Shown: one piece after another, positions 1 through 26,692 of the stretch
Layout of the letters: the number at the start of each line of letters is the position of its first letter
Position numbering within the stretch: the first letter of the stretch is position 1
Virus record (IMG/VR): IMGVR_UViG_2740892270_000008
From: a virus
Taxonomy: Duplodnaviria; Heunggongvirae; Uroviricota; Caudoviricetes
DNA: 26,692 nucleotides
Strand: one strand, 5' to 3'
Notes under the pieces: generated by a model
Told to the model about the DNA's origin: nothing
Seen by the model: only the letters and a program-made list of their open reading frames with translations
Database searches by the model: none
Program-made: the position numbers and the translations under genes

Positions 1-199
1 GCTATTACCTTCTTCAGAGAGCCCCCAGCTACTTCCTGTGACTCTCGATGCAGCTGCCGAACAGCCAGAATCGCTCGCAGAGGACCCGAAAACCCTCAGT
101 ATCAGCTGTGAGGTAACGTTCCGGCACGGGACGCTCCGCTTCAATGGCAATGTCAGCGAAAAGCTCCTGACTCTGCTGATACAGGAACTGAAGCGATGA
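1..199 (+). CDS. tnpA: IS66-family orf1 (TnpA accessory protein), 3' fragment; 5' end outside window
   Basis: Open frame from window start (codons from nt 2) ending ...FRHGTLRFNGNVSEKLLTLLIQELKR at TGA 197-199; stop overlaps the next ATG (ATGA), the typical IS66 orf1/orf2 coupling. Family assignment from memory of IS66 Orf1 C-termini. Confidence 0.6.
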   Translation, partial: LLPSSESPQLLPVTLDAAAEQPESLAEDPKTLSISCEVTFRHGTLRFNGNVSEKLLTLLIQELKR

Positions 200-516
200 T
201 CCCGTTACCTTCCGGGATCAAAATTTGGCTGGTTGCCGGTATCACCGATATGAGAAATGGCTTCAACGGCCTGGCTGCGAAAGTACAGACGGCGCTGAAA
301 GACGATCCCATGTCCGGCCATGTTTTCATTTTCCGGGGCCGCAGCGGCAGTCAGGTTAAACTGCTGTGGTCCACCAGTGACGGACTGTGCCTCCTGACCA
401 AACGGCTGGAGCGTGGGCGCTTCGCCTGGCCGTCAGCCCGTGATGGCAAAGTGTTCCTTACACAGGCGCAGCTGGCGATGCTGCTGGAAGGTATCGACTG
501 GCGACATATAACCAGG
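1..516 (+). mobile_element. IS66-family insertion sequence fragment (orf1 end + orf2), truncated by Mu-like prophage insertion
   Basis: orf1/orf2 ATGA coupling; orf3 (DDE transposase) and right inverted repeat absent; replaced at ~517 by phage left-end sequence. Confidence 0.7.
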
Positions 517-519
517 TGA
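196..519 (+). pseudogene. tnpB: IS66-family TnpB (orf2), C-terminus disrupted at the prophage junction
   Basis: 107-aa ORF MIPLPSGIKIWLVAGITDMRNGFNGL...LTKRLERGRFAWPSARDGKVF...QLAMLLEGIDWR closely resembles IS66 Orf2 proteins as recalled (e.g. ISEc8); no orf3 transposase follows; the frame ends at TGA 517-519 where the phage-end repeats begin. Confidence 0.8.
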
Positions 520-690
520 ATCATTTGATACCGACAAGGGGTTTAGTGAAAGGAGGTGAAATCACCTGTAAGATACTGAAATAAAACAGGTGATGGCTAG
601 ATGTGCGGATAAGGTCTATTTGATACCGATTGTGCAATAATTAGTCATTTATTATAAAATCGGCAACTCATTTGATACTGTGGTTTTAGT
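517..690 (+). repeat. Putative prophage left end (attL) with three direct repeats ATTTGATAC(C/T)G, candidate transposase end-binding sites L1/L2/L3
   Basis: Copies at ~523-533, ~619-629 and ~670-680, i.e. ~6, ~101 and ~153 bp from the proposed end; this spacing resembles the Mu L1/L2/L3 arrangement as remembered. Confidence 0.5.
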
Positions 691-752
691 CTTTTAAGGC
701 GTTCCAAACAATGCGAAATACTCGATATAGTGCAAAATGCGGGCTAATGCTA

Positions 753-1298
753 TTAACCCGCTTTTGGTTCTACCGCGTTAGATTTGCGACTTCTCTCAGT
801 TTCTTCCAAAATCTCTCTGACGCGTTCGTCAGACATACCTTCAAGCTGTAATGCAGCTATTCTTTTCCTTCCTTCTAAGCGGATTAGATCTTGATTTTCA
901 GGCTCTAACAACCGAGCTAAGTACTTGGCTCCATTCAGAACCAAATTTTTCGATAGCTGCTCTAAGTCTTTTTCATCAAGTGCGCTGATAATCGTCATAA
1001 TTATCTTCTTGCTTTCATCTTGATTTTCCTTGATCTCACACCGATTCACTTGTGATGCATCACTGAATCCACATAGCCACTCAACACTTACTCCTTCGAT
1101 AGACGCAATCTGAAGGGCGACACTTAAGGATGGCTCAGTGCCACGAGACAGATAATTGTTTAGTGTTGAAAATGAAAGCCCCCAATCTCTTGCTGCAGCT
1201 CTGACGCTGCGGGAGCCAATCAGCCTTTTCAGACGCTCAGCAATGCTTTCTTTTCTACCACCAGGAAAAGAAAGAGATGTTGTTGTTTGCTTGTTCAT
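753..1298 (-). CDS. Mu c-type lysogeny repressor-like protein (HTH DNA-binding)
   Basis: 181-aa leftward ORF at the left end, divergent from ner; HTH-like segment VRAAARDWGLSFSTLNNYLSRG near the N-terminus; SD AGGAAG 8 nt upstream on minus strand; position identical to Mu c. Confidence 0.7.
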   Translation of the reverse strand: MNKQTTTSLSFPGGRKESIAERLKRLIGSRSVRAAARDWGLSFSTLNNYLSRGTEPSLSVALQIASIEGVSVEWLCGFSDASQVNRCEIKENQDESKKIIMTIISALDEKDLEQLSKNLVLNGAKYLARLLEPENQDLIRLEGRKRIAALQLEGMSDERVREILEETERSRKSNAVEPKAG

Positions 1299-1483
1299 TT
1301 TCTTTTCTTCCTATCAATTTGAAATTATTAACTTTTAGTGTTGTCAGCAACCATTGATCCACAATAGACAAAAGAAAGATGTTTTTTTTGCTTTACATGA
1401 AGCAGAAGTGGATCAATACTTATATCAAACTTGATAACTAAGTTTAGTTATCAAATTTCGTAACTTTTTAGGATAGATGAATC
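1299..1483. promoter_or_regulatory. Divergent repressor/ner operator-promoter region with inverted repeats (candidate operators and transposition enhancer)
   Basis: AT-rich 185-bp intergenic; 9-bp inverted repeat TTGATAACT-6-AGTTATCAA at 1431-1454 and related GATCAATAC...TATATCAAACTTGAT upstream; in Mu the operators between c and ner also act as the transpositional enhancer. Confidence 0.5.
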
Positions 1484-1714
1484 ATGGCGAGAAATGAAGT
1501 TAAGCCTGATTGGCATCCTCAAAGAATTTTGGGGGAAGTCAGAGCCAGAGAAGGAAGCATGAGGGCGCTGGCCCGTAAAGCTGGCGTGGGTCAGAACAAT
1601 CTGTACAACGCGGTATACCGCCATGTTCCCAAGTATGAGGGGATTATCGCGGAATGCCTGGGGGTGCCGCCCGAGGAGATTTGGCCCAGCCGCTACATTC
1701 GTAAGGTCGCGTAA
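1484..1714 (+). CDS. ner: Ner-like DNA-binding protein (early negative regulator)
   Basis: 76 aa; ...KPDWHPQRILGEVRAR...NNLYNAV...IIAECLGVPPEEIWPSRY matches the Ner family pattern (Mu Ner ...IWPSRY as recalled); located immediately before transposase. Confidence 0.85.
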   Translation: MARNEVKPDWHPQRILGEVRAREGSMRALARKAGVGQNNLYNAVYRHVPKYEGIIAECLGVPPEEIWPSRYIRKVA

Positions 1715-1716
1715 TT

Positions 1717-3804
1717 ATGTTTGCTTCAGTTAAAGAACTGGTTGGATTACCGGGGATGCCGGGAACGGAGCAAGGCGTTCGCTATTCAATCAGGAAGTAT
1801 GCAACCAGCGAAACCAGCAGACGCCGCAAGAAAGGCGCTAAAGGTTTTGAATACAGCATTGACTGTTTACCTGAAGTGACACAGCAGGCATTACGCGAAC
1901 GTTATGCCCTGCAACTGATGACGCAAAAAGCCGATGAATCACCGGCTCCGGTGGTGACAAAGGCCAGACGCTCGTCTGCCGTGGTTGATGCGGTGGAGGC
2001 ATATCGCGGATCACCACAACTGATGGTCGAACGCCTCAATGCCCTGACTGAAAACCAGCGCCAGGTGGCAGACGCACGCATTGCGATCGTCAGTGAGGTG
2101 CTGAAATTCACGCAACAACCCGGTTTCAGCTGCGCTAAAGCTATCCGGTTCCTCGTTAACAGCCTGGCACGATCACAACTGGACGAGCGCATTGTGGCAA
2201 TGGTTGAGACGGCGAACGCCAAAAAGGGAAACAGCCGCGCGTTGAGTGAAATCACGCTGAAACGCTGGATTGCGGCCTTTAACAAGGCACAGAACGCCGC
2301 TGAACGCCTGCTTTTACTGGCACCGGGTAAACGCCAGGAAATAAAAGCCGAAGATATTAACTGGCTGCCCGAATTTCTGGCGCAGTATCGCCAGTCAAAC
2401 GGCCGACCAATGACCGAGGCTTACGAGGATTTTGTTGCTGAATGGCAGCACCGGCACGCTGATGAGCCTTATATGCTCGATATCATGCCCTCTTATGACA
2501 CCATTCGCCGCGCAATGAAGAAACTGCCGGAAGTGGTGAAACAAAAAGGCCGGGTAACTGGCAGTGAATACCGTCAGCTTGAGGGATTCACGCGCCGCGA
2601 CTGGTCCAGAATGCCGGTGAATTATGTCTGGATTGGTGACGGTCACGGCATGAAGCTGAAATGCGCGCACCCGGTTCACGGGCGGCCATTCGCACCGGAA
2701 GTGACCTTTGTTATCGACGGTGGCACGCGCTTTGTGGTGGGCTGGAGCCTTGACCTGGCTGAAAATGTTTTCGCCGTAGCCGGTGCCATACAGCACGGTA
2801 TTCGCCATCATGGCAAACCGTTTCTGTATTACTCGGATAATGGCTCCGGGGAAACCGCCGACGTCCTGGATAAGGAGATTGTGGGGATACTGCCACGACT
2901 GGGGATTAATCACCCGACAGGGATTGCCGGTAATCCGCAGGGACGGGGCATTATCGAACGGCTTAACCGCACATTACCGATGCGCATAGCCCGTAAATAC
3001 CGCACCTATTTCGGGAAAGGAGCAGATCGCGAGACGTTACGTAAAACCAACCGCGATTTACGCTCGGCATTCAGTGCCCTGCAACAGGGCAAACGGCTGA
3101 ACGCCCGGCAGCAGTCAGCGATGCGTGATTTACCGTCCTGGTCTGAACTGATTGATGCCATTCGTGACGGTGTTGAGTGGTACAACAACCGGCCGCACGA
3201 TGAATTACCCATGAAGCCGAACGGTAAACATTACAGCCCGGCGGAGTTCAGAAAAAAACGCCTGGCGGAAGAGGACACGGAAATTGAATGGCTGTCCGAT
3301 GTTGAACTGCGGGATATGTTCCGGCCGATGGTGGAGCGCCCTGTAAGACGCTGTGAAATACGCTGGCTGAATAATATTTACTACGCGCCCGAGCTGCGTG
3401 ACGAGCATGGCCGTAAGGTACTTATCAGCTATGACATTCATGATGCCGAACGAATTACCGTGCGCCGCCCGGATGGCAGCGTGATTTGCGAGGCGGTATG
3501 GGACGGCAATAAACGCGAAGCCTTCCCTGTCAGCGCGGAATACTACAAACAGCAGCAGCGCCTTAAAGGCATGCGTAAACGCGCAGAGGAAAAAATCCGT
3601 GATGCCGAGGATGAGGTTGTCAACGTGCTGGAGCACAAGCCGCAGGAGCCCTGGCTGGAAAACATATACCGCCCTGTGGGTAATACGGTGACCGTTCAGC
3701 AACCGGTCGCTGACGATGAACCTGATGAAGAATACGAGCGTAATTTCCAGCGGGGATTGCAACTGCTCGAAGCGAAATTAAAAGAAAGTGATCCGCTGGC
3801 CTGA
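1717..3804 (+). CDS. Mu A-like DDE transposase
   Basis: 695 aa following ner; DDE core region VWIGDGHGMKLKCAHPVHGRPFAPEVTFVIDGGTRFVVGW and ...YYSDNGSGE...; size and position as MuA. Confidence 0.9.
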   Translation: MFASVKELVGLPGMPGTEQGVRYSIRKYATSETSRRRKKGAKGFEYSIDCLPEVTQQALRERYALQLMTQKADESPAPVVTKARRSSAVVDAVEAYRGSPQLMVERLNALTENQRQVADARIAIVSEVLKFTQQPGFSCAKAIRFLVNSLARSQLDERIVAMVETANAKKGNSRALSEITLKRWIAAFNKAQNAAERLLLLAPGKRQEIKAEDINWLPEFLAQYRQSNGRPMTEAYEDFVAEWQHRHADEPYMLDIMPSYDTIRRAMKKLPEVVKQKGRVTGSEYRQLEGFTRRDWSRMPVNYVWIGDGHGMKLKCAHPVHGRPFAPEVTFVIDGGTRFVVGWSLDLAENVFAVAGAIQHGIRHHGKPFLYYSDNGSGETADVLDKEIVGILPRLGINHPTGIAGNPQGRGIIERLNRTLPMRIARKYRTYFGKGADRETLRKTNRDLRSAFSALQQGKRLNARQQSAMRDLPSWSELIDAIRDGVEWYNNRPHDELPMKPNGKHYSPAEFRKKRLAEEDTEIEWLSDVELRDMFRPMVERPVRRCEIRWLNNIYYAPELRDEHGRKVLISYDIHDAERITVRRPDGSVICEAVWDGNKREAFPVSAEYYKQQQRLKGMRKRAEEKIRDAEDEVVNVLEHKPQEPWLENIYRPVGNTVTVQQPVADDEPDEEYERNFQRGLQLLEAKLKESDPLA

Positions 3805-3886
3805 AATAAAAAAATAACCCGAGGGGTGACTCAGGTTATTTGAGGTTTCAGTCTCGGAGAATGCTGTCTCAAGCGAGGTGAATAAT

Positions 3887-4646
3887 ATGACCGATATTAA
3901 CGATGTAATCAAGACCATTGATGAACTTATTGATGGCGGCGTACTGACGCAGTATGCCATCGCCAGAGAGGCGGGAATTTCCGACGGCACATTATCGGCT
4001 TTCCGTAAGGGAAAATATAAAGGCGATAACGCTGCTGTGGCTGCTTCCCTGCGCTCCTGGTATGAGAACTGGAATAAACAAAGCGCACTGCCGGAACCGC
4101 CGCAGTTTGTGGAAACTCAGACAGTCCAGGAGCTGCGCGCACTGTTTCAGGCGGTTCGCCTGATGGGCTGTATTAACGTTATTGTGGGCGTACCGGGTGT
4201 GGGTAAAACGGCCACTGCCCGTAATTACTGCCAGGAGCAACCAAACACCTGGATGATCACCCTGTCACCCGCGCACTCCAGCGTCACGGAGTGTCTGCTG
4301 GAGCTGGCCGATGCGCTGGGGATTGATTACACCCGCGCGAACAAAGGGGCATTATCCCGCGCCATCCGCCGTCGCCTGATGGGAACGCGTGGACTGGTGA
4401 TTGTGGATGAGGCGGATCATCTTGGTATTGACGGTCTGGAGCAACTCCGGGCAATTCAGGACGCCACGGGGATCGGGATGGTGCTTATTGGTAACCCGCG
4501 CGGATTGTTTAAAGGTGGACGCCGCGCCTTTGATGATTTATCGCGCCTGTTCAGCCGTCTTGCCCGTACAAAACAACTTCGCAAGGCCAAAAAGGCGGAT
4601 GTGCTGGCCATTGCCATGGCGTGGGGGATCAGTGGTGAGGCCGCGG
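3887..4646 (+). CDS. Mu B-like transposition ATPase (C-terminus inside N-masked block)
   Basis: Walker A GVPGVGKT and Walker B LVIVDEADHL; likely ATG 3887 with SD GAGGTG 6 nt upstream (track start 3878 is GTG); ORF runs into masked block 4647-4901 so the true stop is unknown. Confidence 0.85.
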
Positions 4647-4958
4647 NNNNNNNNNNNNNNNNNNNNNNNNNNNNNNNNNNNNNNNNNNNNNNNNNNNNNN
4701 NNNNNNNNNNNNNNNNNNNNNNNNNNNNNNNNNNNNNNNNNNNNNNNNNNNNNNNNNNNNNNNNNNNNNNNNNNNNNNNNNNNNNNNNNNNNNNNNNNNN
4801 NNNNNNNNNNNNNNNNNNNNNNNNNNNNNNNNNNNNNNNNNNNNNNNNNNNNNNNNNNNNNNNNNNNNNNNNNNNNNNNNNNNNNNNNNNNNNNNNNNNN
4901 NTACAGCGGAATATGCCGTTCTGTTGGTGCGAAACAAGTCAGCTAAATGAGGTGTTAT

Positions 4959-5213
4959 ATGAATATGCAATCCTGCGGTAACAAAATGAATTTATTCGAC
5001 TCCCTGAACAGCGCGCGCCGTCTGACCGAACTTGCCGGTGCGGTACTGGAACGCAGTAAGCGCTATCCGCAACGTTTTGCACTGAAAACCACGCCGCCGG
5101 TAGGCAACGTGCAGGGAACCGGTGAAATTGAAATCACCATACAGACCAACGGCCTGCGCCGCCGTGTGAAGGCCACCCGCATCAGCGGCTGCACGGTTTA
5201 CTGGGAGGTGTGA
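4959..5213 (+). CDS. Hypothetical early-region protein
   Basis: ORF in track (4947..5213); ATG 4959 preferred because GAGG sits 7 nt upstream; no recognisable motif. Confidence 0.4.
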   Translation: MNMQSCGNKMNLFDSLNSARRLTELAGAVLERSKRYPQRFALKTTPPVGNVQGTGEIEITIQTNGLRRRVKATRISGCTVYWEV

Positions 5214-5214
5214 G

Positions 5215-5496
5215 GTGAAAAAAAATCTCATTGCATGGGCGTGGTCGAGTGGTCTTATTGAGTTTGGTTACGTCCTGCCGGAAGGTGCATTGCCGATAGT
5301 TGCCGGAAAGCCTGCCACGGTACGGCATGTGATTGAGGTTATGGCGCGTCATGGACGTGATGAACAGGAGCAGTTACTGGTTCCGGGGATACCGGAAGCG
5401 GTGACGGAGGAAGAAGCCTTTAATGCCATGATTCGGTTCTGCCGTGAGGTTAGACGCCGGGTCAGTTATCCAAACAGAACGAGGACCAGAGGATGA
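5215..5496 (+). CDS. Hypothetical early-region protein
   Basis: 93-aa ORF with GTG start overlapping previous stop (TGAGGTG), GGAGG 7 nt upstream; stop overlaps next start (ATGA). Confidence 0.45.
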   Translation: MKKNLIAWAWSSGLIEFGYVLPEGALPIVAGKPATVRHVIEVMARHGRDEQEQLLVPGIPEAVTEEEAFNAMIRFCREVRRRVSYPNRTRTRG

Positions 5497-5765
5497 GTAA
5501 AGTCGTACGCATTATTTTCGAATACAAGGAAGATGTTATCTGCAAAAACTCTGATGGCAGCACGCACAGAGGGGTAAGTCTGGATATACGTTCAACCGGA
5601 ATAAAGAAGAAAGATAATGGACCCGCCATGATTTTTGGGGTGGTTATGCTGGCAGAAAGCAGAAACTTCGCAGAGTTTGTGGCAATGAAAGCCAGTGCAT
5701 TCATGAAAGACAGAGGCATGGCTTCCGGGGTTATTAACGGTAATGAATTTAATCAACAGGGGTAA
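5493..5765 (+). CDS. Hypothetical small protein, paralog 1 of a tandem pair
   Basis: 90 aa, N-terminus MSKVVRIIFEY; shares N-terminal motif with next ORF. Confidence 0.5.
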   Translation: MSKVVRIIFEYKEDVICKNSDGSTHRGVSLDIRSTGIKKKDNGPAMIFGVVMLAESRNFAEFVAMKASAFMKDRGMASGVINGNEFNQQG

Positions 5766-5769
5766 TTCC

Positions 5770-6063
5770 ATGAGCAAAGTACGCGTTATTTTTGAATTTA
5801 ATCATGTTTCGCATGACGAAAAGTTGGCAGGCAATGACTGTGTTGAAGTGCATGAAAAGATTGGAGTGGATGTGAAAACAGAACGTGATACGGATAACAG
5901 GCCGACGTCACTCTGTGACGTTTATGCAAGTATTCTCCAGTATCACAGTCCTGCAATTATTCAGTTTCTCTCAGCGGAATTTCAGGCATCTGCACAGTCT
6001 TTTGGAGCGGATGCCATCATTAAACGCCACCGCGTGCATAAAGCATCAGGCACACTGCAATAA
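5770..6063 (+). CDS. Hypothetical small protein, paralog 2 of a tandem pair
   Basis: ATG 5770 gives MSKVRVIFEFNH..., the same MSKV(V/R)(R/V)I(I/F)FE(Y/F) N-terminus as the preceding ORF; track start 5743 is upstream in-frame. Confidence 0.5.
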   Translation: MSKVRVIFEFNHVSHDEKLAGNDCVEVHEKIGVDVKTERDTDNRPTSLCDVYASILQYHSPAIIQFLSAEFQASAQSFGADAIIKRHRVHKASGTLQ

Positions 6064-6074
6064 GGAAAAACAAA

Positions 6075-6605
6075 ATGGCTAAACGCGTTACAAAATTAAA
6101 GGCCGCAGCCGAGGCGGCACCGCAGACCCGGGAAGAAGTCAGCCGTGATATCCGCACCCTGGGAGATATTCAGCGAGAGGCGCTGCGCCTGGAAACGGCG
6201 ATGAATGACGAAGTGGCAGAAATCACCGCCCGTTATACGCCGCAGATTGAAAATCTTAAAAAGCAAATCAAAGTGCTTTTTAAAGGGATTCAGGACTGGT
6301 GCAAAACCAACCGTGATGAGCTGACGAACGGCGGCAAAACCAAAACAGCCAATCTGACCACCGGAACGGTGTCATGGCGGCTGGGAACGCCATCATGCAG
6401 CGTCAGCCGTGATGTGGAAGGTGTGATTGAAATGCTGCGCCGTATGGGGCTTGAGCGTTTCATCCGCACGAAAGAGGAAGTGAACAAGGAAGCCGTCCTG
6501 GCGGAGCCGGATGCTGTGAAAGGCATTGCCGGTATCAAGGTGAATAAAGGCGCTGAAAGTTTTTATGTCGAGCCTTTTGAACAGGACGCCGGACTGAATA
6601 AATAA
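6075..6605 (+). CDS. gam: Gam-like host-nuclease inhibitor (Ku-like dsDNA end-binding protein)
   Basis: 176 aa; MAKR..KLKAAAEAAPQTREEV..DIRTLGDIQREALRLETAMNDEVAEIT...NRDELTNGGKTKTANLTTGTVSWR...ERFIRTKEEVNKEAVL...PFEQDAG matches Mu Gam nearly motif for motif as recalled. Confidence 0.9.
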   Translation: MAKRVTKLKAAAEAAPQTREEVSRDIRTLGDIQREALRLETAMNDEVAEITARYTPQIENLKKQIKVLFKGIQDWCKTNRDELTNGGKTKTANLTTGTVSWRLGTPSCSVSRDVEGVIEMLRRMGLERFIRTKEEVNKEAVLAEPDAVKGIAGIKVNKGAESFYVEPFEQDAGLNK

Positions 6606-6750
6606 CACCGCATTAATCAATTAAATATCACTTCATTTTAATTATGGCGCTCGCGTCAGGGGACTGCTTGCGCCTGAAAACAGAAAATAAGGGTTAAGAA
6701 ATATGAAATACGTTTATATCGTCATTAATAATGTGGTGGGGAAATAAATC

Positions 6751-7284
6751 ATGATTGATGCAAAAGTGCTTGAAGGGGTTAAAAACTGGCTGTGTATTTA
6801 TGGCCGCCTGACCTGCGGTGTACTGGCTGAAAAAATGAATATGCCGCCATCCTCCATGGTTTATTTTCTGCGTGATGCGGTTGATGCAGGCGTGCTGACG
6901 GAATGTAACGGTTTTTATGATATTCCGCGTCCCCGCCCGGTGCAGCCGGTTCGTCGCAAATGCAGCCAGGAATCTGCGGCTGATGATGTTCAGTGGTGCG
7001 GCTTCAGAAAATCCCTGCCATGGATTGAGGGGCATGATATTCCGTCGATGGCGTGGGAATTTGCTCAGGGCGTTCTGACCTGTGAAACCGTTTATGTGGT
7101 GGCTGAAGTTGATGAGCAGGCCATGAAAGAAGGCGTGCCCCAGTTTGTGATGGCGTATATCGACATACGCCTGGGCGTCATTATCTGCGGTTTAAGCGGC
7201 TGGAATATCACTGAACATGTTCTGCGCTACCTGATTGTTGACCGGACAGCAGCGCCTGCCGGGATATCTGCGGAGGTGGCGTAA
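6751..7284 (+). CDS. Hypothetical protein (possible N-terminal winged-helix)
   Basis: 177-aa ORF with SD GGTGGGGA upstream; translationally coupled to next ORF (TAATG). Confidence 0.45.
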   Translation: MIDAKVLEGVKNWLCIYGRLTCGVLAEKMNMPPSSMVYFLRDAVDAGVLTECNGFYDIPRPRPVQPVRRKCSQESAADDVQWCGFRKSLPWIEGHDIPSMAWEFAQGVLTCETVYVVAEVDEQAMKEGVPQFVMAYIDIRLGVIICGLSGWNITEHVLRYLIVDRTAAPAGISAEVA

Positions 7285-7799
7285 TGTTCTTTAAAACATC
7301 AAACCCTTCCGCGCTGGCTGCGTGGCAAAAATACCAGCAGGACTGCCAGAAAGTTAAGGATGAGGCAAAACGCCTTGAGGCCGTGCTGAATGTTGCGTGC
7401 CGGTCGGTATTTGTATCCGGTATCAGTGGATTTTACTTTAAGGGACTGCGTTTTACGGAGGACAAATATCCTTTTCATCGCGACTTATGGCGAAAACCGA
7501 CTGCGTCGAATGGCTGGAGCTGCACACCGCGCACATCACGTATCCCTAAAACCCTGCGTGTTGCCTCTGATGAACTGAACAGTCTGTGGCGTGAATATTC
7601 GCCCGTCACGTATGCCAGAACCGATGCGCTGTTGTTCTGGTTGGGTATTGATTTCTCGGCAATCCTGTTTGGCCCTGTGAAGTGGTTCTGCGTTGACGAT
7701 GTGATTTACCTTCAGTGCGGCGTAAAACCCGCAAAACAGAAAATGACCGAAATACTGTCTGATGAGTTTTATGCTGCTGAAAAGCGAGTCAGGGGGTGA
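7284..7799 (+). CDS. Hypothetical protein
   Basis: 171-aa ORF coupled to upstream ORF; no recognisable motif. Confidence 0.45.
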   Translation: MFFKTSNPSALAAWQKYQQDCQKVKDEAKRLEAVLNVACRSVFVSGISGFYFKGLRFTEDKYPFHRDLWRKPTASNGWSCTPRTSRIPKTLRVASDELNSLWREYSPVTYARTDALLFWLGIDFSAILFGPVKWFCVDDVIYLQCGVKPAKQKMTEILSDEFYAAEKRVRG

Positions 7800-7802
7800 T
7801 GC

Positions 7803-8354
7803 ATGATGAAATTACAACCCATGGGACTAAAAGGTCGCGCCCCCGCTCATGTCCGTCCGTGGACACCTGAAGAAGATGCGCTGCTGATTGCGCTTTATTC
7901 ATCCACCCCGGTTAAGGATATTGCTGCCAGAATAAAAAGAACTGTCTGGGCTGTATATAACCGGACTGGTGTATTGCGCAGTTCATACCCGGAGTTACTG
8001 AAATATAAACACCCAAGATTTACACCTGATGAAGATAAGTTTATTCGAAAAAATGCCAGAACAATGACCTGCCAGCAAATGGGAGAATATCTCGGACGTA
8101 ATAAAGATTCTGTCAGATGTCGGGCAGGAATGATTGGTGCTGGATTAACAAAGTGCGGAGAGTTACGCCCCGGCACGCGCATATCTGATGATGATGTACG
8201 TCTTATACGTGAGCTGCGTGATTCCGATTACCCACGCCGTCTGTCATTCCGGGAAATTGGCGAAAAGTTTGGAATATCTGAACATTCTGCTCACGCAGTT
8301 TATTACCGTCGCCGGACTGCCGAGGACGCTGTATTACGGGAGTTAACGCCATGA
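7803..8354 (+). CDS. Putative DNA-binding protein with three tandem HTH (Myb/SANT-like) repeats
   Basis: 183 aa; three ~45-aa repeats each beginning (T/S)P-(E/D)-ED: WTPEEDALLIALY...IAARIKRTVWAVYNR / FTPDEDKFIRKN...MGEYLGRNKDSVRCR / ISDDDVRLIREL...IGEKFGISEHSAHAVYYRR; SD AGGGGG 6 nt upstream. Confidence 0.55.
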   Translation: MMKLQPMGLKGRAPAHVRPWTPEEDALLIALYSSTPVKDIAARIKRTVWAVYNRTGVLRSSYPELLKYKHPRFTPDEDKFIRKNARTMTCQQMGEYLGRNKDSVRCRAGMIGAGLTKCGELRPGTRISDDDVRLIRELRDSDYPRRLSFREIGEKFGISEHSAHAVYYRRRTAEDAVLRELTP

Positions 8355-8683
8355 TAACGACCTTATTTGTTGAATCAGATGAACCTCTTGTGTGTGCCGC
8401 CGGAATGCCGCTCTGTGGCGGAACGCTGACCGGCGTTTATTTCGGGGATTTGCGCGGTTATCCCTGGCATTCACTGGATGACGCATTTCCGCCTGATATG
8501 GAGGCTGTCGTGCTGATTGTTCAGTATGGTGACCAACAGGAACTGCGCATCGGCCATATGGGGTATGAAGGCTTTTTTATTGATGAAGAAACCGGAGCCT
8601 GCCTTGAAGATGAGGACGGACAGGTGACGCACTGGTGCCATCTTTCGGCCTTGCCGGAATTACAGGGGATACATAATGGATGA
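8351..8683 (+). CDS. Hypothetical protein
   Basis: 110-aa ORF, ATGA-coupled to preceding gene; acidic. Confidence 0.45.
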   Translation: MITTLFVESDEPLVCAAGMPLCGGTLTGVYFGDLRGYPWHSLDDAFPPDMEAVVLIVQYGDQQELRIGHMGYEGFFIDEETGACLEDEDGQVTHWCHLSALPELQGIHNG

Positions 8684-8819
8684 GCAAATTGTTGAATGTC
8701 CCACCTGTGGAAATGAGGACCCGGAGTATCTGAAAGAGTGCCCACATTGTGGTGAGATAAAATGTAACCACTGCGATATGGGCGACGACACTGCATGTAT
8801 AAATTGTGAGGATGAATAA
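8676..8819 (+). CDS. Small zinc-ribbon protein with four CxxC motifs (not in ORF track)
   Basis: Manually translated: MDEQIVECPTCGNEDPEYLKECPHCGEIKCNHCDMGDDTACINCEDE (47 aa); CPTC, CPHC, CNHC, CINC; start overlaps upstream gene end, stop abuts next gene start. Confidence 0.5.
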   Translation: MDEQIVECPTCGNEDPEYLKECPHCGEIKCNHCDMGDDTACINCEDE

Positions 8820-8820
8820 T

Positions 8821-9108
8821 ATGGAAAAAGAAATCAAATTTGCGCCTAAATCTATCGACGAAGAACTGGCTAAAATCGGCATGCTTGAACGTATGCGGGA
8901 CATTATCGAATATGCGATAAAAGAAAATCTTGCAGCCAGAGAAGCCCTTTTGATAATGGAGCGGGAGATTAACCTGATTAAGGATGCTGTATCTCTGGAT
9001 AATAAAATAGCCCGCGAGGAATACGTTCGCCGTAGGCTCGGTGTTGATGGTTCAGCAATTCTTACATCTGAACATTATGCAAAAATTTTTAATCTTTTTC
9101 AGCGGTAA
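8821..9108 (+). CDS. Hypothetical protein, AT-rich moron-like gene
   Basis: ATG 8821 (MEKEIKFAPKS...) with GAGGA upstream; roughly 40% GC versus ~55% in flanking phage genes (eyeball estimate). Confidence 0.5.
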   Translation: MEKEIKFAPKSIDEELAKIGMLERMRDIIEYAIKENLAAREALLIMEREINLIKDAVSLDNKIAREEYVRRRLGVDGSAILTSEHYAKIFNLFQR

Positions 9109-9328
9109 TCCCCATACAGGCCCGGAGATTGTCGAAATGCCAGTCGGTATTAATATATGAGCCATCCTGGATATCTTCTGCATTTTCCGGGGTAGAGTTT
9201 TTTTGAGCGAGATTGATAATATGTATTGCCTCCTCACGGGAAATCAGCCCCTTATCGAACAGGGTTACCATAAGATTTCCAGCCATTGTGAATGCGGCAA
9301 CATCAAGTGCATTTTTTATATCTGACAT
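9089..9328 (-). CDS. Hypothetical protein on the opposite strand (moron-like), convergent with the upstream gene
   Basis: 79-aa minus-strand ORF; start codon at 9326-9328 with AAGGA ~9 nt upstream on minus strand; 3' end overlaps the convergent gene by 20 bp; lower GC. Confidence 0.45.
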   Translation of the reverse strand: MSDIKNALDVAAFTMAGNLMVTLFDKGLISREEAIHIINLAQKNSTPENAEDIQDGSYINTDWHFDNLRACMGITAEKD

Positions 9329-9356
9329 AGATTTTTCCTTTTATGTTAATTGACAT

Positions 9357-9386
9357 GGCGGTGCGGTAACACCGCCCATTTTTTAT
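9357..9386 (+). terminator. Putative intrinsic terminator (GC hairpin plus T-run)
   Basis: GGCGGTG-CGGTAA-CACCGCC perfect 7-bp stem followed by CATTTTTTAT; lies between the minus-strand moron and gemA. Confidence 0.5.
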
Positions 9387-9398
9387 GGAGCCACGATA

Positions 9399-9701
9399 AT
9401 GAATCGCGCTTCCCTGATTACCTTAATACATGTCGCAAAACGCGATCTACAGCTTGACCATGATACCTATACATCCGCGCTGCTGGCAGCCACCGGCAAA
9501 TCCAGTTGCCGTGATATGTCACCCGGTGAGTTATCCCGCGTGCTGGATGTTTTCAAAAAACGCGGTTTTAAAGTGCGTCAGAAGCCGGTTAACCGGGCCT
9601 TAAAACCGGGTACGGTGACCGCCAAAATTCGCGCCATCTGGAAAGTGATGCACCGGCAGGGATTTATCTCTGATGGCGGGGAAACGGCCCTTAACCGCTG
9701 G
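9399..9701 (+). CDS. gemA: GemA-like protein (Mu gp16 family), C-terminus inside N-masked block
   Basis: MNRASLITLIHVAKRDLQLDHDTYTSALLAATGKSSCRDMSPGELSRVLDVFKKRGF matches Mu GemA N-terminus as recalled; runs into mask 9702-9953. Confidence 0.75.
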
Positions 9702-9972
9702 NNNNNNNNNNNNNNNNNNNNNNNNNNNNNNNNNNNNNNNNNNNNNNNNNNNNNNNNNNNNNNNNNNNNNNNNNNNNNNNNNNNNNNNNNNNNNNNNNNN
9801 NNNNNNNNNNNNNNNNNNNNNNNNNNNNNNNNNNNNNNNNNNNNNNNNNNNNNNNNNNNNNNNNNNNNNNNNNNNNNNNNNNNNNNNNNNNNNNNNNNNN
9901 NNNNNNNNNNNNNNNNNNNNNNNNNNNNNNNNNNNNNNNNNNNNNNNNNNNNNATGATGACCGGAGGCGGGT

Positions 9973-10224
9973 ATGGCTGAAACACAGATGAGCATGTTTG
10001 GTGACAGCGAACAGCTGCACGCGCTGATTGACCGTCTGGATGATATTCCTGATGATGAGCTGAAAAAGAACTGGCCCGGCACGCTGCGGGACCTGGTTGA
10101 TGTGATCAGTGCTGAACTGCACCGTCAGGGGATTGAACCTGCTCAGGCGGGAATGCTTGCCCGTAAGGTTGCAGCCGCACAGGCCGGGTACATGGGCGGG
10201 CGTGGTTATTATCTCCCGGTCGGT
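9973..10224 (+). CDS. mor: Mor/C-family transcriptional activator (middle operon regulator-like), C-terminus inside N-masked block
   Basis: N-terminal MFGDSEQL... and ...LARKVAAAQAGYMGGRGYYLPVG resemble Mu Mor (...ICKHLGGGQVYIPRG) as recalled; SD GGAGG 5 nt upstream; HTH region expected within mask 10225-10405. Confidence 0.65.
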
Positions 10225-10405
10225 NNNNNNNNNNNNNNNNNNNNNNNNNNNNNNNNNNNNNNNNNNNNNNNNNNNNNNNNNNNNNNNNNNNNNNNNNNNN
10301 NNNNNNNNNNNNNNNNNNNNNNNNNNNNNNNNNNNNNNNNNNNNNNNNNNNNNNNNNNNNNNNNNNNNNNNNNNNNNNNNNNNNNNNNNNNNNNNNNNNN
10401 NNNNN

Positions 10406-10895
10406 CCCCGCACCCCTGCGTAAAAAGCTGATTGCCCTTGTTCTGGCCGGAGCCGGGACGTTCACCATTGCCACGCACTACACCGGCTACTGGGAAGGGA
10501 AAGAAAACACCACGTACATTGATCCCACCGGCACCCCCACCATCTGTTACGGCCATACCGGCCCGGATGTGAAACCGGGGATGACAAAAACTGATGAAGA
10601 GTGTCTGGAGCTGCTGGAAAAGGACATGAAATGGGCCTTTGCGGCTATCGATCGTCATGTTCAGGTGCCGCTTACCCGTGGTCAGACGGTGGCGCTGGCC
10701 TCCTGGATTTTCTGGGCCGGTGAAACGAACTTTCGCAACTCCACGCTCCTGCGCCTTATCAATGCCGGGCAGATGCCCGCGTCCTGTAAGCAGTATATCC
10801 GCTGGATTTATTCAAAGGGGGTAAAACTCCCCGGTCTTGAGGCCCGCCGTTCGGCGGATGAATGGTTATGTCGTTACGATTTGCCGAAAGTCTGA
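10406..10895 (+). CDS. Endolysin, GH24 (T4-type) lysozyme with probable N-terminal SAR domain; N-terminus inside N-masked block
   Basis: Frame open from the mask: ...LRKKLIALVLAGAGTFTIATHYTGYWEGKENTTYIDPTGTPTICYGHTG... (catalytic E in YWEG, TICYGHT motif); weakly hydrophobic Gly/Ala-rich segment before the catalytic domain suggests SAR-type secretion. Confidence 0.8.
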
Positions 10896-11007
10896 ACCGC
10901 TTCTGGCGACCGCTCATGATTGCGCTGCTGTGTGCCGTTGTGCTGCTGCGGGGTGTGCTGTGTCTGCGGTGAACAATCCCTTACCGGCCCTGATTGCCGG
11001 AGGCTGT

Positions 11008-11358
11008 ATGGCGGCGCTGGGGGTGATGAGCGTGCTGGCTGCCGTGGTATGGGGAATGCACCAGAAGACGCAGCGCCTTGAGGACAATAATCATGTGCTT
11101 GTGCGTGAACGGGACGAAGCCCGTCTGGTGCTGGCAAACCAGCAACGCACCCTGCAACTCATTTCACAAATCAGCAAGGCGGCCACGAATGAAAAACAGC
11201 AGAACATGCAGCACAGCGAGGAACAGCAGAGCATTGTCCGCCGGTCACTGGCAACGGTGCCTGCTGCCGCTGTGCCTGTGCCTGATGATGTGGCTGACCG
11301 GGTGCGGCGGGCCGTCTGTGAAATACGTGCCGGTGAAGCCGGTGCCGATCCCCGCTGA
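11008..11358 (+). CDS. i-spanin (Rz-like), N-terminal TM plus coiled coil
   Basis: ATG 11008 with GGAGG 5-6 nt upstream; MAALGVMSVLAAVVWG TM then Q/E/R-rich helical region; contains the o-spanin start in the +1 frame. Confidence 0.65.
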   Translation: MAALGVMSVLAAVVWGMHQKTQRLEDNNHVLVRERDEARLVLANQQRTLQLISQISKAATNEKQQNMQHSEEQQSIVRRSLATVPAAAVPVPDDVADRVRRAVCEIRAGEAGADPR

Positions 11359-11560
11359 ATGGCTGGCTGACTGCCTGGTCCCTCCCGCGCCGCAGCCGTT
11401 CACGTTTGGTGCATCGGTCACTTACAACCTGCAACTGCTGGCGGTGATTAAAAACTGCAACGTGGACAAGGCCAGCATCCGCCGTCTGGAGACACAGCGA
11501 CAGCATGAATTTACTGATATGGCCGGAACGACTGCTGTTCCGGCAGGAAAGACGAAGTAA
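11189..11560 (+). CDS. o-spanin (Rz1-like outer-membrane lipoprotein), overlapped architecture
   Basis: +1 frame relative to i-spanin; hydrophobic LLPLCLCLMMW followed by lipobox LTGC; proline-rich mature part (KPVPIPAEW..PPAPQP); extends past i-spanin stop. Confidence 0.6.
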   Translation: MKNSRTCSTARNSRALSAGHWQRCLLPLCLCLMMWLTGCGGPSVKYVPVKPVPIPAEWLADCLVPPAPQPFTFGASVTYNLQLLAVIKNCNVDKASIRRLETQRQHEFTDMAGTTAVPAGKTK

Positions 11561-11570
11561 GGAAAAAGGT

Positions 11571-11798
11571 ATGGATGATTCAGATTGTGCTCAGGCAGTC
11601 ATGGAGCGTGCAACAGAACGCGCCCTTTGTGACCGGCTGACACGTAAGCGCCGGGTGGCGGAGACACCGGGCAGGCGTGTATGCGCGGACTGCGGGGGTG
11701 ACATTCCGGCTGCCCGTCTGGTTGCCGTGCCGGATGCCATCCGTTGTGTGAACTGCCAGAACATCATGGAGGCCGGTCATGTGGGTCAGCATCGTTAA
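11571..11798 (+). CDS. TraR/DksA-family C4 zinc-finger protein
   Basis: 75 aa from ATG 11571 (SD AGGAAAAAGG); CADCGGDIPAARL...IRCVNCQ zinc-finger typical of phage TraR-like proteins. Confidence 0.7.
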   Translation: MDDSDCAQAVMERATERALCDRLTRKRRVAETPGRRVCADCGGDIPAARLVAVPDAIRCVNCQNIMEAGHVGQHR

Positions 11799-12090
11799 AG
11801 ATTATGTCGTGCCGATCCTGTCGGCAACGGCCACAGCCGGGGGGATCTTCATGGCGCTGATGCGCAAAACCTTTGTCCCCCGCGAGGCCTTTGAAAAACT
11901 CTCCGACCGGGTTGAGCGGGTGGAGAGCCGGATTTCCGGCCTGCCCACGCAGCAGGAGGTGAACAGACTCAATATCGAAATCACCACCCTGCGCGGTGAG
12001 CTTAAGGCCACCAATGCCACCCTGAAATCCGTCTCCCATCAGAACGAACTGCTGCTGGAGCAGGCTGTAAGGAAAAAACACAATGAGTGA
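11779..12090 (+). CDS. Small membrane/coiled-coil protein; candidate releasin-like lysis factor by position
   Basis: 103 aa; single N-terminal TM (VVPILSATATAGGIFMALM) then coiled coil; occupies the slot between lysis genes and gp27-like, where Mu encodes gp25 (inference). Confidence 0.4.
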   Translation: MWVSIVKDYVVPILSATATAGGIFMALMRKTFVPREAFEKLSDRVERVESRISGLPTQQEVNRLNIEITTLRGELKATNATLKSVSHQNELLLEQAVRKKHNE

Positions 12091-12373
12091 TTTCATTACT
12101 GAAGATCAGCGTCTTGTCATTCTGCGGTCGCTGGCGGATTACAACGGCGAACTGGGCGAATCCGTGCTTCAGGACTGCCTGGATGATTACGGTCACCGCG
12201 TGTCCCGCGACACCGTTCATACCCACATTGCCTGGCTTGCCGAGCAGGGACTGGTGCGTAAGCGCACGCTTGTTAACGGTTATTTCATCGCTGAACTGAC
12301 CGGCCGGGGTCAGGATGTGGCGGAAGGCCGCGCCACCGTTCCGGGTGTGAAGAAACCACGCGCAAGGGGGTAA
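12083..12373 (+). CDS. Hypothetical protein (possible winged-helix), Mu gp26 position
   Basis: 96-aa ORF, coupled to neighbours (ATGA overlap upstream; SD AGGGGG for next gene downstream). Confidence 0.45.
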   Translation: MSDFITEDQRLVILRSLADYNGELGESVLQDCLDDYGHRVSRDTVHTHIAWLAEQGLVRKRTLVNGYFIAELTGRGQDVAEGRATVPGVKKPRARG

Positions 12374-12375
12374 CG

Positions 12376-12957
12376 ATGGATAAGCCAGCGCGTGGCCGTG
12401 TACGCAAGGTGGATTTGCTCCCCGACAGCATCCGTAAGCCGCTGCTGGAAATGCTGCGTGAAAAACGTCTGACGCAGGTCCAGATCCGCGAGGAAATCAA
12501 CCGTCTGATCCGTGAAGCAGGTCTGCCGGAAGAGCAGCAGCTCTCACCGGCGGCCATCAGCCGGGAAGCCTCCCGTAATGAGCTGATTGCCCGTAATCTG
12601 CGTGATTTACGCGAGCAGACAAAAGCCATGATGGCCGAACTGGGGGATAAGCCGACCGGTGAAACCACGGCACTGATTCTGGAGATGTCCCGTGCCCTGA
12701 TGTACCGCCGTCTGCGTGCCGCCACCGAATCCCTGAACAGCGACAGCGATGTGGATATGCGCCTTATTAAGGACATCCTCCTGTCGGCACAGCGTGCAGA
12801 AAGTGCCGCCGAGCGCAGCATTAAGCGTGAAAAAGAAATCCGGGCCGCATTTGCTGAAGAGATGGCGAATGCGGTCACCGATGAGTTGCGCGGCGTGGAT
12901 GGCATGAGCGAGCAGATCGAATTCCGTATCAGGCAGATGCTGCTGGGTAAGGCGTAG
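12376..12957 (+). CDS. Mu gp27-like protein (putative terminase small subunit / DNA-binding packaging protein)
   Basis: 193 aa, helical, basic N-terminus, immediately upstream of large terminase as in Mu; family assignment by position and composition. Confidence 0.55.
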   Translation: MDKPARGRVRKVDLLPDSIRKPLLEMLREKRLTQVQIREEINRLIREAGLPEEQQLSPAAISREASRNELIARNLRDLREQTKAMMAELGDKPTGETTALILEMSRALMYRRLRAATESLNSDSDVDMRLIKDILLSAQRAESAAERSIKREKEIRAAFAEEMANAVTDELRGVDGMSEQIEFRIRQMLLGKA

Positions 12958-12967
12958 GAGGTGAATC

Positions 12968-13216
12968 ATGGCAACAGATAACCGCTCACTGATGAGCAGT
13001 GCCCATCAGAAAGCATTCAGTCTTGCAACACAGTTACCTCCTGAAACCATAAAGGTATGTCGTGAGTTGACTGAACTCAGCATTGCCGGGGAAATATCCC
13101 TGGAACAACTGCATTCGCTGCTGGCAGAGGCTGCCACTGATGAGTTGAGCGGCGTGGACGTGATGACTGAAGAGCTTGAGTCCCGAATCAAAAGCATTCT
13201 GACAGGTAAAGCATGA
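12968..13216 (+). CDS. Small protein duplicating the C-terminal module of the gp27-like protein
   Basis: 82 aa, strong SD AGGAGG; C-terminus ATDELSGVDVMTEELESRIKSILTGKA parallels upstream protein C-terminus AVTDELRGVDGMSEQIEFRIRQMLLGKA; stop overlaps TerL start. Confidence 0.5.
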   Translation: MATDNRSLMSSAHQKAFSLATQLPPETIKVCRELTELSIAGEISLEQLHSLLAEAATDELSGVDVMTEELESRIKSILTGKA

Positions 13217-14880
13217 TGAACAAAGCCAGAGAAACGTCGCCTTCACTGATGCAAATGACGCCTCCCCGCAAAATTGATCTGTCAGGTGAAAAAGCCCTGC
13301 TGGGCGTGGATGTGCCGGACAGCCTTGATTTGCCCGGTGATATGCCGGTGTTTCTGGATTATCAGGCCCGCTGGTTTGCAGATGAAAGTCAGGTCTGCAT
13401 CGCGGAGAAATCCCGCCGCACCGGTCTTACCTGGGCGGAAGCCGGGCGTAACGTCATTACTGCTGCAAAACCGAAGCGTCGTGGTGGCCGCAATGTGTTT
13501 TATGTGGGATCAAAGCAGGAGATGGCGCTGGAATATATTTCTGCCTGCGCGCTGTTCTCCCGTGCCTTTAACCAGCTGGCAGATGCTGATGTGTATGAGC
13601 AGACATTCTGGGATCGGGATAAAAAAGAAGAAATTTTGACCTACATGATCCGCTTTCCGAACAGTGGATTCAAAATTCAGGCATTGTCTTCCCGTCCGTC
13701 AAACCTGCGCGGCCTTCAGGGGGATGTGGTGATTGATGAAGCCGCGTTCCACGAGTCACTGGATGAGCTTCTCAAGGCGGCAATGGCGCTCACTATGTGG
13801 GGCGCGCGCGTGCGTATTATCTCCACGCATAACGGCGTCGATAATCTGTTTAATCAGTACATTCAGGAAGCCCGCGAGGGGCGCAAGGATTACAGCGTCC
13901 ACCGCATAACCCTGGATGATGCCATTGCGGACGGGCTGTACCGTCGTATCTGTTACGTCACCGATCAGGAATGGTCACCGGAAAGCGAGCAGAAATGGCG
14001 TGATGATCTCTACAAAAACGCCCCGACCCGTGAGGATGCCGACGAGGAATACGGCTGTATCCCGAAAAAATCCGGCGGTGCCTATATCCCCCACGCGCTT
14101 ATTGAAATGGCGATGATCCGCGACATCCCGATTCTGACGTTTGAAGCCCCGGACAACTTCATCAGCCGTGCCGCATGGCTGCGTGAATCGGAAGTTTTAA
14201 CCTGGTGTGAAGAACATTTAAAACCGCTTTTAGAGAAATTAAATCCCCGTTCCCGCTTCAGCTTCGGGGAAGACTTTGCCCGCACCGGTGACCTGTCCTG
14301 CTTTGTGCTGCTGGAAATCACCGAATCCCTGGCAAAGCGCGAGGTGTTTCGCGTGGAGCTGCGCAACCTGCCGTATGCCCAGCAGGAACAGGTGATGATG
14401 TACATCCTGACCCGCGTTCCGGCGCTGGTCGGTGCGGCGTTCGACGCCACCGGTAACGGCGGCTATCTGGCAGAGGCCGCACTGCTGGCCTTTGGCCCGG
14501 ACATCATCGACTGCGTGATGTTGTCGCCGAAGTGGTACGGCGAGTGGATGCCAAAACTGAAAGCCGAGTTTGAAGATCAGAATATCCTCGTCGCCCGCCA
14601 TCAGACCACGCTTGATGATTTGCGCCATGTGAAGGTAGTGAATGGTATCCCGCAAATCGACAAGGGGCGCACGAAGGACCAGAACGCAACGGCTGCGAAC
14701 GCCCGCCGCCATGGTGATTTTGCCGTGGCGCTCTGTATGGCAAACCGGGCGTCATACATGGAGGGCTTCATCCTGGATGAATCAGCCTGTCAGGCGCTAC
14801 AGGAGCGGTCGCGGGCAATGGAGGGCGGTTATCGTGATGACGATGAGGCATATCATGAATTTGATCGGGGGGGCTGGTAG
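13213..14880 (+). CDS. Terminase large subunit (Mu gp28-like)
   Basis: 555 aa; ATPase-like VVIDEAAFHE (Walker B) and C-terminal nuclease region; position before portal. Confidence 0.85.
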   Translation: MMNKARETSPSLMQMTPPRKIDLSGEKALLGVDVPDSLDLPGDMPVFLDYQARWFADESQVCIAEKSRRTGLTWAEAGRNVITAAKPKRRGGRNVFYVGSKQEMALEYISACALFSRAFNQLADADVYEQTFWDRDKKEEILTYMIRFPNSGFKIQALSSRPSNLRGLQGDVVIDEAAFHESLDELLKAAMALTMWGARVRIISTHNGVDNLFNQYIQEAREGRKDYSVHRITLDDAIADGLYRRICYVTDQEWSPESEQKWRDDLYKNAPTREDADEEYGCIPKKSGGAYIPHALIEMAMIRDIPILTFEAPDNFISRAAWLRESEVLTWCEEHLKPLLEKLNPRSRFSFGEDFARTGDLSCFVLLEITESLAKREVFRVELRNLPYAQQEQVMMYILTRVPALVGAAFDATGNGGYLAEAALLAFGPDIIDCVMLSPKWYGEWMPKLKAEFEDQNILVARHQTTLDDLRHVKVVNGIPQIDKGRTKDQNATAANARRHGDFAVALCMANRASYMEGFILDESACQALQERSRAMEGGYRDDDEAYHEFDRGGW

Positions 14881-16306
14881 TGGGACGCATCATTGATACT
14901 GACGGAAAACCTTTCTCCTTTGACCCGGAGATGCAGAGTGCCGCGCTGGATATTCCGCAGATTGCCAGCCGTTATATTGAACATCCGGCTTCGGGTATCA
15001 CCCCGAACCGGGCGGCGCAGTGCCTTCGCGGGGCTGAACGTGGCGATCTGATTGCCCAGTCCGATCTGGCCGCTGATATTGAAGAAAAGGACACCCACCT
15101 TTTTGCGGAGCTGGGCAAGCGACGTCTTGCCATTCAGGGGGTGCCATGGAGTATTGAGCCGCCACCGAACGCCAGCGCGAATGAGAAAAAGGACGCGGAA
15201 ATGCTCGACGAATATCTGCATTCCGCAGACTGGTTTGATGCCATGCTGTTTGACGCCACGGATGCCATCCTGAAGGGCTATTCCTGCATGGAAATTGAGC
15301 ACGGGATGCTCGGTAAAATGCACATCATCCGCGCCATCCGCTGGCGTGACAGCGGGCATTTCTGCCTTAACCCGGATGATTTGAGCGAACTGCGGCTGCG
15401 TGACGGCAGCCATGCCGGGGTGGCGTTTCAGCCCTTTGGCTGGATAGTGCATCAGTCGCGTTCACGCACCGGCTACGGTGGTGCGACGGGGCTTGTCAGA
15501 ACGCTTATCTGGCCGTTCATTTTCAAAAACTATTCCGTGCGCGATCTGGCGGAATTTCTGGAGGTGTACGGCCTGCCAATGAAGGTCGGGAAATACCCGT
15601 CCGGGGCAACACCGGAGCAGAAAAGTGCCCTGATGCGGGCGGTGATGGATATCGGGCGACGTACAGGCGGGATCATCCCGGCCGGGATGTCGCTGGAGTT
15701 TCAGGCGGCAGCGAACGGTCAGGCCGATCCGTTTGAAACCATGATTTCGTGGGGTGAGCGTTCCATCTCCAAAGCAATACTCGGCGGCACGCTGACCACA
15801 GAAGCCGGAGACAAAGGCGCGCGCTCGCTGGGTGAGGTGCATAACGAGGTGCGCCGGGAAATCAGGGATTCTGATTTACGCCAGCTGGCTGCAACCCTGA
15901 ACCGCGATCTGGTGTATCCGCTGTATGCCCTGAACACCGCCCACGCCATTGATATCCGTCGCCTGCCGCGTATCTGTTTCCAGACCAAAGAACCGGGGGA
16001 TATCACCAAAATAGCCAGTGCGGTGATGCAACTCAGTGCGGGGATGGATATTCCTGATCCCTGGGTACGGGATCAGACCGGTATTCCACAGCCCACGCCC
16101 GGTGAAGCCATATTCCGTGTCCGTCAGAGCAGTAATGAACCGGCCATGCCTGACAGGGAAACGCTACCGGAAAAACAGGAAAAGACAGAACAGACGGCGC
16201 TTTCAGCCCGACTGCCGGAAGCGAAAAACACGCCGCGTGATGAACTGGACGACATGGGGGACGCGGTGCCTGCCCGCCGCTTACAGGAGGCCATCGATCC
16301 GGTGCT
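14880..16306 (+). CDS. Portal protein (Mu gp29-like, DUF935 family); C-terminus inside N-masked block
   Basis: GTG start overlapping TerL stop (TAGTG); 475 visible aa; track fuses it with F across the mask into a 969-aa ORF, which is an artefact of X translation. Confidence 0.8.
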
Positions 16307-16556
16307 NNNNNNNNNNNNNNNNNNNNNNNNNNNNNNNNNNNNNNNNNNNNNNNNNNNNNNNNNNNNNNNNNNNNNNNNNNNNNNNNNNNNNNNNNNNNNN
16401 NNNNNNNNNNNNNNNNNNNNNNNNNNNNNNNNNNNNNNNNNNNNNNNNNNNNNNNNNNNNNNNNNNNNNNNNNNNNNNNNNNNNNNNNNNNNNNNNNNNN
16501 NNNNNNNNNNNNNNNNNNNNNNNNNNNNNNNNNNNNNNNNNNNNNNNNNNNNNNNN

Positions 16557-17789
16557 TTCGAAACAGACGCGGATGTTCATGCCCGCTCATTCACGGCAGC
16601 AAAAACGGCACGGCTGGATGTGGTAACCACATTACAGGCCGAAGTGCAGCGGGCCATTGATGAGGGGATTTCACAGAAAGAATTTATCCGCACACTGACG
16701 CCACGCCTGCAAAAGCTGGGATGGTGGGGAAAGCAGATTGTGGTGGACAGCGACGGTAACGCGGAAGAAGTGCAGCAGGGCAGTCCCCGTCGTCTGGCGC
16801 TGATTTACAACGTGAACACCCGTGTGGCTTACAATGCCGGGCGTTACACGCAGATGATGAACAACACGGACACGCATCCGTTCTGGCAGTATGTGGCGGT
16901 CATGGACAGCCGTACCCGCCCGTCGCATTCCGCCCTTAACGGTCTGGTATTCCGCTATGACGATCCGTTCTGGAAAACACACTACCCGCCCAATGGCTGG
17001 AACTGCCGCTGCCGTGTGCGGCCATTGTCTCAGGCCCGTCTGGATGCAATGGGGTTATCCGTTTCATCCGGTGAGGATCATCTCTCCACCCGCAATGTTG
17101 AGGCTGGCGTGGATAAACAGACCGGAGAAGTCAGAGAAATGCCGGTGACCACATATTCAGATGGCGCCAGAACCATGACACCGGATGTGGGCTGGTCATA
17201 TAACCCCGGCTCGGCAGCGTTCGGCACAGACCAGGCGCTGATCCGCAAACTGATCGAGGTGAAAAGCCCGGCGTTACGGGAAATGGTGGTTCAGGAGATG
17301 AACAACAGCCCGGAGCGGCAGCTGGCGTTCCGCATCTGGGCAAAAAACATCATGCAGACCCGGCGAGGTGGTAACGATATCCGCACGCTGGGCTTTATGA
17401 CTGAAAGCATTGCGCAGGCAGTGGAAAGCCGGACGGGAACGCCACCGGCCCGCCTGCTGGCGATGAGCGGTAAAAATGTGCTCCATGCGGACAGTGTGAA
17501 ACATCAGAATGACGGCATCGCTCTGACGCCGGAGGACTTCGGGCGCTTACCGGCAATGCTGGCAAGGCCAAAAGCGGTACTGTGGGACAAACGGCACAAC
17601 AATCTGATGTATATCGTGGAAAATCAGGATGGCAGTGTGCAGATTGCCGTTAATGCACCGTACAGTCTGAAACGTCAGCCCGACAAACTGGATGTGATTG
17701 TGAATGCTTACCGGGTTATCAATATGGATAAGCTGAAATCGGATATCCGGGGCGGAATGCTTGAGGTGCTGGAAGGACAAATTGATTAA
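16557..17789 (+). CDS. Head morphogenesis protein F (MuF family); N-terminus inside N-masked block
   Basis: MuF-domain core ...IYNVNTRVAYNAGRYTQMMN...FWQYVAVMDSRTRPSHSALNGLVF...NGWNCRCRVRP; about 250 aa of C-terminal sequence follows the core. Confidence 0.8.
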   Translation, partial: FETDADVHARSFTAAKTARLDVVTTLQAEVQRAIDEGISQKEFIRTLTPRLQKLGWWGKQIVVDSDGNAEEVQQGSPRRLALIYNVNTRVAYNAGRYTQMMNNTDTHPFWQYVAVMDSRTRPSHSALNGLVFRYDDPFWKTHYPPNGWNCRCRVRPLSQARLDAMGLSVSSGEDHLSTRNVEAGVDKQTGEVREMPVTTYSDGARTMTPDVGWSYNPGSAAFGTDQALIRKLIEVKSPALREMVVQEMNNSPERQLAFRIWAKNIMQTRRGGNDIRTLGFMTESIAQAVESRTGTPPARLLAMSGKNVLHADSVKHQNDGIALTPEDFGRLPAMLARPKAVLWDKRHNNLMYIVENQDGSVQIAVNAPYSLKRQPDKLDVIVNAYRVINMDKLKSDIRGGMLEVLEGQID

Positions 17790-17872
17790 CGGTCAGTGGC
17801 GGGGGTCGAACCCGCATACATGATCCACCCGGAGGCAGGCACCGACTTTACCAGTTAAGCGTACACTGACCG
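17790..17872 (-). other. tRNA-like structured element (T-arm-like hairpin inside a 9-bp terminal inverted repeat); not a canonical tRNA
   Basis: Minus-strand reading: CGGTCAGTG...GCGGG-TTCGACC-CCCGC-CACTGACCG; ends pair perfectly over 9 bp; GCGGG/CCCGC stem with TTCGA-containing 7-nt loop mimics a tRNA T-arm; no convincing anticodon arm found by hand. Confidence 0.3.
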
Positions 17873-17910
17873 CCTGTTTATTTTATATTCATCCTTTATG
17901 CGGAGGCAAT

Positions 17911-18381
17911 ATGTCATCCATTGATGCAGCTGTCGTTGTTGACGTTACGCGTCTCCAGCGAGTGTTTGCCCGGCTTCAGTTTGTGGGCGGCGGAAAAGAC
18001 CTGGCCCGCNNNNNNNNNNNNNNNNNNNNNNNNNNNNNNNNNNNNNNNNNNNNNNNNNNNNNNNNNNNNNNNNNNNNNNNNNNNNNNNNNNNNNNNNNNN
18101 NNNNNNNNNNNNNNNNNNNNNNNNNNNNNNNNNNNNNNNNNNNNNNNNNNNNNNNNNNNNNNNNNNNNNNNNNNNNNNNNNNNNNNNNNNNNNNNNNNNN
18201 NNNNNNNNNNNNNNNNNNNNNNNNNNNNNNNNNNNNNNNNNNNNNNNNNNNNNNNNNNNGTATGCCACCGGGACCGGCGGCCATTGGCGCACGTCCGTAT
18301 ATGGGCTTTGATCAGGTGGCAGAACAGGAGATCATGGACGAAATCAGAAAACGCTTTAAAAAGGCCACAGAAACGCCGTAA
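17911..18381 (+). CDS. Virion morphogenesis protein G-like (Mu gp31-like); middle masked
   Basis: ORF stays in frame across the 249-nt mask (83 codons), giving 156 aa, which matches the size of Mu G as recalled; SD GGAGG upstream. Confidence 0.6.
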   Translation: MSSIDAAVVVDVTRLQRVFARLQFVGGGKDLARXXXXXXXXXXXXXXXXXXXXXXXXXXXXXXXXXXXXXXXXXXXXXXXXXXXXXXXXXXXXXXXXXXXXXXXXXXXXXXXXXXXXMPPGPAAIGARPYMGFDQVAEQEIMDEIRKRFKKATETP

Positions 18382-18558
18382 TGGTTTAAGGTATGCAAAC
18401 GTATTACCTTACCCCCTTCAGGCGCGTGTCGTGATTTTCTAACCTGTATTTAACGGGCTTTAAAATCTGCGTGAAGCGCCTTTCTCATTCCCCCCCTGTC
18501 AGCACTTTCTGAAGTCCCGCAAAACCAGCCCCAAAAATACCCGGCTTATGCTGCCGGT
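18382..18558. promoter_or_regulatory. G-I intergenic region; candidate strong gyrase site (SGS) equivalent
   Basis: 177-bp non-coding spacer ~17.9 kb from the proposed left end; Mu carries its central SGS between G and I at ~18.1 kb; 6-bp stem hairpin AAGGTA-11 nt-TACCTT just after G stop. Confidence 0.3.
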
Positions 18559-19692
18559 ATGAAGACAGAAAATCACCCAAAAGACGCAAATCGCCCCTCC
18601 GGTTTAGCCGTGCTTTCAGCTTCGCTGACTGCATCCGGCGACGGATGGTGTCAGTTACTGCCAGCCGGTCGGGTAAAGGCCCGTGACGGTCGCCCGGAAA
18701 AACCGACTGAAGGCTGGCTGATTAACGAATCCGCCTGTAACCGGATGAAAGCCGGGCTTTCCGCCCTGCATCAGCCGTTACTGATTGATTATGACCATCA
18801 CTCCGTGAATGCGCAGAAAAACGGATTCAAGGCTATTGCTGCAGGATGGGTTAAGCCGGAAAACATCGAATGGCGTGAGGGTCAGGGGATTTTCATTAAA
18901 CCTGAATGGACACCACAGGCACAAAAACATATTGATGACCGTGAATATGCCTATCTGTCTGCATATATGCATTATTTCGCTGACACCGGGGAACCCTACC
19001 TGTTGCGCATGGCTTCCCTGACGAATGATCCGGGTATTACGGGTATGAACCCTGTCGCGGCACTCAGTGCTGATGATCTCTATGTCGTTTCCCCTTCTCA
19101 GGAGCAATCCCCCATGAATGAGCAATTACGCCAGTTGCTGACGGCGCTCGGTCTGACCGTGGCTGACGGTGACGAATTTACACCGGAACTGGGCACGGCG
19201 GCGCTGTCTGCCCTTACCGGGATCAAAACCCGTGCGGATGCGCACGACACCCTGAAAACGCAGGTTGCCAGCCTGTCGGCAGAACTGGAAACCGCAAAAG
19301 GCACACCAACTGGCGGCACTATTGATCTGACGAAATATGTGCCCGTTGAGACGTATAACGCCCTGCGTACCGAATATGCCGCGCTGTCGGCACAACACGG
19401 CAGCACCACGCTGGAGCAGTTGCTGGATAAGGCCGAGTCCGAAGGACGCATTTTCAAAAGCGAACGCGGATACATGGAAGGACTCGGACAACAGATTGGC
19501 GTCGCGGCACTTTCTGCACAGCTTGACGCCCGCCAGCCGGTTGCGGCTCTGACCACTCTTCAGACCGACACCGTAACCGTGCCGGATAAAAAGACCGCCA
19601 CCGCTGTGCTGTCGGCTGAAGATATCGCCGCCGCACGTCTGTTGGGTAAAACCGAAGCCGAGTTCCTGAAAATGAAAGAGGAAATGCAATAA
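18559..19692 (+). CDS. Prohead protease/scaffold protein I (Mu gpI-like)
   Basis: 377 aa directly upstream of major head gene; Ala/Leu/Thr-rich helical C-terminal half typical of scaffold; position as Mu I. Confidence 0.75.
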   Translation: MKTENHPKDANRPSGLAVLSASLTASGDGWCQLLPAGRVKARDGRPEKPTEGWLINESACNRMKAGLSALHQPLLIDYDHHSVNAQKNGFKAIAAGWVKPENIEWREGQGIFIKPEWTPQAQKHIDDREYAYLSAYMHYFADTGEPYLLRMASLTNDPGITGMNPVAALSADDLYVVSPSQEQSPMNEQLRQLLTALGLTVADGDEFTPELGTAALSALTGIKTRADAHDTLKTQVASLSAELETAKGTPTGGTIDLTKYVPVETYNALRTEYAALSAQHGSTTLEQLLDKAESEGRIFKSERGYMEGLGQQIGVAALSAQLDARQPVAALTTLQTDTVTVPDKKTATAVLSAEDIAAARLLGKTEAEFLKMKEEMQ

Positions 19693-20639
19693 TGCCTACC
19701 CCGATTACACCGGCGATGATCACCGCCCTGATGACGGGCTACCGTTCTGATTTTCAGGCCGGGATGTCCATGGCTCCGTCGCAGTACCAGAAAATTGCGA
19801 TGACCGTGCCGTCCACCTCGAAATCCAACACCTACGGCTGGCTGGGGCAGTTCCCGCAGTTCCGTGAGTGGATCGGCTCCCGCGTCATCGAGAAGATGAA
19901 AGCCTATGGCTACGCCATCGTGAACAAAACCTTTGAAGGCACCGTTGCCATTAGCCGCGATGACTTTGAAGACGACAATCTCGGCATCTACTCCCCGTTA
20001 TTCCAGGAAATGGGTCGTGCCGCTGCGGCACAACCGGATGAACTGGTCTTTGCTGCACTGCGTGATGGTCTGAATGCGGCCTGCTATGACGGCCAGAACT
20101 TCTTTGATACCGAACACCCTGTTTACCCCAAAGTGGATGGCTCCGGTGATGCACAGATGGTCAGCAATATGTTTGTGGCAAAAACCGGCTCTGTCGGTGC
20201 ACAGGCGGATTACAGCGGCCCGGCCTGGTATCTGCTTGACTGCTCCCGCGCGGTAAAACCGCTGATTTATCAGGATCGCCGCAAAGCCGAACTGGTTGCC
20301 CAGACAAAAGTCGATGAAGGCCGTGCGTTTACTGATAACGAGTTTGTGTTCGGTGCTTCCGCCCGTCGCAATGTGGGCTACGGCTTCTGGCAGATGGCCT
20401 ACATGATGCAGTCACCGCTGACGCTGGATGCGCTGTGGCACGGCTGGTCAGCCATGCGTGACTTTAAGGCTGACGGTGGCCGCAAACTCGGCATCAAACC
20501 CACCCATATTGTTGTCCCCACCTCGCTGGAAAAACAGGCGGTGCAGCTGCTGGAGCGCGAGCTGTTCGCAGACGGTAACGCCACAGTCTCTAACGAGATG
20601 AAGGGCAAGCTGGAGCTGGTTGTCGCGGATTATCTGTAA
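19692..20639 (+). CDS. Major head subunit T (Mu gpT-like)
   Basis: 315 aa, ATGA-coupled... start overlaps I stop (TAATG); size and position match Mu T. Confidence 0.8.
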   Translation: MPTPITPAMITALMTGYRSDFQAGMSMAPSQYQKIAMTVPSTSKSNTYGWLGQFPQFREWIGSRVIEKMKAYGYAIVNKTFEGTVAISRDDFEDDNLGIYSPLFQEMGRAAAAQPDELVFAALRDGLNAACYDGQNFFDTEHPVYPKVDGSGDAQMVSNMFVAKTGSVGAQADYSGPAWYLLDCSRAVKPLIYQDRRKAELVAQTKVDEGRAFTDNEFVFGASARRNVGYGFWQMAYMMQSPLTLDALWHGWSAMRDFKADGGRKLGIKPTHIVVPTSLEKQAVQLLERELFADGNATVSNEMKGKLELVVADYL

Positions 20640-20682
20640 ACGGTGAGCCGGGCTTACGGCCCGGCCCCTGCGGAGGGCAAAT

Positions 20683-21042
20683 ATGAATGAACATCACACT
20701 GTGGCAGCAACAGATGATTCAGGCCTTCAGGTCAGTGGTGACAGTCCTGTCACGGTACTGGCAGAAGTGCGTTGCAGTCGTACGCATTTTCGTCGTGCGG
20801 GGTTCCTGTTCATGCGGGGACGCCAGCAGGTTGACGTCACCCCGGAGCAGCTTGCCCGACTGGAAGCGGAGCCATGCCTCACTGTACGAATACTACAGAC
20901 GCCTGGTGATGATGCGGGAGCCGTGGCGGGTGTGGTTCATGCAGAGACCGGTGCAGATTTAGCCGAAGCCGAAACCGTACAGGATGCTCCCCGGAAAAAG
21001 ACCGGCAATAACGCCAGACAGGCGAAAAAGGCGCGCGCATGA
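20683..21042 (+). CDS. Hypothetical head-region protein (Mu gp35 position)
   Basis: 119-aa frame preferred over overlapping alternative frame 20687..20962 because its stop overlaps the next gene start (ATGA) and SD GGAGGG lies 5 nt upstream. Confidence 0.45.
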   Translation: MNEHHTVAATDDSGLQVSGDSPVTVLAEVRCSRTHFRRAGFLFMRGRQQVDVTPEQLARLEAEPCLTVRILQTPGDDAGAVAGVVHAETGADLAEAETVQDAPRKKTGNNARQAKKARA

Positions 21043-21458
21043 ATTACGCCACCGAAACCGATATGCGGGCACGTTACCGCGAGGATTTGCTCAGGCCATT
21101 ACTGGCCGTGCCCCGTTCGGATGAACCGGACACGCGCAAGCTGAACCGGGCACTGACGGACGCGTCTGCCCTTATCGACAGCTATCTGTCTTCCCGTTAC
21201 ACGCTGCCGCTGGCGGTGGTTCCGGCGGTCCTTGTTCAGCATTGCTGCACGATTGCCTTTTATTACCTGTGCGATCAGCGGGCATCCGATCAGGCGCGTG
21301 ACCGTTACCGTGAGGCGCTGGCCTGGCTGAAAGATGTCATGAACGGTAACGTGCCGGTCGGCGTGGATACAGACGGTGCGGCCCCTGAATCCGGGGATTT
21401 ACCGCAGGTGCAGTCTGATGCGGCGGTGTTCGGGCGCAACCAGAAGGGCTTTATATGA
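21039..21458 (+). CDS. Mu gp36-like protein (DUF1320 family, head-tail joining region)
   Basis: 139 aa; pattern ...LTDASALIDSYLSSRYTLPL...P.VL...C..IAFYYL resembles gp36/DUF1320 proteins as recalled. Confidence 0.65.
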   Translation: MNYATETDMRARYREDLLRPLLAVPRSDEPDTRKLNRALTDASALIDSYLSSRYTLPLAVVPAVLVQHCCTIAFYYLCDQRASDQARDRYREALAWLKDVMNGNVPVGVDTDGAAPESGDLPQVQSDAAVFGRNQKGFI

Positions 21459-22018
21459 TTACGGAAACCGAGCAGGCGTACATCGCCCGTATCCGTGAGT
21501 ATTTCGGGAATGAACTGGTGTCTGTTGACACACATCCCGGCGACTGGAGCGACAGCGTACTGCGCACCATGCTGATTAACGCCCCGGCTATCTATGTTGC
21601 CTGGCTGGGTGCCGGTGAAGGGCGTACCCGTGGGCGTCTGGTCAGTCACTGGGTGTTCTACGTCATCGGCGACATGCTCAATGGCCGTGAGGTCAGCCGT
21701 CCCGGGCTTTATCAGATTGTGGCCCGCCTGATTACCGTGCTGGACGGCTTCAGAGCAGAAAAAACCTCACCGCTTTACTTTGAAAAGGCGGTCAACGGTT
21801 ACACCGAAACGCAGGCAGGCAGCGGTGCCGTGATGTACGCCCTGTATTTCTCATGCGAGGAAATGATCGACCCGCTGACGGATATCAGCTCGCTGGATGA
21901 TTTCCTGCGCCATTACGAAACCTTTACCGAACCGGAAGGCACGCCGGAATTTAAGGCACACATCCGTCTGCCTGGTGCAACTGCCGCCGGTGAAAACGCC
22001 GGACTGTCAGAGGAATAA
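21455..22018 (+). CDS. Mu gp37-like protein
   Basis: 187-aa ORF, ATGA-coupled to gp36-like; position in Mu order. Confidence 0.6.
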   Translation: MITETEQAYIARIREYFGNELVSVDTHPGDWSDSVLRTMLINAPAIYVAWLGAGEGRTRGRLVSHWVFYVIGDMLNGREVSRPGLYQIVARLITVLDGFRAEKTSPLYFEKAVNGYTETQAGSGAVMYALYFSCEEMIDPLTDISSLDDFLRHYETFTEPEGTPEFKAHIRLPGATAAGENAGLSEE

Positions 22019-22021
22019 CAG

Positions 22022-22300
22022 ATGACAACCATTTTTATTAAACCTGCGCCGGGATGCCTGATCCGCGATCCCGACACGATGACTCCGCTCTCTCAGGACG
22101 GGGAAGAGAAACCCTTCACTCCGTTCTGGTGCCGCCGTCTTAATGATGGCGACGTCATTGTGGTGGATAAAACGGCGGAGCCTGCCCCGGCTGCCACAAC
22201 TGCTAATACCGGCGCGGCGGCAAAACCAGCGGGAGCGGTAGCAGAAAAAACTGCGGCGGTGGCTGAAAAAACCGCAGCATCAGATAAGGGGACGTCCTGA
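22022..22300 (+). CDS. Mu gp38-like small protein with Ala/Thr-rich C-terminal tail
   Basis: 92 aa immediately before tail sheath; low-complexity AAKPAGAVAEKTAAVAEKTAA tail. Confidence 0.55.
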   Translation: MTTIFIKPAPGCLIRDPDTMTPLSQDGEEKPFTPFWCRRLNDGDVIVVDKTAEPAPAATTANTGAAAKPAGAVAEKTAAVAEKTAASDKGTS

Positions 22301-23808
22301 TGATTAACTTTGATTATATCGGCGATAACAATCGCATTCCGCTGGTACAGATTGAAATCAATAATTCAATGGCCGTGACCGGCACTCCACCACAGCGTCA
22401 GGCGGTACTGTTGTTTGGTCAGGCTGCAATGAAAGACACTACCATTCAGGGGCGCGGTCAGCTTGATGTACCAGTACGTATTACCCGAGCTTCACAAGCA
22501 AGAGAACTCTGGGGGCGAGGTTCCATGATTGCACTGATGGTAGAGGAATTTATCGCCATTAACCCTGACACAGAGTTATATGCCATTGCACAGGGGGCTG
22601 GAACAGGTCAGTCCAGGGCATGCGTGATGAATATCATTGGAACAGCATTGGCAGACGGGGTGTTAAGTGTTTACATCGGCGGTCGCCGTTACCTCCTGCC
22701 CGTCAGTAAGGGGAAAAAAGGTAAAGAGCTTGTGGAAGAGCTGGCTAAGGTCATTAACGCTGACACTGATGCGCCATTCACTGCTATCGCAGCTGAAGTC
22801 AGTGGTGATAATGCTGAAGGACTTAAAGGCAGCATGGGGGTTAACGCCCGCTTTATCGGTGAATGCTCAGCTCATGATTTACGGGTGAACTATTATGACG
22901 GTGAAACTACACCGGCCGGTCTTACGCTGGAGCTCGTCGCGCCAACACAGAAGGCAACAAACCCCGATATCACCCGTAGCGTCTCAGGGATGGGGAATCG
23001 TCAGTACAACTACATCGTCATGCCCTATAAGGATGCGGCAAATCTCAAAATTCTGGCGGATGAACTGCTGAAACGCTGGGGACCGGTAAAAATGTCGGAC
23101 GGTATGGTCTGGATGGCGCATACCGGCACCTTCGGTACGGCAACCAGTTTTGGTGAATCCCGTAATGACTTCCTGTTTACCTGCACTTCTATTCCTAAAG
23201 CACCAGAGCCGGATTATGTCTGGGCTGCCTCCATTTGTGCGGTCTGTGCGCCCTCCCTGTCAACGGATCCGGCCCGACCATTACAGANNNNNNNNNNNNN
23301 NNNNNNNNNNNNNNNNNNNNNNNNNNNNNNNNNNNNNNNNNNNNNNNNNNNNNNNNNNNNNNNNNNNNNNNNNNNNNNNNNNNNNNNNNNNNNNNNNNNN
23401 NNNNNNNNNNNNNNNNNNNNNNNNNNNNNNNNNNNNNNNNNNNNNNNNNNNNNNNNNNNNNNNNNNNNNNNNNNNNNNNNNNNNNNNNNNNNNNNNNNNN
23501 NNNNNNNNNNNNNNNNNNNNNNNNNNNNNNNNNNNNNGCAGCGTTTTCCGCGCCATAAACTGGCTGATGACGGGACGCCCGTTCGTGCCGGTCAGAATAT
23601 CGTGACACCGGAGATCATGAAACTTCAGTTAATTTCGCTGGGGGAAGAATGGGTGGATCTGGGACTGGTCGAAAATCTGGACACCTTTAAAAAGAATCTG
23701 CTCGTGGAGCGCAACACAAAAGACCGTAACCGTCTGGATGTGATGTGTACACCGGATCTGGTTAACCAGTTCCGCTTCATGGCCGCGCAGATCCGTTTCA
23801 TTTTGTGA
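22300..23808 (+). CDS. Contractile tail sheath protein L (middle masked)
   Basis: 502-aa frame continuous across mask 23288-23537; position before tail tube; size near Mu L. Confidence 0.8.
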   Translation: MINFDYIGDNNRIPLVQIEINNSMAVTGTPPQRQAVLLFGQAAMKDTTIQGRGQLDVPVRITRASQARELWGRGSMIALMVEEFIAINPDTELYAIAQGAGTGQSRACVMNIIGTALADGVLSVYIGGRRYLLPVSKGKKGKELVEELAKVINADTDAPFTAIAAEVSGDNAEGLKGSMGVNARFIGECSAHDLRVNYYDGETTPAGLTLELVAPTQKATNPDITRSVSGMGNRQYNYIVMPYKDAANLKILADELLKRWGPVKMSDGMVWMAHTGTFGTATSFGESRNDFLFTCTSIPKAPEPDYVWAASICAVCAPSLSTDPARPLQXXXXXXXXXXXXXXXXXXXXXXXXXXXXXXXXXXXXXXXXXXXXXXXXXXXXXXXXXXXXXXXXXXXXXXXXXXXXXXXXXXXXQRFPRHKLADDGTPVRAGQNIVTPEIMKLQLISLGEEWVDLGLVENLDTFKKNLLVERNTKDRNRLDVMCTPDLVNQFRFMAAQIRFIL

Positions 23809-23816
23809 GGTAAGGC

Positions 23817-24182
23817 ATGAGCGGAAAACAGTATCAGGGCACGGCCACCATCCGTGTGAACGGGCAGGAGTACGACACCCTTGAGGGGGCCACGTTCTCC
23901 CCGTCCGGCTTTGAGCGTGAAGTGGTGAAAGGCGCGAAAGTTTACGGCTATCGCGAGAAACCCCGTGAGGCGACGCTGGACTGTAAATTCCCGGCGGGCG
24001 GAGAAGGTTCACCGGCTGCCGATGAAATCAACACCTGGACTGCGGTCACGATTGAGTTCGTGGCCGATACCGGTGAAGTCCACATGATGACGAAGGCCTG
24101 GAGCAGTGAACCGGCCTCGCTTGACGGTGGTGGTGATATCTCCGCGAAGTTCGCCAGCGCCACCAGTACCCGTGTCCAGTAA
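23817..24182 (+). CDS. Tail tube protein M
   Basis: 121 aa following sheath; SD GAGGTAAGG upstream. Confidence 0.75.
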   Translation: MSGKQYQGTATIRVNGQEYDTLEGATFSPSGFEREVVKGAKVYGYREKPREATLDCKFPAGGEGSPAADEINTWTAVTIEFVADTGEVHMMTKAWSSEPASLDGGGDISAKFASATSTRVQ

Positions 24183-24196
24183 TCAGGAAAAATGTA

Positions 24197-24673
24197 ATGA
24201 GCACACGTAAGAAAAAAACGGCGGTTTCTGACGAGGCCGTGATGGAGGCTATCCGGGATGCACTTGAAGACGGCGATCCCCGCACCGCCGGGCTGGCTGA
24301 ACAACTGGCGAACGGCTATGTGGATCTGCTCGACGGTCTGCCGTTCGGGGAATCCCGTGAATACCGCGTCACCTTCCGCGAACTGACGGCAAAAGACAGC
24401 ATTGATGCGGAGAGCGAGGCCGAGCGTCTTATGGAAACCCGAAACGGTCCGGTTCTTGTGGCCTCACCGGCACTGCGCGGCATTGCGCTGCTGCGCCGTC
24501 AGATTGCCGCTGTCGGCCAGATTGAGGGGCCATTGTCTCCGCGTCAGATAGGACAGCTCAGCGAGCGCGATCTCTCCCGACTGATGGCGGCAGTAAGCCT
24601 GCTTGATTCCGCGATGGCCGGAAAGCTGGTCGCTGAACGGGGGCGACCAGATGCAGTGCCGGGATCAGATTGA
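24197..24673 (+). CDS. Tail assembly chaperone (Mu gp41 position)
   Basis: 158-aa acidic protein between tube and tape measure; overlapping downstream ORF in another frame suggests a frameshift partner. Confidence 0.6.
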   Translation: MSTRKKKTAVSDEAVMEAIRDALEDGDPRTAGLAEQLANGYVDLLDGLPFGESREYRVTFRELTAKDSIDAESEAERLMETRNGPVLVASPALRGIALLRRQIAAVGQIEGPLSPRQIGQLSERDLSRLMAAVSLLDSAMAGKLVAERGRPDAVPGSD

Positions 24674-24797
24674 AGAAGCCGCAATTGTGCTGGGGATGGT
24701 GACAAAAAGCGGCCCGGAGTGGGCGCTTAACCTCCCCTTATCGCAGCTTTACCGGCACTGCCGACAGACCGAAAAAATTCTCAGAACGAAGCAGTAA
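24603..24797 (+). CDS. Possible frameshift-extension ORF of the tail chaperone (+1 frame)
   Basis: Frame 0 ORF overlaps chaperone 3' end by 71 nt and ends 3 nt before tape-measure ATG; no own ATG (track start is TTG); no canonical slippery heptamer identified by eye. Confidence 0.3.
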   Translation: MIPRWPESWSLNGGDQMQCRDQIEEAAIVLGMVTKSGPEWALNLPLSQLYRHCRQTEKILRTKQ

Positions 24798-24800
24798 CCC

Positions 24801-26692
24801 ATGGCAAAAAACCTGAAAGCCTCCCTGATTGTCGATTTACTCGGCAATATTTCTGCCAAATCCCGCCAGTGGTCACAGGAGCTGGGGGCATTCTCCCGTT
24901 CCGGCAGGACGGGGCTGGGTGGTCTTGGAAATGCAGCACGTCGTGCCGGTCAGGAGACAGAACTTGTCGGCTCCCGTATGCAGCGAACGCTTGCCGGTGT
25001 TCGTGGCAGTATCCGCACGGTGACGTCAGATTTTGACCGCCTTCAGGGCAGCATTACCGGCACCATCGGGCGGATAAGCAACCTTTACGGGATGCTGGCG
25101 GGAGGGGCTGCGGTCTACGGGTTTAATAAAGCCTTTATCCGCCCGGCCGCAGAGATGGAGAACTATATTCTGCGTCTCAACGCCATTAATCATGGCGATA
25201 CGGCAAAAACGGAAGCAGTGAAAGCCTGGGCGGTACAGAACGCCAAAGACACCACCTGGGGGCTGGCGGGGGTTATGCAGGAATACGCCTCCAGTCGCGG
25301 GTTCGGTATGAGTGACAGGGAAGCCCGTCGCTTTATTACCATGCTTCAGGATCAGGGCGGCTATCACGGCTGGTCACTGTCAGATGCACAGGGTGCGTCC
25401 CTGCAACTCAAACAGATGTTTGCCCGCCAGAGTATCCAGGCAGCGGACGCCAATATTCTGACCGGATACGGGATTAACGTTTACCAGTTGCTGGCCGATA
25501 AGCTGGGTGTAAACCAGAAGATCATCCGTGAGAAAGGCGAGAAAGGAAAACTGGGACCGGACAGCATTCGCCTGTTATTTCAGGTGATGGCCGAACAGGC
25601 AAAAGGTGCCCAGAAAAACGCCATGAATTCCTGGACGGGAATGACGTCCATGATGGGCGATGTCTGGGACGGATTTGCCCGCGAGGTGATGGCAAAGGGA
25701 CCGTTTGACAGCCTGAAAAAGAGCCTGAAAGGCTTTCTGGATTATGCTGATGCGGCACAGAAAAGCGGCTTACAGGATAAGCTGGCCACACAGACGGCCT
25801 CAGCCCTGAATCAGGGATTTGAGTATGCCAGAGACGCTGCGACCGGCTTTTACCGGGTCATTCAGAAAGTCAGGGAAACGCTTCAGGCACTGCGCGACGC
25901 CGGTTATGGCGATGCGCTGGATCGCATTGGTCAGGGTGCGCAGACCGCCGCAAAGTACCTGATGTATATGTATCTCGCCTCCCGTGCGCTGAAGGTGCTC
26001 AGGTTTGCGGGGACGGGGGCATTACGTCTCGGCGCAACCCCCTTACGCTATGGCATGGCGATGACCTCCGTGCTGACGTCGCCCTTCCGCAAACCGCAGA
26101 CCACTGTACCGGGAACGCAGCCCGGACGCGCTGGCCGGTTCCTGAATTTCCTTACCGGGGTAAATCCGGCTGCCGTTCAGCCCGTGCTGGTCACCAATTG
26201 GCCTGCGGGTGGCCTGGCCTCAGGTGGCGGGGATGTGGTGGTCAGCGGTGACGGCAAAACCGTGCGCGGCCGTAAAAAACGCGGCCCCGGACGTGGACGG
26301 GGTGTCACGACCGTCGTGACTGCCGGTGAGCAACTGGCGGAGAGTGCCGGTAAACAGGGCTTCTTCGGTCGTATGATGAGCCGTGCCGGTGGTCTGCTAA
26401 CGGCGGCCGGAAACCGCATGGGGCTGGGGCGTTTTGCCGGGCTGTTCCGTGGTGCCGGTCGGCTGGGTGGTGGTGCCCTGTGGGCCGGTGCCATGGCGGC
26501 TCCTGTACTGCTGGACAGCAGCGCCAGTGCAGCCGATAAAGCCGGTGCCGTGGGTTCCCTTGCCGGAAGTATCGCCGGTGGCGCGCTGGGGGCGGCTGCC
26601 GGTCCGGTCGGGGTTGCCATTGGTTCCACGGTGGGCAGCTATCTCGGTGATTATCTGGGGGGCTGGCTGACGCAGGCCTGGCAGAAACTGCG
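24801..26692 (+). CDS. Tail tape measure protein, 3'-truncated by window end (not in ORF track)
   Basis: Manually translated open frame from ATG 24801 (MAKNLKASLIVDLLGNISAKS...) with no stop to 26692; Gly/Ala-rich C-terminal repeats (GGALGAAAGPVGVAIG); position after chaperone pair. Confidence 0.8.
   Translation, partial: MAKNLKASLIVDLLGNISAKSRQWSQELGAFSRSGRTGLGGLGNAARRAGQETELVGSRMQRTLAGVRGSIRTVTSDFDRLQGSITGTIGRISNLYGMLAGGAAVYGFNKAFIRPAAEMENYILRLNAINHGDTAKTEAVKAWAVQNAKDTTWGLAGVMQEYASSRGFGMSDREARRFITMLQDQGGYHGWSLSDAQGASLQLKQMFARQSIQAADANILTGYGINVYQLLADKLGVNQKIIREKGEKGKLGPDSIRLLFQVMAEQAKGAQKNAMNSWTGMTSMMGDVWDGFAREVMAKGPFDSLKKSLKGFLDYADAAQKSGLQDKLATQTASALNQGFEYARDAATGFYRVIQKVRETLQALRDAGYGDALDRIGQGAQTAAKYLMYMYLASRALKVLRFAGTGALRLGATPLRYGMAMTSVLTSPFRKPQTTVPGTQPGRAGRFLNFLTGVNPAAVQPVLVTNWPAGGLASGGGDVVVSGDGKTVRGRKKRGPGRGRGVTTVVTAGEQLAESAGKQGFFGRMMSRAGGLLTAAGNRMGLGRFAGLFRGAGRLGGGALWAGAMAAPVLLDSSASAADKAGAVGSLAGSIAGGALGAAAGPVGVAIGSTVGSYLGDYLGGWLTQAWQKL

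Follow-up and report, generated by a model that had tools for sequence, protein, structure and literature searches.

Two tandem early genes of a Mu-like Escherichia coli prophage as probable divergent members of the Mu gp7 (gnarl2) family

Between kil and gam, the early operon of a Mu-like Escherichia coli prophage carries two small adjacent genes, here called ORF1 and ORF2, whose products begin with nearly the same residues and then diverge. Are they duplicated copies of one ancestor, and what might they do for the phage? A preliminary description of the locus took them for a duplication followed by diversification, a pattern that it considered common among host-interaction and anti-defence genes under selection.

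We conclude from profile comparisons that ORF1 and ORF2 are divergent, duplicated members of a recently described family, that of Mu gp7, and do not represent a new kind of system. The finding is real but modest, and we infer the function. Taken as a whole, our best explanation, membership of this family together with a host-surface role like that reported for Mu gp7 (‘gnarl2’), has a probability of roughly 0.5.

Layout of the early region

The window (the whole stretch of DNA analysed, 26,692 nucleotides of IMG/VR record IMGVR_UViG_2740892270_000008) is a Mu-like transposable prophage of E. coli that resembles prophage Sp18. Its gene order is A, B, kil, a gene of phrog_1518, ORF1, ORF2 and gam, followed by homologues resembling Mu gp11 and gp12. 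The features that concern us are these:

1717–3804, plus strand: MuA-like transposase
3878–4981, plus strand: MuB-like ATPase, partly masked by Ns
4959–5213, plus strand: kil homologue (phrog_2679, E = 7.8e-46; Sakai ECs_4948); the frame opens at 4947 and the RefSeq-equivalent start is 4959
5215–5496, plus strand: 93-aa early gene (phrog_1518; Sakai ECs_4949)
5481–5496, plus strand: ORF1 translation signals as read from the sequence, GAGGA at 5481–5485 and AGAGG at 5488–5492
5493–5765, plus strand: ORF1, 90 aa, MSKVVRIIFEY...NQQG (phrog_4107); orthologue of O157 Sakai ECs_4950
5493–5525, plus strand: codons of the ORF1 N-terminal strand motif, MSKVVRIIFEY; residues 1–5 are invariant within the ORF1 family
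5758–5762, plus strand: ORF2 Shine–Dalgarno sequence AGGGG as read from the sequence, 7 nt before the ATG at 5770 and within the last ORF1 codons
5770–6063, plus strand: ORF2, 97 aa, MSKVRVIFEF...GTLQ (phrog_2230); orthologue of Sakai ECs_4951
5770–5799, plus strand: codons of the ORF2 N-terminal strand motif, MSKVRVIFEF
6075–6605, plus strand: gam (Pfam PF07352 Phage_Mu_Gam, E = 5.5e-42), the downstream anchor of the family slot

The two ORFs of about 90 aa are adjacent, just upstream of gam in the early region, where the preliminary description had placed them, and kil bounds the slot on the other side. Gam of the window is 57% identical to Mu Gam. The stretch from 4900 to 6700 is present at 88–100% identity in 232 of 5,426 complete E. 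coli genomes (~4%), including prophage Sp18 of O157:H7 Sakai, in which ECs_4950 and ECs_4951 are both annotated as ‘hypothetical protein’.

ORF1 and ORF2 are real, translated-looking genes under purifying selection. ORF1 opens within an ATGA (5493–5496) shared with the stop codon of the gene before it, an overlap that, together with the tight spacing of the genes, suggests translational coupling. The open frame of ORF2 (5743–6063) starts at an in-frame ATG at 5743; the start at 5770 is the supported one, because the AGGGG Shine–Dalgarno sequence lies upstream of it and RefSeq uses the equivalent start in Sakai. The longer frame overlaps the end of ORF1 and lacks the N-terminal signature of the family. 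Scans for promoters and terminators, Rfam comparisons and repeat searches at the locus found nothing beyond chance, and an RNA element, a promoter of the pair's own and a minus-strand ORF at 5462–5719 were rejected.

Several features around the pair are variable. The 93-aa gene has a GTG start, is annotated in Sakai (ECs_4949) as ‘host nuclease inhibitor protein’ and is unrelated to the ORF1/ORF2 family. Among Mu-like early regions it changes in presence and place: two loci lack it (L035 and L107), and it stands before the gp7-like gene in one (L109) and after it in another (L110). Its last ~15 codons are the leader sequence that elsewhere separates kil from the gp7-like gene. Farther downstream, a 183-aa protein (7803–8354) and Mu gp9 (95 aa) both match phrog_323 (‘transcriptional regulator, D5-like’). 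This gp9-like HTH module sits just upstream of gam in Mu and downstream of the gp12 homologue in the window, possibly in two copies. In Sakai Sp18, an additional gene of 543 nt, ECs_4953, separates gam from the gp11-like gene (L105 4705–5347); the window has only a 146-nt spacer at that place (6606–6750), which is another variable slot of the early region. Six runs of N, of ~180–255 nt each, interrupt the window (4647–4901, 9702–9953, 10225–10405, 16307–16556, 18010–18259 and 23288–23537). The first masks part of the MuB-like gene, and none touches ORF1 or ORF2.

A shared N-terminal strand

The near-identity of the two N termini, MSKVVRIIFEY and MSKVRVIFEF, reads exactly as had been reported. 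Aligned with a single one-residue gap, MSKVVRIIFEYK and MSKVRVIFEFNH are identical at 8 of the first 12 residues, and this is the unique best match among the 4,186 pairs that can be formed, with both strands of the window counted, from ORFs that start with ATG and encode 60 aa or more (runner-up pairs score 6). An ORF2 variant, P0047, starts with MSKIVRVIFEF and matches ORF1 without a gap. The same strand recurs across the family described below, whose hallmark is M[AS]K[VI]..[VI]I[FI]E[FYI].

At the DNA level, the 5′ ends of the two genes differ at several third codon positions and by a 3-nt indel, and the repeat search reported no DNA repeat there. The match has therefore been kept at the level of protein and does not reflect recent gene conversion. 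This bears on a reading in which ORF1 and ORF2 are unrelated genes, their common N terminus being either a convergent constraint on translation initiation or a short 5′ patch of gene conversion or recombination. Starts of MSK and MAK are common, and gam itself starts with MAK; the motif, however, is the first β-strand of a whole family and so more than a start context, and the third-position differences and the indel argue against a recent patch.

Family membership through profiles

Direct comparison of the two proteins gives weak similarity that is limited to the N-terminal half. Whole-protein BLASTP returns E = 6e-4 with 22% identity over 76 residues. In hhalign, alignment of the two family profiles covers only the N-terminal 24–45 columns (84–88% probability), and removal of the motif leaves a probability of 0.2% and no direct match, as would be expected if the genes were unrelated. 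BLASTP and tblastn with ORF1 and ORF2 found no match to Mu proteins, even at E 10; in the phage collection they matched only two Stx-phage records, which carry an inserted Mu-like element. Sequence searches of Pfam, NCBIfam and PDB with either protein gave no match. The ORF1 family and the ORF2 family are each narrow and restricted to E. coli.

To place them, we gathered ~100 Mu-like loci through Gam and mined these for genes between kil and gam. Mu and its close relatives have a single gene of ~87–89 aa in this region, with an N terminus of MAKVIIEIKN... (Mu gp7 type) or of MAKVIFEFN... or MAKVIFEFT... (types B and C). Mu gp7, also E6 or Mup07 (NP_050611.1; NC_000929 4784..5047), is the exact protein described as orf63, ‘gnarl2’, by Silas et al. 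(Nat Commun 2025, PMC12373910; preprint 10.1101/2023.04.06.535777). The ORF2 profile matches the type B/C proteins (hhalign 96.8%, E = 3e-10, 73 columns), these match a Kluyvera/Salmonella type (98.5%), and the Kluyvera/Salmonella type matches Mu gp7 (67.8%).

Against a profile of all family members except ORF1 and ORF2, both proteins show homology over most of their length: ORF1 at 96.2% (E = 2.3e-9, 77 columns) and ORF2 at 99.2% (E = 9e-20, 80 columns). Mu gp7 matches the rest of the family at 96.8% (E = 3e-10). As controls, 40 column-permuted profiles and a reversed one reached at most 2.6% probability and a score of at most 15.6, compared with real scores of 49–100; the best E value among the 40 permuted profiles was 0.018. 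With the N-terminal motif cut from both sides, the match to the family persists for ORF1 (87.8%, E = 3e-6, 61 columns) and for ORF2 (98.4%, E = 5e-15). Iterative search agrees: jackhmmer seeded with ORF2 recruited Mu gp7 (E = 7e-4) and then ORF1 (E = 2e-4), and Mu gp7 matches ORF2's PHROG over its full length (E = 0.009).

ORF1 and ORF2 very probably belong to the Mu E6/gp7 (gnarl2) family, and their paralogy is supported through that family and not by direct comparison. Each gene resembles the family over nearly its full length, far past the first ~10 residues, whereas the pair taken by itself would not. The family profile, the permuted controls and the motif-removed matches largely refute the reading as unrelated genes, which we regard as very improbable; the two proteins are also alike in length, predicted topology and slot. 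PHROGs 10252, 2230 and 4107, which lack a Pfam or NCBIfam model, would unite as one narrow superfamily tied to the Mu-like early-operon slot.

Within the family the two genes hold different places. The top subfamily partner of ORF2 is type B/C (score 56.1). That of ORF1 is ORF2 (score 35.9, compared with 15–18 for the others), through the N-terminal 24 columns only. ORF1 is the most divergent lineage and ORF2 a mainstream member.

An exhaustive HMMER search with the superfamily profile among 1.84 billion representative proteins returned only 24 matches at E ≤ 0.001 and brought in more diverse members (P0098–P0110). Two long proteins among the 24 were ignored: P0107 (1,268 aa), which looks spurious, and P0097, a repeat protein of 710 aa that is likely to be spurious as well, with 13 short matching stretches that all fall at profile positions 42–62. 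One type B member had a sub-threshold match to RraB (E = 0.009).

Predicted structure and protein properties

AlphaFold2 models predict one topology for both proteins, a long β-hairpin and one long helix. In ORF1, the strands span residues 6–18 and 24–35 and the helix 44–73 (pLDDT 79.5); in ORF2, the strands span 4–18 and 25–39 and the helix 48–77 (pLDDT 76.9). The two folds are predicted to be alike and not unrelated, an agreement that is not independent evidence because both models came from one mixed superfamily alignment. That alignment lacked the type B/C proteins, which a word-indexed search had failed to return, and the modelling covered ORF1 and ORF2. Compared with solved folds, the models gave no significant match.

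With a pI of 9.25, ORF1 is the only basic protein among the members examined; the rest, ORF2 included, are acidic (pI 4.6–6.5). Most members end in a C-terminal His (...KH, ...RH, ...CH or ...HH); ORF1 (...NQQG) and ORF2 (...GTLQ) do not. A reading as membrane proteins was ruled out, as there is no transmembrane segment and the maximum Kyte–Doolittle 19-residue mean is at most 1.17.

Copy number, alleles and rates

In Mu and 70+ other loci, family members lie after kil and before either gam or a DUF3164 gene that replaces it. Independent contigs with diverse members repeat this order of kil, one member, then gam or DUF3164. In the Mu group of the gathered loci there is always one copy, and types Mu7, B and C substitute for one another at one position. 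The Sp18-like group has ORF1 and ORF2 together in 37 loci. Copy number in related prophages, proposed earlier as a check, is thus one in other Mu-like phages and two in the Sp18-like lineage. The family is absent from 22 of 104 Mu-like loci, which retain A, B and Gam, and no member was detectable in distant Mu-like prophages (Gilliamella, Pseudomonas and others).

Across complete E. coli genomes, ORF1 occurs at 271 places and ORF2 at 274; the pair is thus seldom broken up, and single-copy variants are rare. One such variant is Sp18-like (L035 3355–4531; IMG/VR UViG_2654587996_000001): its sole member, an ORF2b allele, lies right after kil, with neither ORF1 nor the phrog_1518 gene, and its leader shares ~75% identity with the one that stands before ORF1 in other loci. 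Because a leader that elsewhere precedes ORF1 here precedes ORF2b, both genes map to one ancestral slot.

Alleles of the two genes assort independently. Most genomes have an ORF1 that is only 80–90% identical in DNA to that of the window beside an ORF2 that is 95–99% identical. ORF2 also has a second allele (types ORF2a and ORF2b), at 60–80% DNA identity and about 60% protein identity.

In at least one genome the paralogues have formed a chimaera. P0030 (E. coli, 67 aa) is a natural in-frame deletion fusion of ORF1 residues 1–49 to ORF2 residues 80–97 at a shared ‘FG’ (AMIFG|ADAII), equivalent to window positions 5493–5639 joined to 6007–6063. Recombination does happen within the pair, as the reading of the shared N terminus as a recombination patch would have it.

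Both genes evolve faster than their neighbours, yet selection on them is on average purifying, with no net positive selection. Mean dN is 0.065 for ORF1 and 0.119 for ORF2, whereas kil, gam and the other neighbouring genes have 0.009–0.038; the respective dN/dS values are 0.29 and 0.39, compared with 0.10–0.19 in the neighbours. Variation clusters in the distal hairpin (its tip), the loop and the C-terminal tail; the first strand is conserved, and so is the first half of the helix. The earlier suggestion of genes under selection therefore stands as regards diversification, with dN/dS above that of the neighbours, but the selection is purifying on average and not positive.

The split between ORF1 and ORF2 is ancient and fits an old duplication after which ORF1 diverged faster. 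Instead of duplication in situ, the second copy may also have come from recombination that captured another allele. Of the original proposal, paralogy (from the family profiles) and divergence (from the raised dN) hold.

A possible role at the host surface

The one tested member of the family gives the best guide to function. When gnarl2 was expressed in the wild E. coli strains ECOR1 and ECOR22, the O-antigen ladder shifted subtly downwards and T5 infection rose 10^5–10^6-fold, and transposon disruption of O-antigen genes gave the same phenotype (PMC12373910). The effect was host-specific, seen in ECOR1 and ECOR22 and not in ECOR3; it rests on heterologous expression and single LPS gels, affinity purification–mass spectrometry (AP-MS) did not clearly single out a target, and the authors regard the name as tentative (PMC12373910). 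The earlier guess of host interaction fits a family in which Mu E6/Mup07, an accessory gene, alters host O-antigen and phage sensitivity, and by analogy ORF1 and ORF2 may interact with the host too.

We propose that the tandem genes ORF1 and ORF2 diverged long ago within a family that occupies the kil–gam slot of the enterobacterial Mu-like early operon. Judging from this anatomy and from what is established for Mu, they would be made from the early transcript in lytic development. They probably lack enzymatic activity and would work by binding host proteins stoichiometrically. On the model of Mu gnarl2, they may perturb LPS/O-antigen assembly; this would hide or alter the cell surface and so guard it against reattachment or superinfection. 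The retention of both a basic ORF1 and an acidic ORF2 may reflect different host targets or target variants. Classical seroconversion is unlikely, because a lysogen keeps its early operon repressed. Identity of only ~15–23% to Mu gp7 and between ORF1 and ORF2, in a fast-evolving accessory family, means that function may not be conserved, and an O-antigen/LPS function for ORF1 and ORF2 themselves, assigned by analogy, is tentative and has rather less than even odds.

The same family could do another job. Its hairpin–helix might be a binding module that inhibits an intracellular host function (an immune system, a nuclease or another takeover target) and not LPS/O-antigen synthesis. Such a role would suit a hypervariable family in which a single slot can hold different alleles (Mu7, B, C and Kluyvera/Salmonella types; ORF2a and ORF2b), the raised dN and the reversed charge of ORF1, as well as the neighbouring kil, gam and phrog_1518 genes, which are host-takeover and nuclease-inhibitor genes; the missing AP-MS target of gnarl2 is also in keeping with it. 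However, experiments on the family have yielded a single phenotype, the O-antigen downshift with removal of a barrier, and the proteins have no similarity to known anti-defence proteins in Pfam, PHROGs, NCBIfam or PDB. We consider an intracellular target somewhat unlikely, although a serious contender.

Non-essential functions that stimulate replication were mapped to this early region in the older Mu literature. Because ORF1 and ORF2 follow directly after A, B and kil in the semi-essential early region and ORF1 is basic, they might assist Mu-type transposition or replication, or early gene regulation, as accessory factors that act on DNA or the transpososome and not on the envelope. Most family members are acidic, however, no DNA-binding fold or motif was detected, the 22 loci without the family keep A, B and Gam, and the family is too variable for a core replication role, which together make this reading quite improbable. 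Our literature search on older Mu early-region functions (arm, cim and the semi-essential region) found nothing usable on E6.

Returning to the host-surface role, a more elaborate version can be drawn: the kil–gam slot would hold a hypervariable, non-enzymatic hairpin–helix family with alleles matched to host LPS/O-antigen variants, and the basic and acidic ORF1–ORF2 pair of the Sp18-like lineage would be a heterodimer or a two-target module. We regard this as a distinctly unlikely elaboration. If true, the pair would widen the range of serotypes open to surface remodelling in lytic growth.

The discovery paper left the family of gnarl2 undefined, and the present comparisons point to alternative alleles that replace one another at the kil–gam slot. 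They provide natural sequence diversity for finding the target of gnarl2 and its specificity determinants. A Mu-like prophage common in Shiga-toxin-producing E. coli (Sp18 of O157 Sakai) carries two divergent copies, and two unannotated genes in prophages of pathogenic E. coli are flagged here as candidate surface or host modulators. In our literature search we found no source that links proteins of the ECs_4950 or ECs_4951 type to gnarl2, and no follow-up on gnarl2.

Comparison with known systems

Two other proteins that share the gnarl name, gnarl1 and gnarl3, offer a functional analogy only. Like gnarl2, they are small, non-enzymatic phage proteins that shift the O-antigen ladder down and remove a surface barrier, and gnarl3 binds GalU (PMC12373910). 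They are unrelated proteins of lytic phages (Klebsiella phage KpV79 and Escherichia phage Mangalitsa), and they were absent from the results of the homology searches run for the ORF1/ORF2 family. The name ‘gnarl’ denotes a shared phenotype and not a homologous family.

Mu gp7 itself is the closest system with a known phenotype. It is of similar size (87 aa, compared with 90 for ORF1 and 97 for ORF2), and all three proteins have the N-terminal M[AS]KV..I.E strand, occupy the early-operon slot between kil and gam, and have no Pfam or NCBIfam model. The differences are as plain. ORF1 and ORF2 are only about 15–23% identical to Mu gp7, with no direct BLAST match, and the three fall into separate PHROGs (10252 for Mu gp7, 2230 for ORF2 and 4107 for ORF1). 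The single copy of Mu contrasts with the tandem pair of this prophage, and ORF2 here abuts gam, whereas gp8 and gp9 separate gp7 from gam in Mu. Within the family, the O-antigen phenotype has been reported for Mu gp7 alone.

The closest relatives of ORF2 are the single-copy proteins of types B and C and the P0099-like proteins of other enterobacterial Mu-like prophages, with N termini of MAKVIFEFN... and MSNKAQVIFTFE.... In two loci (L106 and L108), the P0099-like gene is a single copy just upstream of gam and 50–180 nt downstream of kil. Unlike the pair in this prophage, the type B/C and P0099-like proteins are always single copy, and most of them are acidic and end in a C-terminal His.

Follow-up and report, generated by a model that had tools for sequence, protein, structure and literature searches.

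The gam–gemA interval of an Escherichia coli Mu-like prophage probably corresponds to the distal early operon of phage Mu

The early transcript of phage Mu covers a series of largely uncharacterised, semi-essential genes (PMC3820752; PMC8705779). In the Mu-like phages of Pseudomonas aeruginosa, short accessory ORFs are swapped at fixed sites of the left (early) arm, which coincide with GC lows in otherwise collinear genomes, and some of these plasticity regions hold identified anti-CRISPR genes (PMC4378225). Here we compare with these systems the interval between gam and gemA in a 26,692-nt stretch of viral DNA, referred to below as the window. The sequence-only reading had placed this interval in the semi-essential early region of a Mu-type phage, which its gene order and orientation, both Mu's own, confirm. 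It had also found no match in Mu for any of the seven ORFs, and this does not hold, as five of the ORFs are homologous to Mu gp11–gp15 and syntenic with them. The interpretation we favor, with a probability of about 0.78, is that the block makes up the distal genes of the early (semi-essential) operon in an E. coli Mu-like prophage and not an inserted island.

Exactly seven ORFs separate the stop of gam (6605) from the start of gemA (9399), as had been counted from the letters alone, six of them rightward and one leftward:

6075–6605, plus strand: gam, the left flank, coding for a Mu Gam/Ku-like end-binding protein (Pfam Phage_Mu_Gam, E 5.5e-42)
6606–6750, plus strand: gam–gp11 spacer, the first variable site, empty here, 36% GC
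6751–7284, plus strand: o1, Mu gp11 homologue, 177 aa (68% identity over the full length, E 9e-83)
7284–7799, plus strand: o2, Mu gp12 homologue, 171 aa (55% identity over 169 aa, E 4e-70)
7803–8354, plus strand: o3, 183 aa, three tandem three-helix HTH (Myb/homeodomain-like) domains (phrog_323, E 5e-53)
8351–8683, plus strand: o4, a 110-aa orphan with no Mu counterpart (phrog_6925, E 2e-51)
8676–8819, plus strand: o5, Mu gp13 homologue, 47 aa, with four CxxC pairs, zinc-ribbon-like (88% identity over 41 aa, E 2e-27)
8821–9108, plus strand: o6, Mu gp14 homologue, 95 aa from the ATG at 8821 (49% identity over 94 aa, E 1e-30)
9089–9328, minus strand: o7, 79 aa, diverged Mu gp15 homologue, in position and strand as Mu gp15
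9357–9386, plus strand: hairpin GGCGGTG-cggtaa-CACCGCC followed by CATTTTTTAT, terminator-like by consensus scan
9399–9701, plus strand: gemA, the right flank, the rest of it masked by N (Pfam GemA, E 2.5e-19)

Three features that the sequence-only reading had picked out are indeed present: the triple-HTH protein, for which the AF2 model of o3 gives 3 x 3 helices with a pLDDT of 84.6, the protein with four CxxC pairs in the 47 residues of o5, and the convergent gene pair, formed by o6 (plus) and o7 (minus) with a 20-nt overlap at their 3′ ends. The rightward ORFs overlap or abut at every junction (7284; 7799/7803; 8351/8354, where the o4 start overlaps the o3 stop in an ATGA; 8676/8683; 8819/8821), and, because stops and starts overlap in this way, the six rightward genes would be co-transcribed from the early promoter and translationally coupled.

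The resulting order is gam, gp11, gp12, o3, o4, gp13, gp14, the leftward gp15-like gene, the hairpin and gemA. The Mup11–Mup15 region of Mu has the five homologous genes at the same position between gam and gemA, in the same order and on the same strands, with a GGCGGTG...CACCGCC hairpin about 20 nt before the gemA start and a GC dip at gp13–gp15. It differs from the window in having neither o3 nor o4 between gp12 and gp13, whilst the window has no gp9-family gene upstream of gam and its gp13 lacks the 19 N-terminal residues of Mu's. By order and homology, then, the block is the Mu backbone itself with two extra genes between gp12 and gp13. The assignments of the individual genes agree with this: o1, the first gene after gam, is a member of Pfam PF25754 (Gp11_C; E 5.7e-41, 139.2 bits against a cut-off of 27); o2, directly after gp11, belongs to the gp12 family (phrog_2314, E 1e-84), its link to PF26885 (Phage_Mu_Gp12) running through close homologues with a precomputed match, as that model was absent from the Pfam copy searched; o5 belongs to the gp13 family (phrog_5584, E 3e-26) and keeps all 8 cysteines of Mu gp13; and o6, convergent with o7, belongs to the gp14 family (phrog_6075, E 5e-44).

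Identity to Mu is 88% for gp13, 68% for gp11, 57% for Gam, 55% for gp12, 50% for GemA, 49% for both B and gp14, and 23% for the transposase. The best conserved early proteins between this phage and Mu are thus gp13 and gp11, ahead of Gam, B and the transposase, and these two are the most constrained early proteins across Mu lineages. Since dS relative to Mu is saturated (about 1.5–2), the similarity must be old, and a recent transfer of gp11–gp14 into an otherwise unrelated element is so far contradicted by this saturation. A complete E. coli chromosome contains an identical block, which lies there within a Mu-like prophage and is surrounded by transposase, MuB, Gam, GemA, Mor and lysis genes. 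All seven ORFs are real genes under purifying selection (dN/dS 0.1–0.4; 0.15–0.31 for o1, 0.12–0.22 for o4, 0.23 for o7 and, relative to Mu, 0.03 for o5), and substitutions are enriched at third codon positions, o7 included. The block is best annotated as homologues of Mu gp11–gp15 together with a gp9-family HTH protein and one orphan, and not as a novel island, so that the main effect of this work is to remove a false lead.

The two extra genes have different affinities. By its profile and pairwise matches o3 is a member of the Mu gp9 family: gp9 (Mup09, formerly E8) matches phrog_323 ('transcriptional regulator, D5-like'), as does o3, at E 5e-29, and the two proteins are 27% identical (E 2e-7), the two HTH repeats of gp9 aligning with repeats 2 and 3 of o3. 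Both are small early proteins of Mu-type phages; o3, however, possesses a third repeat, at its N terminus, and is encoded after gp12, whereas gp9 lies upstream of gam, and Mu has no o3 at the equivalent position. The two never occurred together as positives in a single locus (80 IMG/VR, 4 genome and a few reference loci, with a limited upstream reach). Structural comparison of the o3 model retrieved tandem-HTH phage proteins in BFVD (E down to 2e-6) and, in the PDB (Foldseek), only weak multi-HTH matches (best E 0.06). Other relatives of o3, 44% identical, are found in Salmonella, in P2-like prophages, where they immediately precede the replication gene gpA; as they are flanked there by unrelated genes, and their 109-aa neighbour has no similarity to o4, we rejected the idea that o3 and o4 form a mobile two-gene module. 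In E. coli, o3 occurs as two allele classes, about 72% identical in amino acids, with a dS of 0.61 against 0.14–0.25 in the flanks. The 28% amino acid divergence goes with this high dS and a dN/dS of 0.28, which leads us to reject positive selection and suggests allele replacement by recombination. RefSeq names one allele as a Myb/SANT DNA-binding protein, and its likeness to Myb would be in fold only; it is not a member of Pfam PF00249 (19.7 bits, cut-off 24.4) or PF13921 (16.5 bits, cut-off 22.9). The other allele is named AsnC/Lrp, which we also rejected: the HTH_AsnC-type match is sub-threshold (35 residues, 18.8 bits versus 27), and the model consists of all-helical HTH repeats, with no alpha-beta RAM domain.

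As for o4, only 16 matches were found among 1.8 billion representative proteins. A relation to DUF551 (PF04448) was rejected (14.6 bits against a cut-off of 22, E 0.062), and its AF2 model, all-beta and unreliable (pLDDT 57.5), was not good enough to justify a fold search. When o1, o2, o3, o4 and o7 were compared with PDB sequences, nothing significant emerged.

Variability of the block among related phages had been named as a point to check, and it turned out to be mosaic among relatives, with two exchange sites. A scan of species-representative genomes with GemA gave 4 loci only, and a scan of IMG/VR was used instead (80 loci). The interval from o4 to gemA holds at least five alternative gene sets among relatives, and the second variable site lies between gam and gp11. 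The cassette of gp13, gp14 and the gp15-like gene is found in 14 of 5426 E. coli genomes, the block backbone in 232. This resembles the Pseudomonas plasticity regions described above, although these belong to another phage group without sequence similarity to ours, and although the E. coli cassettes, in contrast to some of the Pseudomonas sites, contain no genes of identified function (PMC4378225). The two cassette-exchange sites would still be sensible places to seek host-interaction genes in enterobacterial Mu-like prophages.

The leftward gene o7 needs more explanation, for a first BLASTP against Mu gp15 gave no match, a result overturned by profile and bridging-sequence tests. Mu gp15, whose family is phrog_8747/phrog_32893, matches phrog_32893, the family of o7, at E 5.9e-4 over residues 5–52; an HMM of the o7 family aligns to residues 8–38 of gp15; the Smith–Waterman score is reached by 0.1% of shuffles; and intermediate sequences carry the motif DVA[AG][FY]..A..L...L..K..I[ST].EE. 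The C-terminal halves are unrelated, so the homology to Mu gp15 is limited to the first ~45 residues, the conserved part of o7, that is, to the N-terminal domain. On this evidence gp15 represents a genuine gene family with the conserved N-terminal domain as its hallmark, which supports its original leftward annotation in Mu. The updated GenBank record of Mu has a rightward ORF, Mu_54, in place of gp15, and the coding strand is therefore disputed even in Mu. As a single, exchangeable leftward gene (gp15-like or DUF2513) within a rightward operon, o7 recalls reverse-oriented morons, but it has no flanking promoter–terminator pair such as classical morons have, and the hairpin near it is oriented for the rightward transcript. 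A literature search found nothing relevant on DUF2513.

This hairpin had been taken for a terminator that closes off the block. A rightward hairpin with a T-run is real; the element, though, is a conserved part of the gemA leader and closes off no island. Its stem (9357–9376) has 7 bp, 6 of them GC pairs, followed by T6, and it stands about 20 nt upstream of the gemA start, with the Shine–Dalgarno GGAG of gemA at 9387–9390. The same stem is found in Mu at 8193–8212, with a poor U-run (CCCTTTCC after the stem in place of the T6 seen here), and in many relatives. Comparison of 14 distinct versions shows 98% of cells paired; one change, from U-A to C-G, is compensatory, and another turns a G-C pair into G-U, which can form only in plus-strand RNA. 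The motif occurs with a leftward ORF adjoining gemA in 28 of 29 loci and is missing from loci in which a rightward ORF overlaps gemA. Terminator-like sites are about as numerous in the region as chance predicts (5 found, 4.5 expected), Rfam gave no match at E <= 1 on either strand of 6000–9700, and no conserved sigma-70 promoter for gemA was found around the hairpin. With its T6 the hairpin resembles an efficient intrinsic terminator, which is awkward given the expression of gemA and mor downstream. Because these two genes lie downstream, it cannot be a full stop, and the hairpin with its U-run may instead be an RNA element of the rightward transcript, attenuating the message or stabilising its 3′ end before the ribosome-binding site of gemA. 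In the GenBank record of Mu the equivalent 67 nt are labelled 'semi-early promoter', and the element could therefore belong to a promoter region instead. Either way, the conservation of the gemA leader hairpin is a useful fact on an unstudied part of a classic phage.

If the block is the distal early operon, its products could be small DNA- or protein-binding factors, made early in lytic growth, that act on gene expression and DNA transactions of phage or host. Candidates are o3 with its triple HTH, the zinc-ribbon-like gp13, whose very strong conservation suggests a conserved partner, and gp11, which has the Gp11_C domain; we infer a regulatory or DNA-transaction role from folds. Base composition could be thought to argue for a different origin. 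Excluding N runs, GC is 47.2% over 6606–9398, 45.8% over 7800–9398 and 41.8% over 8684–9398, against a mean of 54.6% (sd about 0.04) for same-size windows across the phage; the AT-richness noted from ~7.8 kb onward is thus genuine, and the three stretches are the lowest or near-lowest of their sizes (fraction at or below the observed value 0.005–0.017). GC3 is 0.35–0.42 in o3, o5, o6 and o7 versus 0.53–0.67 in backbone genes. All composition figures were recomputed without N, deeper GC dips elsewhere (~0.18–0.23) being artefacts of six masked N runs. Recently acquired foreign DNA, horizontally transferred as an island into a Mu backbone, would account for GC and GC3 being the lowest in the phage, and for the distal 715 bp occurring in only 14 E. 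coli genomes, as opposed to 232 for the backbone. Nevertheless, it is hardly credible: the genes of low GC (gp13, gp14 and gp15) are precisely the ones that Mu has too, in Mu order; Mu has the same dip over gp13–gp15 (0.45–0.47 vs 0.52–0.55); the saturated dS speaks for old similarity; and no integrase, transposase or repeat boundaries are found, the junctions being gene boundaries. Synteny with Mu already largely refutes it. As Mu has the same dip, the low GC is, on this comparison, no sign of a foreign insert and may reflect an exchangeable early-gene pool common to Mu-type phages. It is possible, if unlikely, that the locus serves anti-defence or host takeover, at least one small early protein inhibiting a host defence or repair function, in which case the natural candidates would be the conserved zinc ribbon of gp13, the orphan o4 and the swappable cassette genes. 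By analogy with the semi-essential region of Mu the genes are early-expressed and non-essential (PMC8705779; PMC3820752), they are mosaic and low in GC like the anti-CRISPR-holding regions of Pseudomonas (PMC4378225), and Gam and GemA, encoded next to them, interact with host defence (in a Pseudomonas Mu-like phage, by licensing of Gabija; PMC12407980). The conservation of gp13, so far above that of the transposase, is as expected for the binder of a conserved host target, and a gp13-like protein lies within a replication/recombination module of Klebsiella phage Kpn BU9. Against this, the seven block proteins have no match in PADLOC-DB v2 at E <= 0.1, nor do ten alternative-cassette proteins at E <= 0.01; there is no anti-defence name among the Pfam, NCBIfam and PHROG matches, the NCBIfam search having given no matches at all; dN/dS values of 0.03–0.37 bear no sign of an arms race, the divergence of o3 reflecting allele exchange with high dS; and nothing ties the seven genes into one system. 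Five of the seven genes are Mu genes and none matches a known defence family, and there is no evidence pointing to a new multi-gene system.

Rather doubtful, too, is the notion that the gp14/gp15-like pair and the hairpin form a self-contained, prophage-expressed module, in which the lysogen would express the leftward gene (for lysogenic conversion, exclusion or a toxin–antitoxin-like function) until induction, when convergent early transcription would shut it off, with the hairpin insulating it from gemA or forming the 5′ end of the leftward mRNA. It would fit the observations that across lineages the leftward gene nearly always follows gp14 with overlapping 3′ ends, that the same slot is taken by unrelated leftward genes (gp15-like or DUF2513), that the hairpin is almost restricted to loci with a leftward ORF, and that the downstream gem operon of Mu is reported, in reference 71 cited in PMC3820752, as constitutive in lysogens. 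Yet a consensus scan found no promoter for o7, nor was a conserved sigma-70 promoter found; several relatives have frameshifted sequence in place of the C-terminal half of o7, leaving only ~45 residues conserved; Mu_54 puts the coding strand in dispute; the G-U variant of the stem pairs in the rightward RNA only; and gp15, o7 and the DUF2513 gene have no PADLOC match. More speculative still, and in our opinion improbable, is that the hairpin-tied leftward slot is a prophage-expressed, induction-silenced module that sets gemA/mor expression, or that gp13 inhibits a conserved host repair or defence protein; if true, the slot with its hairpin or the gp13 inhibitor would be so far undescribed.

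Returning to the distal early operon, two small points concern its annotation. In the identical RefSeq record o5 is left unannotated; it is 88% identical in all Mu-type phages of the phage collection. The gam–gp11 spacer, for its part, contains a conserved imperfect inverted repeat (6646–6674) and a 14-codon mini-ORF (6703–6747), at a site where relatives carry a gene of 180–192 aa, either DUF5420 or a 180-aa paralogue, both of phrog_2260. The mini-ORF shares its RBS, its start context and its opening codons with that gene (MKYVYI versus MAYFYF) and then stops, and BLAST places the breakpoints at 6678 and 6743. The site was thus emptied by a deletion, and the mini-ORF has the look of a scar left where a phrog_2260-type gene was lost.

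Between the gam stop and the gemA start (6606-9398), the block corresponds to the usual distal part of the early region in Mu-type phages, enlarged by two additional early genes (o3 and o4) and ending on the right in a site of cassette exchange. The sequence-only reading had counted seven ORFs here and placed them in the semi-essential early region, and rightly so: all seven are found (o1-o7), and gam, the gp11-gp15 homologues and gemA stand in the Mu arrangement, the Mu reference genome having gp11-gp15 between gam (Mup10) and gemA (Mup16), with gp15 on the minus strand. Its claim that these ORFs lack Mu counterparts does not hold, since o1, o2, o5 and o6 match gp11-gp14 (49-88%) and o7 is a diverged gp15.

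Features between gam and gemA
6751-7284, plus strand: o1, Mu gp11 (68% identity, full length; E 9e-83)
7284-7799, plus strand: o2, Mu gp12 (55% identity; E 4e-70)
7803-8354, plus strand: o3, extra gene, triple-HTH protein
8351-8683, plus strand: o4, extra gene
8676-8819, plus strand: o5, Mu gp13 (88% identity across the 41-aa cysteine core; E 2e-27)
8821-9108, plus strand: o6, Mu gp14 (49% identity; E 1e-30)
9089-9328, minus strand: o7, gp15-like
9357-9386: hairpin with T-run

The six rightward ORFs abut or overlap their neighbours, o6 and o7 converge with a 20-nt overlap, and o1 scores above the cut-off of Pfam Gp11_C. When the early and middle proteins of Mu, from c to the endolysin, were ranked for conservation by tblastn against the window, identity was 88% for gp13, 68% for gp11, 57% for Gam, 55% for gp12, 50% for GemA, 49% for both gp14 and B, and 23% for the transposase; the best-conserved early proteins thus sit in the block, and are not add-ons. 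By the Nei-Gojobori method, against four E. coli relatives and Mu, dN/dS is 0.03-0.37 for every ORF (0.23 for o7), and substitutions cluster at third codon positions. No protein in the block is better conserved than o5, with 47 aa, four CxxC motifs and a dN/dS of 0.03 against Mu, yet it is unannotated in the identical RefSeq record (L001, ~9677-9820) as well as in related ones. A gp13-like four-CxxC protein, 55% identical, is also encoded by the non-Mu Klebsiella phage Kpn BU9 (L102, 3001-3153), between a 264-aa gene of unknown function and a cluster of exonuclease, single-strand annealing protein and DNA polymerase genes, a neighbourhood suggesting that gp13 may be connected with DNA metabolism.

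The relationship of o7 to gp15 is more distant, and BLASTP between the two gives no match. Residues 5-52 of Mu gp15, however, match phrog_32893, the family of o7 (E 5.9e-4), the o7-family HMM aligns to gp15 residues 8-38, and the Smith-Waterman score of the pair is reached by only 0.1% of shuffles. Other Mu-like contigs have a leftward ORF at this place, and these ORFs bridge the two sequences, with the N-terminal motif DVA[AG][FY]..A..L...L..K..I[ST].EE in common. Taken together, these four lines identify o7 as a diverged gp15, with homology shown for roughly the N-terminal 45 residues. Beyond these the protein is labile: in several relatives the gene switches frame after ~43 codons, and the window has this alternative minus-strand frame as an ORF of 61 aa (9052-9237), leaving the N-terminal domain as the sole constant part of gp15-like proteins. 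In the updated Mu GenBank record (AF083977) a rightward ORF, Mu_54, takes the place of gp15, a replacement that the conservation of this domain argues against.

The lower GC that had been noticed in the block is real (47.2%, against a mean of 54.6% for equal-size phage windows, N excluded), and it deepens to the right, with 45.8% in 7800-9398 and 41.8% in 8684-9398; all three are the lowest or near-lowest windows of their size in the phage. GC3 falls to 0.35-0.42 in o3, o5, o6 and o7, and Mu has the same dip across gp13-gp15. The extreme minima of the sliding-window profile are due to six runs of N (4647-4901, 9702-9953, 10225-10405, 16307-16556, 18010-18259 and 23288-23537; 181-255 nt each, some inside gemA and mor), which were left out of all later composition figures. 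Across the first of these, the offset of window coordinates against the identical RefSeq record shifts by 97 nt, so masking may not preserve length.

The four-CxxC protein, the convergent pair and the hairpin with its T-run are likewise all present, but the proposal that an accessory unit is bounded by the hairpin fails, because Mu has the same stem (8193-8212). Conservation between this phage and Mu covers the stem GGCGGTG/CACCGCC, a T-rich run, and GGAGGTACGAT[AC]ATG, which is the gemA Shine-Dalgarno sequence and start codon. Across 14 distinct versions the stem pairs at 98% of positions, with one compensatory U-A to C-G change at one stem pair, and a Citrobacter version has a G-U that pairs only in the rightward RNA. 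The motif occurs at 28 loci with a leftward ORF beside gemA and at one locus without, and is missing where a rightward gene overlaps gemA. This conservation and distribution make the hairpin a conserved element within the leader of gemA rather than an island boundary. By sequence it is terminator-like, with a U-run that is good here and poor in Mu. Downstream of it come gemA and mor, the Mu record calls the equivalent region 'semi-early promoter', and no Rfam family matches. We favour a role in attenuation, or in 3′ stabilisation of the upstream message.

Relatives vary in gene content at two sites. Whilst gam, gp11, gp12, o3 and o4 are kept, the segment from the end of o4 to gemA differs.

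Alternatives between o4 and gemA
gp13, gp14 and gp15-like genes (window)
116-aa and 102-aa genes and a leftward DUF2513 gene
116-, 110-, 65- and 98-aa genes
one 103-aa gene
a dATP/dGTP pyrophosphohydrolase-family gene and three small genes (Salmonella)

The 715-bp cassette of the window is found in 14 complete E. coli genomes only, and genes of the alternative cassettes gave no match to defence models. The Salmonella pyrophosphohydrolase-family gene belongs to PF04447 (formerly DUF550), a family often fused to DUF551, the domain weakly resembled by o4; in one Salmonella Mu-like relative Gam is swapped for a DUF3164 protein (coordinates for these observations: L011, 3646-4284 and 7040-7987; L013, 2624-3700). 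At the second site, between gam and gp11, relatives carry a 180-192 aa phrog_2260 gene (DUF5420 or a paralogue), of which the window retains only the ribosome-binding site and first codons, as a 14-codon mini-ORF (6703-6747); the spacer is therefore a deletion scar. It also contains an imperfect inverted repeat (GGCGC...GCGCC, 6646-6674) conserved in relatives. Such mosaicism resembles the 'regions of genomic plasticity' of Pseudomonas Mu-like phages, which coincide with GC lows (PMC4378225), as here.

The two genes that Mu lacks at this position differ in how far they can be traced. The 183-aa o3 matches phrog_323 (E 5e-53), to which Mu gp9 also belongs (E 5e-29), and its repeats 2-3 are 27% identical to gp9 (E 2e-7). 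As had been noted, it is a triple-HTH protein: its AlphaFold2 model (22 homologues; pLDDT 84.6) has three three-helix HTH bundles and a C-terminal helix. Matches in the PDB are weak, to multi-HTH DNA binders, and the 27 viral-model matches at E <= 1e-3 are nearly all either uncharacterised phage proteins with tandem HTHs or those portions of homing endonucleases that bind DNA. The gene has two E. coli allele classes (~99% and ~72% aa identity to the window; L004 and L007 compared), named 'SANT/Myb-like' and 'AsnC family' in RefSeq; Pfam matches to Myb and AsnC-type domains fall below cut-offs, so these names are resemblances only. The classes differ at 28% of amino acids, over HTH repeats 2 and 3 (7943-8343). 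Diversifying selection was rejected, dS being 0.61 (~3x the flanks) and dN/dS 0.28; the divergence points to an exchanged allele. The family is narrow (27 clusters, E. coli and Salmonella), but P2-like Salmonella prophages carry relatives with 44% identity (L008-L010, 6001-6564), placed downstream of a Dam-type methyltransferase and immediately ahead of gpA, the replication initiator; it is thus common to transposable and P2-like temperate phages. Among ~90 Mu-like loci, some with limited upstream reach, gp9 (in 34) and o3 (in 42) homologues are never scored at the same locus, which suggests alternative locations of one function. The 110-aa o4 is an orphan, with 16 matches among 1.8 billion representative proteins, a sub-threshold Pfam score to DUF551, and an all-beta model of low confidence.

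We see no evidence that the genes form one system. Individual proteins may have a part in anti-defence or host takeover, the best candidates being gp13, o4 and the cassette genes; Gabija sensitivity has been tied to the neighbours Gam and GemA in a Mu-like phage of Pseudomonas (PMC12407980).

Positions 6000-9700 are 100% identical to a chromosome stretch of E. coli strain 600029, and the block is present at >=90% identity in 232 of 5426 complete E. coli genomes. In the identical record this stretch is part of a Mu-like prophage, which has genes for a repressor, a Ner-like protein, a Mu-type transposase and the MuB ATPase as well as small early genes, continuing through Gam, the block, GemA ('gp16 family') and Mor to lysis and head genes. 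The insertion has interrupted a regulator gene of the SgrR family (window 1 to ~506), annotated there as a truncated pseudogene, and the left phage end lies between this gene and that of the repressor (~507-752).

Gene next to the left phage end
753-1298, minus strand: repressor gene, 39-43% GC

The closest phage-collection matches, LC727895.1 and LC727881.1, are copies of this Mu-like phage inside Stx1a-/Stx2c-converting prophages, a case of a transposable phage nested within Shiga-toxin phages.

Follow-up and report, generated by a model that had tools for sequence, protein, structure and literature searches.

The window analysed here, a stretch of 26,692 nucleotides (IMG/VR record IMGVR_UViG_2740892270_000008), is a Mu-like prophage of Escherichia coli, and over positions 6000-10000 it matches the chromosome of strain 600029 at 100% identity. 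The 183-aa reading frame that a first-pass annotation had marked at 7803-8354 is correct and coincides exactly with the RefSeq CDS WP_000977059.1, which carries the label 'SANT/Myb-like DNA-binding domain-containing protein'. We refer to it below as the triple-HTH gene. The features of the locus are the following.

7791..7796, plus strand: Shine-Dalgarno-like AGGGGG, 6 nt 5' of the ATG (direct sequence reading)
7803..8354, plus strand: complete CDS of the triple-HTH protein, 183 aa, stop codon included (ORF list; RefSeq)
7803..7853, plus strand: N-terminal arm, aa 1-17, basic and predicted to be disordered, with a conserved PMGxPG(K/R)xPxH motif (AlphaFold2 and conservation)
7854..7988, plus strand: unit 1, aa 18-62, a predicted Myb/SANT-like three-helix bundle that starts W-T-P-E-E-D, with helix 3 at aa 48-59 (AlphaFold2, Pfam, profile, hhalign)
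7863..7877, plus strand: DNA trace of the repeat, ACACCTGAAGAAGAT, coding for TPEED (repeat search, 93% identity over 15 nt)
8013..8141, plus strand: unit 2, aa 71-113, a predicted Myb/SANT-like bundle that starts F-T-P-D-E-D, with helix 3 at aa 101-110 (AlphaFold2, profile match to c-Myb R3, hhalign)
8022-8036: partner of the DNA repeat, ACACCTGATGAAGAT, coding for TPDED, 159 nt (53 codons) from the first copy
8142..8174, plus strand: linker with K117-x-G119-(D/E), the most conserved motif of the family (36-sequence alignment)
8175..8351, plus strand: unit 3 (aa 125-171) and C-terminal helix (aa 172-183), a predicted sigma-70-region-4/AsnC-type HTH with helix 3 at aa 160-169 (Pfam, profile, AlphaFold2, Foldseek)
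~7900..8300, plus strand: allele-divergent patch, 56-84% nucleotide identity between two E. coli classes with flanks at 91-99% (sliding-identity and class-association scans)

In the RefSeq gene order, the triple-HTH gene is preceded by the repressor, a Ner-like HTH protein, the Mu transposase, the AAA ATPase (B), five small ORFs, Gam and two hypothetical genes, and it is followed by further hypothetical genes, gp16/GemA, Mor and lysozyme. The stop codon of the preceding gene occupies 7797-7799, with the 183-aa ORF beginning 4 nt later, and the stop of the triple-HTH gene overlaps the ATG of the following gene (ATGA, 8351-8354). Neither promoter-like nor terminator-like signals were seen between the gene and its neighbours and, together with the tight packing, this indicates that it is part of the early operon. 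The genes adjoining it carry no nuclease domain and belong to PHROG families of unknown function, and PADLOC returned 0 matches for the triple-HTH gene and three neighbours. The gene is real and conserved: it is under purifying selection along its whole length (dN/dS 0.24-0.26), and relatives are kept down to 28% identity.

Domain architecture

An AlphaFold2 model built on a 22-sequence family alignment (mean pLDDT 84.6, about 90 within domains) contains three three-helix bundles, with helices at 22-32, 37-43 and 48-59 in unit 1, at 75-84, 90-97 and 101-110 in unit 2, and at 129-140, 149-156 and 160-169 in unit 3, where an additional C-terminal helix spans 173-181. Residues 1-13 have pLDDT values below 50 and are predicted to be disordered. 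Within the N-terminal arm, G11 and H16 are invariant and P6 and P14 at least 90% conserved; by analogy with the arms of homeodomains and Hin, it may serve as a minor-groove arm. In the alignment of 36 sequences (28-74% identity), K117 in the linker ahead of unit 3 is the sole invariant column, and conservation of G119 reaches at least 90%. With a pI of 9.9 and a net charge of +12, the protein is strongly basic. Because the pTM is 0.57, the orientation of the bundles relative to each other is undefined in the model, and a Foldseek search of the full model against the PDB gave no match at E<=1e-3 because the domains lie like beads on a string.

The units differ in how closely they are related. 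When profiles of the family were compared with hhalign, units 1 and 2 matched with a probability of 98% (E 1.7e-13), whereas unit 3 matched unit 1 or 2 with a probability of just 8-20%. In Smith-Waterman comparisons of the single sequence against shuffles, the first and second units (p=0.018) and the second and third (p=0.024) scored above chance and the first and third did not reach significance; such self-alignment is too weak to prove repeats, and profile-profile comparison is therefore needed. At the level of sequence, significant homology is thus demonstrably limited to units 1 and 2. The N-terminal Myb signature W/F-T-x-E-E-D appears in these two units with the motifs TPEED (aa 21-25) and TPDED (aa 74-78), and R99 and R107 lie exactly 53 residues past the invariant R46 and R54, at equivalent helix-3 positions that are invariant or nearly so. 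The opening of unit 3 reads ISDDDV.

By threshold, the protein belongs to no curated family, as all of its Pfam matches fall under the gathering thresholds. Myb_DNA-binding (PF00249) reaches 19.7 bits against a cut-off of 24.4 and covers aa 19-33 only; HTH_AsnC-type reaches 18.8 bits against 27 over aa 130-164, within which HTH_10 and Sigma70_r4 (PF04545; 12.2 bits against 24.1) also give sub-threshold matches. Among 36 relatives the same models fare better: Myb_DNA-binding is found in 17 (best E 2.2e-8) and Sigma70_r4 in 26, both counted at E<0.01, Sigma70_r4_2 in 21, HTH_38 in 19 and HTH_AsnC-type in 15, with a best sigma-4 E-value of 5e-11. In kind, the protein is clearly one of the Myb/SANT-like, homeodomain-like tandem HTH DNA binders. 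These domain types, and a database label of DNA binding, are already known. GcrA membership was considered and rejected, as PF07750 is absent both from the 183-aa protein (E<=10) and from the 25 families most matched by the 36 relatives.

For units 1 and 2, the closest likeness is to the R2R3 repeats of c-Myb and B-Myb (PF00249; 1H88, 1A5J, 1MSE). When compared with the sequences of the PDB, the family profile matched c-Myb R2R3 in register (query 18-106 to residues 60-150 of 1H88, E 1.2e-6), followed by B-Myb (E 1e-4) and Cbp2 (2LVS, E 5e-4). Both systems have two three-helix units of about 50 residues that start W/F-T-x-E-E-D, a G-R-T/S turn ahead of helix 3, and a helix 3 presumed to be the recognition helix. 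In the AlphaFold2 model, helices 2 and 3 form the HTH in units 1 and 2, and the two units are homologous to each other and can be aligned to Myb R2R3 in register. A Myb repeat has three regularly spaced tryptophans. Of these aromatic positions only the first is kept here (W20, which is invariant, and F73 in unit 2), and in the alignment with c-Myb the second and third are occupied by aliphatic or small residues. The phage/bacterial protein further differs from c-Myb and B-Myb in that an N-terminal arm precedes the two repeats and a third HTH, of non-Myb type, follows them.

Unit 3 appears to belong to another HTH class. Its model (aa 114-183) has a pLDDT of 82, and its best Foldseek matches in the PDB are sigma region 4 on -35 DNA (3N97, 1KU7), at a probability of 0.96 but with E-values of only 0.14-0.25 and TM ~0.5. 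The unit-3 profile matches region 4 of sigmaE (E 1e-3) and an AsnC regulator (E 3e-3). The four-helix layout of unit 3 and the C-terminal helix resembles that of sigma-70 region 4 (PF04545/PF08281; 1KU7, 3N97, 2H27), although the match is not significant for the 183-aa protein itself and the other sigma regions are missing, with no match to sigma region 2 or 3 in the protein (TIGR02937, 12.3 bits against a cut-off of 42.9). The likeness to AsnC/Lrp regulators lies in their N-terminal HTH_AsnC-type model, which weakly fits aa 130-164. The AsnC/Lrp family is defined by a C-terminal ligand-binding/oligomerisation (RAM) domain. No match to this domain (AsnC_trans_reg) was found in the 183-aa protein with Pfam even at E<=10, and the label 'AsnC family protein' that RefSeq attaches to many relatives is therefore a misnomer. 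As read from profiles and the predicted model, the architecture is two Myb/SANT-like units followed by one sigma-4/AsnC-type HTH.

The first-pass annotation, which had proposed a protein of three tandem Myb/SANT-like repeats of about 45 residues, each opening with (T/S)P-(E/D)-ED, is thus borne out in outline and amended in detail. The predicted model has the HTH folds that it expected, and the contrary case that it named, with no significant repeats and no HTH, fails. Three structural units exist, but they are of about 42-47 aa plus linkers and recur with a period of 53-54 residues; the opening motif holds for units 1 and 2 and not for unit 3. The self-alignment that it called for links the first two repeats and leaves out the third when profiles are used. 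Since unit 3 is of another HTH class, 'three Myb repeats' is only two-thirds right. Of the roles that the annotation suggested, an additional regulator is plausible.

Relatives and distribution

An exhaustive phmmer search retrieved 1141 cluster representatives at E<=1e-3, including 168 at E<=1e-10, and the relatives fall into two groups. Those of the first, of about 150-216 aa, keep the three-unit layout down to 28% identity, together with the K-x-G-(D/E) linker and the PMGxPGKxPxH arm. Those of the second are longer and carry 3-12 tandem copies of the unit-1/2 repeat, either as repeat-only proteins (P0040, P0122) or fused to HNH_3 (P0188, P0194, P0201), LAGLIDADG_3 (P0193) or a helicase-like domain (P0031). 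In the HNH and LAGLIDADG nucleases, repeats of this type make up the non-catalytic portion. PF07750 (GcrA) is present in some of the multi-repeat relatives. The nuclease repeat arrays and all-repeat proteins (P0188, P0193, P0194, P0122; phmmer E 1e-37 to 1e-12 for the repeat-array relatives) have in common with the triple-HTH protein the repeat W-T-x-E-E-D ... I-A ... L-G-R-(S/T) ... R ... L-G; they differ in having 2-12 copies and a nuclease or helicase-like domain, whereas in the triple-HTH family the repeat occurs exactly twice, together with a sigma-4-like HTH, and enzyme domains are missing.

The best match among phage families is PHROG 323, 'transcriptional regulator, D5-like' (E 5e-53, aa 2-182), a label that is annotation only and belongs to a longer profile (319 positions, of which the match covers 80-256). 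A search for the origin of the 'D5-like' label did not find one, and the paper on DRT4/ORF55 that surfaced in it proved to be unrelated. In BFVD, many phage multi-HTH proteins of similar shape are found, none of which is characterised.

When 50,697 phage records were searched with tblastn (E<=1e-5), 13 records matched, and Mu, D108 and SfMu were absent from them, in agreement with the earlier remark that such a protein is unusual among Mu early genes. The gene has no orthologue in phage Mu and so does not belong with the core early genes c, ner, A, B, kil, gam, gemA and mor. Among phage isolates, matches were limited to Mu-like inserts in two Stx phages (71-73% identity), the P2-like Citrobacter phage Shae_phiSM (37% identity), one Vibrio phage and HNH/methylase regions of mycobacteriophages. 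In Mu-like contigs of IMG/VR, homologues of 58-99% identity occupy the same syntenic position between genes of PHROG 2314 and PHROG 6925. The homologues in P2-like prophages (38-46% identity) are early-operon genes situated downstream of C, and of cox where this was found, and 0-1 kb upstream of the replication gene A, whose start codon some of them overlap. The named hosts of the relatives are E. coli, Salmonella and Citrobacter; two scans of genome contigs gave pattern matches, none of which was confirmed by tblastn. The triple-HTH gene is an accessory module rather than a core Mu function. That it recurs in Mu-like and P2-like prophages, which are unrelated, and each time within the early operon, speaks for an accessory function that is autonomous.

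Two alleles in E. coli

The triple-HTH gene is present in 232 of 5426 complete E. coli genomes (~4%). The matching records are split by allele, with 29 at >=90% identity to the allele of the window and 202 at 60-80%, the latter class being the allele of Mu-like prophages of O157/STEC (WP_000973023.1, 'DNA-binding protein'). Between the alleles, protein identity is 72-75% for the triple-HTH protein as against 91-98% for the products of flanking genes, and dS is 0.6 within the gene as against 0.03-0.27 in the flanks. The high dS, taken together with the dN/dS of 0.24-0.26, indicates an old allele brought in by recombination and held under purifying selection. When 40 related loci were scanned over positions 500-17000 for association with allele class, clean separation was found solely inside the triple-HTH gene; in the same loci, the Mor region at 10000-10200 is partly, not strictly, linked to allele class.

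The differences between the alleles are concentrated in the third helices. Amino acids differ at 55% of helix-3 positions compared with 21% elsewhere (permutation p<5e-5), and dN/dS is 0.54-0.67 in the helix-3 segments compared with 0.05-0.10 in helices 1 and 2, at equal dS. Positive selection is not supported, as the helix-3 dN/dS is raised yet below 1. Across the family, helix 3 outside its Arg residues is the most variable segment (entropy 1.5-1.9); helix 2 of units 1 and 2 is nearly as variable (1.4-1.6), and helix 1 of all units and helix 2 of unit 3 have entropies of 0.2-1.1. Conserved arginines that resemble phosphate contacts, set beside variable positions, fit recognition helices whose specificity would have diverged, and a non-specific binder under relaxed constraint would show much the same pattern.

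Possible functions

On balance, we somewhat favor the reading that the triple-HTH gene encodes a small basic, probably monomeric, dsDNA-binding protein of three HTH modules, which would be expressed from the early (lytic) operon and act as a roadblock or an auxiliary regulator of transcription. What the analysis establishes is the fold and basic charge of the protein, the homology between its repeats, the pattern of conservation, the place of the gene in the genome and the structure of its alleles; from these we infer DNA binding, which is almost certain, together with its mode, its sequence specificity and a regulatory role. If the protein behaves like c-Myb R2R3, Pax and Cbp1/Cbp2, helix 3 of each unit would enter the major groove, the minor groove would be occupied or crossed by the basic arm and the linkers, and the three units together would read a single asymmetric, extended site some 20-30 bp long. 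Different alleles would then recognize different sequences. While the phage grows lytically, such a protein could act on DNA of the host or of a rival element. Since two phage lineages that are unrelated carry the cassette in their early operons and no region of the carrier separates cleanly with the allele, the target would more probably be host or rival-element DNA than an operator of the carrier. Literature searches on the protein, its accession and Myb-like proteins of Mu-like phages returned no experimental work on any family member, target site or partner.

The crenarchaeal CRISPR-repeat-binding proteins Cbp1 and Cbp2 (2LVS; PMC3597662, PMC3315313) offer a parallel, if one of weak similarity, as they are likewise small, basic and composed solely of linked HTH repeats with basic linkers, and 2LVS is the top Foldseek match of the full model in the PDB (probability 0.96, E 0.059, 23% identity). 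The linked HTH domains of Cbp1 (three repeats) and Cbp2 (two repeats) bind sites of ~25 bp (PMC3597662), and c-Myb R2R3, Pax and Cbp1/Cbp2, with their linked HTH domains and basic linkers, have sites of ~20-25 bp (PMC3597662). Cbp1 and Cbp2 are archaeal chromosomal genes, whereas the triple-HTH gene resides in an enterobacterial prophage; the three repeats of Cbp1 are all alike, whereas unit 3 here seems to be of another HTH class; and nothing ties the triple-HTH protein to CRISPR arrays.

Other functions could account for parts of these observations. First, the protein could coat DNA without reading it, gripping phosphates through its arginines, so that DNA of the host or the phage would be condensed, protected or disturbed at an early stage of lytic growth. 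A strongly basic protein whose helix-3 invariance is limited to Arg, with putative base-reading positions that vary freely, would suit such a role, and no cognate site was found: a search for repeated motifs in 1-12000 yielded only chance-level two-copy families besides the coding TPEED/TPDED repeat, and no candidate binding site. However, the closest relatives, Myb R2R3, Cbp1/Cbp2 and sigma region 4, are all sequence-specific, the same repeats are joined to homing nucleases, which need long specific sites, and two discrete old allele classes under purifying selection (dS ~0.6, dN/dS ~0.25) look like maintained specificities rather than drift. We regard non-specific coating or perturbation of the nucleoid as unlikely.

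Second, the protein could be directed at RNA polymerase, with unit 3 docking on the beta-flap or competing with sigma70 region 4 and the Myb-like units conferring new promoter recognition, in the manner of a sigma appropriator or partial mimic. The best structural matches of aa 114-183 are to sigma region 4, among them structures in complex with the beta-flap tip, Sigma70_r4 models are frequent among the relatives (26/36 and, for Sigma70_r4_2, 21/36; best E 5e-11), and the timing of an early gene suits host takeover. The Foldseek E-values of 0.14 or worse are nevertheless not significant, the protein's own Sigma70_r4 score lies at 12.2 bits against a cut-off of 24.1, equivalents of sigma regions 2/3 are missing, generic tri-helical HTHs often match sigma-4 models, and Mu-like and P2-like phages already possess the Mor/C and Ogr activators. 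We regard an RNA-polymerase-directed factor as improbable.

Third, and to us equally improbable, the gene could be the orphaned targeting module of a homing endonuclease, a selfish mobile gene with its nuclease lost or supplied in trans, which could shield its own insertion site from a related nuclease. The Myb-like repeat does precede HNH_3/LAGLIDADG_3 nuclease domains in four relatives (P0188, P0194, P0201, P0193), the best phage matches outside enterobacteria are in mycobacteriophage HNH/methylase regions, and the cassette, flanked by conserved genes in phages that are unrelated, is swapped in the form of an allele patch. Against this, the nuclease-free three-unit architecture is conserved in at least 36 diverse clusters under purifying selection, the neighboring genes have no nuclease domain or PADLOC match, and the position in Mu-like prophages is fixed and syntenic, not scattered. 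Finally, a DNA mimic, which the first-pass annotation had raised and to which the acidic motif opening each unit (EED, DED, DDD) might have pointed, is excluded by the pI of 9.9 and net charge of +12, and a chance pseudo-repeat without an HTH fold is refuted by the confident HTH bundles and the significant repeat homology.

A bolder reading, to which we give little credence, is that of a modular monomeric 'DNA reader' with three recognition helices that are exchanged and diversified between otherwise near-identical prophages, which would make the protein a specificity determinant in conflict. If this were true, the protein could bind and silence a rival mobile element (a satellite, a co-resident prophage or a superinfecting phage), it could silence a defence locus of the host, much as CRISPR repeats are bound by Cbp1, or it could re-address RNA polymerase via the sigma-4-like unit, and its presence in Mu-like and P2-like early operons would place the target outside the carrier phage.

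In summary, nothing so far shows an unusual mechanism, and the modest extras are the allele divergence focused on helix 3 and the sharing of the module between Mu-like and P2-like prophages. If sequence-specific binding is confirmed, the triple-HTH protein would represent a new early accessory regulator for the Mu-like prophages of ~4% of complete E. coli genomes, O157/STEC included. It would also provide a compact natural three-module DNA reader, with a specificity that seemingly evolves via helix 3 and a possible use in engineering.

Small ORFs and a hairpin in the early region

The features of the early region that surround the gene for the 183-aa Myb/SANT-like protein (7803-8354, plus strand), together with the masked sequence, are as follows.

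5215-5496, plus strand: 93-aa ORF (PHROG 1518 'host nuclease inhibitor', E 4e-43)
6075-6605: canonical Gam
8676-8819, plus strand: 47-aa ORF (PHROG 5584)
9089-9328, minus strand: conserved 79-aa ORF (PHROG 32893)
9357-9376: strong terminator-like hairpin (GGCGGTG...CACCGCC, then a T-run)
4647-4901, 9702-9953, 10225-10405, 16307-16556, 18010-18259 and 23288-23537: six N stretches of 181-255 bases each

The N stretches hide parts of B, gp16/GemA, Mor and late genes, and the ORF lengths and translations across them are unreliable. The match of the 93-aa ORF to a nuclease inhibitor family is additional to the canonical Gam. The 47-aa ORF, which shares sequence with the last part of the 110-aa gene and the first part of the gene that follows it, is kept at 91-93% in related Mu-like prophages; its product contains four CxxC pairs and is zinc-ribbon-like. 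The 79-aa ORF runs against the rightward early operon that contains it, and the hairpin lies directly after this ORF and shortly before gp16/GemA. In the comparison of related prophages, segment 9100-9200 was among the more variable patches. A second mosaic patch was observed at ~5800-6100 when the window was compared with the prophage loci L009, L014, L018-L020, L030 and L041, where identity was only 60-78% in several prophages that are otherwise 90-100% identical. The divergence there is independent of the allele of the Myb/SANT-like gene.

Relatives of the Myb-like repeat

The Myb-like unit of this protein also builds very long tandem arrays in the homologues P0122 (797 aa, with 12 matched stretches), P0040 (762 aa) and P0031 (807 aa), the last of which carries a helicase-like N-terminal domain followed by approximately nine repeats. 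All three are uncharacterised proteins consisting almost entirely of HTH repeats. A homologue also lies in two P2-like prophage loci.

L056/L057, 6646-8540: region of the homologue in 186/P2-like prophages

In these loci, a Dam-type methyltransferase (MethyltransfD12) is encoded two genes upstream of the homologue; replication gene A follows, its start overlapping the homologue's stop. In mycobacteriophages, a related repeat was found within HNH genes flanked by small ORFs annotated as DNA methylase. A link with DNA methylation is possible.

Insertion sites of the prophage

The left end of the prophage, at ~504, adjoins the following ORF.

196-519: truncated IS66-family TnpB-like ORF (PHROG 623 'transposase', E 7e-68)

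Homology between the window and the genome of E. coli strain 600029 begins at position 504, and the prophage of that strain, 99.8% identical to that of the window, is located instead in a disrupted sgrR gene. These different neighbours, an IS66-family ORF versus sgrR, fit a transposable phage with varying insertion sites. In the records of the Stx1a/Stx2c-converting phages LC727895.1 and LC727881.1, a stretch within the Stx prophage is labelled 'region of the inserted Bacteriophage Mu-like phage', and these inserts carry the ~72% allele of the Myb/SANT-like gene. Here another prophage, encoding Stx, has received a Mu-like element by transposition.

Follow-up and report, generated by a model that had tools for sequence, protein, structure and literature searches.

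The 47-aa open reading frame at 8676-8819 of the window, i.e. of the whole 26,692-nt stretch of viral DNA analysed here, is almost certainly a genuine protein-coding gene and a homologue of gp13 (E14) of phage Mu. A profile match, a direct match with Mu gp13, the eight-cysteine signature of the family and a location in the early operon were all found for it. Its novelty is low, as it is a shorter form of a family that has been catalogued in Mu for decades. In a preliminary description of the same DNA the frame had been singled out as an unannotated zinc-ribbon gene, and both the frame and its four CxxC motifs are present as described there. The term unannotated is correct for the RefSeq genomes that are 100 % and 95 % identical to the window, in which PGAP leaves the short form without annotation (gaps at L004 9334-9470 and L006 2834-2970), and this omission is the reason why the ORF looked new. 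It is not correct for the family, since Mu gp13/E14 and many of its homologues are annotated as hypothetical proteins.

Reading frame and relationship to Mu gp13

The ORF begins with an ATG at 8676 and ends with a TAA at 8817-8819, and it encodes the peptide MDEQIVECPTCGNEDPEYLKECPHCGEIKCNHCDMGDDTACINCEDE (47 aa), in which four CxxC pairs are formed by C8/C11, C22/C25, C30/C33 and C41/C44 (Table 1). The product is very acidic, with 14 acidic against 2 basic residues, a net charge of about -12 and a pI of about 4. Its start overlaps by 8 nt with the upstream ORF, the TGA of which is at 8681-8683, and the ATG of the downstream gene, at 8821, follows 1 nt past the stop. The preliminary description had pointed to this tight packing, and similar arrangements, with 4- or 8-nt overlaps or direct abutment, were indeed seen in unrelated phages as well. 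No promoter- or terminator-like site was found between the ORF and its neighbouring genes. In view of this and of the tight packing, translation of the ORF most probably takes place on the early transcript and is coupled to that of the upstream gene.

It is the sole ORF of at least 30 aa with three or more CxxC pairs within the window. As a control for chance, ORFs of up to 80 aa from 200 random windows (first-order Markov) were scored for CxxC pairs. None of these ORFs had four or more pairs, and those with at least three occurred on average 0.01 times per window. As the 200 random windows yielded no comparable ORF, a chance origin of the 47-aa ORF is excluded.

When the 47-aa product was used as a tblastn query, Mu, D108, SfMu and Yersinia Mu-like phages matched it over residues 7-47 with 88 % identity (87.8 % and E=7e-17 for Mu, NC_000929). 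The same residues matched positions 20-60 of the PHROG 5584 profile (phrog_5584, E=3.1e-26), a group that carries the label 'unknown function'. The Mu counterpart is Mup13 (NP_050617.1), annotated as 'gp13; previously called E14' and present as a CDS since the left-end record M64097 of 1991. Across the whole Cys8 module 36 of 41 residues are identical between the two proteins. The stop/start junction with gp14 (GAATAATATG, TAA-T-ATG) is also kept in Mu, and both genes occupy the same early-operon slot, between gp12 and gp14/gemA/mor. They differ in length, 60 aa in Mu compared to 47 aa in the window, and in the N-terminus, which has 19 residues in Mu and reads MDEQIV in the window protein, because here gp12 and the module are separated by two extra genes. 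The nucleotide homology with Mu begins exactly at codon 7 (GAA TGY CC) and continues through TAA-T-ATG. Following the two-gene insertion, the window thus encodes the bare module with a new six-residue N-terminus. No functional study of Mu gp13/Mup13/E14, of PHROG 5584 or of any other member of the family was found in the literature.

Table 1 Features of the 47-aa reading frame and its immediate surroundings (positions in the window)
Feature	Position	Strand	Basis or remark
SANT/Myb-like gene, 'D5-like transcriptional regulator', phrog_323	7803..8354		Inserted relative to Mu
Upstream 110-aa gene, phrog_6925, weak DUF551 likeness	8351..8683	+	Inserted relative to Mu
Shine-Dalgarno-like GGGGA, 6 nt 5' of the ATG	8665..8669	+	Putative; read from the sequence
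CDS, 47 aa + stop, Mu gp13 (E14) homologue, Cys8 mini-protein	8676..8819	+	ORF list, tblastn, PHROG
8-nt overlap ATGGATGA of the start codon with the end of the upstream gene	8676..8683	+	Candidate translational-coupling junction
CxxC knuckle 1 (C8-P-T-C11), followed by conserved G12	8697..8708	+	120-cluster alignment
CxxC knuckle 2 (C22-P-H-C25), turn of predicted beta-hairpin	8739..8750	+	Alignment and AlphaFold2
K29 and CxxC knuckle 3 (C30-N-H-C33)	8760..8774	+	120-cluster alignment
Acidic loop D34-M-G-D-D38, family signature, candidate interaction surface	8775..8789	+	Alignment; putative function
CxxC knuckle 4 (C41-I-N-C44), followed by acidic tail E-D-E	8796..8807	+	120-cluster alignment
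TAA stop, 1 nt, ATG of next gene; junction GAATAATATG	8817..8823	+	Sequence, alignment with Mu
Downstream 95-aa gene, Mu gp14 homologue (49 % identity)	8821..9108	+	PHROG 6075

Evidence for coding

Selection on the ORF is strongly purifying. In the comparison with Mu over a 37-codon core there were 14.5 synonymous and 5.5 non-synonymous differences, corresponding to a dN/dS of about 0.03, and across 32 distinct nucleotide versions the all-pairs pN/pS was 0.23. Each of the eight cysteine codons occurs among the versions both as TGC and as TGT. The earlier opinion that the frame is a real gene is borne out by this selection, and also by the homologous family described below.

The alternative is that the frame is not a gene, i.e. 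that it is a chance ORF, or that its conservation is imposed by an overlapping gene on the antisense strand. The ORF is indeed smaller than the usual cut-offs and is skipped by PGAP, old Mu records gave a reverse-strand ORF, 'E-82', at the position of gp13, the 47-aa ORF is overlapped on the other strand by ORFs of 91 and 108 aa, and one of the antisense frames is free of stops in 32 of the 34 variants compared. We still give this explanation practically no chance. Among the 34 variants the substitutions concentrate at the third positions of the + frame, where all 37 columns are variable, compared to 23 and 22 of 37 at the first and second positions, and in none of them is the + frame interrupted by a stop, in line with its low dN/dS. 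Homologues with less than 50 % protein identity hold all eight cysteines in many genera, the random expectation of such an ORF is close to zero, and 'E-82' is missing from the current Mu reference record. As the codon-position statistics favour the + frame, the antisense-gene explanation was rejected.

A few decayed copies were seen, as is expected in prophages. P0009 is frameshifted, with loss of knuckle 1, P0048 is truncated after knuckle 1, and P0073 is a deletion that joins the N-terminus of the SANT/Myb gene to the last two knuckles. All three are metagenome and assembly clusters.

Family and signature

A full HMM scan of 1.8 billion representatives returned 157 representative proteins at E<1e-3, and a profile search of 90 % clusters returned at least 308 clusters. 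The complete fourfold CxxC pattern was present in 85 retrieved sequences, most of which are less than 50 % identical to one another. Leaving aside a few stray source labels, the named ones among the 308 clusters are called hypothetical proteins, and Pfam domains are practically absent from the clusters. No family member examined reached a Pfam gathering threshold, no NCBIfam model for the family was found, and a sequence search of the PDB gave no solved relative, only generic zinc ribbons below the threshold. The members come from phages of Gamma- and Betaproteobacteria, with Enterobacteriaceae, Thauera, Rubrivivax, Hydrogenophaga, Methylovulum and Thiotrichales among the hosts or sources, and others, and 70 viral contigs of IMG/VR contain a member.

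In an alignment of 120 protein clusters, each of the eight cysteines is kept in 118 to 120 clusters. In syntenic Mu-like prophages, too, the cysteines are conserved and the frame is intact, and the ORF thereby withstood the refutation test that the preliminary description had set. C22, C25, K29, C30, C33, D34, G36, C41 and C44 are invariant (120/120 each). By our figure C8 (118/120), C11 (119/120), G12 (118/120), M35 (118/120), D37 (117/120) and D38 (116/120) are conserved in at least 97 % of the clusters, and P23 of knuckle 2 is found in 113 of the 120 (94 %). The signature of the family can be written as E-C-x2-C-G-x(8-38)-C-P-x-C-x3-K-C-x2-C-D-M-G-D-D-[VT]-x-C-x2-C, followed by an acidic tail. 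Length variation in the module is confined to the loop between knuckles 1 and 2.

The module is either free-standing or fused to the C-terminus of various longer proteins that are unrelated to one another. In L019-L022 a 252-aa ORF (phrog_6418), the N-terminal part of which resembles phrog_2510, ends with the module in frame. This ORF takes the place of gp12 (L019 5368..6126, similarly in L020-L022), and the Met of Mu gp13 is altered in these sequences, which have VGENSYSW where Mu has MENNETSYSW. As clues to function the fusion partners were uninformative, both for the N-terminal domains of phrog_6418/2510, P0012, P0013, P0024, P0026 and P0036 and for those of the longer members P0047, P0049 and P0059. 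The N-terminal domain of P0023 is a borderline match with Phage_ProQ_C_like (26.6 bits, cut-off 27).

Genomic setting

The window is a Mu-like prophage of E. coli. Over the 758 nt tested (8351-9108) it is 100 % identical to E. coli strain HH35, in which the region is annotated with a repressor, transposase A/B, gam, gemA (gp16 family), mor, lysozyme and head genes. The gp12 of the window shares 55 % identity with Mu gp12. The two genes inserted relative to Mu lie between gp12 and gp13 and are the SANT/Myb-like and the DUF551-like gene of Table 1. E. coli genomes with the DUF551-like gene number 144, and in only 14 of these does the 47-aa form adjoin it.

In Mu-like elements gp13 is always situated between gam/gp11/gp12 and gemA/mor, and the immediate neighbours vary. 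In many cases gp14 is adjacent, but L027, for example, has gemA directly after the gp13-family gene. In L059 the gp13-family gene comes immediately after gam. The most widely shared neighbour is gemA, present in 8 of 27 sequence groups. Clustering of the neighbours revealed no universal neighbour gene across the 27 groups, and as none is conserved in all contexts, no partner can be named.

The family is also found outside Mu-like elements. Klebsiella phage Kpn BU9, a 60-kb phage that is not Mu-like, encodes a 50-aa homologue (L005 4001..4153) with 55 % identity and all eight cysteines. It is located in the replication module, between a 264-aa protein and a DUF2800/PD-(D/E)XK exonuclease, and its start and stop abut the neighbouring genes. 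In a lambdoid-type prophage the homologue is beside an Rv2179c-like 3'-5' exonuclease near xis/int, and other non-Mu neighbours are ORFs that, from their sequences, read as DNA polymerase- and helicase-like.

The genes of the early region of Mu have been described as 'semi-essential', with functions that are largely unknown (PMC3820752). Based on this, on the presence of a homologue in 49 of 5426 complete E. coli genomes, on the variable flanks and on the decayed copies, the gp13-family gene is most likely a dispensable early accessory gene.

Some further observations were made on the surroundings of the gene. A reverse-strand ORF of 78 aa (9089..9328, -; phrog_32893) converges on the gp14 homologue with a 20-nt overlap and lies inside the otherwise rightward early operon, at the place of Mu gp15. 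It was considered as a gp15 homologue and rejected, as it has no similarity to Mu gp15, and it is therefore only a positional analogue. Between this ORF and gemA, just 5' of the latter, there is a G+C-rich hairpin followed by a T run (9357..9376, +), which is terminator-like and could end or attenuate transcription in either direction. The window holds 1438 masked N bases, with long stretches within gemA and mor (e.g. 9399..10431). Several ORFs listed around 9399..10431, as well as a 969-aa ORF at 14880..17789, may be artefacts of the masking. The RefSeq annotation of HH35 has a 'tRNA-OTHER' (L004 18517..18596, -) between a minor head protein and a virion morphogenesis gene, at approximately 17870..17950 of the window; ARAGORN detected no tRNA anywhere in the window.

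Predicted fold and metal binding

The AlphaFold2 model obtained with 120 sequences had a pLDDT of 84.7 and contained a beta-hairpin, with strands 19-21 and 28-30, that bears knuckle 2. With 10 close homologues only, the model was poor (pLDDT 59). No significant fold match was obtained for the model. The top Foldseek matches, all of them non-significant, were the cross-braced two-zinc domains FYVE, PHD and AN1.

The eight cysteines probably bind metal, and the metal would most likely be two Zn2+ with a structural role. The probable pairing is that knuckles 1 and 2 make up a classical zinc ribbon with a variable loop and that knuckles 3 and 4 form a second, tight site. This pairing is suggested by the first half of the protein, which resembles zinc ribbons in alignments below the threshold (RadA N-terminus, L32 and L40e), and by the proteins with repeated zinc ribbons, which match only the region of knuckles 1 and 2. 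Since the top non-significant Foldseek matches are cross-braced, such a sequential pairing is insecure. The two zinc sites expected in the preliminary description are a sensible prediction.

The designation zinc ribbon, given to the protein in the preliminary description, can be retained only in part. When compared with Pfam Zn_Ribbon_1, DZR and Zn_ribbon_LapB, with the N-terminal zinc finger of RadA and with the ribosomal proteins L32 and L40e, knuckles 1 and 2 (CxxCG-x10-CPxCG) do align with the classical C4 zinc ribbons, and knuckle 2 is placed on the predicted hairpin. Knuckles 3 and 4, KCxxCDMGDDxxCxxC, in contrast have no counterpart in these proteins. The Pfam scores also remained below the cut-offs (in brackets): 16.8 bits for Zn_ribbon_LapB (25.7), 14.9 bits for DZR (27.3) and 13.0 bits for Zn_Ribbon_1 (25). 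The name thus describes a sub-threshold resemblance, and no significant fold match accompanies it.

Two other proteins with four CxxC motifs may be compared with the window protein. The cysteine-rich domain of DnaJ has four CxxCxGxG repeats and two zinc centres, with longer spacings. Two Cys4 sites in a small domain are likewise expected for the window protein, but its motifs (CPTCGNE, CPHCGEI, CNHCDMG and CINCEDE) are without GxG, and the spacings between its CxxC pairs, 10, 4 and 7 residues, are shorter than those of DnaJ. The Pfam profile DnaJ_CXXCXGXG gave no match up to E=1. HVO_2753 of Haloferax volcanii (59 aa, PDB 6YDH, PF07754) is of similar size, has four CxxC knuckles and is likewise predicted to have two zinc pockets; it is an archaeal, cellular protein, whereas gp13 is a phage protein. 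The window protein had no match with PF07754, and its relative P0167 reached E=0.43 and 10.8 bits (cut-off 33.2). The four C(P)XCG motifs of HVO_2753 hold a single zinc, and its empty pocket was wrongly predicted by AlphaFold2 (PMC11241148). As it binds only one zinc, HVO_2753 is a warning rather than a model for gp13.

A redox protein or a protein with a metal other than zinc would be a different outcome, e.g. a rubredoxin-like iron site, a thiol-disulfide switch or a metal-buffering peptide. CxxC pairs serve also as the iron ligands of rubredoxins and as the active sites of thiol oxidoreductases, and weak matches of rubredoxin type were obtained for the window protein: Zn_ribbon_LapB, described as 'rubredoxin metal binding domain' (E=0.005), rubrerythrin and nigerythrin. 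These matches are all below the threshold and limited to knuckles 1 and 2. From its sequence the 47-aa protein is without the aromatic core residues that are typical of rubredoxins, and its context as an early accessory phage gene gives no hint of redox chemistry. We therefore regard a redox or non-zinc role as very unlikely, even though a metal other than zinc, or no metal at all, is bound by some micro-proteins with C(P)XCG motifs (PMC11241148).

Discussion

The reading that we find on balance probable is that gp13 is a dispensable early accessory protein, a compact, metal-stabilised and acidic Cys8 module that binds a protein partner. Metal at the cysteines would fold the 40 residues into a rigid knob, and the DMGDD loop together with the acidic tail would offer the contact surface for the partner. 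In its free-standing form the module may serve as an adaptor for, or inhibit, a protein of the host or of the phage that takes part in DNA transactions, and in the fused form it may be a C-terminal appendage on other phage proteins. Three properties make a protein-binding role appear the most likely one: a size that leaves no room for an enzyme, a charge too negative for a nucleic-acid binder, and the domain fusions, in which the module forms the C-terminal part of unrelated proteins, as would be expected of a portable element for protein interaction.

A particular case of such protein binding would be the inhibition of host defence by nucleic-acid mimicry, in which the rigid, acidic zinc knob would imitate the charge of the DNA phosphate and block a DNA-binding enzyme of the host, be it a restriction, RecBCD-like or other immune nuclease, as small acidic inhibitors from phages do. 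The net charge of about -12 in only 47 aa and the pI of about 4 are in agreement with this, as are the location of the Mu-like copies in the early accessory region next to gam (directly after it in L059), the vicinity of exonuclease and replication genes in other phages, and a mosaic spread over Mu-like, lambdoid-type and lytic-type genomes of the kind that counter-defence genes often show. We nevertheless consider it unlikely. The protein resembles none of the known anti-defence proteins and carries no annotation of this kind, from PADLOC or elsewhere, and neither the ORF nor its five neighbours matched any PADLOC-DB family at E up to 0.1. Moreover, 47 aa is small for a DNA mimic, and the motif is invariant across distant hosts, whereas an arms race would predict rapid diversification.

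Still less probable, in our opinion, is a regulator that binds DNA or mRNA and tunes early or middle expression, comparable to Mu Com, P2 Ogr or the TraR/DksA-type zinc fingers. Small Cys4 zinc fingers of phages are often regulators, Mu Com being a translational activator, and the gene is located just 5' of the regulators gemA and mor, with gemA as its most frequent conserved neighbour. The module is also present in phages without gemA/mor, and its composition, with 2 basic against 14 acidic residues, the DMGDD loop and the acidic tail, is the opposite of a nucleic-acid-binding surface. The phage proteins Mu Com, P2 Ogr and Rac Lar share with gp13 a small size and a framework of CxxC pairs. 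As far as is known, they are basic or neutral and bind nucleic acids or proteins, and they have one Cys4 site, in contrast to the Cys8 and strongly acidic gp13. No significant similarity was found between the window protein and Com, Ogr or Lar. The Com, Ogr/Delta and TraR/DksA families of Pfam gave no match even at E up to 1, and Lar (PF14354) matched only faintly (E=0.43, 11.3 bits, cut-off 28.6).

To return to the protein-binding module, a more far-reaching and rather doubtful version of it would be that the Cys8 'KCxxCDMGDD' element is a portable, hitherto undescribed phage zinc domain that docks onto a single factor conserved among gamma- and betaproteobacterial hosts. If this were true, gp13 would be a host-takeover or counter-defence effector common to Mu-like, lambdoid-type and lytic phages. 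The docking target could then be e.g. a component of DNA repair, of replication or an immune nuclease, approached by the module either free or fused to effectors.

A 47-codon gene under strong purifying selection, from a family of hundreds of clusters, goes missing without notice in automated annotation by PGAP; the Mu version of the gene has been listed for decades. The short form merits annotation as a Mu gp13-family protein, and the family merits a profile model, for which the eight cysteines, the invariant lysine, the DMGDD loop and the acidic tail provide the signature. With a size of about 5 kDa the protein is within easy reach of NMR and of peptide synthesis, and it is thereby a tractable target for learning the role of one of the 'semi-essential' early genes of Mu. 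The gains are modest, and existing knowledge is not overturned.

Mu gp6 (L002 515..745) is likewise a small cysteine-rich early protein (KCPGCGEQ...CCPWC) and gave a weak tblastn match, which suggests that the early region of Mu encodes more than one small putative zinc protein.

Follow-up and report, generated by a model that had tools for sequence, protein, structure and literature searches.

What is the AT-rich pair of convergent genes that lies ahead of gemA in this phage genome, and is its reverse-strand member a real gene with control of its own? The pair is part of the window, by which we mean the whole stretch of 26,692 nucleotides analysed here (Caudoviricetes; IMG/VR virus record IMGVR_UViG_2740892270_000008). 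The original prediction, made from the letters alone, described the two genes as an independently regulated moron cassette, possibly under antisense control, followed by an intrinsic terminator. The arrangement is of an already known but uncharacterised kind, and gp14 and gp15 are annotated in the same way in Mu (RefSeq) and SfMu. On comparative grounds, we read the region as the version of the Mu gp14–gp15–gemA junction carried by a Mu-like E. coli prophage, in which gp15 would be a self-contained antisense accessory unit, and we give this reading about an even chance.

Gene pair upstream of gemA and its relatives

The convergent layout and the overlap of the two ORFs (Table 1) were borne out by the sequence and by PGAP, which calls exactly these two CDSs in E. 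coli prophages that are 100% identical, such as that of JE86-ST05 over the 578-bp query 8821–9398, and names the gemA product 'gp16 family protein'. The pair is AT-rich, as had been stated. The G+C content is 0.399 in the plus ORF and 0.421 in the minus ORF, the lowest among the early ORFs, compared with 0.542 for the whole window. On the early-operon strand, the plus gene comes last ahead of gemA, and gemA is divergent from the minus gene. The overlap leaves no intergenic room for a terminator between the two convergent genes. The minus gene had been taken for the only reverse-oriented gene of the phage. This was incorrect, because a repressor-like XRE/HTH gene at 753–1298 is also encoded on the minus strand.

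Table 1. Positions of genes and signals at the gp14–gp15–gemA junction of the window.
Feature	Position	Strand	Remarks
Plus gene	8821..9108	+	95 aa from ATG; helical; homolog of gp14 (formerly E15) of phage Mu
Minus gene	9089..9328	-	79 aa; member of the Mu gp15 family
3'-3' overlap of both coding sequences	9089..9108		20 bp
U-rich tract AUUUUAUUAUC on the minus RNA	8998..9008	-	directly after the embedded stem-loop
Stem-loop of the candidate minus-strand intrinsic terminator	9009..9038	-	inside gp14 codons (motif IAREEYVRRRLG), 50 nt past the minus stop codon
T7 run (A7 in the minus gene)	9198..9204		within the variable protein linker
Shine-Dalgarno of the minus gene (AAGGA)	9336..9340	-	7 nt ahead of ATG
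GC hairpin GGCGGTG-CGGTAA-CACCGCC	9357..9376	+	inside the 70 bp that separate the minus gene from gemA
T-tract CATTTTTTAT (T6 run)	9377..9386	+	follows the GC hairpin
Shine-Dalgarno of gemA (GGAG)	9387..9390	+	equivalent to the RBS given for Mu in AF083977
gemA, 5' part	9399..9701	+	Mu gp16 family; Pfam GemA, E = 2.5e-19; remainder masked as N from 9702

Both genes have counterparts in Mu and its relatives. The plus protein matched phrog_6075, the family of Mu gp14, with E = 5e-44 (residues 1–95 of 100 profile positions), and tblastn found homologs of its gene in Mu, D108 and SfMu. The gp14 proteins of Mu and D108 resemble the plus protein over the full length with 49–56% identity, their genes have the same place in the semi-essential early region, and the conserved motif that bears the embedded hairpin is common to all of them. 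The C-terminal tail of gp14, which is the part that overlaps gp15, varies in length and sequence by lineage, and the total length of the protein ranges from 95 to 121 aa. A single-protein scan with gp14 of locus L025 as the query returned no loci. On the reverse strand, Mu gp15 (NP_050619; phrog_8747), SfMu_16, the reverse gene annotated there in Mu_3F6, and an unannotated 119-aa reverse ORF of D108 (phrog_38610) have the same position and orientation as the minus gene. They also overlap convergently with a gp14 homolog and are divergent from gemA over about 70 bp with the same hairpin. The minus protein is only about 21–25% identical to the Mu and D108 proteins, and an N-terminal helix motif is common to the minus protein, Mu gp15 and these relatives. 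A C-terminal DWH(F/L)DNL helix is present in the window type (phrog_32893) but not in Mu gp15.

In the RefSeq record of Mu (NC_000929), gp14 (+) and gp15 (−) overlap and are followed by GemA, and SfMu shows the same convergent overlapping layout. In Mu, SfMu and D108, and also in Mu-like phages at a far greater distance, a plus gene of the gp14 family converges on a reverse ORF of the gp15 family and the hairpin comes next, and the gp14–gp15–gemA trio is present in L025 and L027 at 36–39% protein identity. A convergent gp15 occurs in 13 of the 14 IMG/VR loci that have a full gp14. The coding overlap is found in every lineage, and its length ranges from the 20 bp of the window to 98 bp, with 62 bp in Mu. 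The pair is not newly acquired, and the term 'moron cassette' does not fit it, because the plus gene belongs to the early operon as one of its regular genes and the same layout recurs from Mu, SfMu and D108 to far more distant phages.

The pairing and the overlap persist in every lineage, even when the neighbouring gene has changed, as in L030, where the gp14/gp15 pair has no gemA neighbour and is divergent from a DUF2786 gene. This would suit a functionally coupled pair, either toxin/antidote-like or mutually antisense-controlled, in which the 3' overlap lets each mRNA lower the other. A D108-type gp14/gp15 pair was found in a window-type backbone, so that both genes had moved jointly, and a minus transcript that reaches the embedded terminator must span the final ~110 nt of gp14 or more. 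However, co-inheritance is explained by the physical overlap alone. Precise natural deletions of gp15 are found in the plaque-forming Yersinia phage vB_YpM_23 and in the IMG/VR locus L035, and both retain gp14, the hairpin and gemA. The minus gene is therefore dispensable for plaque formation, and gp14 is no toxin with gp15 as a necessary antidote. The identity between lineages is 28–59% for gp14 versus 16–41% for gp15, which argues against tight co-evolution. The organisation also differs from that of a type II toxin-antitoxin system, since the genes converge and are not co-directional, and Pfam, NCBIfam and PADLOC gave no toxin or antitoxin domain and no match to a toxin-antitoxin or defence model. 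Functional coupling of gp14 and gp15 is, in our view, quite unlikely.

Coding status of the minus-strand gene

The minus protein matched phrog_32893 with E = 1e-45, and this family was cross-matched by Mu gp15 (6e-4) and by the D108 ORF (5e-7). Profile searches linked the minus protein to Mu gp15 and to the 119-aa ORF of D108, and all sublineages were recovered. At least six strongly diverged allelic types of gp15 exist. In five of six lineage pairs, the minus frame had the lowest dN/dS among the six frames, with values of 0.19–0.41; the sixth pair, Mu and SfMu, differs at 5 sites only. Two protein motifs, D.AAF.LAGN.L..L..KG.I(S/T)..EA..I at the N terminus and DWH(F/L)DNL.A at the C terminus, are kept over deep divergence across more than 30 representative clusters. 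An AF2 model of the minus protein (pLDDT 71) contained helices at residues 2–25, 31–44 and 61–71. In every lineage, an AGGA/GGAG/GAGG element lies 5–9 nt before the gp15 ATG. These comparisons indicate that the minus gene truly encodes a small, fast-evolving protein of the gp15 family, predicted to be helical.

The two public annotations of Mu conflict at this site. RefSeq gives the reverse-strand gp15, and in the current GenBank record AF083977 it has been replaced by a 55-aa ORF on the forward strand, 'Mu_54'. The D108 record leaves the region unannotated. Together with the existence of several frameshifted minus alleles, these records would agree with the view that the minus ORF is not a gene and that the region codes for a plus-strand protein such as Mu_54, or for nothing. 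This is very improbable. No plus-strand ORF with an ATG start exists there in the window or in its close relatives, Mu_54 matches no PHROG, and its frame in L023 lacks both the ATG and the matching stop. The low dN/dS of the minus frame, the two conserved protein motifs, and the Shine-Dalgarno element and terminator-like hairpin that occur in every lineage also speak against it. The comparative evidence favours the reverse-strand gene, and this is a clear correction for annotators.

Database alleles that have lost or gained one A at the A7 run are shifted in frame, P0008 looking like A6 and P0007 like A8, and further frameshift alleles occur close to this run. By member counts, a frameshift in the C-terminal half affects approximately one tenth of the database sequences of the window type. 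Programmed frameshifting or phase variation at A7 was considered and rejected. The shifts occur at several sites with few member sequences per allele, other lineages do not have the alternative frame open, and the C-terminal motif of the normal frame is kept throughout the family. The frameshifted alleles are compatible with weak selection on the gene in prophages.

Homology and structure searches with both proteins had been proposed in the original prediction. The PHROG families of Mu gp14 and gp15 were matched, but no meaningful match came from scans of Pfam, NCBIfam and PADLOC with both proteins and with their variants from Mu, D108 and L009, and neither the gp14-like nor the gp15-like protein had a match to a known fold. 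For the minus protein, no Pfam family was found at E <= 0.1, no match to SHOCT (PF09851) at or near the gathering score, and no DNA-binding domain. The N-terminal profile of gp15 weakly matches SHOCT- or DUF2680-like (PF09851, PF10925) repeat proteins with 'G-[VI]-I-T-x-E-[EQ]-A'. This likeness reflects a generic helix-capping motif and gives no hint of function. The DUF2680/SHOCT-like matches, as well as a spidroin match, were dismissed as generic motif or low-complexity sequence. Two weak profile matches, P0049 and P0052, came from short contigs without Mu context and were not counted in the family.

Terminator-like hairpins on both strands

A second terminator-like site, on the minus strand within the plus gene, had been overlooked in the original prediction. 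This embedded hairpin and its U-tract were present in 12 of 12 lineages examined. In the alignment of the stem, 90.9% of the cells were paired and 3 pairs had changed on both sides, whereas slid controls reached at most 50%. The hairpin was called by the terminator scanner in L009, with a stem of 13 bp. The allele of the window is weak (−10.8 kcal/mol, z = −1.0) and has two mismatches. The tract is T-rich in most lineages, for example UUUUUUGUUAU in D108 and L042, and it is weakest in L027 (UUUACGGUUGU) and L030 (GUUUGGUUGU). The scan for terminator-like sites found 3, compared with 1.7 +/- 1.4 expected. Taken alone, an antisense ORF of 79 codons and a single terminator-like site within 1.7 kb do not exceed chance, and it is the conservation that makes both of them real. 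A conserved terminator-like hairpin with compensatory changes on the minus strand, inside the gp14 coding sequence, is new in this analysis, and its alignment and U-tract mark it as a putative terminator of gp15. With this hairpin past its stop codon, a Shine-Dalgarno sequence of its own and purifying selection in its frame, the minus gene resembles a separate transcription unit, in agreement with the predicted independent regulation. The antisense overlap of transcripts, which was also predicted, is forced by the convergent layout.

The GC hairpin with a T-run ahead of gemA was recovered by the terminator scan. It has a 7-bp stem with 6 GC pairs (−13.2 kcal/mol, z = −2.3) and lies about 20 nt ahead of the gemA start, and the sequence at 9357–9386 of the window has the Rho-independent form, a GC-rich stem-loop followed by a U-tract. 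The hairpin is present in all lineages, in the form GGCGGTG-N6-CACCGCC or, in L009 and L019, with other stems. In the stem alignment, 96.3% of the cells were paired and 2 pairs had changed on both sides. It is kept where gp15 is deleted. The U-tract is not conserved along with the stem, the tail being CCCTTTCC in Mu, where the T-tract is weak, and TGTATTAT in L009. A real terminator on the plus strand would cut off gemA–mor, which is required in lytic growth, so it must be leaky or bypassed. An Rfam search of the region matched no family.

The inverted repeat could instead act as DNA: a protein might bind it as an operator within the gem promoter region, and its role would then be neither that of an RNA hairpin nor that of a terminator. 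The arms GGCGGTG/CACCGCC are kept in most lineages as the flanks diverge, which exceeds the sequence need of a hairpin, and AF083977 annotates a 'semi-early promoter' over the Mu spacer that covers the repeat and reaches into the gp15 start. However, L009 and L019 have a hairpin at the same site with a different stem, and the compensatory and wobble changes point to conservation of structure over sequence. A pyrimidine- or T-rich tract also always follows on the plus strand. An operator function is thus rather doubtful. The hairpin was also considered as a site for a Mor-type activator and rejected; by our reasoning, the geometry argues against it, because a site centred ~43 bp upstream would place the start point inside either coding sequence.

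The spacer between gp15 and gemA measures 68–74 bp in ten lineages despite sequence divergence, and the hairpin lies at a fixed distance from the gemA start. This constraint, and the position of the annotated gemA promoter in the spacer and across the start of gp15, favour the idea that gp15 is a dedicated regulator of gemA–mor. Divergent promoters would overlap in the length-constrained spacer of ~70 bp, and the protein or its transcription would set the level of gemA–mor and time the early-to-middle switch. Several observations make such a regulator unlikely. The pair in L030 faces the DUF2786 gene and not gemA, the phages with precise gp15 deletions still form plaques and retain the hairpin and gemA, the gp15-like protein has no detectable DNA-binding domain, and a core regulator would not usually have alleles of such extreme diversity. 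Consensus and weight-matrix scans for a promoter of the minus gene gave no strong or positionally conserved sigma-70 site.

Possible role of gp15 in the lysogen

As the self-contained antisense transcription unit that we prefer, gp15 would lie within the far end of the early operon. The hairpin ahead of gemA would then be the boundary between transcription from the early promoter (Pe) and the gemA–mor unit, and may act as a leaky terminator and/or as the 5' stem-loop of a separately promoted gem transcript. Plus and minus transcripts would overlap across roughly 8998–9386. Such an overlap would favour expression of gp15 when the early promoter is repressed, that is in lysogeny, and after induction gp15 might be damped by transcriptional collision or antisense pairing. 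Since gp15 is AT-rich and hypervariable, has been exchanged from one backbone to another and is not needed for plaques, its product is most likely an accessory factor of the lysogenic phase. It may act on the host or on competing phages and would not be part of lytic development. According to its title, a study listed as ref. 71 in PMC3820752 describes the gem operon as constitutively expressed in lysogens. The literature on gp15, the gem promoter and Mu transcriptomics yielded no usable expression data.

The junction might also be a conserved regulatory gate. In such a gate, a hypervariable protein expressed in the lysogen would be transcribed against the early operon and end at a terminator inside a motif of its neighbour. 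It would have a dual role, a conflict function (exclusion or anti-defence) and the limiting of basal read-through into gemA–mor by collision and by the leaky plus-strand terminator, which would stabilise lysogeny. We regard this extended role as speculative and improbable.

The morons of lambdoid phages are additional genes, each with a promoter and a terminator to itself, that are expressed from the prophage. The minus gene is similar in several respects: it is one small gene that has a terminator-like hairpin of its own, its G+C is below that of the genome, and it is dispensable for plaques and variable among related phages. Unlike sporadically inserted morons, it is a fixture of a conserved slot, and its absence arises by deletion. 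Its terminator-like hairpin sits within the neighbouring gene, another difference from a moron, and the scans gave no strong or positionally conserved promoter. The pR/pL promoters of coliphage 186 are convergent and form a switch that works by transcriptional interference. In the Pseudomonas Mu-like phage Fc02, superinfection exclusion is mediated by overlapping genes that lie on opposite strands close to the early operon, one of which is transcribed in the lysogen (PMC9936078). Opposed overlapping transcription units occur in 186 pR/pL and Fc02 and are predicted for gp14/gp15. The gp14/gp15 overlap lies at the far end of the early operon and not at the lysis-lysogeny switch, and the exclusion genes of Fc02 have no sequence relation to gp14/gp15.

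Although Mu serves as a paradigm among phages, the greater part of its semi-essential early region is without an assigned function. If gp15 acts in exclusion or anti-defence, or restrains read-through into mor, it would be a new element in the developmental circuit of Mu; otherwise it is one more conserved hypothetical protein. As a small, dispensable and hypervariable protein, gp15 is a candidate for a function in the lysogenic phase, and the locus offers two defined RNA structures that can be mutated.

The gp14/gp15 junction of Mu-like phages

The window is a Mu-like, transposable E. coli prophage, and its segment 8821-9398 occurs with 100% identity in six complete E. coli genomes. In these genomes PGAP annotates the same two CDSs, both as hypothetical, flanked by a Myb/SANT-like regulator gene, a hypothetical gene, gemA ('gp16 family') and mor. 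The convergent genes of the original prediction, encoding 95 and 79 aa, do overlap by 20 bp, and their AT-richness was confirmed, with G+C of 0.399 (plus gene) and 0.421 (minus gene) versus 0.542 for the window, the lowest among early ORFs. The minus gene had also been taken for the only reverse-oriented gene, but a repressor-like HTH gene likewise lies on the minus strand.

Features of the gp14/gp15 region (window positions)
Feature	Position	Strand	Remark
Repressor-like HTH gene	753-1298	-
47-aa ORF	8676-8819	+	directly upstream of gp14 homolog
gp14 homolog (plus gene)	8821-9108	+
gp15 (minus gene)	9089-9328	-
Embedded stem	9038-9009	-	inside gp14 codons
Tract after embedded stem	9008-8998	-
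Spacer hairpin	9357-9376	+	between gp15 and gemA

The plus protein has a full-length match to phrog_6075 (E = 5e-44) and in tblastn is 49% identical to gp14 of phage Mu (old name E15) and 56% identical to D108 gp14. Its predicted model is confident and all-helical with a long central helix (pLDDT 86.9). For the minus protein the match is phrog_32893 (E = 1e-45), which PHROG cross-matches join to phrog_8747 (Mu gp15) and phrog_38610 (D108). The pair is the previously known gp14/gp15 junction of Mu. In the RefSeq Mu record NC_000929, gp14 (7655-7957, +), gp15 (7896-8162, -, 88 aa) and GemA (from 8233) have the same convergent overlapping geometry as the window. SfMu has the layout of Mu, the reverse gene is annotated in Mu_3F6, and the D108 record GQ357916 has a 376-bp annotation gap that holds an unannotated 119-aa reverse ORF.

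Overlap of convergent gp14 and gp15 by 20-98 bp was found in every lineage, including the divergent loci L025, L027 and L030, where the upstream genes are confirmed gp14 homologs. Among IMG/VR viral contigs, 13 of the 14 loci with a complete gp14 have a convergent gp15. The gp15-gemA spacer is 68-74 bp in ten lineages and 95 bp in L030, where a DUF2786 gene is the divergent neighbour of gp15. Two loci, L021 and L022, carry a D108-type gp14 and gp15 pair within a backbone of the window type; the two genes thus move as one block, as expected of overlapping genes. The same two loci have a second reverse ORF of 140 aa (1964-2386) between gemA and mor, which had no match in Pfam and looks like a true, moron-like insertion. 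The 47-aa ORF of the window, unannotated by PGAP in locus L001, has four CxxC-type cysteine pairs and is zinc-ribbon-like (phrog_5584; weak Pfam zinc-ribbon matches).

Coding status and diversity of gp15

Across five pairs of moderate divergence, drawn from four sublineages, the minus frame had the lowest dN/dS of the six frames (0.19-0.41; others about 0.3-2.4), and a sixth pair, Mu and SfMu, was uninformative with 5 differing sites. An AGGA/GGAG/GAGG element lies 5-9 nt ahead of the gp15 ATG in every lineage. These results show that the minus ORF is coding; the very unlikely rival reading, that it is no gene at all, would fit its disrupted alleles and would leave the constraint on the minus frame to be explained. 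Phage Mu has two conflicting public annotations at this place: the current GenBank record AF083977 replaces gp15 with the forward Mu_54 (7960-8127, 55 aa). Mu_54 had no match in PHROG, its frame in L023 lacks both an ATG and a corresponding stop and its sequence there is scrambled, and an ATG-initiated forward ORF opposite gp15 is absent in the window type. Comparative sequence data therefore favour the reverse-strand gp15 in Mu.

Between the window, L009, Mu/SfMu and D108, the reverse proteins have pairwise identities of just 21-36%, and they share the motif D.AAF.LAGN.L..L..KG.I(S/T)..EA..I. Many family members also have a C-terminal helix, DWH(L/F)DNL.A.L. Identity to the window protein is 36-39% in L025 and L027 and 29% in L030. 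Profile searches of the family gave 21 clusters when word-indexed and 33 matches when exhaustive, mainly small proteins of 47-119 aa with a few spurious repeat proteins. The predicted gp15 model is moderate (pLDDT 71) and shows three main helices plus a linker that is disordered. Neither gp14 nor gp15 had a match in Pfam, NCBIfam, PADLOC or PDB sequences, or to an informative fold. The weak resemblance of the gp15 N-terminal motif to SHOCT/DUF2680 repeats was put down to a generic helix-capping motif.

Within the linker, about 25 substitutions cluster at 9145-9228 between nearly identical flanks and define two haplotypes, the window and L003 versus all remaining window-type loci; this suggests that the segment is either hypervariable or a small recombinant patch. 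Frameshifted alleles (for example database proteins P0005 and P0007-P0010, and loci L005-L007, three independent assemblies with a 2-bp insertion) make up about one tenth of window-type sequences by member counts. Their sites are several and different, clustered in the linker (9198-9204 and about 9186), and some variants resemble A6 and A8 at the A7 run (9198-9204). All except one enter the same alternative frame, open to 9052, and they abolish the conserved C-terminal motif. Programmed frameshifting was rejected because the alleles are a small minority, use several sites and lose this motif. We read them as prophage decay or sequencing error at the A7 run.

Hairpins on both strands

The predicted hairpin before gemA was recovered by a terminator scan (arms GGCGGTG and CACCGCC, loop CGGTAA, then CATTTTTTAT; -13.2 kcal/mol, z = -2.3), whereas a second, minus-strand structure embedded in gp14, present in every lineage, had been missed. 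The spacer hairpin was found in all lineages, most with the same arms; those of L009/L019 are GGC(T/C)GCGC/GCG(C/T)GGCC, and L030 has a longer stem on the shared GGCGG/CCGCC core. In the alignment 96.3% of cells are paired, against 31-65% in slid controls, and two pairs are changed on both sides. The 3' tract is T-rich in the window (T6), L021, L025, L027 and L030, and reads CCCTTTCC in Mu and TGTATTAT in L009. The hairpin of the distant relative L025 (2948-2969) is bordered by T-rich tracts on each strand and scored as terminator-like both ways, and that of the window on one strand only. The 'semi-early promoter' of AF083977 (ascribed to PMID 9454718) covers Mu 8151-8217, a stretch running from the start of gp15 to shortly beyond the hairpin. 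The repeat might instead be a DNA operator, which would suit this location and the widely shared arms; the pairs changed on both sides point to a structure formed by pairing.

In E. coli 2012EL-2448 (L003), an IS1A inside the hairpin (about 3047-3813 of L003; window about 9357-9365), flanked by the 9-bp target duplication GGCGGTGCG, parts the minus gene from gemA and re-forms an intact hairpin beside gemA. Yersinia phage vB_YpM_23 (L016, 1200-1255) and an IMG/VR locus (L035, about 1800-1855) share an identical precise deletion between short TGAT repeats, which removes all of gp15 together with half the spacer and leaves the hairpin 11 nt past the gp14 stop. The hairpin is thus kept independently of gp15. 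One of the two carriers is a plaque-forming phage, and gp15 is therefore not required for plaque formation. The alternative that gp14 and gp15 are a coupled module would fit their movement as one block and fits less readily with this loss of gp15.

In the minus-strand RNA, the embedded stem-loop comes 25-55 nt after the stop of gp15, followed in most lineages by a U-rich tract, and is encoded by gp14 codons of the conserved motif NKIAREEYVRRRLG. In its alignment 90.9% of cells are paired and three pairs are changed on both sides (8 cells); these values were reached in 1-2 of 500 shuffles, and slid controls gave at most 50%. Where stem pairs change in D108, gp14 residues are altered (KKAHNNIVCRELG), which is consistent with selection to maintain pairing. 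The stem of L009 is a perfect 13 bp, called independently by the terminator scanner, which gave no other terminator-like site in 800 bp, and AF083977 lists a TransTermHP terminator at the corresponding spot of Mu gp14. The window allele is weak (two mismatches, -10.8 kcal/mol, z = -1.0).

Expression and possible function

Our data show that a gp15-family gene, equipped with a ribosome-binding site and a terminator-like hairpin of its own, lies antisense to the end of the early-operon strand, and that a conserved hairpin sits at the border with gemA-mor. Consensus scans located no gp15 promoter. Transcripts from opposite strands would overlap by about 390 nt (8998-9386), so gp15 would be expressed best under repression of the early promoter and would be opposed by early transcription once induced. 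That the Mu gem operon is expressed constitutively in lysogens is reported in the title of ref. 71 in PMC3820752. The plus-strand hairpin may be a leaky terminator of early transcription, a 5' stem-loop of a separately promoted gem transcript, or both. gp15 is hypervariable, low in G+C, exchanged between backbones and dispensable, which suggests an accessory role, either in the lysogen or in conflict between phages or between phage and host. A less likely rival is that gp15 regulates gemA-mor, which its position next to gemA would allow; in L030 its divergent neighbour is not gemA. We regard the account of anatomy, timing, hairpin roles and accessory function, taken whole, as evenly poised between right and wrong, the anatomy being much more secure than timing and function. 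The locus would gain importance if gp15 acted in exclusion or anti-defence, or held back read-through into mor.

Relative to the annotations examined, three points appear to be new: the comparative support for gp15 over Mu_54, the gp15 family's breadth and its two-motif structure, and the terminator-like hairpin, conserved and covarying, within the gp14 coding sequence.

Six N runs of about 180-255 bases (4647-4901, 9702-9953, 10225-10405, 16307-16556, 18010-18259 and 23288-23537) mask parts of the window, among them most of gemA and part of mor, the downstream partner genes. ARAGORN found no tRNA in the whole window, and PGAP calls a 'tRNA-OTHER' at 19047-19126 (-) of L001, about 17.9 kb in the window, between the minor head protein and virion morphogenesis genes.

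What the first reader, a model, noticed from the sequence alone, without database searches (positions are those of the whole stretch)
12376..13216. Small ORF duplicating the C-terminal module of the gp27-like (TerS-like) protein
The 82-aa ORF 12968..13216 ends ...TDELSGVDVMTEELESRIKSILTGKA, paralleling the upstream 193-aa protein's ...TDELRGVDGMSEQIEFRIRQMLLGKA. It has a strong SD and its stop overlaps the TerL start. A duplicated terminase-interaction tail could modulate packaging or compete for TerL binding.
Basis: seen in the sequence. Interest (0 to 1): 0.5.

Follow-up and report, generated by a model that had tools for sequence, protein, structure and literature searches.

The report
Chimeric small gene with leftover terminase tail
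The 82-codon gene between the small and large terminase genes of this E. coli Mu-like prophage is a recombination chimera: a small accessory-protein domain fused to the leftover last 30-odd codons of another phage's small-terminase gene. That tail now evolves almost freely, so it looks like a scar, not a new packaging regulator.

Summary
Small ORF 12968-13216 ends with 31 residues that are 58% identical to the C-terminus of gp27 (12376-12957); BLASTP E=3e-10. It has a perfect Shine-Dalgarno sequence, and its stop overlaps the TerL start (TGATG).

It is not a duplication made within this genome. Residues 1-47 belong to a small, narrowly distributed family of 56-71 aa proteins. These sit directly after the small-terminase gene in several Mu-like phage lineages and normally have no such tail. 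Bases 13109-13216 are the 3' end of a different gp27 allele, still joined to its own TerL start. Relatives show the other states of this slot: no insert, an untailed 67-aa gene, a 9-codon mini-ORF, and a three-gene cassette. The gp27-TerL junction is therefore a recombination hotspot.

The tailed form occurs in 25 of 230 complete E. coli genomes that carry this prophage type, and in one cluster among 1.84 billion representative proteins.

Selection on the tail is nearly absent: pN/pS is 0.56 against 0.02 for the same module in gp27. Three positions conserved across enterobacterial gp27 tails are changed.

Best reading: a recombination scar kept open as a translated bridge to TerL. A role competing for TerL is neither supported nor excluded. 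Interest is low to moderate.

The parts
12376..12957 (+). gp27, the Mu-type small terminase candidate (193 aa)
   Evidence: Pfam PF11985 E=3e-33. PHROG 426 'terminase small subunit' E=2e-54. Orthologue of Mu_27 / gene D. pN/pS 0.03.
12862..12957 (+). gp27 C-terminal module, 'tail A' (aa 163-193: MANAVTDELRGVDGMSEQIEFRIRQMLLGKA)
   Evidence: BLASTP partner of the small-ORF tail. The low-confidence AF2 model shows the end of a long helix, a break at GVDGMS and a terminal helix at 179-190. The last 13 aa are the only divergent patch relative to the insert-less lineage.
12957..12963 (+). Shine-Dalgarno GGAGGTG of the small ORF
   Evidence: Read from the sequence. Conserved in all alleles, and also in the CI5 mini-ORF and the L098 untailed gene.
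12968..13216 (+). Chimeric small ORF (82 aa); RefSeq WP_000179787.1 'hypothetical protein'; phrog_30922
   Evidence: Nine alleles, pN/pS 0.49. GC 49% and GC3 48%, against 58% and 67% in gp27.
12968..13108 (+). N-terminal domain (aa 1-47), a member of a small family found next to the small-terminase gene (motif LLxSAHxxAF...CR...G.S..TTKxQLxTL)
   Evidence: hhalign of the untailed family profile against the small ORF: probability 98%, E=1.5e-13 over aa 1-47. No relation to gp27: probability 0.1%. 12968-13070 is colinear with the untailed 67-aa gene of L098. The AF2 model gives three helices.
13109..13216 (+). Relic 3' end of a second gp27 allele, 'tail B' (corresponds to gp27 codons ~157-193)
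   Evidence: blastn: 13109-13500 is colinear with the gp27 3' end plus TerL of the insert-less lineage L002. The first 13 nt (12/13 match) are read in a different frame from gp27. A 5-nt gap then restores the gp27 frame.
13213..13218 (+). Stop/start overlap ATGATG (small-ORF TGA 13214-13216; TerL ATG 13216-13218, with an alternative ATG at 13213)
   Evidence: TGATG is present in all 25 locus copies that carry the small ORF. It is the same junction as gp27/TerL in the insert-less lineage.
13216..14880 (+). TerL (Mu gp28 orthologue)
   Evidence: PHROG 2 'terminase large subunit' E=5e-43. Orthologue of Mu_28. pN/pS 0.05. It has only a weak SD (AGGT) of its own.

Best explanation
The small ORF is a chimeric gene made by recombination at the gp27-TerL junction of E. 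coli Mu-like prophages. The donor was a phage of the L098 type, with the order gp27, then a 67-aa accessory gene, then a spacer, then TerL. It recombined with a phage of the insert-less type, in which the gp27 stop overlaps the TerL start. The left crossover lay in homologous gp27 sequence. The right joint fell inside the accessory gene (about codon 47) and inside the resident gp27 (about codon 157). A 5-nt gap puts the relic back in the gp27 reading frame.

The product is a complete donor gp27, followed by the accessory-family domain fused to the resident gp27's last ~35 codons. Those codons still abut their own TerL start. The relic DNA is retained because it carries the TerL translation-initiation region: a weak SD inside the ...GGT AAA GCx codons and the TGATG overlap. 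The ORF is kept open mainly so that ribosomes loaded at its strong SD reach the TerL start, that is, translational coupling.

The amino-acid sequence of the copied tail is no longer under the constraint that gp27 tails experience. It is therefore probably not a conserved TerL-binding element. Any protein-level function would lie in the N-terminal family domain and is unknown.

Shown: the chimeric anatomy, the alternative states of the slot in relatives, the relaxed selection and the conserved overlap. Inferred: the direction and order of events, the coupling role, and loss of TerL binding.
For: Anatomy:
- Window 12376-13070 is colinear with L098, which has an untailed 67-aa gene (92.5% identity).
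- Window 13109-13500 is colinear with L002, that is, gp27 tail plus TerL.
- The untailed family profile matches aa 1-47 (98% probability) and is unrelated to gp27.

Slot variability, from 79 IMG/VR loci plus E. coli loci. The gp27-TerL gap is 0, ~33, ~200, 259, ~270, ~370-430 or ~600-630 nt. The first ORF in most filled slots (about 14 of the 17 inspected) is a member of the same family, always untailed except in the window's cluster.

Rarity: 25 of 230 E. coli genomes. One tailed cluster among 9 hits in 1.84 billion representatives.

Selection:
- pN/pS is 0.03 for gp27, 0.05 for TerL and 0.49 for the small ORF.
- The small-ORF tail is at 0.56 (P=0.12 against neutral) and the gp27 tail at 0.02; Fisher P=2e-5.
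- Tail B deviates at R172S, G176V and L190T, positions conserved in the enterobacterial (...LLGKA-type) gp27 tails, where 172 is R or H and 190 is L, I or M; only the glycine is kept in all 33 distinct tails.

Coupling:
- TGATG is conserved in every allele, and so is the strong SD.
- TerL's own SD is weak.
- In CI5, a deletion derivative keeps only the same SD, ATG and 4 codons. This forms a 9-codon mini-ORF that ends 5 nt after the TerL ATG.

No internal promoter or terminator was found. Prophages with the ORF sit in three different host genes, so the arrangement is compatible with a mobile phage.
Against: - Overall pN/pS of 0.49 is significantly below 1 (P=0.003), so some constraint at protein level exists.
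- All nine full-length alleles are intact and of the same length.
- The tail keeps the helix-break-helix layout of the gp27 tail and 18/31 identities. Residual TerL binding is therefore possible.
- The coupling role is inferred from sequence only. P(no stop under neutrality) is 0.06-0.24, so ORF integrity alone proves little.
- The direction of events is not settled. The insert-less gp27 tail looks like tail A in its first half and tail B in its second half. This is also what a deletion between the two repeats would produce.
Confidence: 0.6

Rival explanations
1. TerL-binding decoy or adaptor. The small protein uses the gp27-like tail to bind TerL. It thereby tunes, delays or redirects packaging, or protects TerL from hijacking by satellites.
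For: - The tail is homologous to the C-terminus of the small terminase.
- In lambda and P22 the TerS C-terminal region binds TerL (PMC9611059).
- It has a strong SD and is co-transcribed and translationally coupled with TerL.
- The predicted flexible linker plus terminal helix resembles the gp27 tail.
- The ORF is intact in all 25 complete genomes (annotated CDS).
- The nonsynonymous changes at conserved positions could reflect retuning, not decay.
Against: - Tail pN/pS of 0.56 is not different from neutral and is about 25-fold above the gp27 tail.
- Three positions conserved in enterobacterial gp27 tails are altered.
- It is present in only ~11% of prophages of this type and absent from Mu, D108 and SfMu.
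- Every other member of the N-terminal family lacks a tail.
- Variants occur near the fusion point in metagenome and Logan assemblies: two in-frame deletions and one frameshift (P0003, P0004, P0010).
- The same gp27 tail works with very different TerL N-terminal leaders, so there is no sign of a tight specificity pair.
Confidence: 0.15
2. Accessory (moron-like) gene whose function lies wholly in the N-terminal three-helix domain, for example anti-defence or host takeover. The tail is a neutral appendage and coupling to TerL is incidental.
For: - The N-terminal domain family recurs directly downstream of the small-terminase gene in divergent Mu-like phages. These include one with a DUF1804-type small terminase.
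- Lower GC and GC3 than the neighbours.
- Accessory ORFs of 34-100 codons at fixed plasticity regions are known in Pseudomonas Mu-like phages, and some are anti-CRISPRs (PMC4378225).
Against: - Within the E. coli cluster the N part shows no clear constraint: pN/pS 0.70 (P=0.17), and codons 18-51 at 1.5 on few events.
- The family's S(W/L)xTTK motif has been shortened by a 4-aa deletion.
- No match in PADLOC, NCBIfam or Pfam, and no fold match.
- No own promoter or terminator.
Confidence: 0.2
3. Simple tandem duplication within this genome, spanning the gp27 3' end (and TerL 5' end), followed by divergence.
For: Two direct copies of the module lie 259 bp apart in the same orientation.
Against: - The sequence between the copies is neither gp27-like nor TerL-like. 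It belongs to an independent gene family.
- A blastn search of window 12940-13125, which covers most of the N part, hits only the 27 genomes that carry the ORF, not the ~230 with the TerL 5' end.
- Tail B is closer to another lineage's gp27 tail than to tail A.
- A parental-type arrangement with an untailed gene exists (L098).
Confidence: 0.05

Closest known systems
C-terminal TerL-binding moiety of small terminases (lambda gpNu1, P22 gp3)
   Same: A short flexible C-terminal segment ending in a helix, at the end of the small-terminase protein and encoded right next to the TerL start. In lambda and P22 this region binds TerL; in P22 the site on TerL was mapped to its first 23 residues (PMC9611059).
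   Different: In the window a second copy of the segment sits on an 82-aa protein. That protein lacks the HTH and the oligomerisation core of a small terminase. The copy evolves nearly neutrally. Binding of Mu gp27 to gp28 through this tail has not been shown in anything I could access.
Regions of genomic plasticity / morons in Mu-like phages (Pseudomonas D3112/B3 group, PMC4378225)
   Same: Short accessory ORFs (34-100 codons) occupy fixed slots between core genes. They are present or absent between close relatives and often have deviant GC. The gp27-TerL slot behaves this way.
   Different: This slot lies between the two terminase genes of enterobacterial Mu-like phages. No own promoter or terminator was found. 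The occupant here is fused to a piece of the neighbouring core gene.
Translationally coupled gene pairs and leader mini-ORFs (stop/start overlaps such as TGATG or ATGA)
   Same: The upstream ORF terminates on the start codon of TerL, which has a weak SD. Three architectures in this lineage keep such an overlap: gp27, the chimeric ORF, and the 9-codon mini-ORF in CI5.
   Different: Coupling is inferred from sequence only. The 'leader' here is an 82-codon chimeric gene with a recognisable domain.
Packaging-interference proteins of phage satellites (SaPI Ppi, PICI Rpp)
   Same: Small proteins that act on terminase subunits to redirect packaging. The comparison rests on my own knowledge of the literature, not on a test here.
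   Different: Those proteins are encoded by satellites and, as I recall, bind the helper phage's small terminase. There is no sequence or fold similarity here. The window's gene lies inside the phage's own late operon.

Membership tests
Phage_Mu_Gp27 / DUF3486 (PF11985), Mu-type small terminase | Match to the family profile over most of its 173 positions | tested here: not met
   The small ORF has no PF11985 hit at E<=0.1. Only aa 52-82 align to gp27. gp27 itself scores E=3e-33 over profile positions 1-173.
Small terminase (TerS) architecture | N-terminal HTH DNA-binding domain plus helical oligomerisation core (PMC9611059) | tested here: not met
   The untailed family profile against the gp27 profile gives hhalign probability 0.1%. 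The AF2 model of the small ORF is a three-helix unit plus linker and helix, with no significant fold match.
Small terminase (TerS) architecture | C-terminal moiety that binds TerL | not testable with these tools
   Homology of the tail is shown. Binding would need biochemistry or complex modelling. Relaxed selection argues against a conserved interaction.
Small family next to the small-terminase gene (phrog_30922 and untailed relatives P0013-P0019) | N-terminal motif LLxSAHxxAF...CR...G.S..TTKxQLxTL in a protein of ~56-71 aa | tested here: met
   hhalign 98%, E=1.5e-13 over aa 1-47. BLASTP against the RM8082 63-aa protein gives E=1e-5. phrog_30922 E=7e-52. The TTK part of the motif is shortened by 4 aa.
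Small family next to the small-terminase gene (phrog_30922 and untailed relatives P0013-P0019) | Position immediately downstream of the small-terminase gene, same strand | tested here: met
   The window has 10 nt between the gp27 stop and the ATG. The position is the same in L004, L015, L016, L049-L051, L059, L061, L069, L071, L098 and L102.
Moron / accessory gene in a plasticity region | Variable presence among close relatives, at a fixed slot | tested here: met
   25 of 230 E. coli genomes. Gap classes from 0 to ~630 nt in 79 loci.
Moron / accessory gene in a plasticity region | Own promoter and terminator, giving autonomous expression | tested here: not met
   No sigma-70-like promoter in 11500-13800, and no plus-strand terminator at the ORF. 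This is a consensus scan only.
Translationally coupled upstream ORF | Stop codon overlapping or adjacent to the downstream start, with a weak downstream SD | tested here: met
   TGATG in all alleles. The TerL upstream sequence acAGGTaaagcatgATG.
Translationally coupled upstream ORF | Downstream translation depends on upstream translation | not testable with these tools
   Needs reporter fusions or nonsense mutants.

The most novel reading that the evidence does not exclude
The chimeric protein is a natural 'TerS-tail decoy'. An abundant small protein carries a diverged TerL-docking tail. It occupies or chaperones TerL before gp27 engages, so it would set the timing or stoichiometry of packaging initiation, or shield TerL from satellites or defences. 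Under this reading, the accelerated amino-acid change at conserved tail positions reflects retuning of affinity, not decay.
Probability: 0.12. Interest if true: 0.6.

Novelty: new member of a known kind. Interest (0 to 1): 0.27.

Why it matters
In itself this is an ordinary product of phage mosaicism. Illegitimate recombination at a gene junction left a piece of a core gene fused to an accessory ORF.

It has three modest uses. First, it marks the gp27-TerL junction as a recombination and insertion hotspot in enterobacterial Mu-like phages, and it defines a small, previously unnamed protein family that recurs directly after the small-terminase gene. Second, it is a natural construct for asking whether the last ~30 residues of Mu gp27 are the TerL-docking element, which has not been shown for Mu. 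Third, it illustrates how the 3' end of one gene can be retained as DNA because it carries the next gene's translation signals. That is a caution against reading duplicated protein modules as functional innovations.

Tried and rejected
(1) Tandem-duplication model, in which the ORF's N part would be a TerL 5' fragment. Rejected. The N part hits only ORF-bearing genomes and belongs to an independent family.

(2) Whole ORF as a diverged C-terminal half of gp27. Rejected by hhalign (probability 0.1%) and by Pfam.

(3) A 'specificity cassette' in which the gp27 tail covaries with the TerL N-terminal leader. Not supported. The same tail pairs with very different leaders.

(4) Function from fold. 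The AF2 model (pLDDT 72) gave no Foldseek match with E<=0.001 in PDB or BFVD.

(5) Defence or annotation libraries. No PADLOC match, no meaningful NCBIfam match and no Pfam match.

(6) Presence in other species. The genome-contig scan (one genome per species) found none. The alignment-based scan failed for lack of conserved columns.

(7) ORF integrity as proof of selection. P(no stop | neutral) is 0.06-0.24, so this is not decisive.

(8) Single-sequence AF2 of gp27 was low confidence (pLDDT 62). I used it only for the secondary-structure layout.

(9) PDB sequence search with gp27 found no solved relative.

(10) I could not settle whether the insert-less lineage is ancestral or a deletion derivative formed between the two tail repeats.

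Full report
**Context**

The window is an E. coli Mu-like prophage. It is 99.9% identical over 12083-13500 to chromosomes such as NZ_CP189662.

Around the finding, the gene order matches the Mu late region:
- lysozyme and spanins;
- a TraR/DksA zinc-finger protein;
- DUF2730 (Mu gp25);
- a winged-helix protein (gp26, 12083-12373);
- gp27 (12376-12957);
- the small ORF (12968-13216);
- TerL (gp28, 13216-14880);
- the portal gene.

gp27 is a bona fide member of PF11985 (E=3e-33) and of PHROG 426 'terminase small subunit'. The curated Mu record calls its orthologue 'terminase small subunit, also known as D'.

**Checking the observation**

The two ORFs exist as described. BLASTP aligns gp27 aa 163-193 with small-ORF aa 52-82 at 18/31 identities without gaps, E=3e-10. 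The similarity is also visible in DNA.

The small ORF has a perfect SD, GGAGGTG, 4 nt upstream of its ATG. Its TGA overlaps the TerL ATG as TGATG.

**Distribution**

- Mu, D108, SfMu and the Yersinia Mu-like phages have no such ORF. In Mu, gp27 ends 7 nt before gp28.
- Among 5,426 complete E. coli genomes, 230 carry this prophage type but only 25 have the small ORF. The rest match it only through the 3' end of their gp27.
- A search of 5.8 billion proteins found only E. coli relatives at 79-94% identity.
- A profile search of 1.84 billion cluster representatives found nine hits. Only the E. coli cluster carries the tail.
- The ORF is already catalogued as phrog_30922, function unknown, and as RefSeq WP_000179787.1.

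**What the N-terminal part is**

A weak DNA hit in strain RM8082 led to a Mu-type prophage with about 600 bp inserted between gp27 and TerL. The first ORF of that insert is a 63-aa protein that resembles small-ORF residues 1-51 (BLASTP E=1e-5).

I then collected 79 IMG/VR loci through gp27 and measured the gp27-TerL gap in each. The gap falls into classes of 0, ~33-48, ~200, 259, ~270, ~370-430 and ~600-630 nt. In most filled slots (about 14 of the 17 inspected) the first ORF belongs to one small family of 56-71 aa, with the motif LLxSAHxxAF...CR...G.S..TTKxQLxTL (alignment). It is sometimes followed by a second small gene (phrog_21398) and by a gene on the opposite strand.

One member lies directly after a DUF1804-type small terminase in a more distant Mu-like phage. 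None of these family members has a gp27-like tail.

A profile of the untailed members matches small-ORF residues 1-47 with 98% probability (E=1.5e-13). The same profile shows no relation to gp27 (probability 0.1%). The small ORF is therefore a complete family domain with roughly 30-35 gp27-derived residues appended.

**Where the tail comes from**

The closest untailed relative is P0015 (67 aa). It sits in a prophage of the same type (L098) with the order gp27, then the 67-aa gene, then 120 nt, then a TerL with a different N-terminal leader.

The blastn comparisons divide the window as follows:
- 12376-13070 (gp27, the intergenic SD, and codons 1-34 of the small ORF) is colinear with L098 at 92.5%.
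- 13109-13500 is colinear with the gp27 3' end plus TerL of the insert-less lineage (L002).
- 13071-13108 is diverged family sequence.

The relic begins with 13 nt that match gp27 at 12/13 positions but are read in a different frame. A 5-nt gap then brings the rest into the gp27 frame.

Three further points fit this origin:
- The copied tail is closer to the insert-less lineage's gp27 tail (71% aa) than to the window's own (58%).
- The small-ORF/TerL junction (GGTAAAGCATGATGAA) matches that lineage's gp27/TerL junction (GGTAAAGCCTGATGAA).
- The window's gp27 differs from the insert-less gp27 almost only in its last 13 residues, which marks a breakpoint near codon 180.

The simplest history is recombination between an L098-like phage and an insert-less phage. 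Some E. coli genomes carry up to four copies of this prophage type, which gives the opportunity.

I could not decide whether the insert-less form is ancestral or is itself a deletion between the two tail repeats. Its tail resembles tail A in the first half and tail B in the second half, as a deletion would predict. The nucleotide pattern is not clean, however.

**Is the tail functional?**

I pooled 9-13 alleles and counted substitutions on minimum spanning trees:

| Region | pN/pS | Note |
|---|---|---|
| gp27 | 0.03 | |
| TerL (first 300 codons) | 0.05 | |
| Small ORF | 0.49 | P=0.003 against neutrality |
| Small ORF, N part | 0.70 | not significant |
| Small ORF, tail | 0.56 | P=0.12 |
| gp27, same module | 0.02 | Fisher P=2e-5 against the small-ORF tail |

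Across 33 distinct gp27 tails, the enterobacterial majority share E-L-[RH]-G-x-D-G-[MI]-S-E..LE..I...L[LIM]GK[AV]. The more distant tails keep only the glycine and the L-G near the end. The copy has S, V and T at the R/H, G and L/I/M positions.

Variants near the fusion point occur in metagenome and Logan assemblies: two in-frame deletions and one frameshift. ORF integrity alone is only weakly informative, because P(no stop | neutral) is 0.06-0.24.

AF2 (pLDDT 72) predicts three helices, a disordered linker at GVDVM and a terminal helix. This is the layout that a low-confidence gp27 model shows at its own C-terminus. No fold or family match suggests a function.

**Why the relic and the open frame persist**

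TerL has only a weak SD (AGGT), and it lies inside the conserved ...G-K-A codons of the gp27-type tail. In the insert-less lineage, TerL starts on the gp27 stop (TGATG).

In the window, the same TGATG is conserved in every allele, but the ORF that ends there now begins at a strong SD. In strain CI5 a deletion removed almost the whole small gene. It kept the SD, the ATG and four codons, which form a 9-codon mini-ORF ending 5 nt after the TerL ATG.

Three architectures therefore keep a translated ORF terminating on the TerL start. I infer that the relic is retained as DNA because it holds TerL's initiation region, and that the frame is kept open for translational coupling. This is an inference, not a demonstration.

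Prophages with the ORF are inserted in three different host genes: a fimbrial usher gene, lateral-flagellar motA, and hsdR. The arrangement is therefore compatible with a mobile phage.

**Comparison with what is known**

In lambda and P22, the C-terminal region of the small terminase binds TerL; in P22 the site on TerL was mapped to its first 23 residues (PMC9611059).

The small ORF fails the tests for being a small terminase. It has no HTH or oligomerisation core and no PF11985 match. The selection data argue against a conserved docking role.

The slot behaves like the 'regions of genomic plasticity' described for Pseudomonas Mu-like phages, which hold 34-100-codon accessory ORFs, some of them anti-CRISPRs (PMC4378225). 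No own promoter or terminator was found here.

**Verdict**

The feature is a chimeric accessory gene that carries a leftover small-terminase 3' end. It is a new member of a known kind, phage mosaic junction products.

A role as a TerL decoy or adaptor remains possible at roughly 10-15% and would be moderately interesting. The decisive experiments are binding assays and three defined mutants, listed under next steps.

Noticed in passing
window 4647-4901, 9702-9953, 10225-10405, 16307-16556, 18010-18259, 23288-23537: Six runs of N of about 180-255 nt mask parts of the window. The apparent 969-aa ORF 14880-17789 is an artefact of one of them. In the near-identical chromosome it is two genes: a DUF935 portal and a 'phage minor head protein'.
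   Followed up: partly
L004 3029-3633 (E. coli RM8082); also L016, L049-L052, L055, L059, L071: A cassette of about 600 bp lies between gp27 and TerL in Mu-type prophages. It holds the small family gene, a ~65-aa gene (phrog_21398), and a 65-89 aa gene on the opposite strand (MKEKLTIDQKIEIA...). In L049, L050 and L059 a larger opposite-strand ORF of 135-162 aa (MSPKAIKLLE...) takes the place of the last two. The opposite-strand gene suggests an autonomously expressed moron. There was no PADLOC, NCBIfam or Pfam match.
   Followed up: partly
L006 2529-2558 (E. coli CI5) and L023: A deletion derivative keeps only the small ORF's SD, ATG and 4 codons. These form a 9-codon mini-ORF overlapping the start of a TerL with a different N-terminal leader (MSKRTGEEK...).
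   Followed up: yes
window 13213-13260 and TerL 5' ends of L002-L097: The first ~16-25 residues of TerL, upstream of the conserved PRKIDL motif, are hypervariable between lineages. The rest of TerL is 70-99% identical. Together with the last ~13 residues of gp27, this forms a divergent patch that straddles the junction.
   Followed up: partly
L102 (metagenome scaffold, ENA ERZ28657563) 2508-4463: A distant Mu-like phage with a DUF1804-type small terminase carries a family member overlapping the terminase stop. Three more small genes follow, one matching Pfam BubE, before TerL and Portal_Mu.
   Followed up: no
P0011 (Logan contig, 80 aa): The first 24 residues of the small ORF are fused to unrelated sequence (…GATVVTVRTTEPALVTLYRATGNSTGW…). 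This is either another rearrangement at this spot or an assembly chimera.
   Followed up: no
L109-L111 (prophage left ends in FORC_069, 102651, M18): Prophages of this type interrupt a fimbrial usher gene, a lateral-flagellar motA and the type I restriction gene hsdR respectively. This is the random-insertion signature of a transposable phage, and one case inactivates a host restriction system.
   Followed up: partly
window 12968; alleles in L010-L014: The commonest allele of the small ORF (P0001 cluster, 79 member sequences) starts with GTG, not ATG, behind the same SD.
   Followed up: no
L028 (IMG/VR contig 3300012089_000017) ~1895-2476: In this metagenomic relative, gp27 appears split by a frameshift or stop (tail reads ...AAISR, then resumes LREQTK...). 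This could be a degraded prophage or a sequencing error.
   Followed up: no

Follow-up and report, generated by a model that had tools for sequence, protein, structure and literature searches.

A tRNA-like RNA gene, very probably functional, between the head genes F and G of Mu-like phages

The interval between the head genes F and G in the window—the whole 26,692-nt stretch of viral DNA analysed (Caudoviricetes; IMG/VR record IMGVR_UViG_2740892270_000008)—carries on its minus strand, at 17788–17874, a gene of about 87 nt for a tRNA-like RNA, which scores 31 bits with the Rfam tRNA model and 87.7 bits with R1, a covariance model of its own family, and which is labelled ‘tRNA-OTHER’ by PGAP. 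Very probably this is a real and functional gene, encoding a tRNA mimic that belongs to an undescribed family. As to mechanism, the RNA might act in trans as a tRNA-shaped decoy or ligand, a proposal made tentatively. The best explanation overall joins the RNA gene to this decoy or ligand mechanism, and to that combination we assign a probability of about 0.5.

Structure of the element and its place in the head operon

The F stop codon TAA (17787–17789) and the G start codon ATG (17911) bound a 121-nt interval, with the element inside. F (16458–17789, plus strand) encodes the MuF minor head protein, its start being taken from the identical record L001 (masked N run); G (17911–18381, plus strand, masked at 18010–18259) is a virion morphogenesis gene. 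The Pfam domains Phage_Mu_F and MuF_C on the left and Phage_tail_S, the family of Mu G, on the right uphold an earlier note on this DNA in its placing of the element between head genes F and G. An identical stretch (100%) is found in E. coli strain 600029, within a 38.6-kb Mu-like prophage inserted in an sgrR-family gene. This prophage has early and regulatory genes (repressor, Ner-like protein, transposase A and B, Gam, Mor) and late genes (lysis, portal, F, G, protease, major head gpT, tail, Com, Mom), and nothing obvious in the way of tRNA-related protein genes was found among its encoded products. The same 96 nt, comprising the element and its immediate flanks, recur in 173/5426 complete E. 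coli genomes (~3%), O157:H7 strains included. The element is absent from phage Mu, where F and G overlap by 4 nt, so that it is an insertion relative to Mu; it is absent too from Shewanella phage MuM16-1, which has 9 nt between F and G.

Read from 17874 to 17788, the RNA has the order GGCGGUCAGUG-UAC-(D arm)-C-(central arm)-AUGUAU-(T arm)-CACUGACCGUU, or in full GGCGGUCAGUG-UAC-GCUU AACUGGUA AAGU-C-GGUGCCUGCC UCCG GGUGGAUC-AUGUAU-GCGGG UUCGACC CCCGC-CACUGACCGUU. Its ends form a closing, acceptor-like stem, the 5′ strand of which (GGCGGUCAGUG, 17864–17874) is assigned from the sequence and from family covariation, and the 3′ strand (CACUGACCGUU, 17788–17798, with no encoded CCA) from the sequence and from family stem lengths. 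Within it lies a 9-bp inverted repeat (cggtcagtg, 17790–17798; cactgaccg, 17864–17872), which two G:U pairs lengthen to 11 bp (17788–17798 with 17864–17874); the last two bases of CACUGACCGUU are complementary to the AA that ends the F stop TAA. An invariant ‘UAC’ linker and a D arm (GCUU-AACUGGUA-AAGU, with G18/G19 in the loop) occupy 17845–17863, as placed by the Rfam alignment and by an alignment of 43 members. At 17822–17844, in place of an anticodon arm, folding gives a central arm, GGU-GC-CUGCC[UCCG]GGUGG-AUC, that is skipped by Rfam; it is a closed rod of 8 bp with a UCCG (UNCG) tetraloop and no 7-nt loop, and its U:G and G:U pairs form on the minus strand only. There follow a variable-loop-like linker, AUGUAU, and the T arm, GCGGG-UUCGACC-CCCGC (together 17799–17821, from sequence and Rfam alignment), the latter being a GCGGG/CCCGC hairpin at 17799–17815 whose TTCGA-containing 7-nt loop reads UUCGACC on the minus strand. 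Inverted-repeat ends, hairpin and loop all lie where the earlier note had put them.

Kept from a tRNA core are U8–A9, GG in the D loop, a short linker resembling a variable loop and a T arm of the form GGGUUCGAYYCCC, the segments that build the L-shaped elbow of tRNA; an extra C after A9 is not found in canonical tRNA. With a closed central arm, no encoded CCA and a paired 3′ end, the RNA is predicted to have no decoding ability. As transcribed it would have no free acceptor end, and CCA addition after transcription would be compatible with the sequence.

The earlier note's view that the element is tRNA-like and read on the minus strand is borne out by the Rfam tRNA model (RF00005), which, in a scan of 17700–17960, matches 17791–17870 (−) at 31.0 bits (gathering score 29, E = 7e-5). 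The alignment spans model positions 1–71 and skips only the anticodon arm, where the element has 24 nt against 18 in the model. A whole-window Rfam scan at the gathering threshold returned no match, which we attribute to speed filters, and other Rfam 15 families gave chance-level matches only (STnc480, SNORD27, DUF3800-III; E 4–9). ARAGORN reported no tRNA and no tmRNA in the window, and in 29 relatives either none or 2-base ‘anticodons’ only; this result and the skipped arm agree with the note's failure to fold a canonical anticodon arm. NCBI PGAP labels the identical E. coli sequence ‘tRNA-OTHER’ (80 nt, minus strand). Folding, which the note had also proposed as a check, gave a mixed answer: the closed central rod does fold, but the folding energy is unexceptional (z ~ −1.8 on either strand), and significance therefore rests on the covariance-model match and the comparative data.

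Relatives, structural constraint and transcription signals

About 40 distinct members came from searching IMG/VR, a one-genome-per-species set and metagenomes by sequence pattern. The first genome-wide pattern was too loose, its matches being mostly ordinary tRNAs of Acidobacteriota, and was tightened; the tightened pattern was family-specific among the loci checked, and on metagenomes it also matched an ordinary class II tRNA, as well as an odd tRNA that has a 7-nt loop and turned up in three copies. Membership was confirmed with R1, built from 20 members, which gives members 52–93 bits and ordinary tRNAs below 50 bits, save for a few class II tRNAs at 49–58 bits that overlap the weakest members. 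As hosts, the records name Escherichia, Leminorella, Photorhabdus, Klebsiella, an unclassified Enterobacteriaceae strain, Gilliamella, Shewanella, Alishewanella, Alkalimonas and Pasteurella, and the Mu-like phages with the element span Enterobacterales, Pasteurellales, Orbales and Alteromonadales; Pasteurella phage Pmp9, for example, carries a member that scores 63.9 bits with R1. BLAST recovered divergent E. coli copies at two further loci, one (L003) at the same F–G site with another central hairpin, the other (L002) an unrelated island with three copies in tandem, one of which PGAP annotates as ‘tRNA-Tyr’. Full-text searches found no description of the element or its family in the literature, and the family is apparently undescribed, with no Rfam family beyond the generic tRNA model.

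Base pairing is maintained across these relatives. Standard pairs make up 92% of cells in the 43-member alignment, where 13/18 pairs change on both sides, compensatory changes being present in all three scored helices and in the central arm too; none of 500 shuffled alignments reached any of five pairing measures, and sliding the pairing partners dropped paired cells to 39–58%. The covariation test was also run as a 20-member version. Pairs −1:73 and −2:74, which lie beyond the canonical 7-bp acceptor, covary, with 5 and 6 types of pair. It is the minus strand that is structured, because G:U/U:G cells outnumber A:C/C:A cells by 44 to 11. A plus-strand structure, or a terminator of the late mRNA, was rejected on these counts and because no terminator-like site was found on the plus strand of the window element. 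The two checks by comparison that the earlier note had offered, a covariance-model hit (obtained above the Rfam gathering score) and paired positions preserved in relatives (with compensatory changes), both fell in its favour.

The near-invariant core of the same alignment reads gUGUAC.cuUAA..GGUAAagc.G ... gU.UAUG.GGGUUCGAC.CCC.cCa, and 3/5 pairs of the T stem are constant throughout 42 distinct relatives. Two phages have F and G DNA only 60–75% identical to that of the window, against 90–98% for the element. Nothing suggests that the RNA continues 3′ into F as a conserved segment, conservation in that stretch being near or barely above background. Closing stems are mostly of 8–14 bp (11 in the window), and of 5–6 bp in a few lineages; in a few others the simple count falls short through single mismatches. 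Neither a CCA nor a discriminator base is conserved across the family. Variants of the T loop comprise G57A, by which position 57 stays a purine, and A58C, seen in six viral contigs; A58C would break the T54–A58 pair, and some copies may be decaying.

The central arm is the variable, class-defining part of the RNA, never has a 7-nt anticodon loop in the members, and takes three forms. The first is a rod of 7–8 bp with a tetraloop, in the window CUGCC[UCCG]GGUGG on a GGU/AUC base. The second has a covarying 5-bp basal stem (GGCAU/AUGUU, GGCGU/ACGUU, GACGU/ACGUU), continued by a recurring AA/CAY internal loop (CA/CAU once), a covarying distal stem of 2–4 bp and a tetraloop; the third comprises longer arms with loops of 10–14 nt. 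Many central arms are capped by tetraloops such as UCCG, UUCG and GCAA.

Upstream of the window copy, a promoter scan placed a sigma-70-type promoter at 17880–17909 on the minus strand (−35 TTGCCT, 17909–17904; −10 TAAAAT, 17885–17880), with TTGCCT-18-TAAAAT spacing that distant relatives match with, for example, ATGACA-18-TATAAT. The −35 box of the window lies opposite the G Shine-Dalgarno region, to which it is complementary, an overlap seen equally in Mu-like phages, the G start codon lying 1–2 nt upstream of the box. Promoter-like sites (7–11 matches out of 12) were present in 45/48 distinct upstream regions, and the three regions without one lie downstream of another copy or of a tRNA. 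The mean match for the full set of 48 was 8.4/12, against 4.7 in shuffles, and half of the regions reached at least 9/12, against 2.6% of shuffles. The −10 box ends 5–6 nt upstream of the 5′ strand of the closing stem in the window, and 5–14 nt before canonical position +1 in the family. Judged by this spacing, the predicted start of transcription falls on the first base of the extended closing stem or beside it, about the first G at 17874, and would leave no leader for RNase P to remove.

Intrinsic terminators of their own follow the copies of Leminorella, Gilliamella and Photorhabdus, 4 nt after the stem, and in the Klebsiella copy the closing stem runs directly into a U run; no recognisable terminator was found after the window copy. 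In the three-copy island, copies two and three have no promoters and must therefore be excised from a polycistronic transcript, and the single hairpin and U run that come afterwards can be read as a putative terminator. The earlier note had pointed to the F–G interval as a possible cargo site. The element has the marks of a moron, with its own promoter, terminators in some members and a position between genes that are contiguous elsewhere, and insertion relative to Mu supports the suggestion, but conservation is far more stable than that of typical cargo. The note had also left a choice among a tRNA remnant, a structured RNA and a protein-recognition site: a structured RNA is favoured, a remnant is contradicted by full length, promoter, covariation and synteny, and a DNA site is unsupported.

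Genomic settings and candidate functions

Wherever the DNA examined at a Mu-like locus takes in both flanking genes, the element sits between F and G, in antisense orientation to both, and this holds across F proteins with 31%–100% identity to that of the window, Pasteurella phage Pmp9 included. Such a fixed antisense placement across very divergent phages also fits a role in cis. Some phages that are otherwise 95–98% identical to the window have had a cassette swapped for a version only 56–76% identical and of another RNA class, the cassette consisting of the ~280 nt at the end of F, which code for the MuF_C domain, together with the RNA gene and its promoter. The last ~20 residues of F track the RNA class, distant phages included; since the F tail physically adjoins the RNA gene, this tracking is weak evidence and could be plain physical linkage.

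Members also occur in three settings away from the F–G junction. The first is a type of satellite-like island, in which genes for a RepA-like AAA_25 helicase, SSB, PerC and Mor are succeeded by GTGAAA repeats, which may be read as origin iterons, and by 1–3 tandem copies of the element. Measured against the E. coli phage classes, the three copies of one island (L002) are 85% identical to class A (that of the window), 88–91% to class B3 and 79% to the B1/long-arm class. The second setting has the element together with Mor and a Mu-type major head gene. The third consists of three chromosomal members just past the trailer ends of CRISPR arrays, on which they converge: in Klebsiella spallanzanii (type I-E) the member lies 17 nt after the last repeat, with a degenerate repeat (18/29) beyond its promoter; in Enterobacteriaceae strain G50 (type I-E) it lies between the array and iap; and in Alishewanella aestuarii it is at a type I-F array. 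The link with CRISPR is not general, there being no member at 11 I-E loci of Klebsiella, Pectobacterium and Enterobacter or at the E. coli K-12 locus. On a metagenomic contig with the same Alishewanella element, no CRISPR repeat occurs within the ~1 kb scanned around it, and unrelated DNA begins right after the 3′ end.

Two readings suggested by the CRISPR setting were rejected. Mimicry of a CRISPR repeat, as by an RNA anti-CRISPR, finds no match in the arms of the three CRISPR-adjacent copies, which are unlike the neighbouring repeats; a type I-F-like ‘CUGCC’ stem, and a GTACAGGC 8-mer shared in one relative, were seen as hints of such mimicry. The Klebsiella copy sits between the last repeat and the degenerate repeat, an arrangement that prompted comparison with CreTA. 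A toxin RNA of the CreTA/CreT kind was set aside, neither trailer spacer at L078 matching the promoter on inspection and the 11 I-E loci and K-12 being without the element.

A trans-acting mimic is the best fit because the family combines an invariant elbow, a variable arm, no anticodon or free CCA end, a constitutive-type promoter and spread to satellite-like elements. Copies away from F–G, in satellite-like islands next to Mor, count for action in trans, and the one island with three copies matching three E. coli phage classes counts for an action that is class-linked as well. The sigma-70 promoter would fire in the lysogen and immediately after infection, the transcript would begin at the first base of the closing stem, and converging late transcription, from F to G, would shut it off late in the lytic cycle. 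If the RNA is a decoy or ligand, its elbow and core would be bound by a protein that normally recognises the shape of tRNA; candidates are a phage protein, a processing enzyme, or a defence or toxin of the host that targets tRNA. The central arm would confer class specificity, and the lack of an anticodon and of a free CCA end would keep the RNA out of translation.

A bolder proposal, which we hold to be rather improbable, makes the RNA a class-specific, tRNA-shaped effector of Mu-like phages and their satellites, working as a counter-defence or compatibility factor. Here the invariant elbow would dock on a tRNA-recognising protein and the hypervariable arm would set specificity, its evolution driven by an arms race or keeping pace with the MuF tail; the effector might be an immediate-early or virion-delivered counter-defence, or a factor of compatibility between helper and satellite. 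Such an effector would explain the island with one copy per class and the stray copies at I-E and I-F CRISPR trailers.

An unlikely rival to the decoy or ligand reading holds that the element regulates the late operon in cis at the F/G junction, with the tRNA fold merely stabilising the RNA. Regulation could proceed by transcriptional interference, by pairing with the late mRNA and cleavage by RNase III, or by uncoupling the translation of G from that of F. Every Mu-like locus examined has the element in antisense orientation to F and G, the −35 box of the element overlaps the complement of the G ribosome-binding region hard by the G start codon, and the insertion replaces the 4-nt overlap by which F and G of Mu are translationally coupled, all of which would suit such a regulator. 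Selection, however, is strongest on the tRNA elbow and core and not on any pairing region; the sequence downstream of the tRNA-like body, inside F, is barely above background in conservation; the plus strand has no terminator-like site; and copies outside F–G, in islands and chromosomes, include promoter-less tandem copies that need excision. An antisense regulator of a phage target in trans, of the C4/CI type, was likewise tried and rejected, the longest complementarity to the phage loci being 8–11 nt, within the range of shuffled sequences, and an immunity RNA of the C4/CI type was rejected in that no Rfam family other than tRNA matched.

The MuF minor head protein is packaged and ejected with phage DNA, and other phages have toxin and immunity cargo placed behind MuF_C. 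Against that background, it is conceivable, if decidedly doubtful, that the RNA is linked to the virion, bound by the C-terminal part of MuF and packaged or delivered with the genome, its arm matching the class of the F tail. The swapped cassette, which joins the MuF_C-coding end of F to the RNA gene and promoter, would be expected of such a partnership, as would the tracking of RNA class by the last ~20 residues of F even in distant phages, and the Mor-carrying satellite-like elements that hold these RNAs (one of them with a Mu-type major head gene, and L002 with one per class). Co-inheritance of the F tail with the adjoining RNA gene is nonetheless expected without any interaction; Mu has the MuF_C domain and no RNA, and chromosomal copies have no MuF nearby. 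A related scheme, with F as a polymorphic MuF toxin and the RNA as its immunity factor, was rejected, as the C-terminus of F is homologous to Mu gp30 (MuF_C) and has no extra toxin domain.

That the element is a decaying tRNA gene or attachment-site remnant, without present function, is very unlikely. Weak matching to tRNA models (31 bits), a PGAP label of merely ‘tRNA-OTHER’ and T-loop substitutions in some alleles are what decay would produce, and variable DNA begins right after the 3′ end of the chromosomal Alishewanella copy, as at tRNA integration sites. Yet the element is full length, with compensatory changes in the three scored helices and the central arm; its promoter is conserved, it is more conserved than the flanking coding DNA, and synteny is held across phages with F proteins 31–47% identical. 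A tRNA fragment left at an attachment site was rejected on its length, promoter and compensatory changes, and on its position inside the head operon of a transposable phage; Mu-like phages spread by transposition and are not known to use attachment sites in tRNA genes.

A true decoding tRNA with an odd anticodon arm (suppressor, 8-nt-loop or intron-containing) is scarcely credible: one relative is annotated tRNA-Tyr by PGAP and many members have a basal 5-bp stem resembling an anticodon stem, but no member has a 7-nt loop with U33 and purine 37, the loops being tetraloops or unrelated loops of 10–14 nt, ARAGORN gives nothing or 2-base ‘anticodons’ only, the 3′ end is paired and has no CCA, the discriminator is not conserved, and bacteria are not known to have a tRNA splicing endonuclease. 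The standard forms had been rejected on similar grounds: a standard tRNA or tmRNA by negative ARAGORN results on window and relatives and by size (87 nt, against ~350 nt for tmRNA), a canonical anticodon arm (5 bp, 7-nt loop, U33, purine 37) by the rod with a UCCG tetraloop that stands in its place, and a free 3′ end by the want of an encoded CCA and the covarying pairs of 73/74 with −1/−2.

Comparison with known systems

Canonical tRNA (RF00005) and the element have in common an acceptor-like stem, U8/A9, a D arm with G18/G19, a short variable region and a UUCGA T loop; the element differs in having neither anticodon loop nor encoded CCA, and in its extra C after A9 and its 11-bp stem. Nearest to it in concept are the pseudo-tRNA of B. 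cereus, mascRNA and the tRNA-like parts of tmRNA and YrlA. The ‘tRNA-Other’ pseudo-tRNA of Bacillus cereus adjoins mobile DNA, is non-translational and is flagged ‘Other’ by tRNA finders (PMC3399842). It is likewise a non-decoding tRNA-like gene beside mobile DNA, a sequence relationship not being expected. The pseudo-tRNA is said to keep its anticodon arm and to be capable of aminoacylation, and is reportedly a single chromosomal gene in Firmicutes. For the present element, the ‘tRNA-OTHER’ flag is not annotation noise, and very probably marks a conserved gene for a non-decoding tRNA mimic.

In eukaryotes, mascRNA and menRNA are tRNA-like small RNAs cut from MALAT1 and MEN-beta (PMC11693755). 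They too are L-shaped tRNA mimics with a shortened, non-decoding anticodon arm, acting (if at all) through shape. RNase P and RNase Z cut them out of a long precursor, and they acquire CCA, whereas the RNA of the element is predicted to be a primary transcript, made from a bacterial promoter of its own and paired at its 3′ end.

Among phages, the C4 RNAs of P1 and P7 and the CI RNA of P4 are similarly small, structured regulatory RNAs with tRNA-like maturation features. C4 and CI RNAs act by base pairing between loop and target and need RNase P processing; the element, in contrast, has no Rfam C4 match, has many members with only a tetraloop, and has no complementary target found. Use of the tRNA elbow as a protein handle outside decoding is a likeness to tmRNA and to YrlA, a bacterial Y RNA, but tmRNA is much longer, with a tag reading frame, pseudoknots and no D stem, and YrlA has a circularly permuted fold whose two ends lie on the ‘anticodon’ side; no match to tmRNA or YrlA was reported in the element by ARAGORN or Rfam.

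A parallel in arrangement is provided by phage morons, among them the anti-CRISPR locus that Pseudomonas Mu-like phages carry between G and I; like the element, these are extra promoter-bearing units, some with a terminator too, between genes that abut in a related phage. The element departs from typical morons in that its product is an RNA, and in that its position and orientation, rather than being patchy, are conserved across several bacterial orders. Should the decoy or ligand reading be true, the element would be a bacterial or phage counterpart of eukaryotic and viral tRNA mimics, and could represent a new kind of RNA-based factor in conflict between phage and host or between phage and satellite.

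Satellite-like elements and chromosomal copies

An E. coli island (L002) carried three tRNA-like genes on the minus strand (3993–4300), and these matched the three E. coli Mu-like prophage classes one-to-one. The island is satellite-like: it encodes DUF4222, a RepA-like AAA_25 helicase, SSB, PerC and Mor, after which come GTGAAA repeats that, from their sequence, look like origin iterons, and it terminates in one to three tRNA-like genes in tandem together with a single terminator-like hairpin and U run. A truncated mdtP adjoins it in L002, and it was found again in gut metagenomes. The same island type was also seen in L200, L203, L207 and L210. In a second element (L035 9828–14313; also L041), the gene for the Mu-type major head protein (gpT) came directly after Mor; next in order were a gene for a DUF2971 protein, the tRNA-like gene and a gene for a DUF2199 protein. 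This element may be a satellite of Mu-like phages that encodes its own capsid protein.

Three chromosomal members lay beside CRISPR arrays (L078 4016–4207, L068 2391–2620 and L116 4453–4685; two arrays of type I-E and one of type I-F), convergent with the array and 17 to ~100 nt past its last repeat. In Klebsiella spallanzanii, a degenerate repeat and the last repeat bracket the RNA gene and its promoter. No family member was present at 11 other I-E loci or in E. coli K-12.

T-loop alleles and tandem tRNA-like genes

Allelic variants of the T loop were detected in E. coli M7638 (L229) and in six further loci (L033, L034, L042 and L044–L046). In the G57A allele TTCGA becomes TTCAA and position 57 is still a purine; with this change the tRNA call made by the PGAP annotation pipeline was lost in many O157-type genomes. 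Six viral contigs carry the A58C allele (GGGTTCGCCCCCC), which would disrupt the T54–A58 pair, and copies of this kind may be inactive.

Odd tRNA-like genes, also in tandem, occurred at three metagenomic loci (L193, L198 and L208). They share GUAC and the D-loop motifs with the tRNA-like family, and their ‘anticodon’ stem is 6 bp long, closed by a loop of 7 nt (GUUGAGA) with UGA at the anticodon position; these may be real, unusual tRNAs.

The prophage beyond the element

Six runs of N, of 181–255 nt each, mask parts of the window (4647–4901, 9702–9953, 10225–10405, 16307–16556, 18010–18259 and 23288–23537). The start of F and the central part of G are among the masked sequence, and because of this masking the portal gene and F are merged in the ORF list as a single frame of 969 aa. 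The identical E. coli record (L001/L215) was used to fill in the masked sequence. Beyond the window, the right end of that prophage (L215 35941–37995 and 39330–40221) encodes Com, Mom and, adjoining the invertase and tail-fibre region, a 684-aa DUF6645 protein; nothing was found that connects them to the tRNA-like RNA.

The F–G element is absent from the Mu-like Shewanella phage vB_SspS_MuM16-1, where the region around G (L227 2819–5300) holds, beyond G, a gene on the reverse strand, a transcriptional regulator and a gene annotated as an RNA-directed DNA polymerase; the region around G is therefore a collector of cargo. The 177-nt G–I spacer of the window (18382–18558) occupies the position that in phage Mu holds the strong gyrase site (annotated at Mu 17879–17880). 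In Pseudomonas Mu-like phages, the anti-CRISPR locus lies in the G–I interval.
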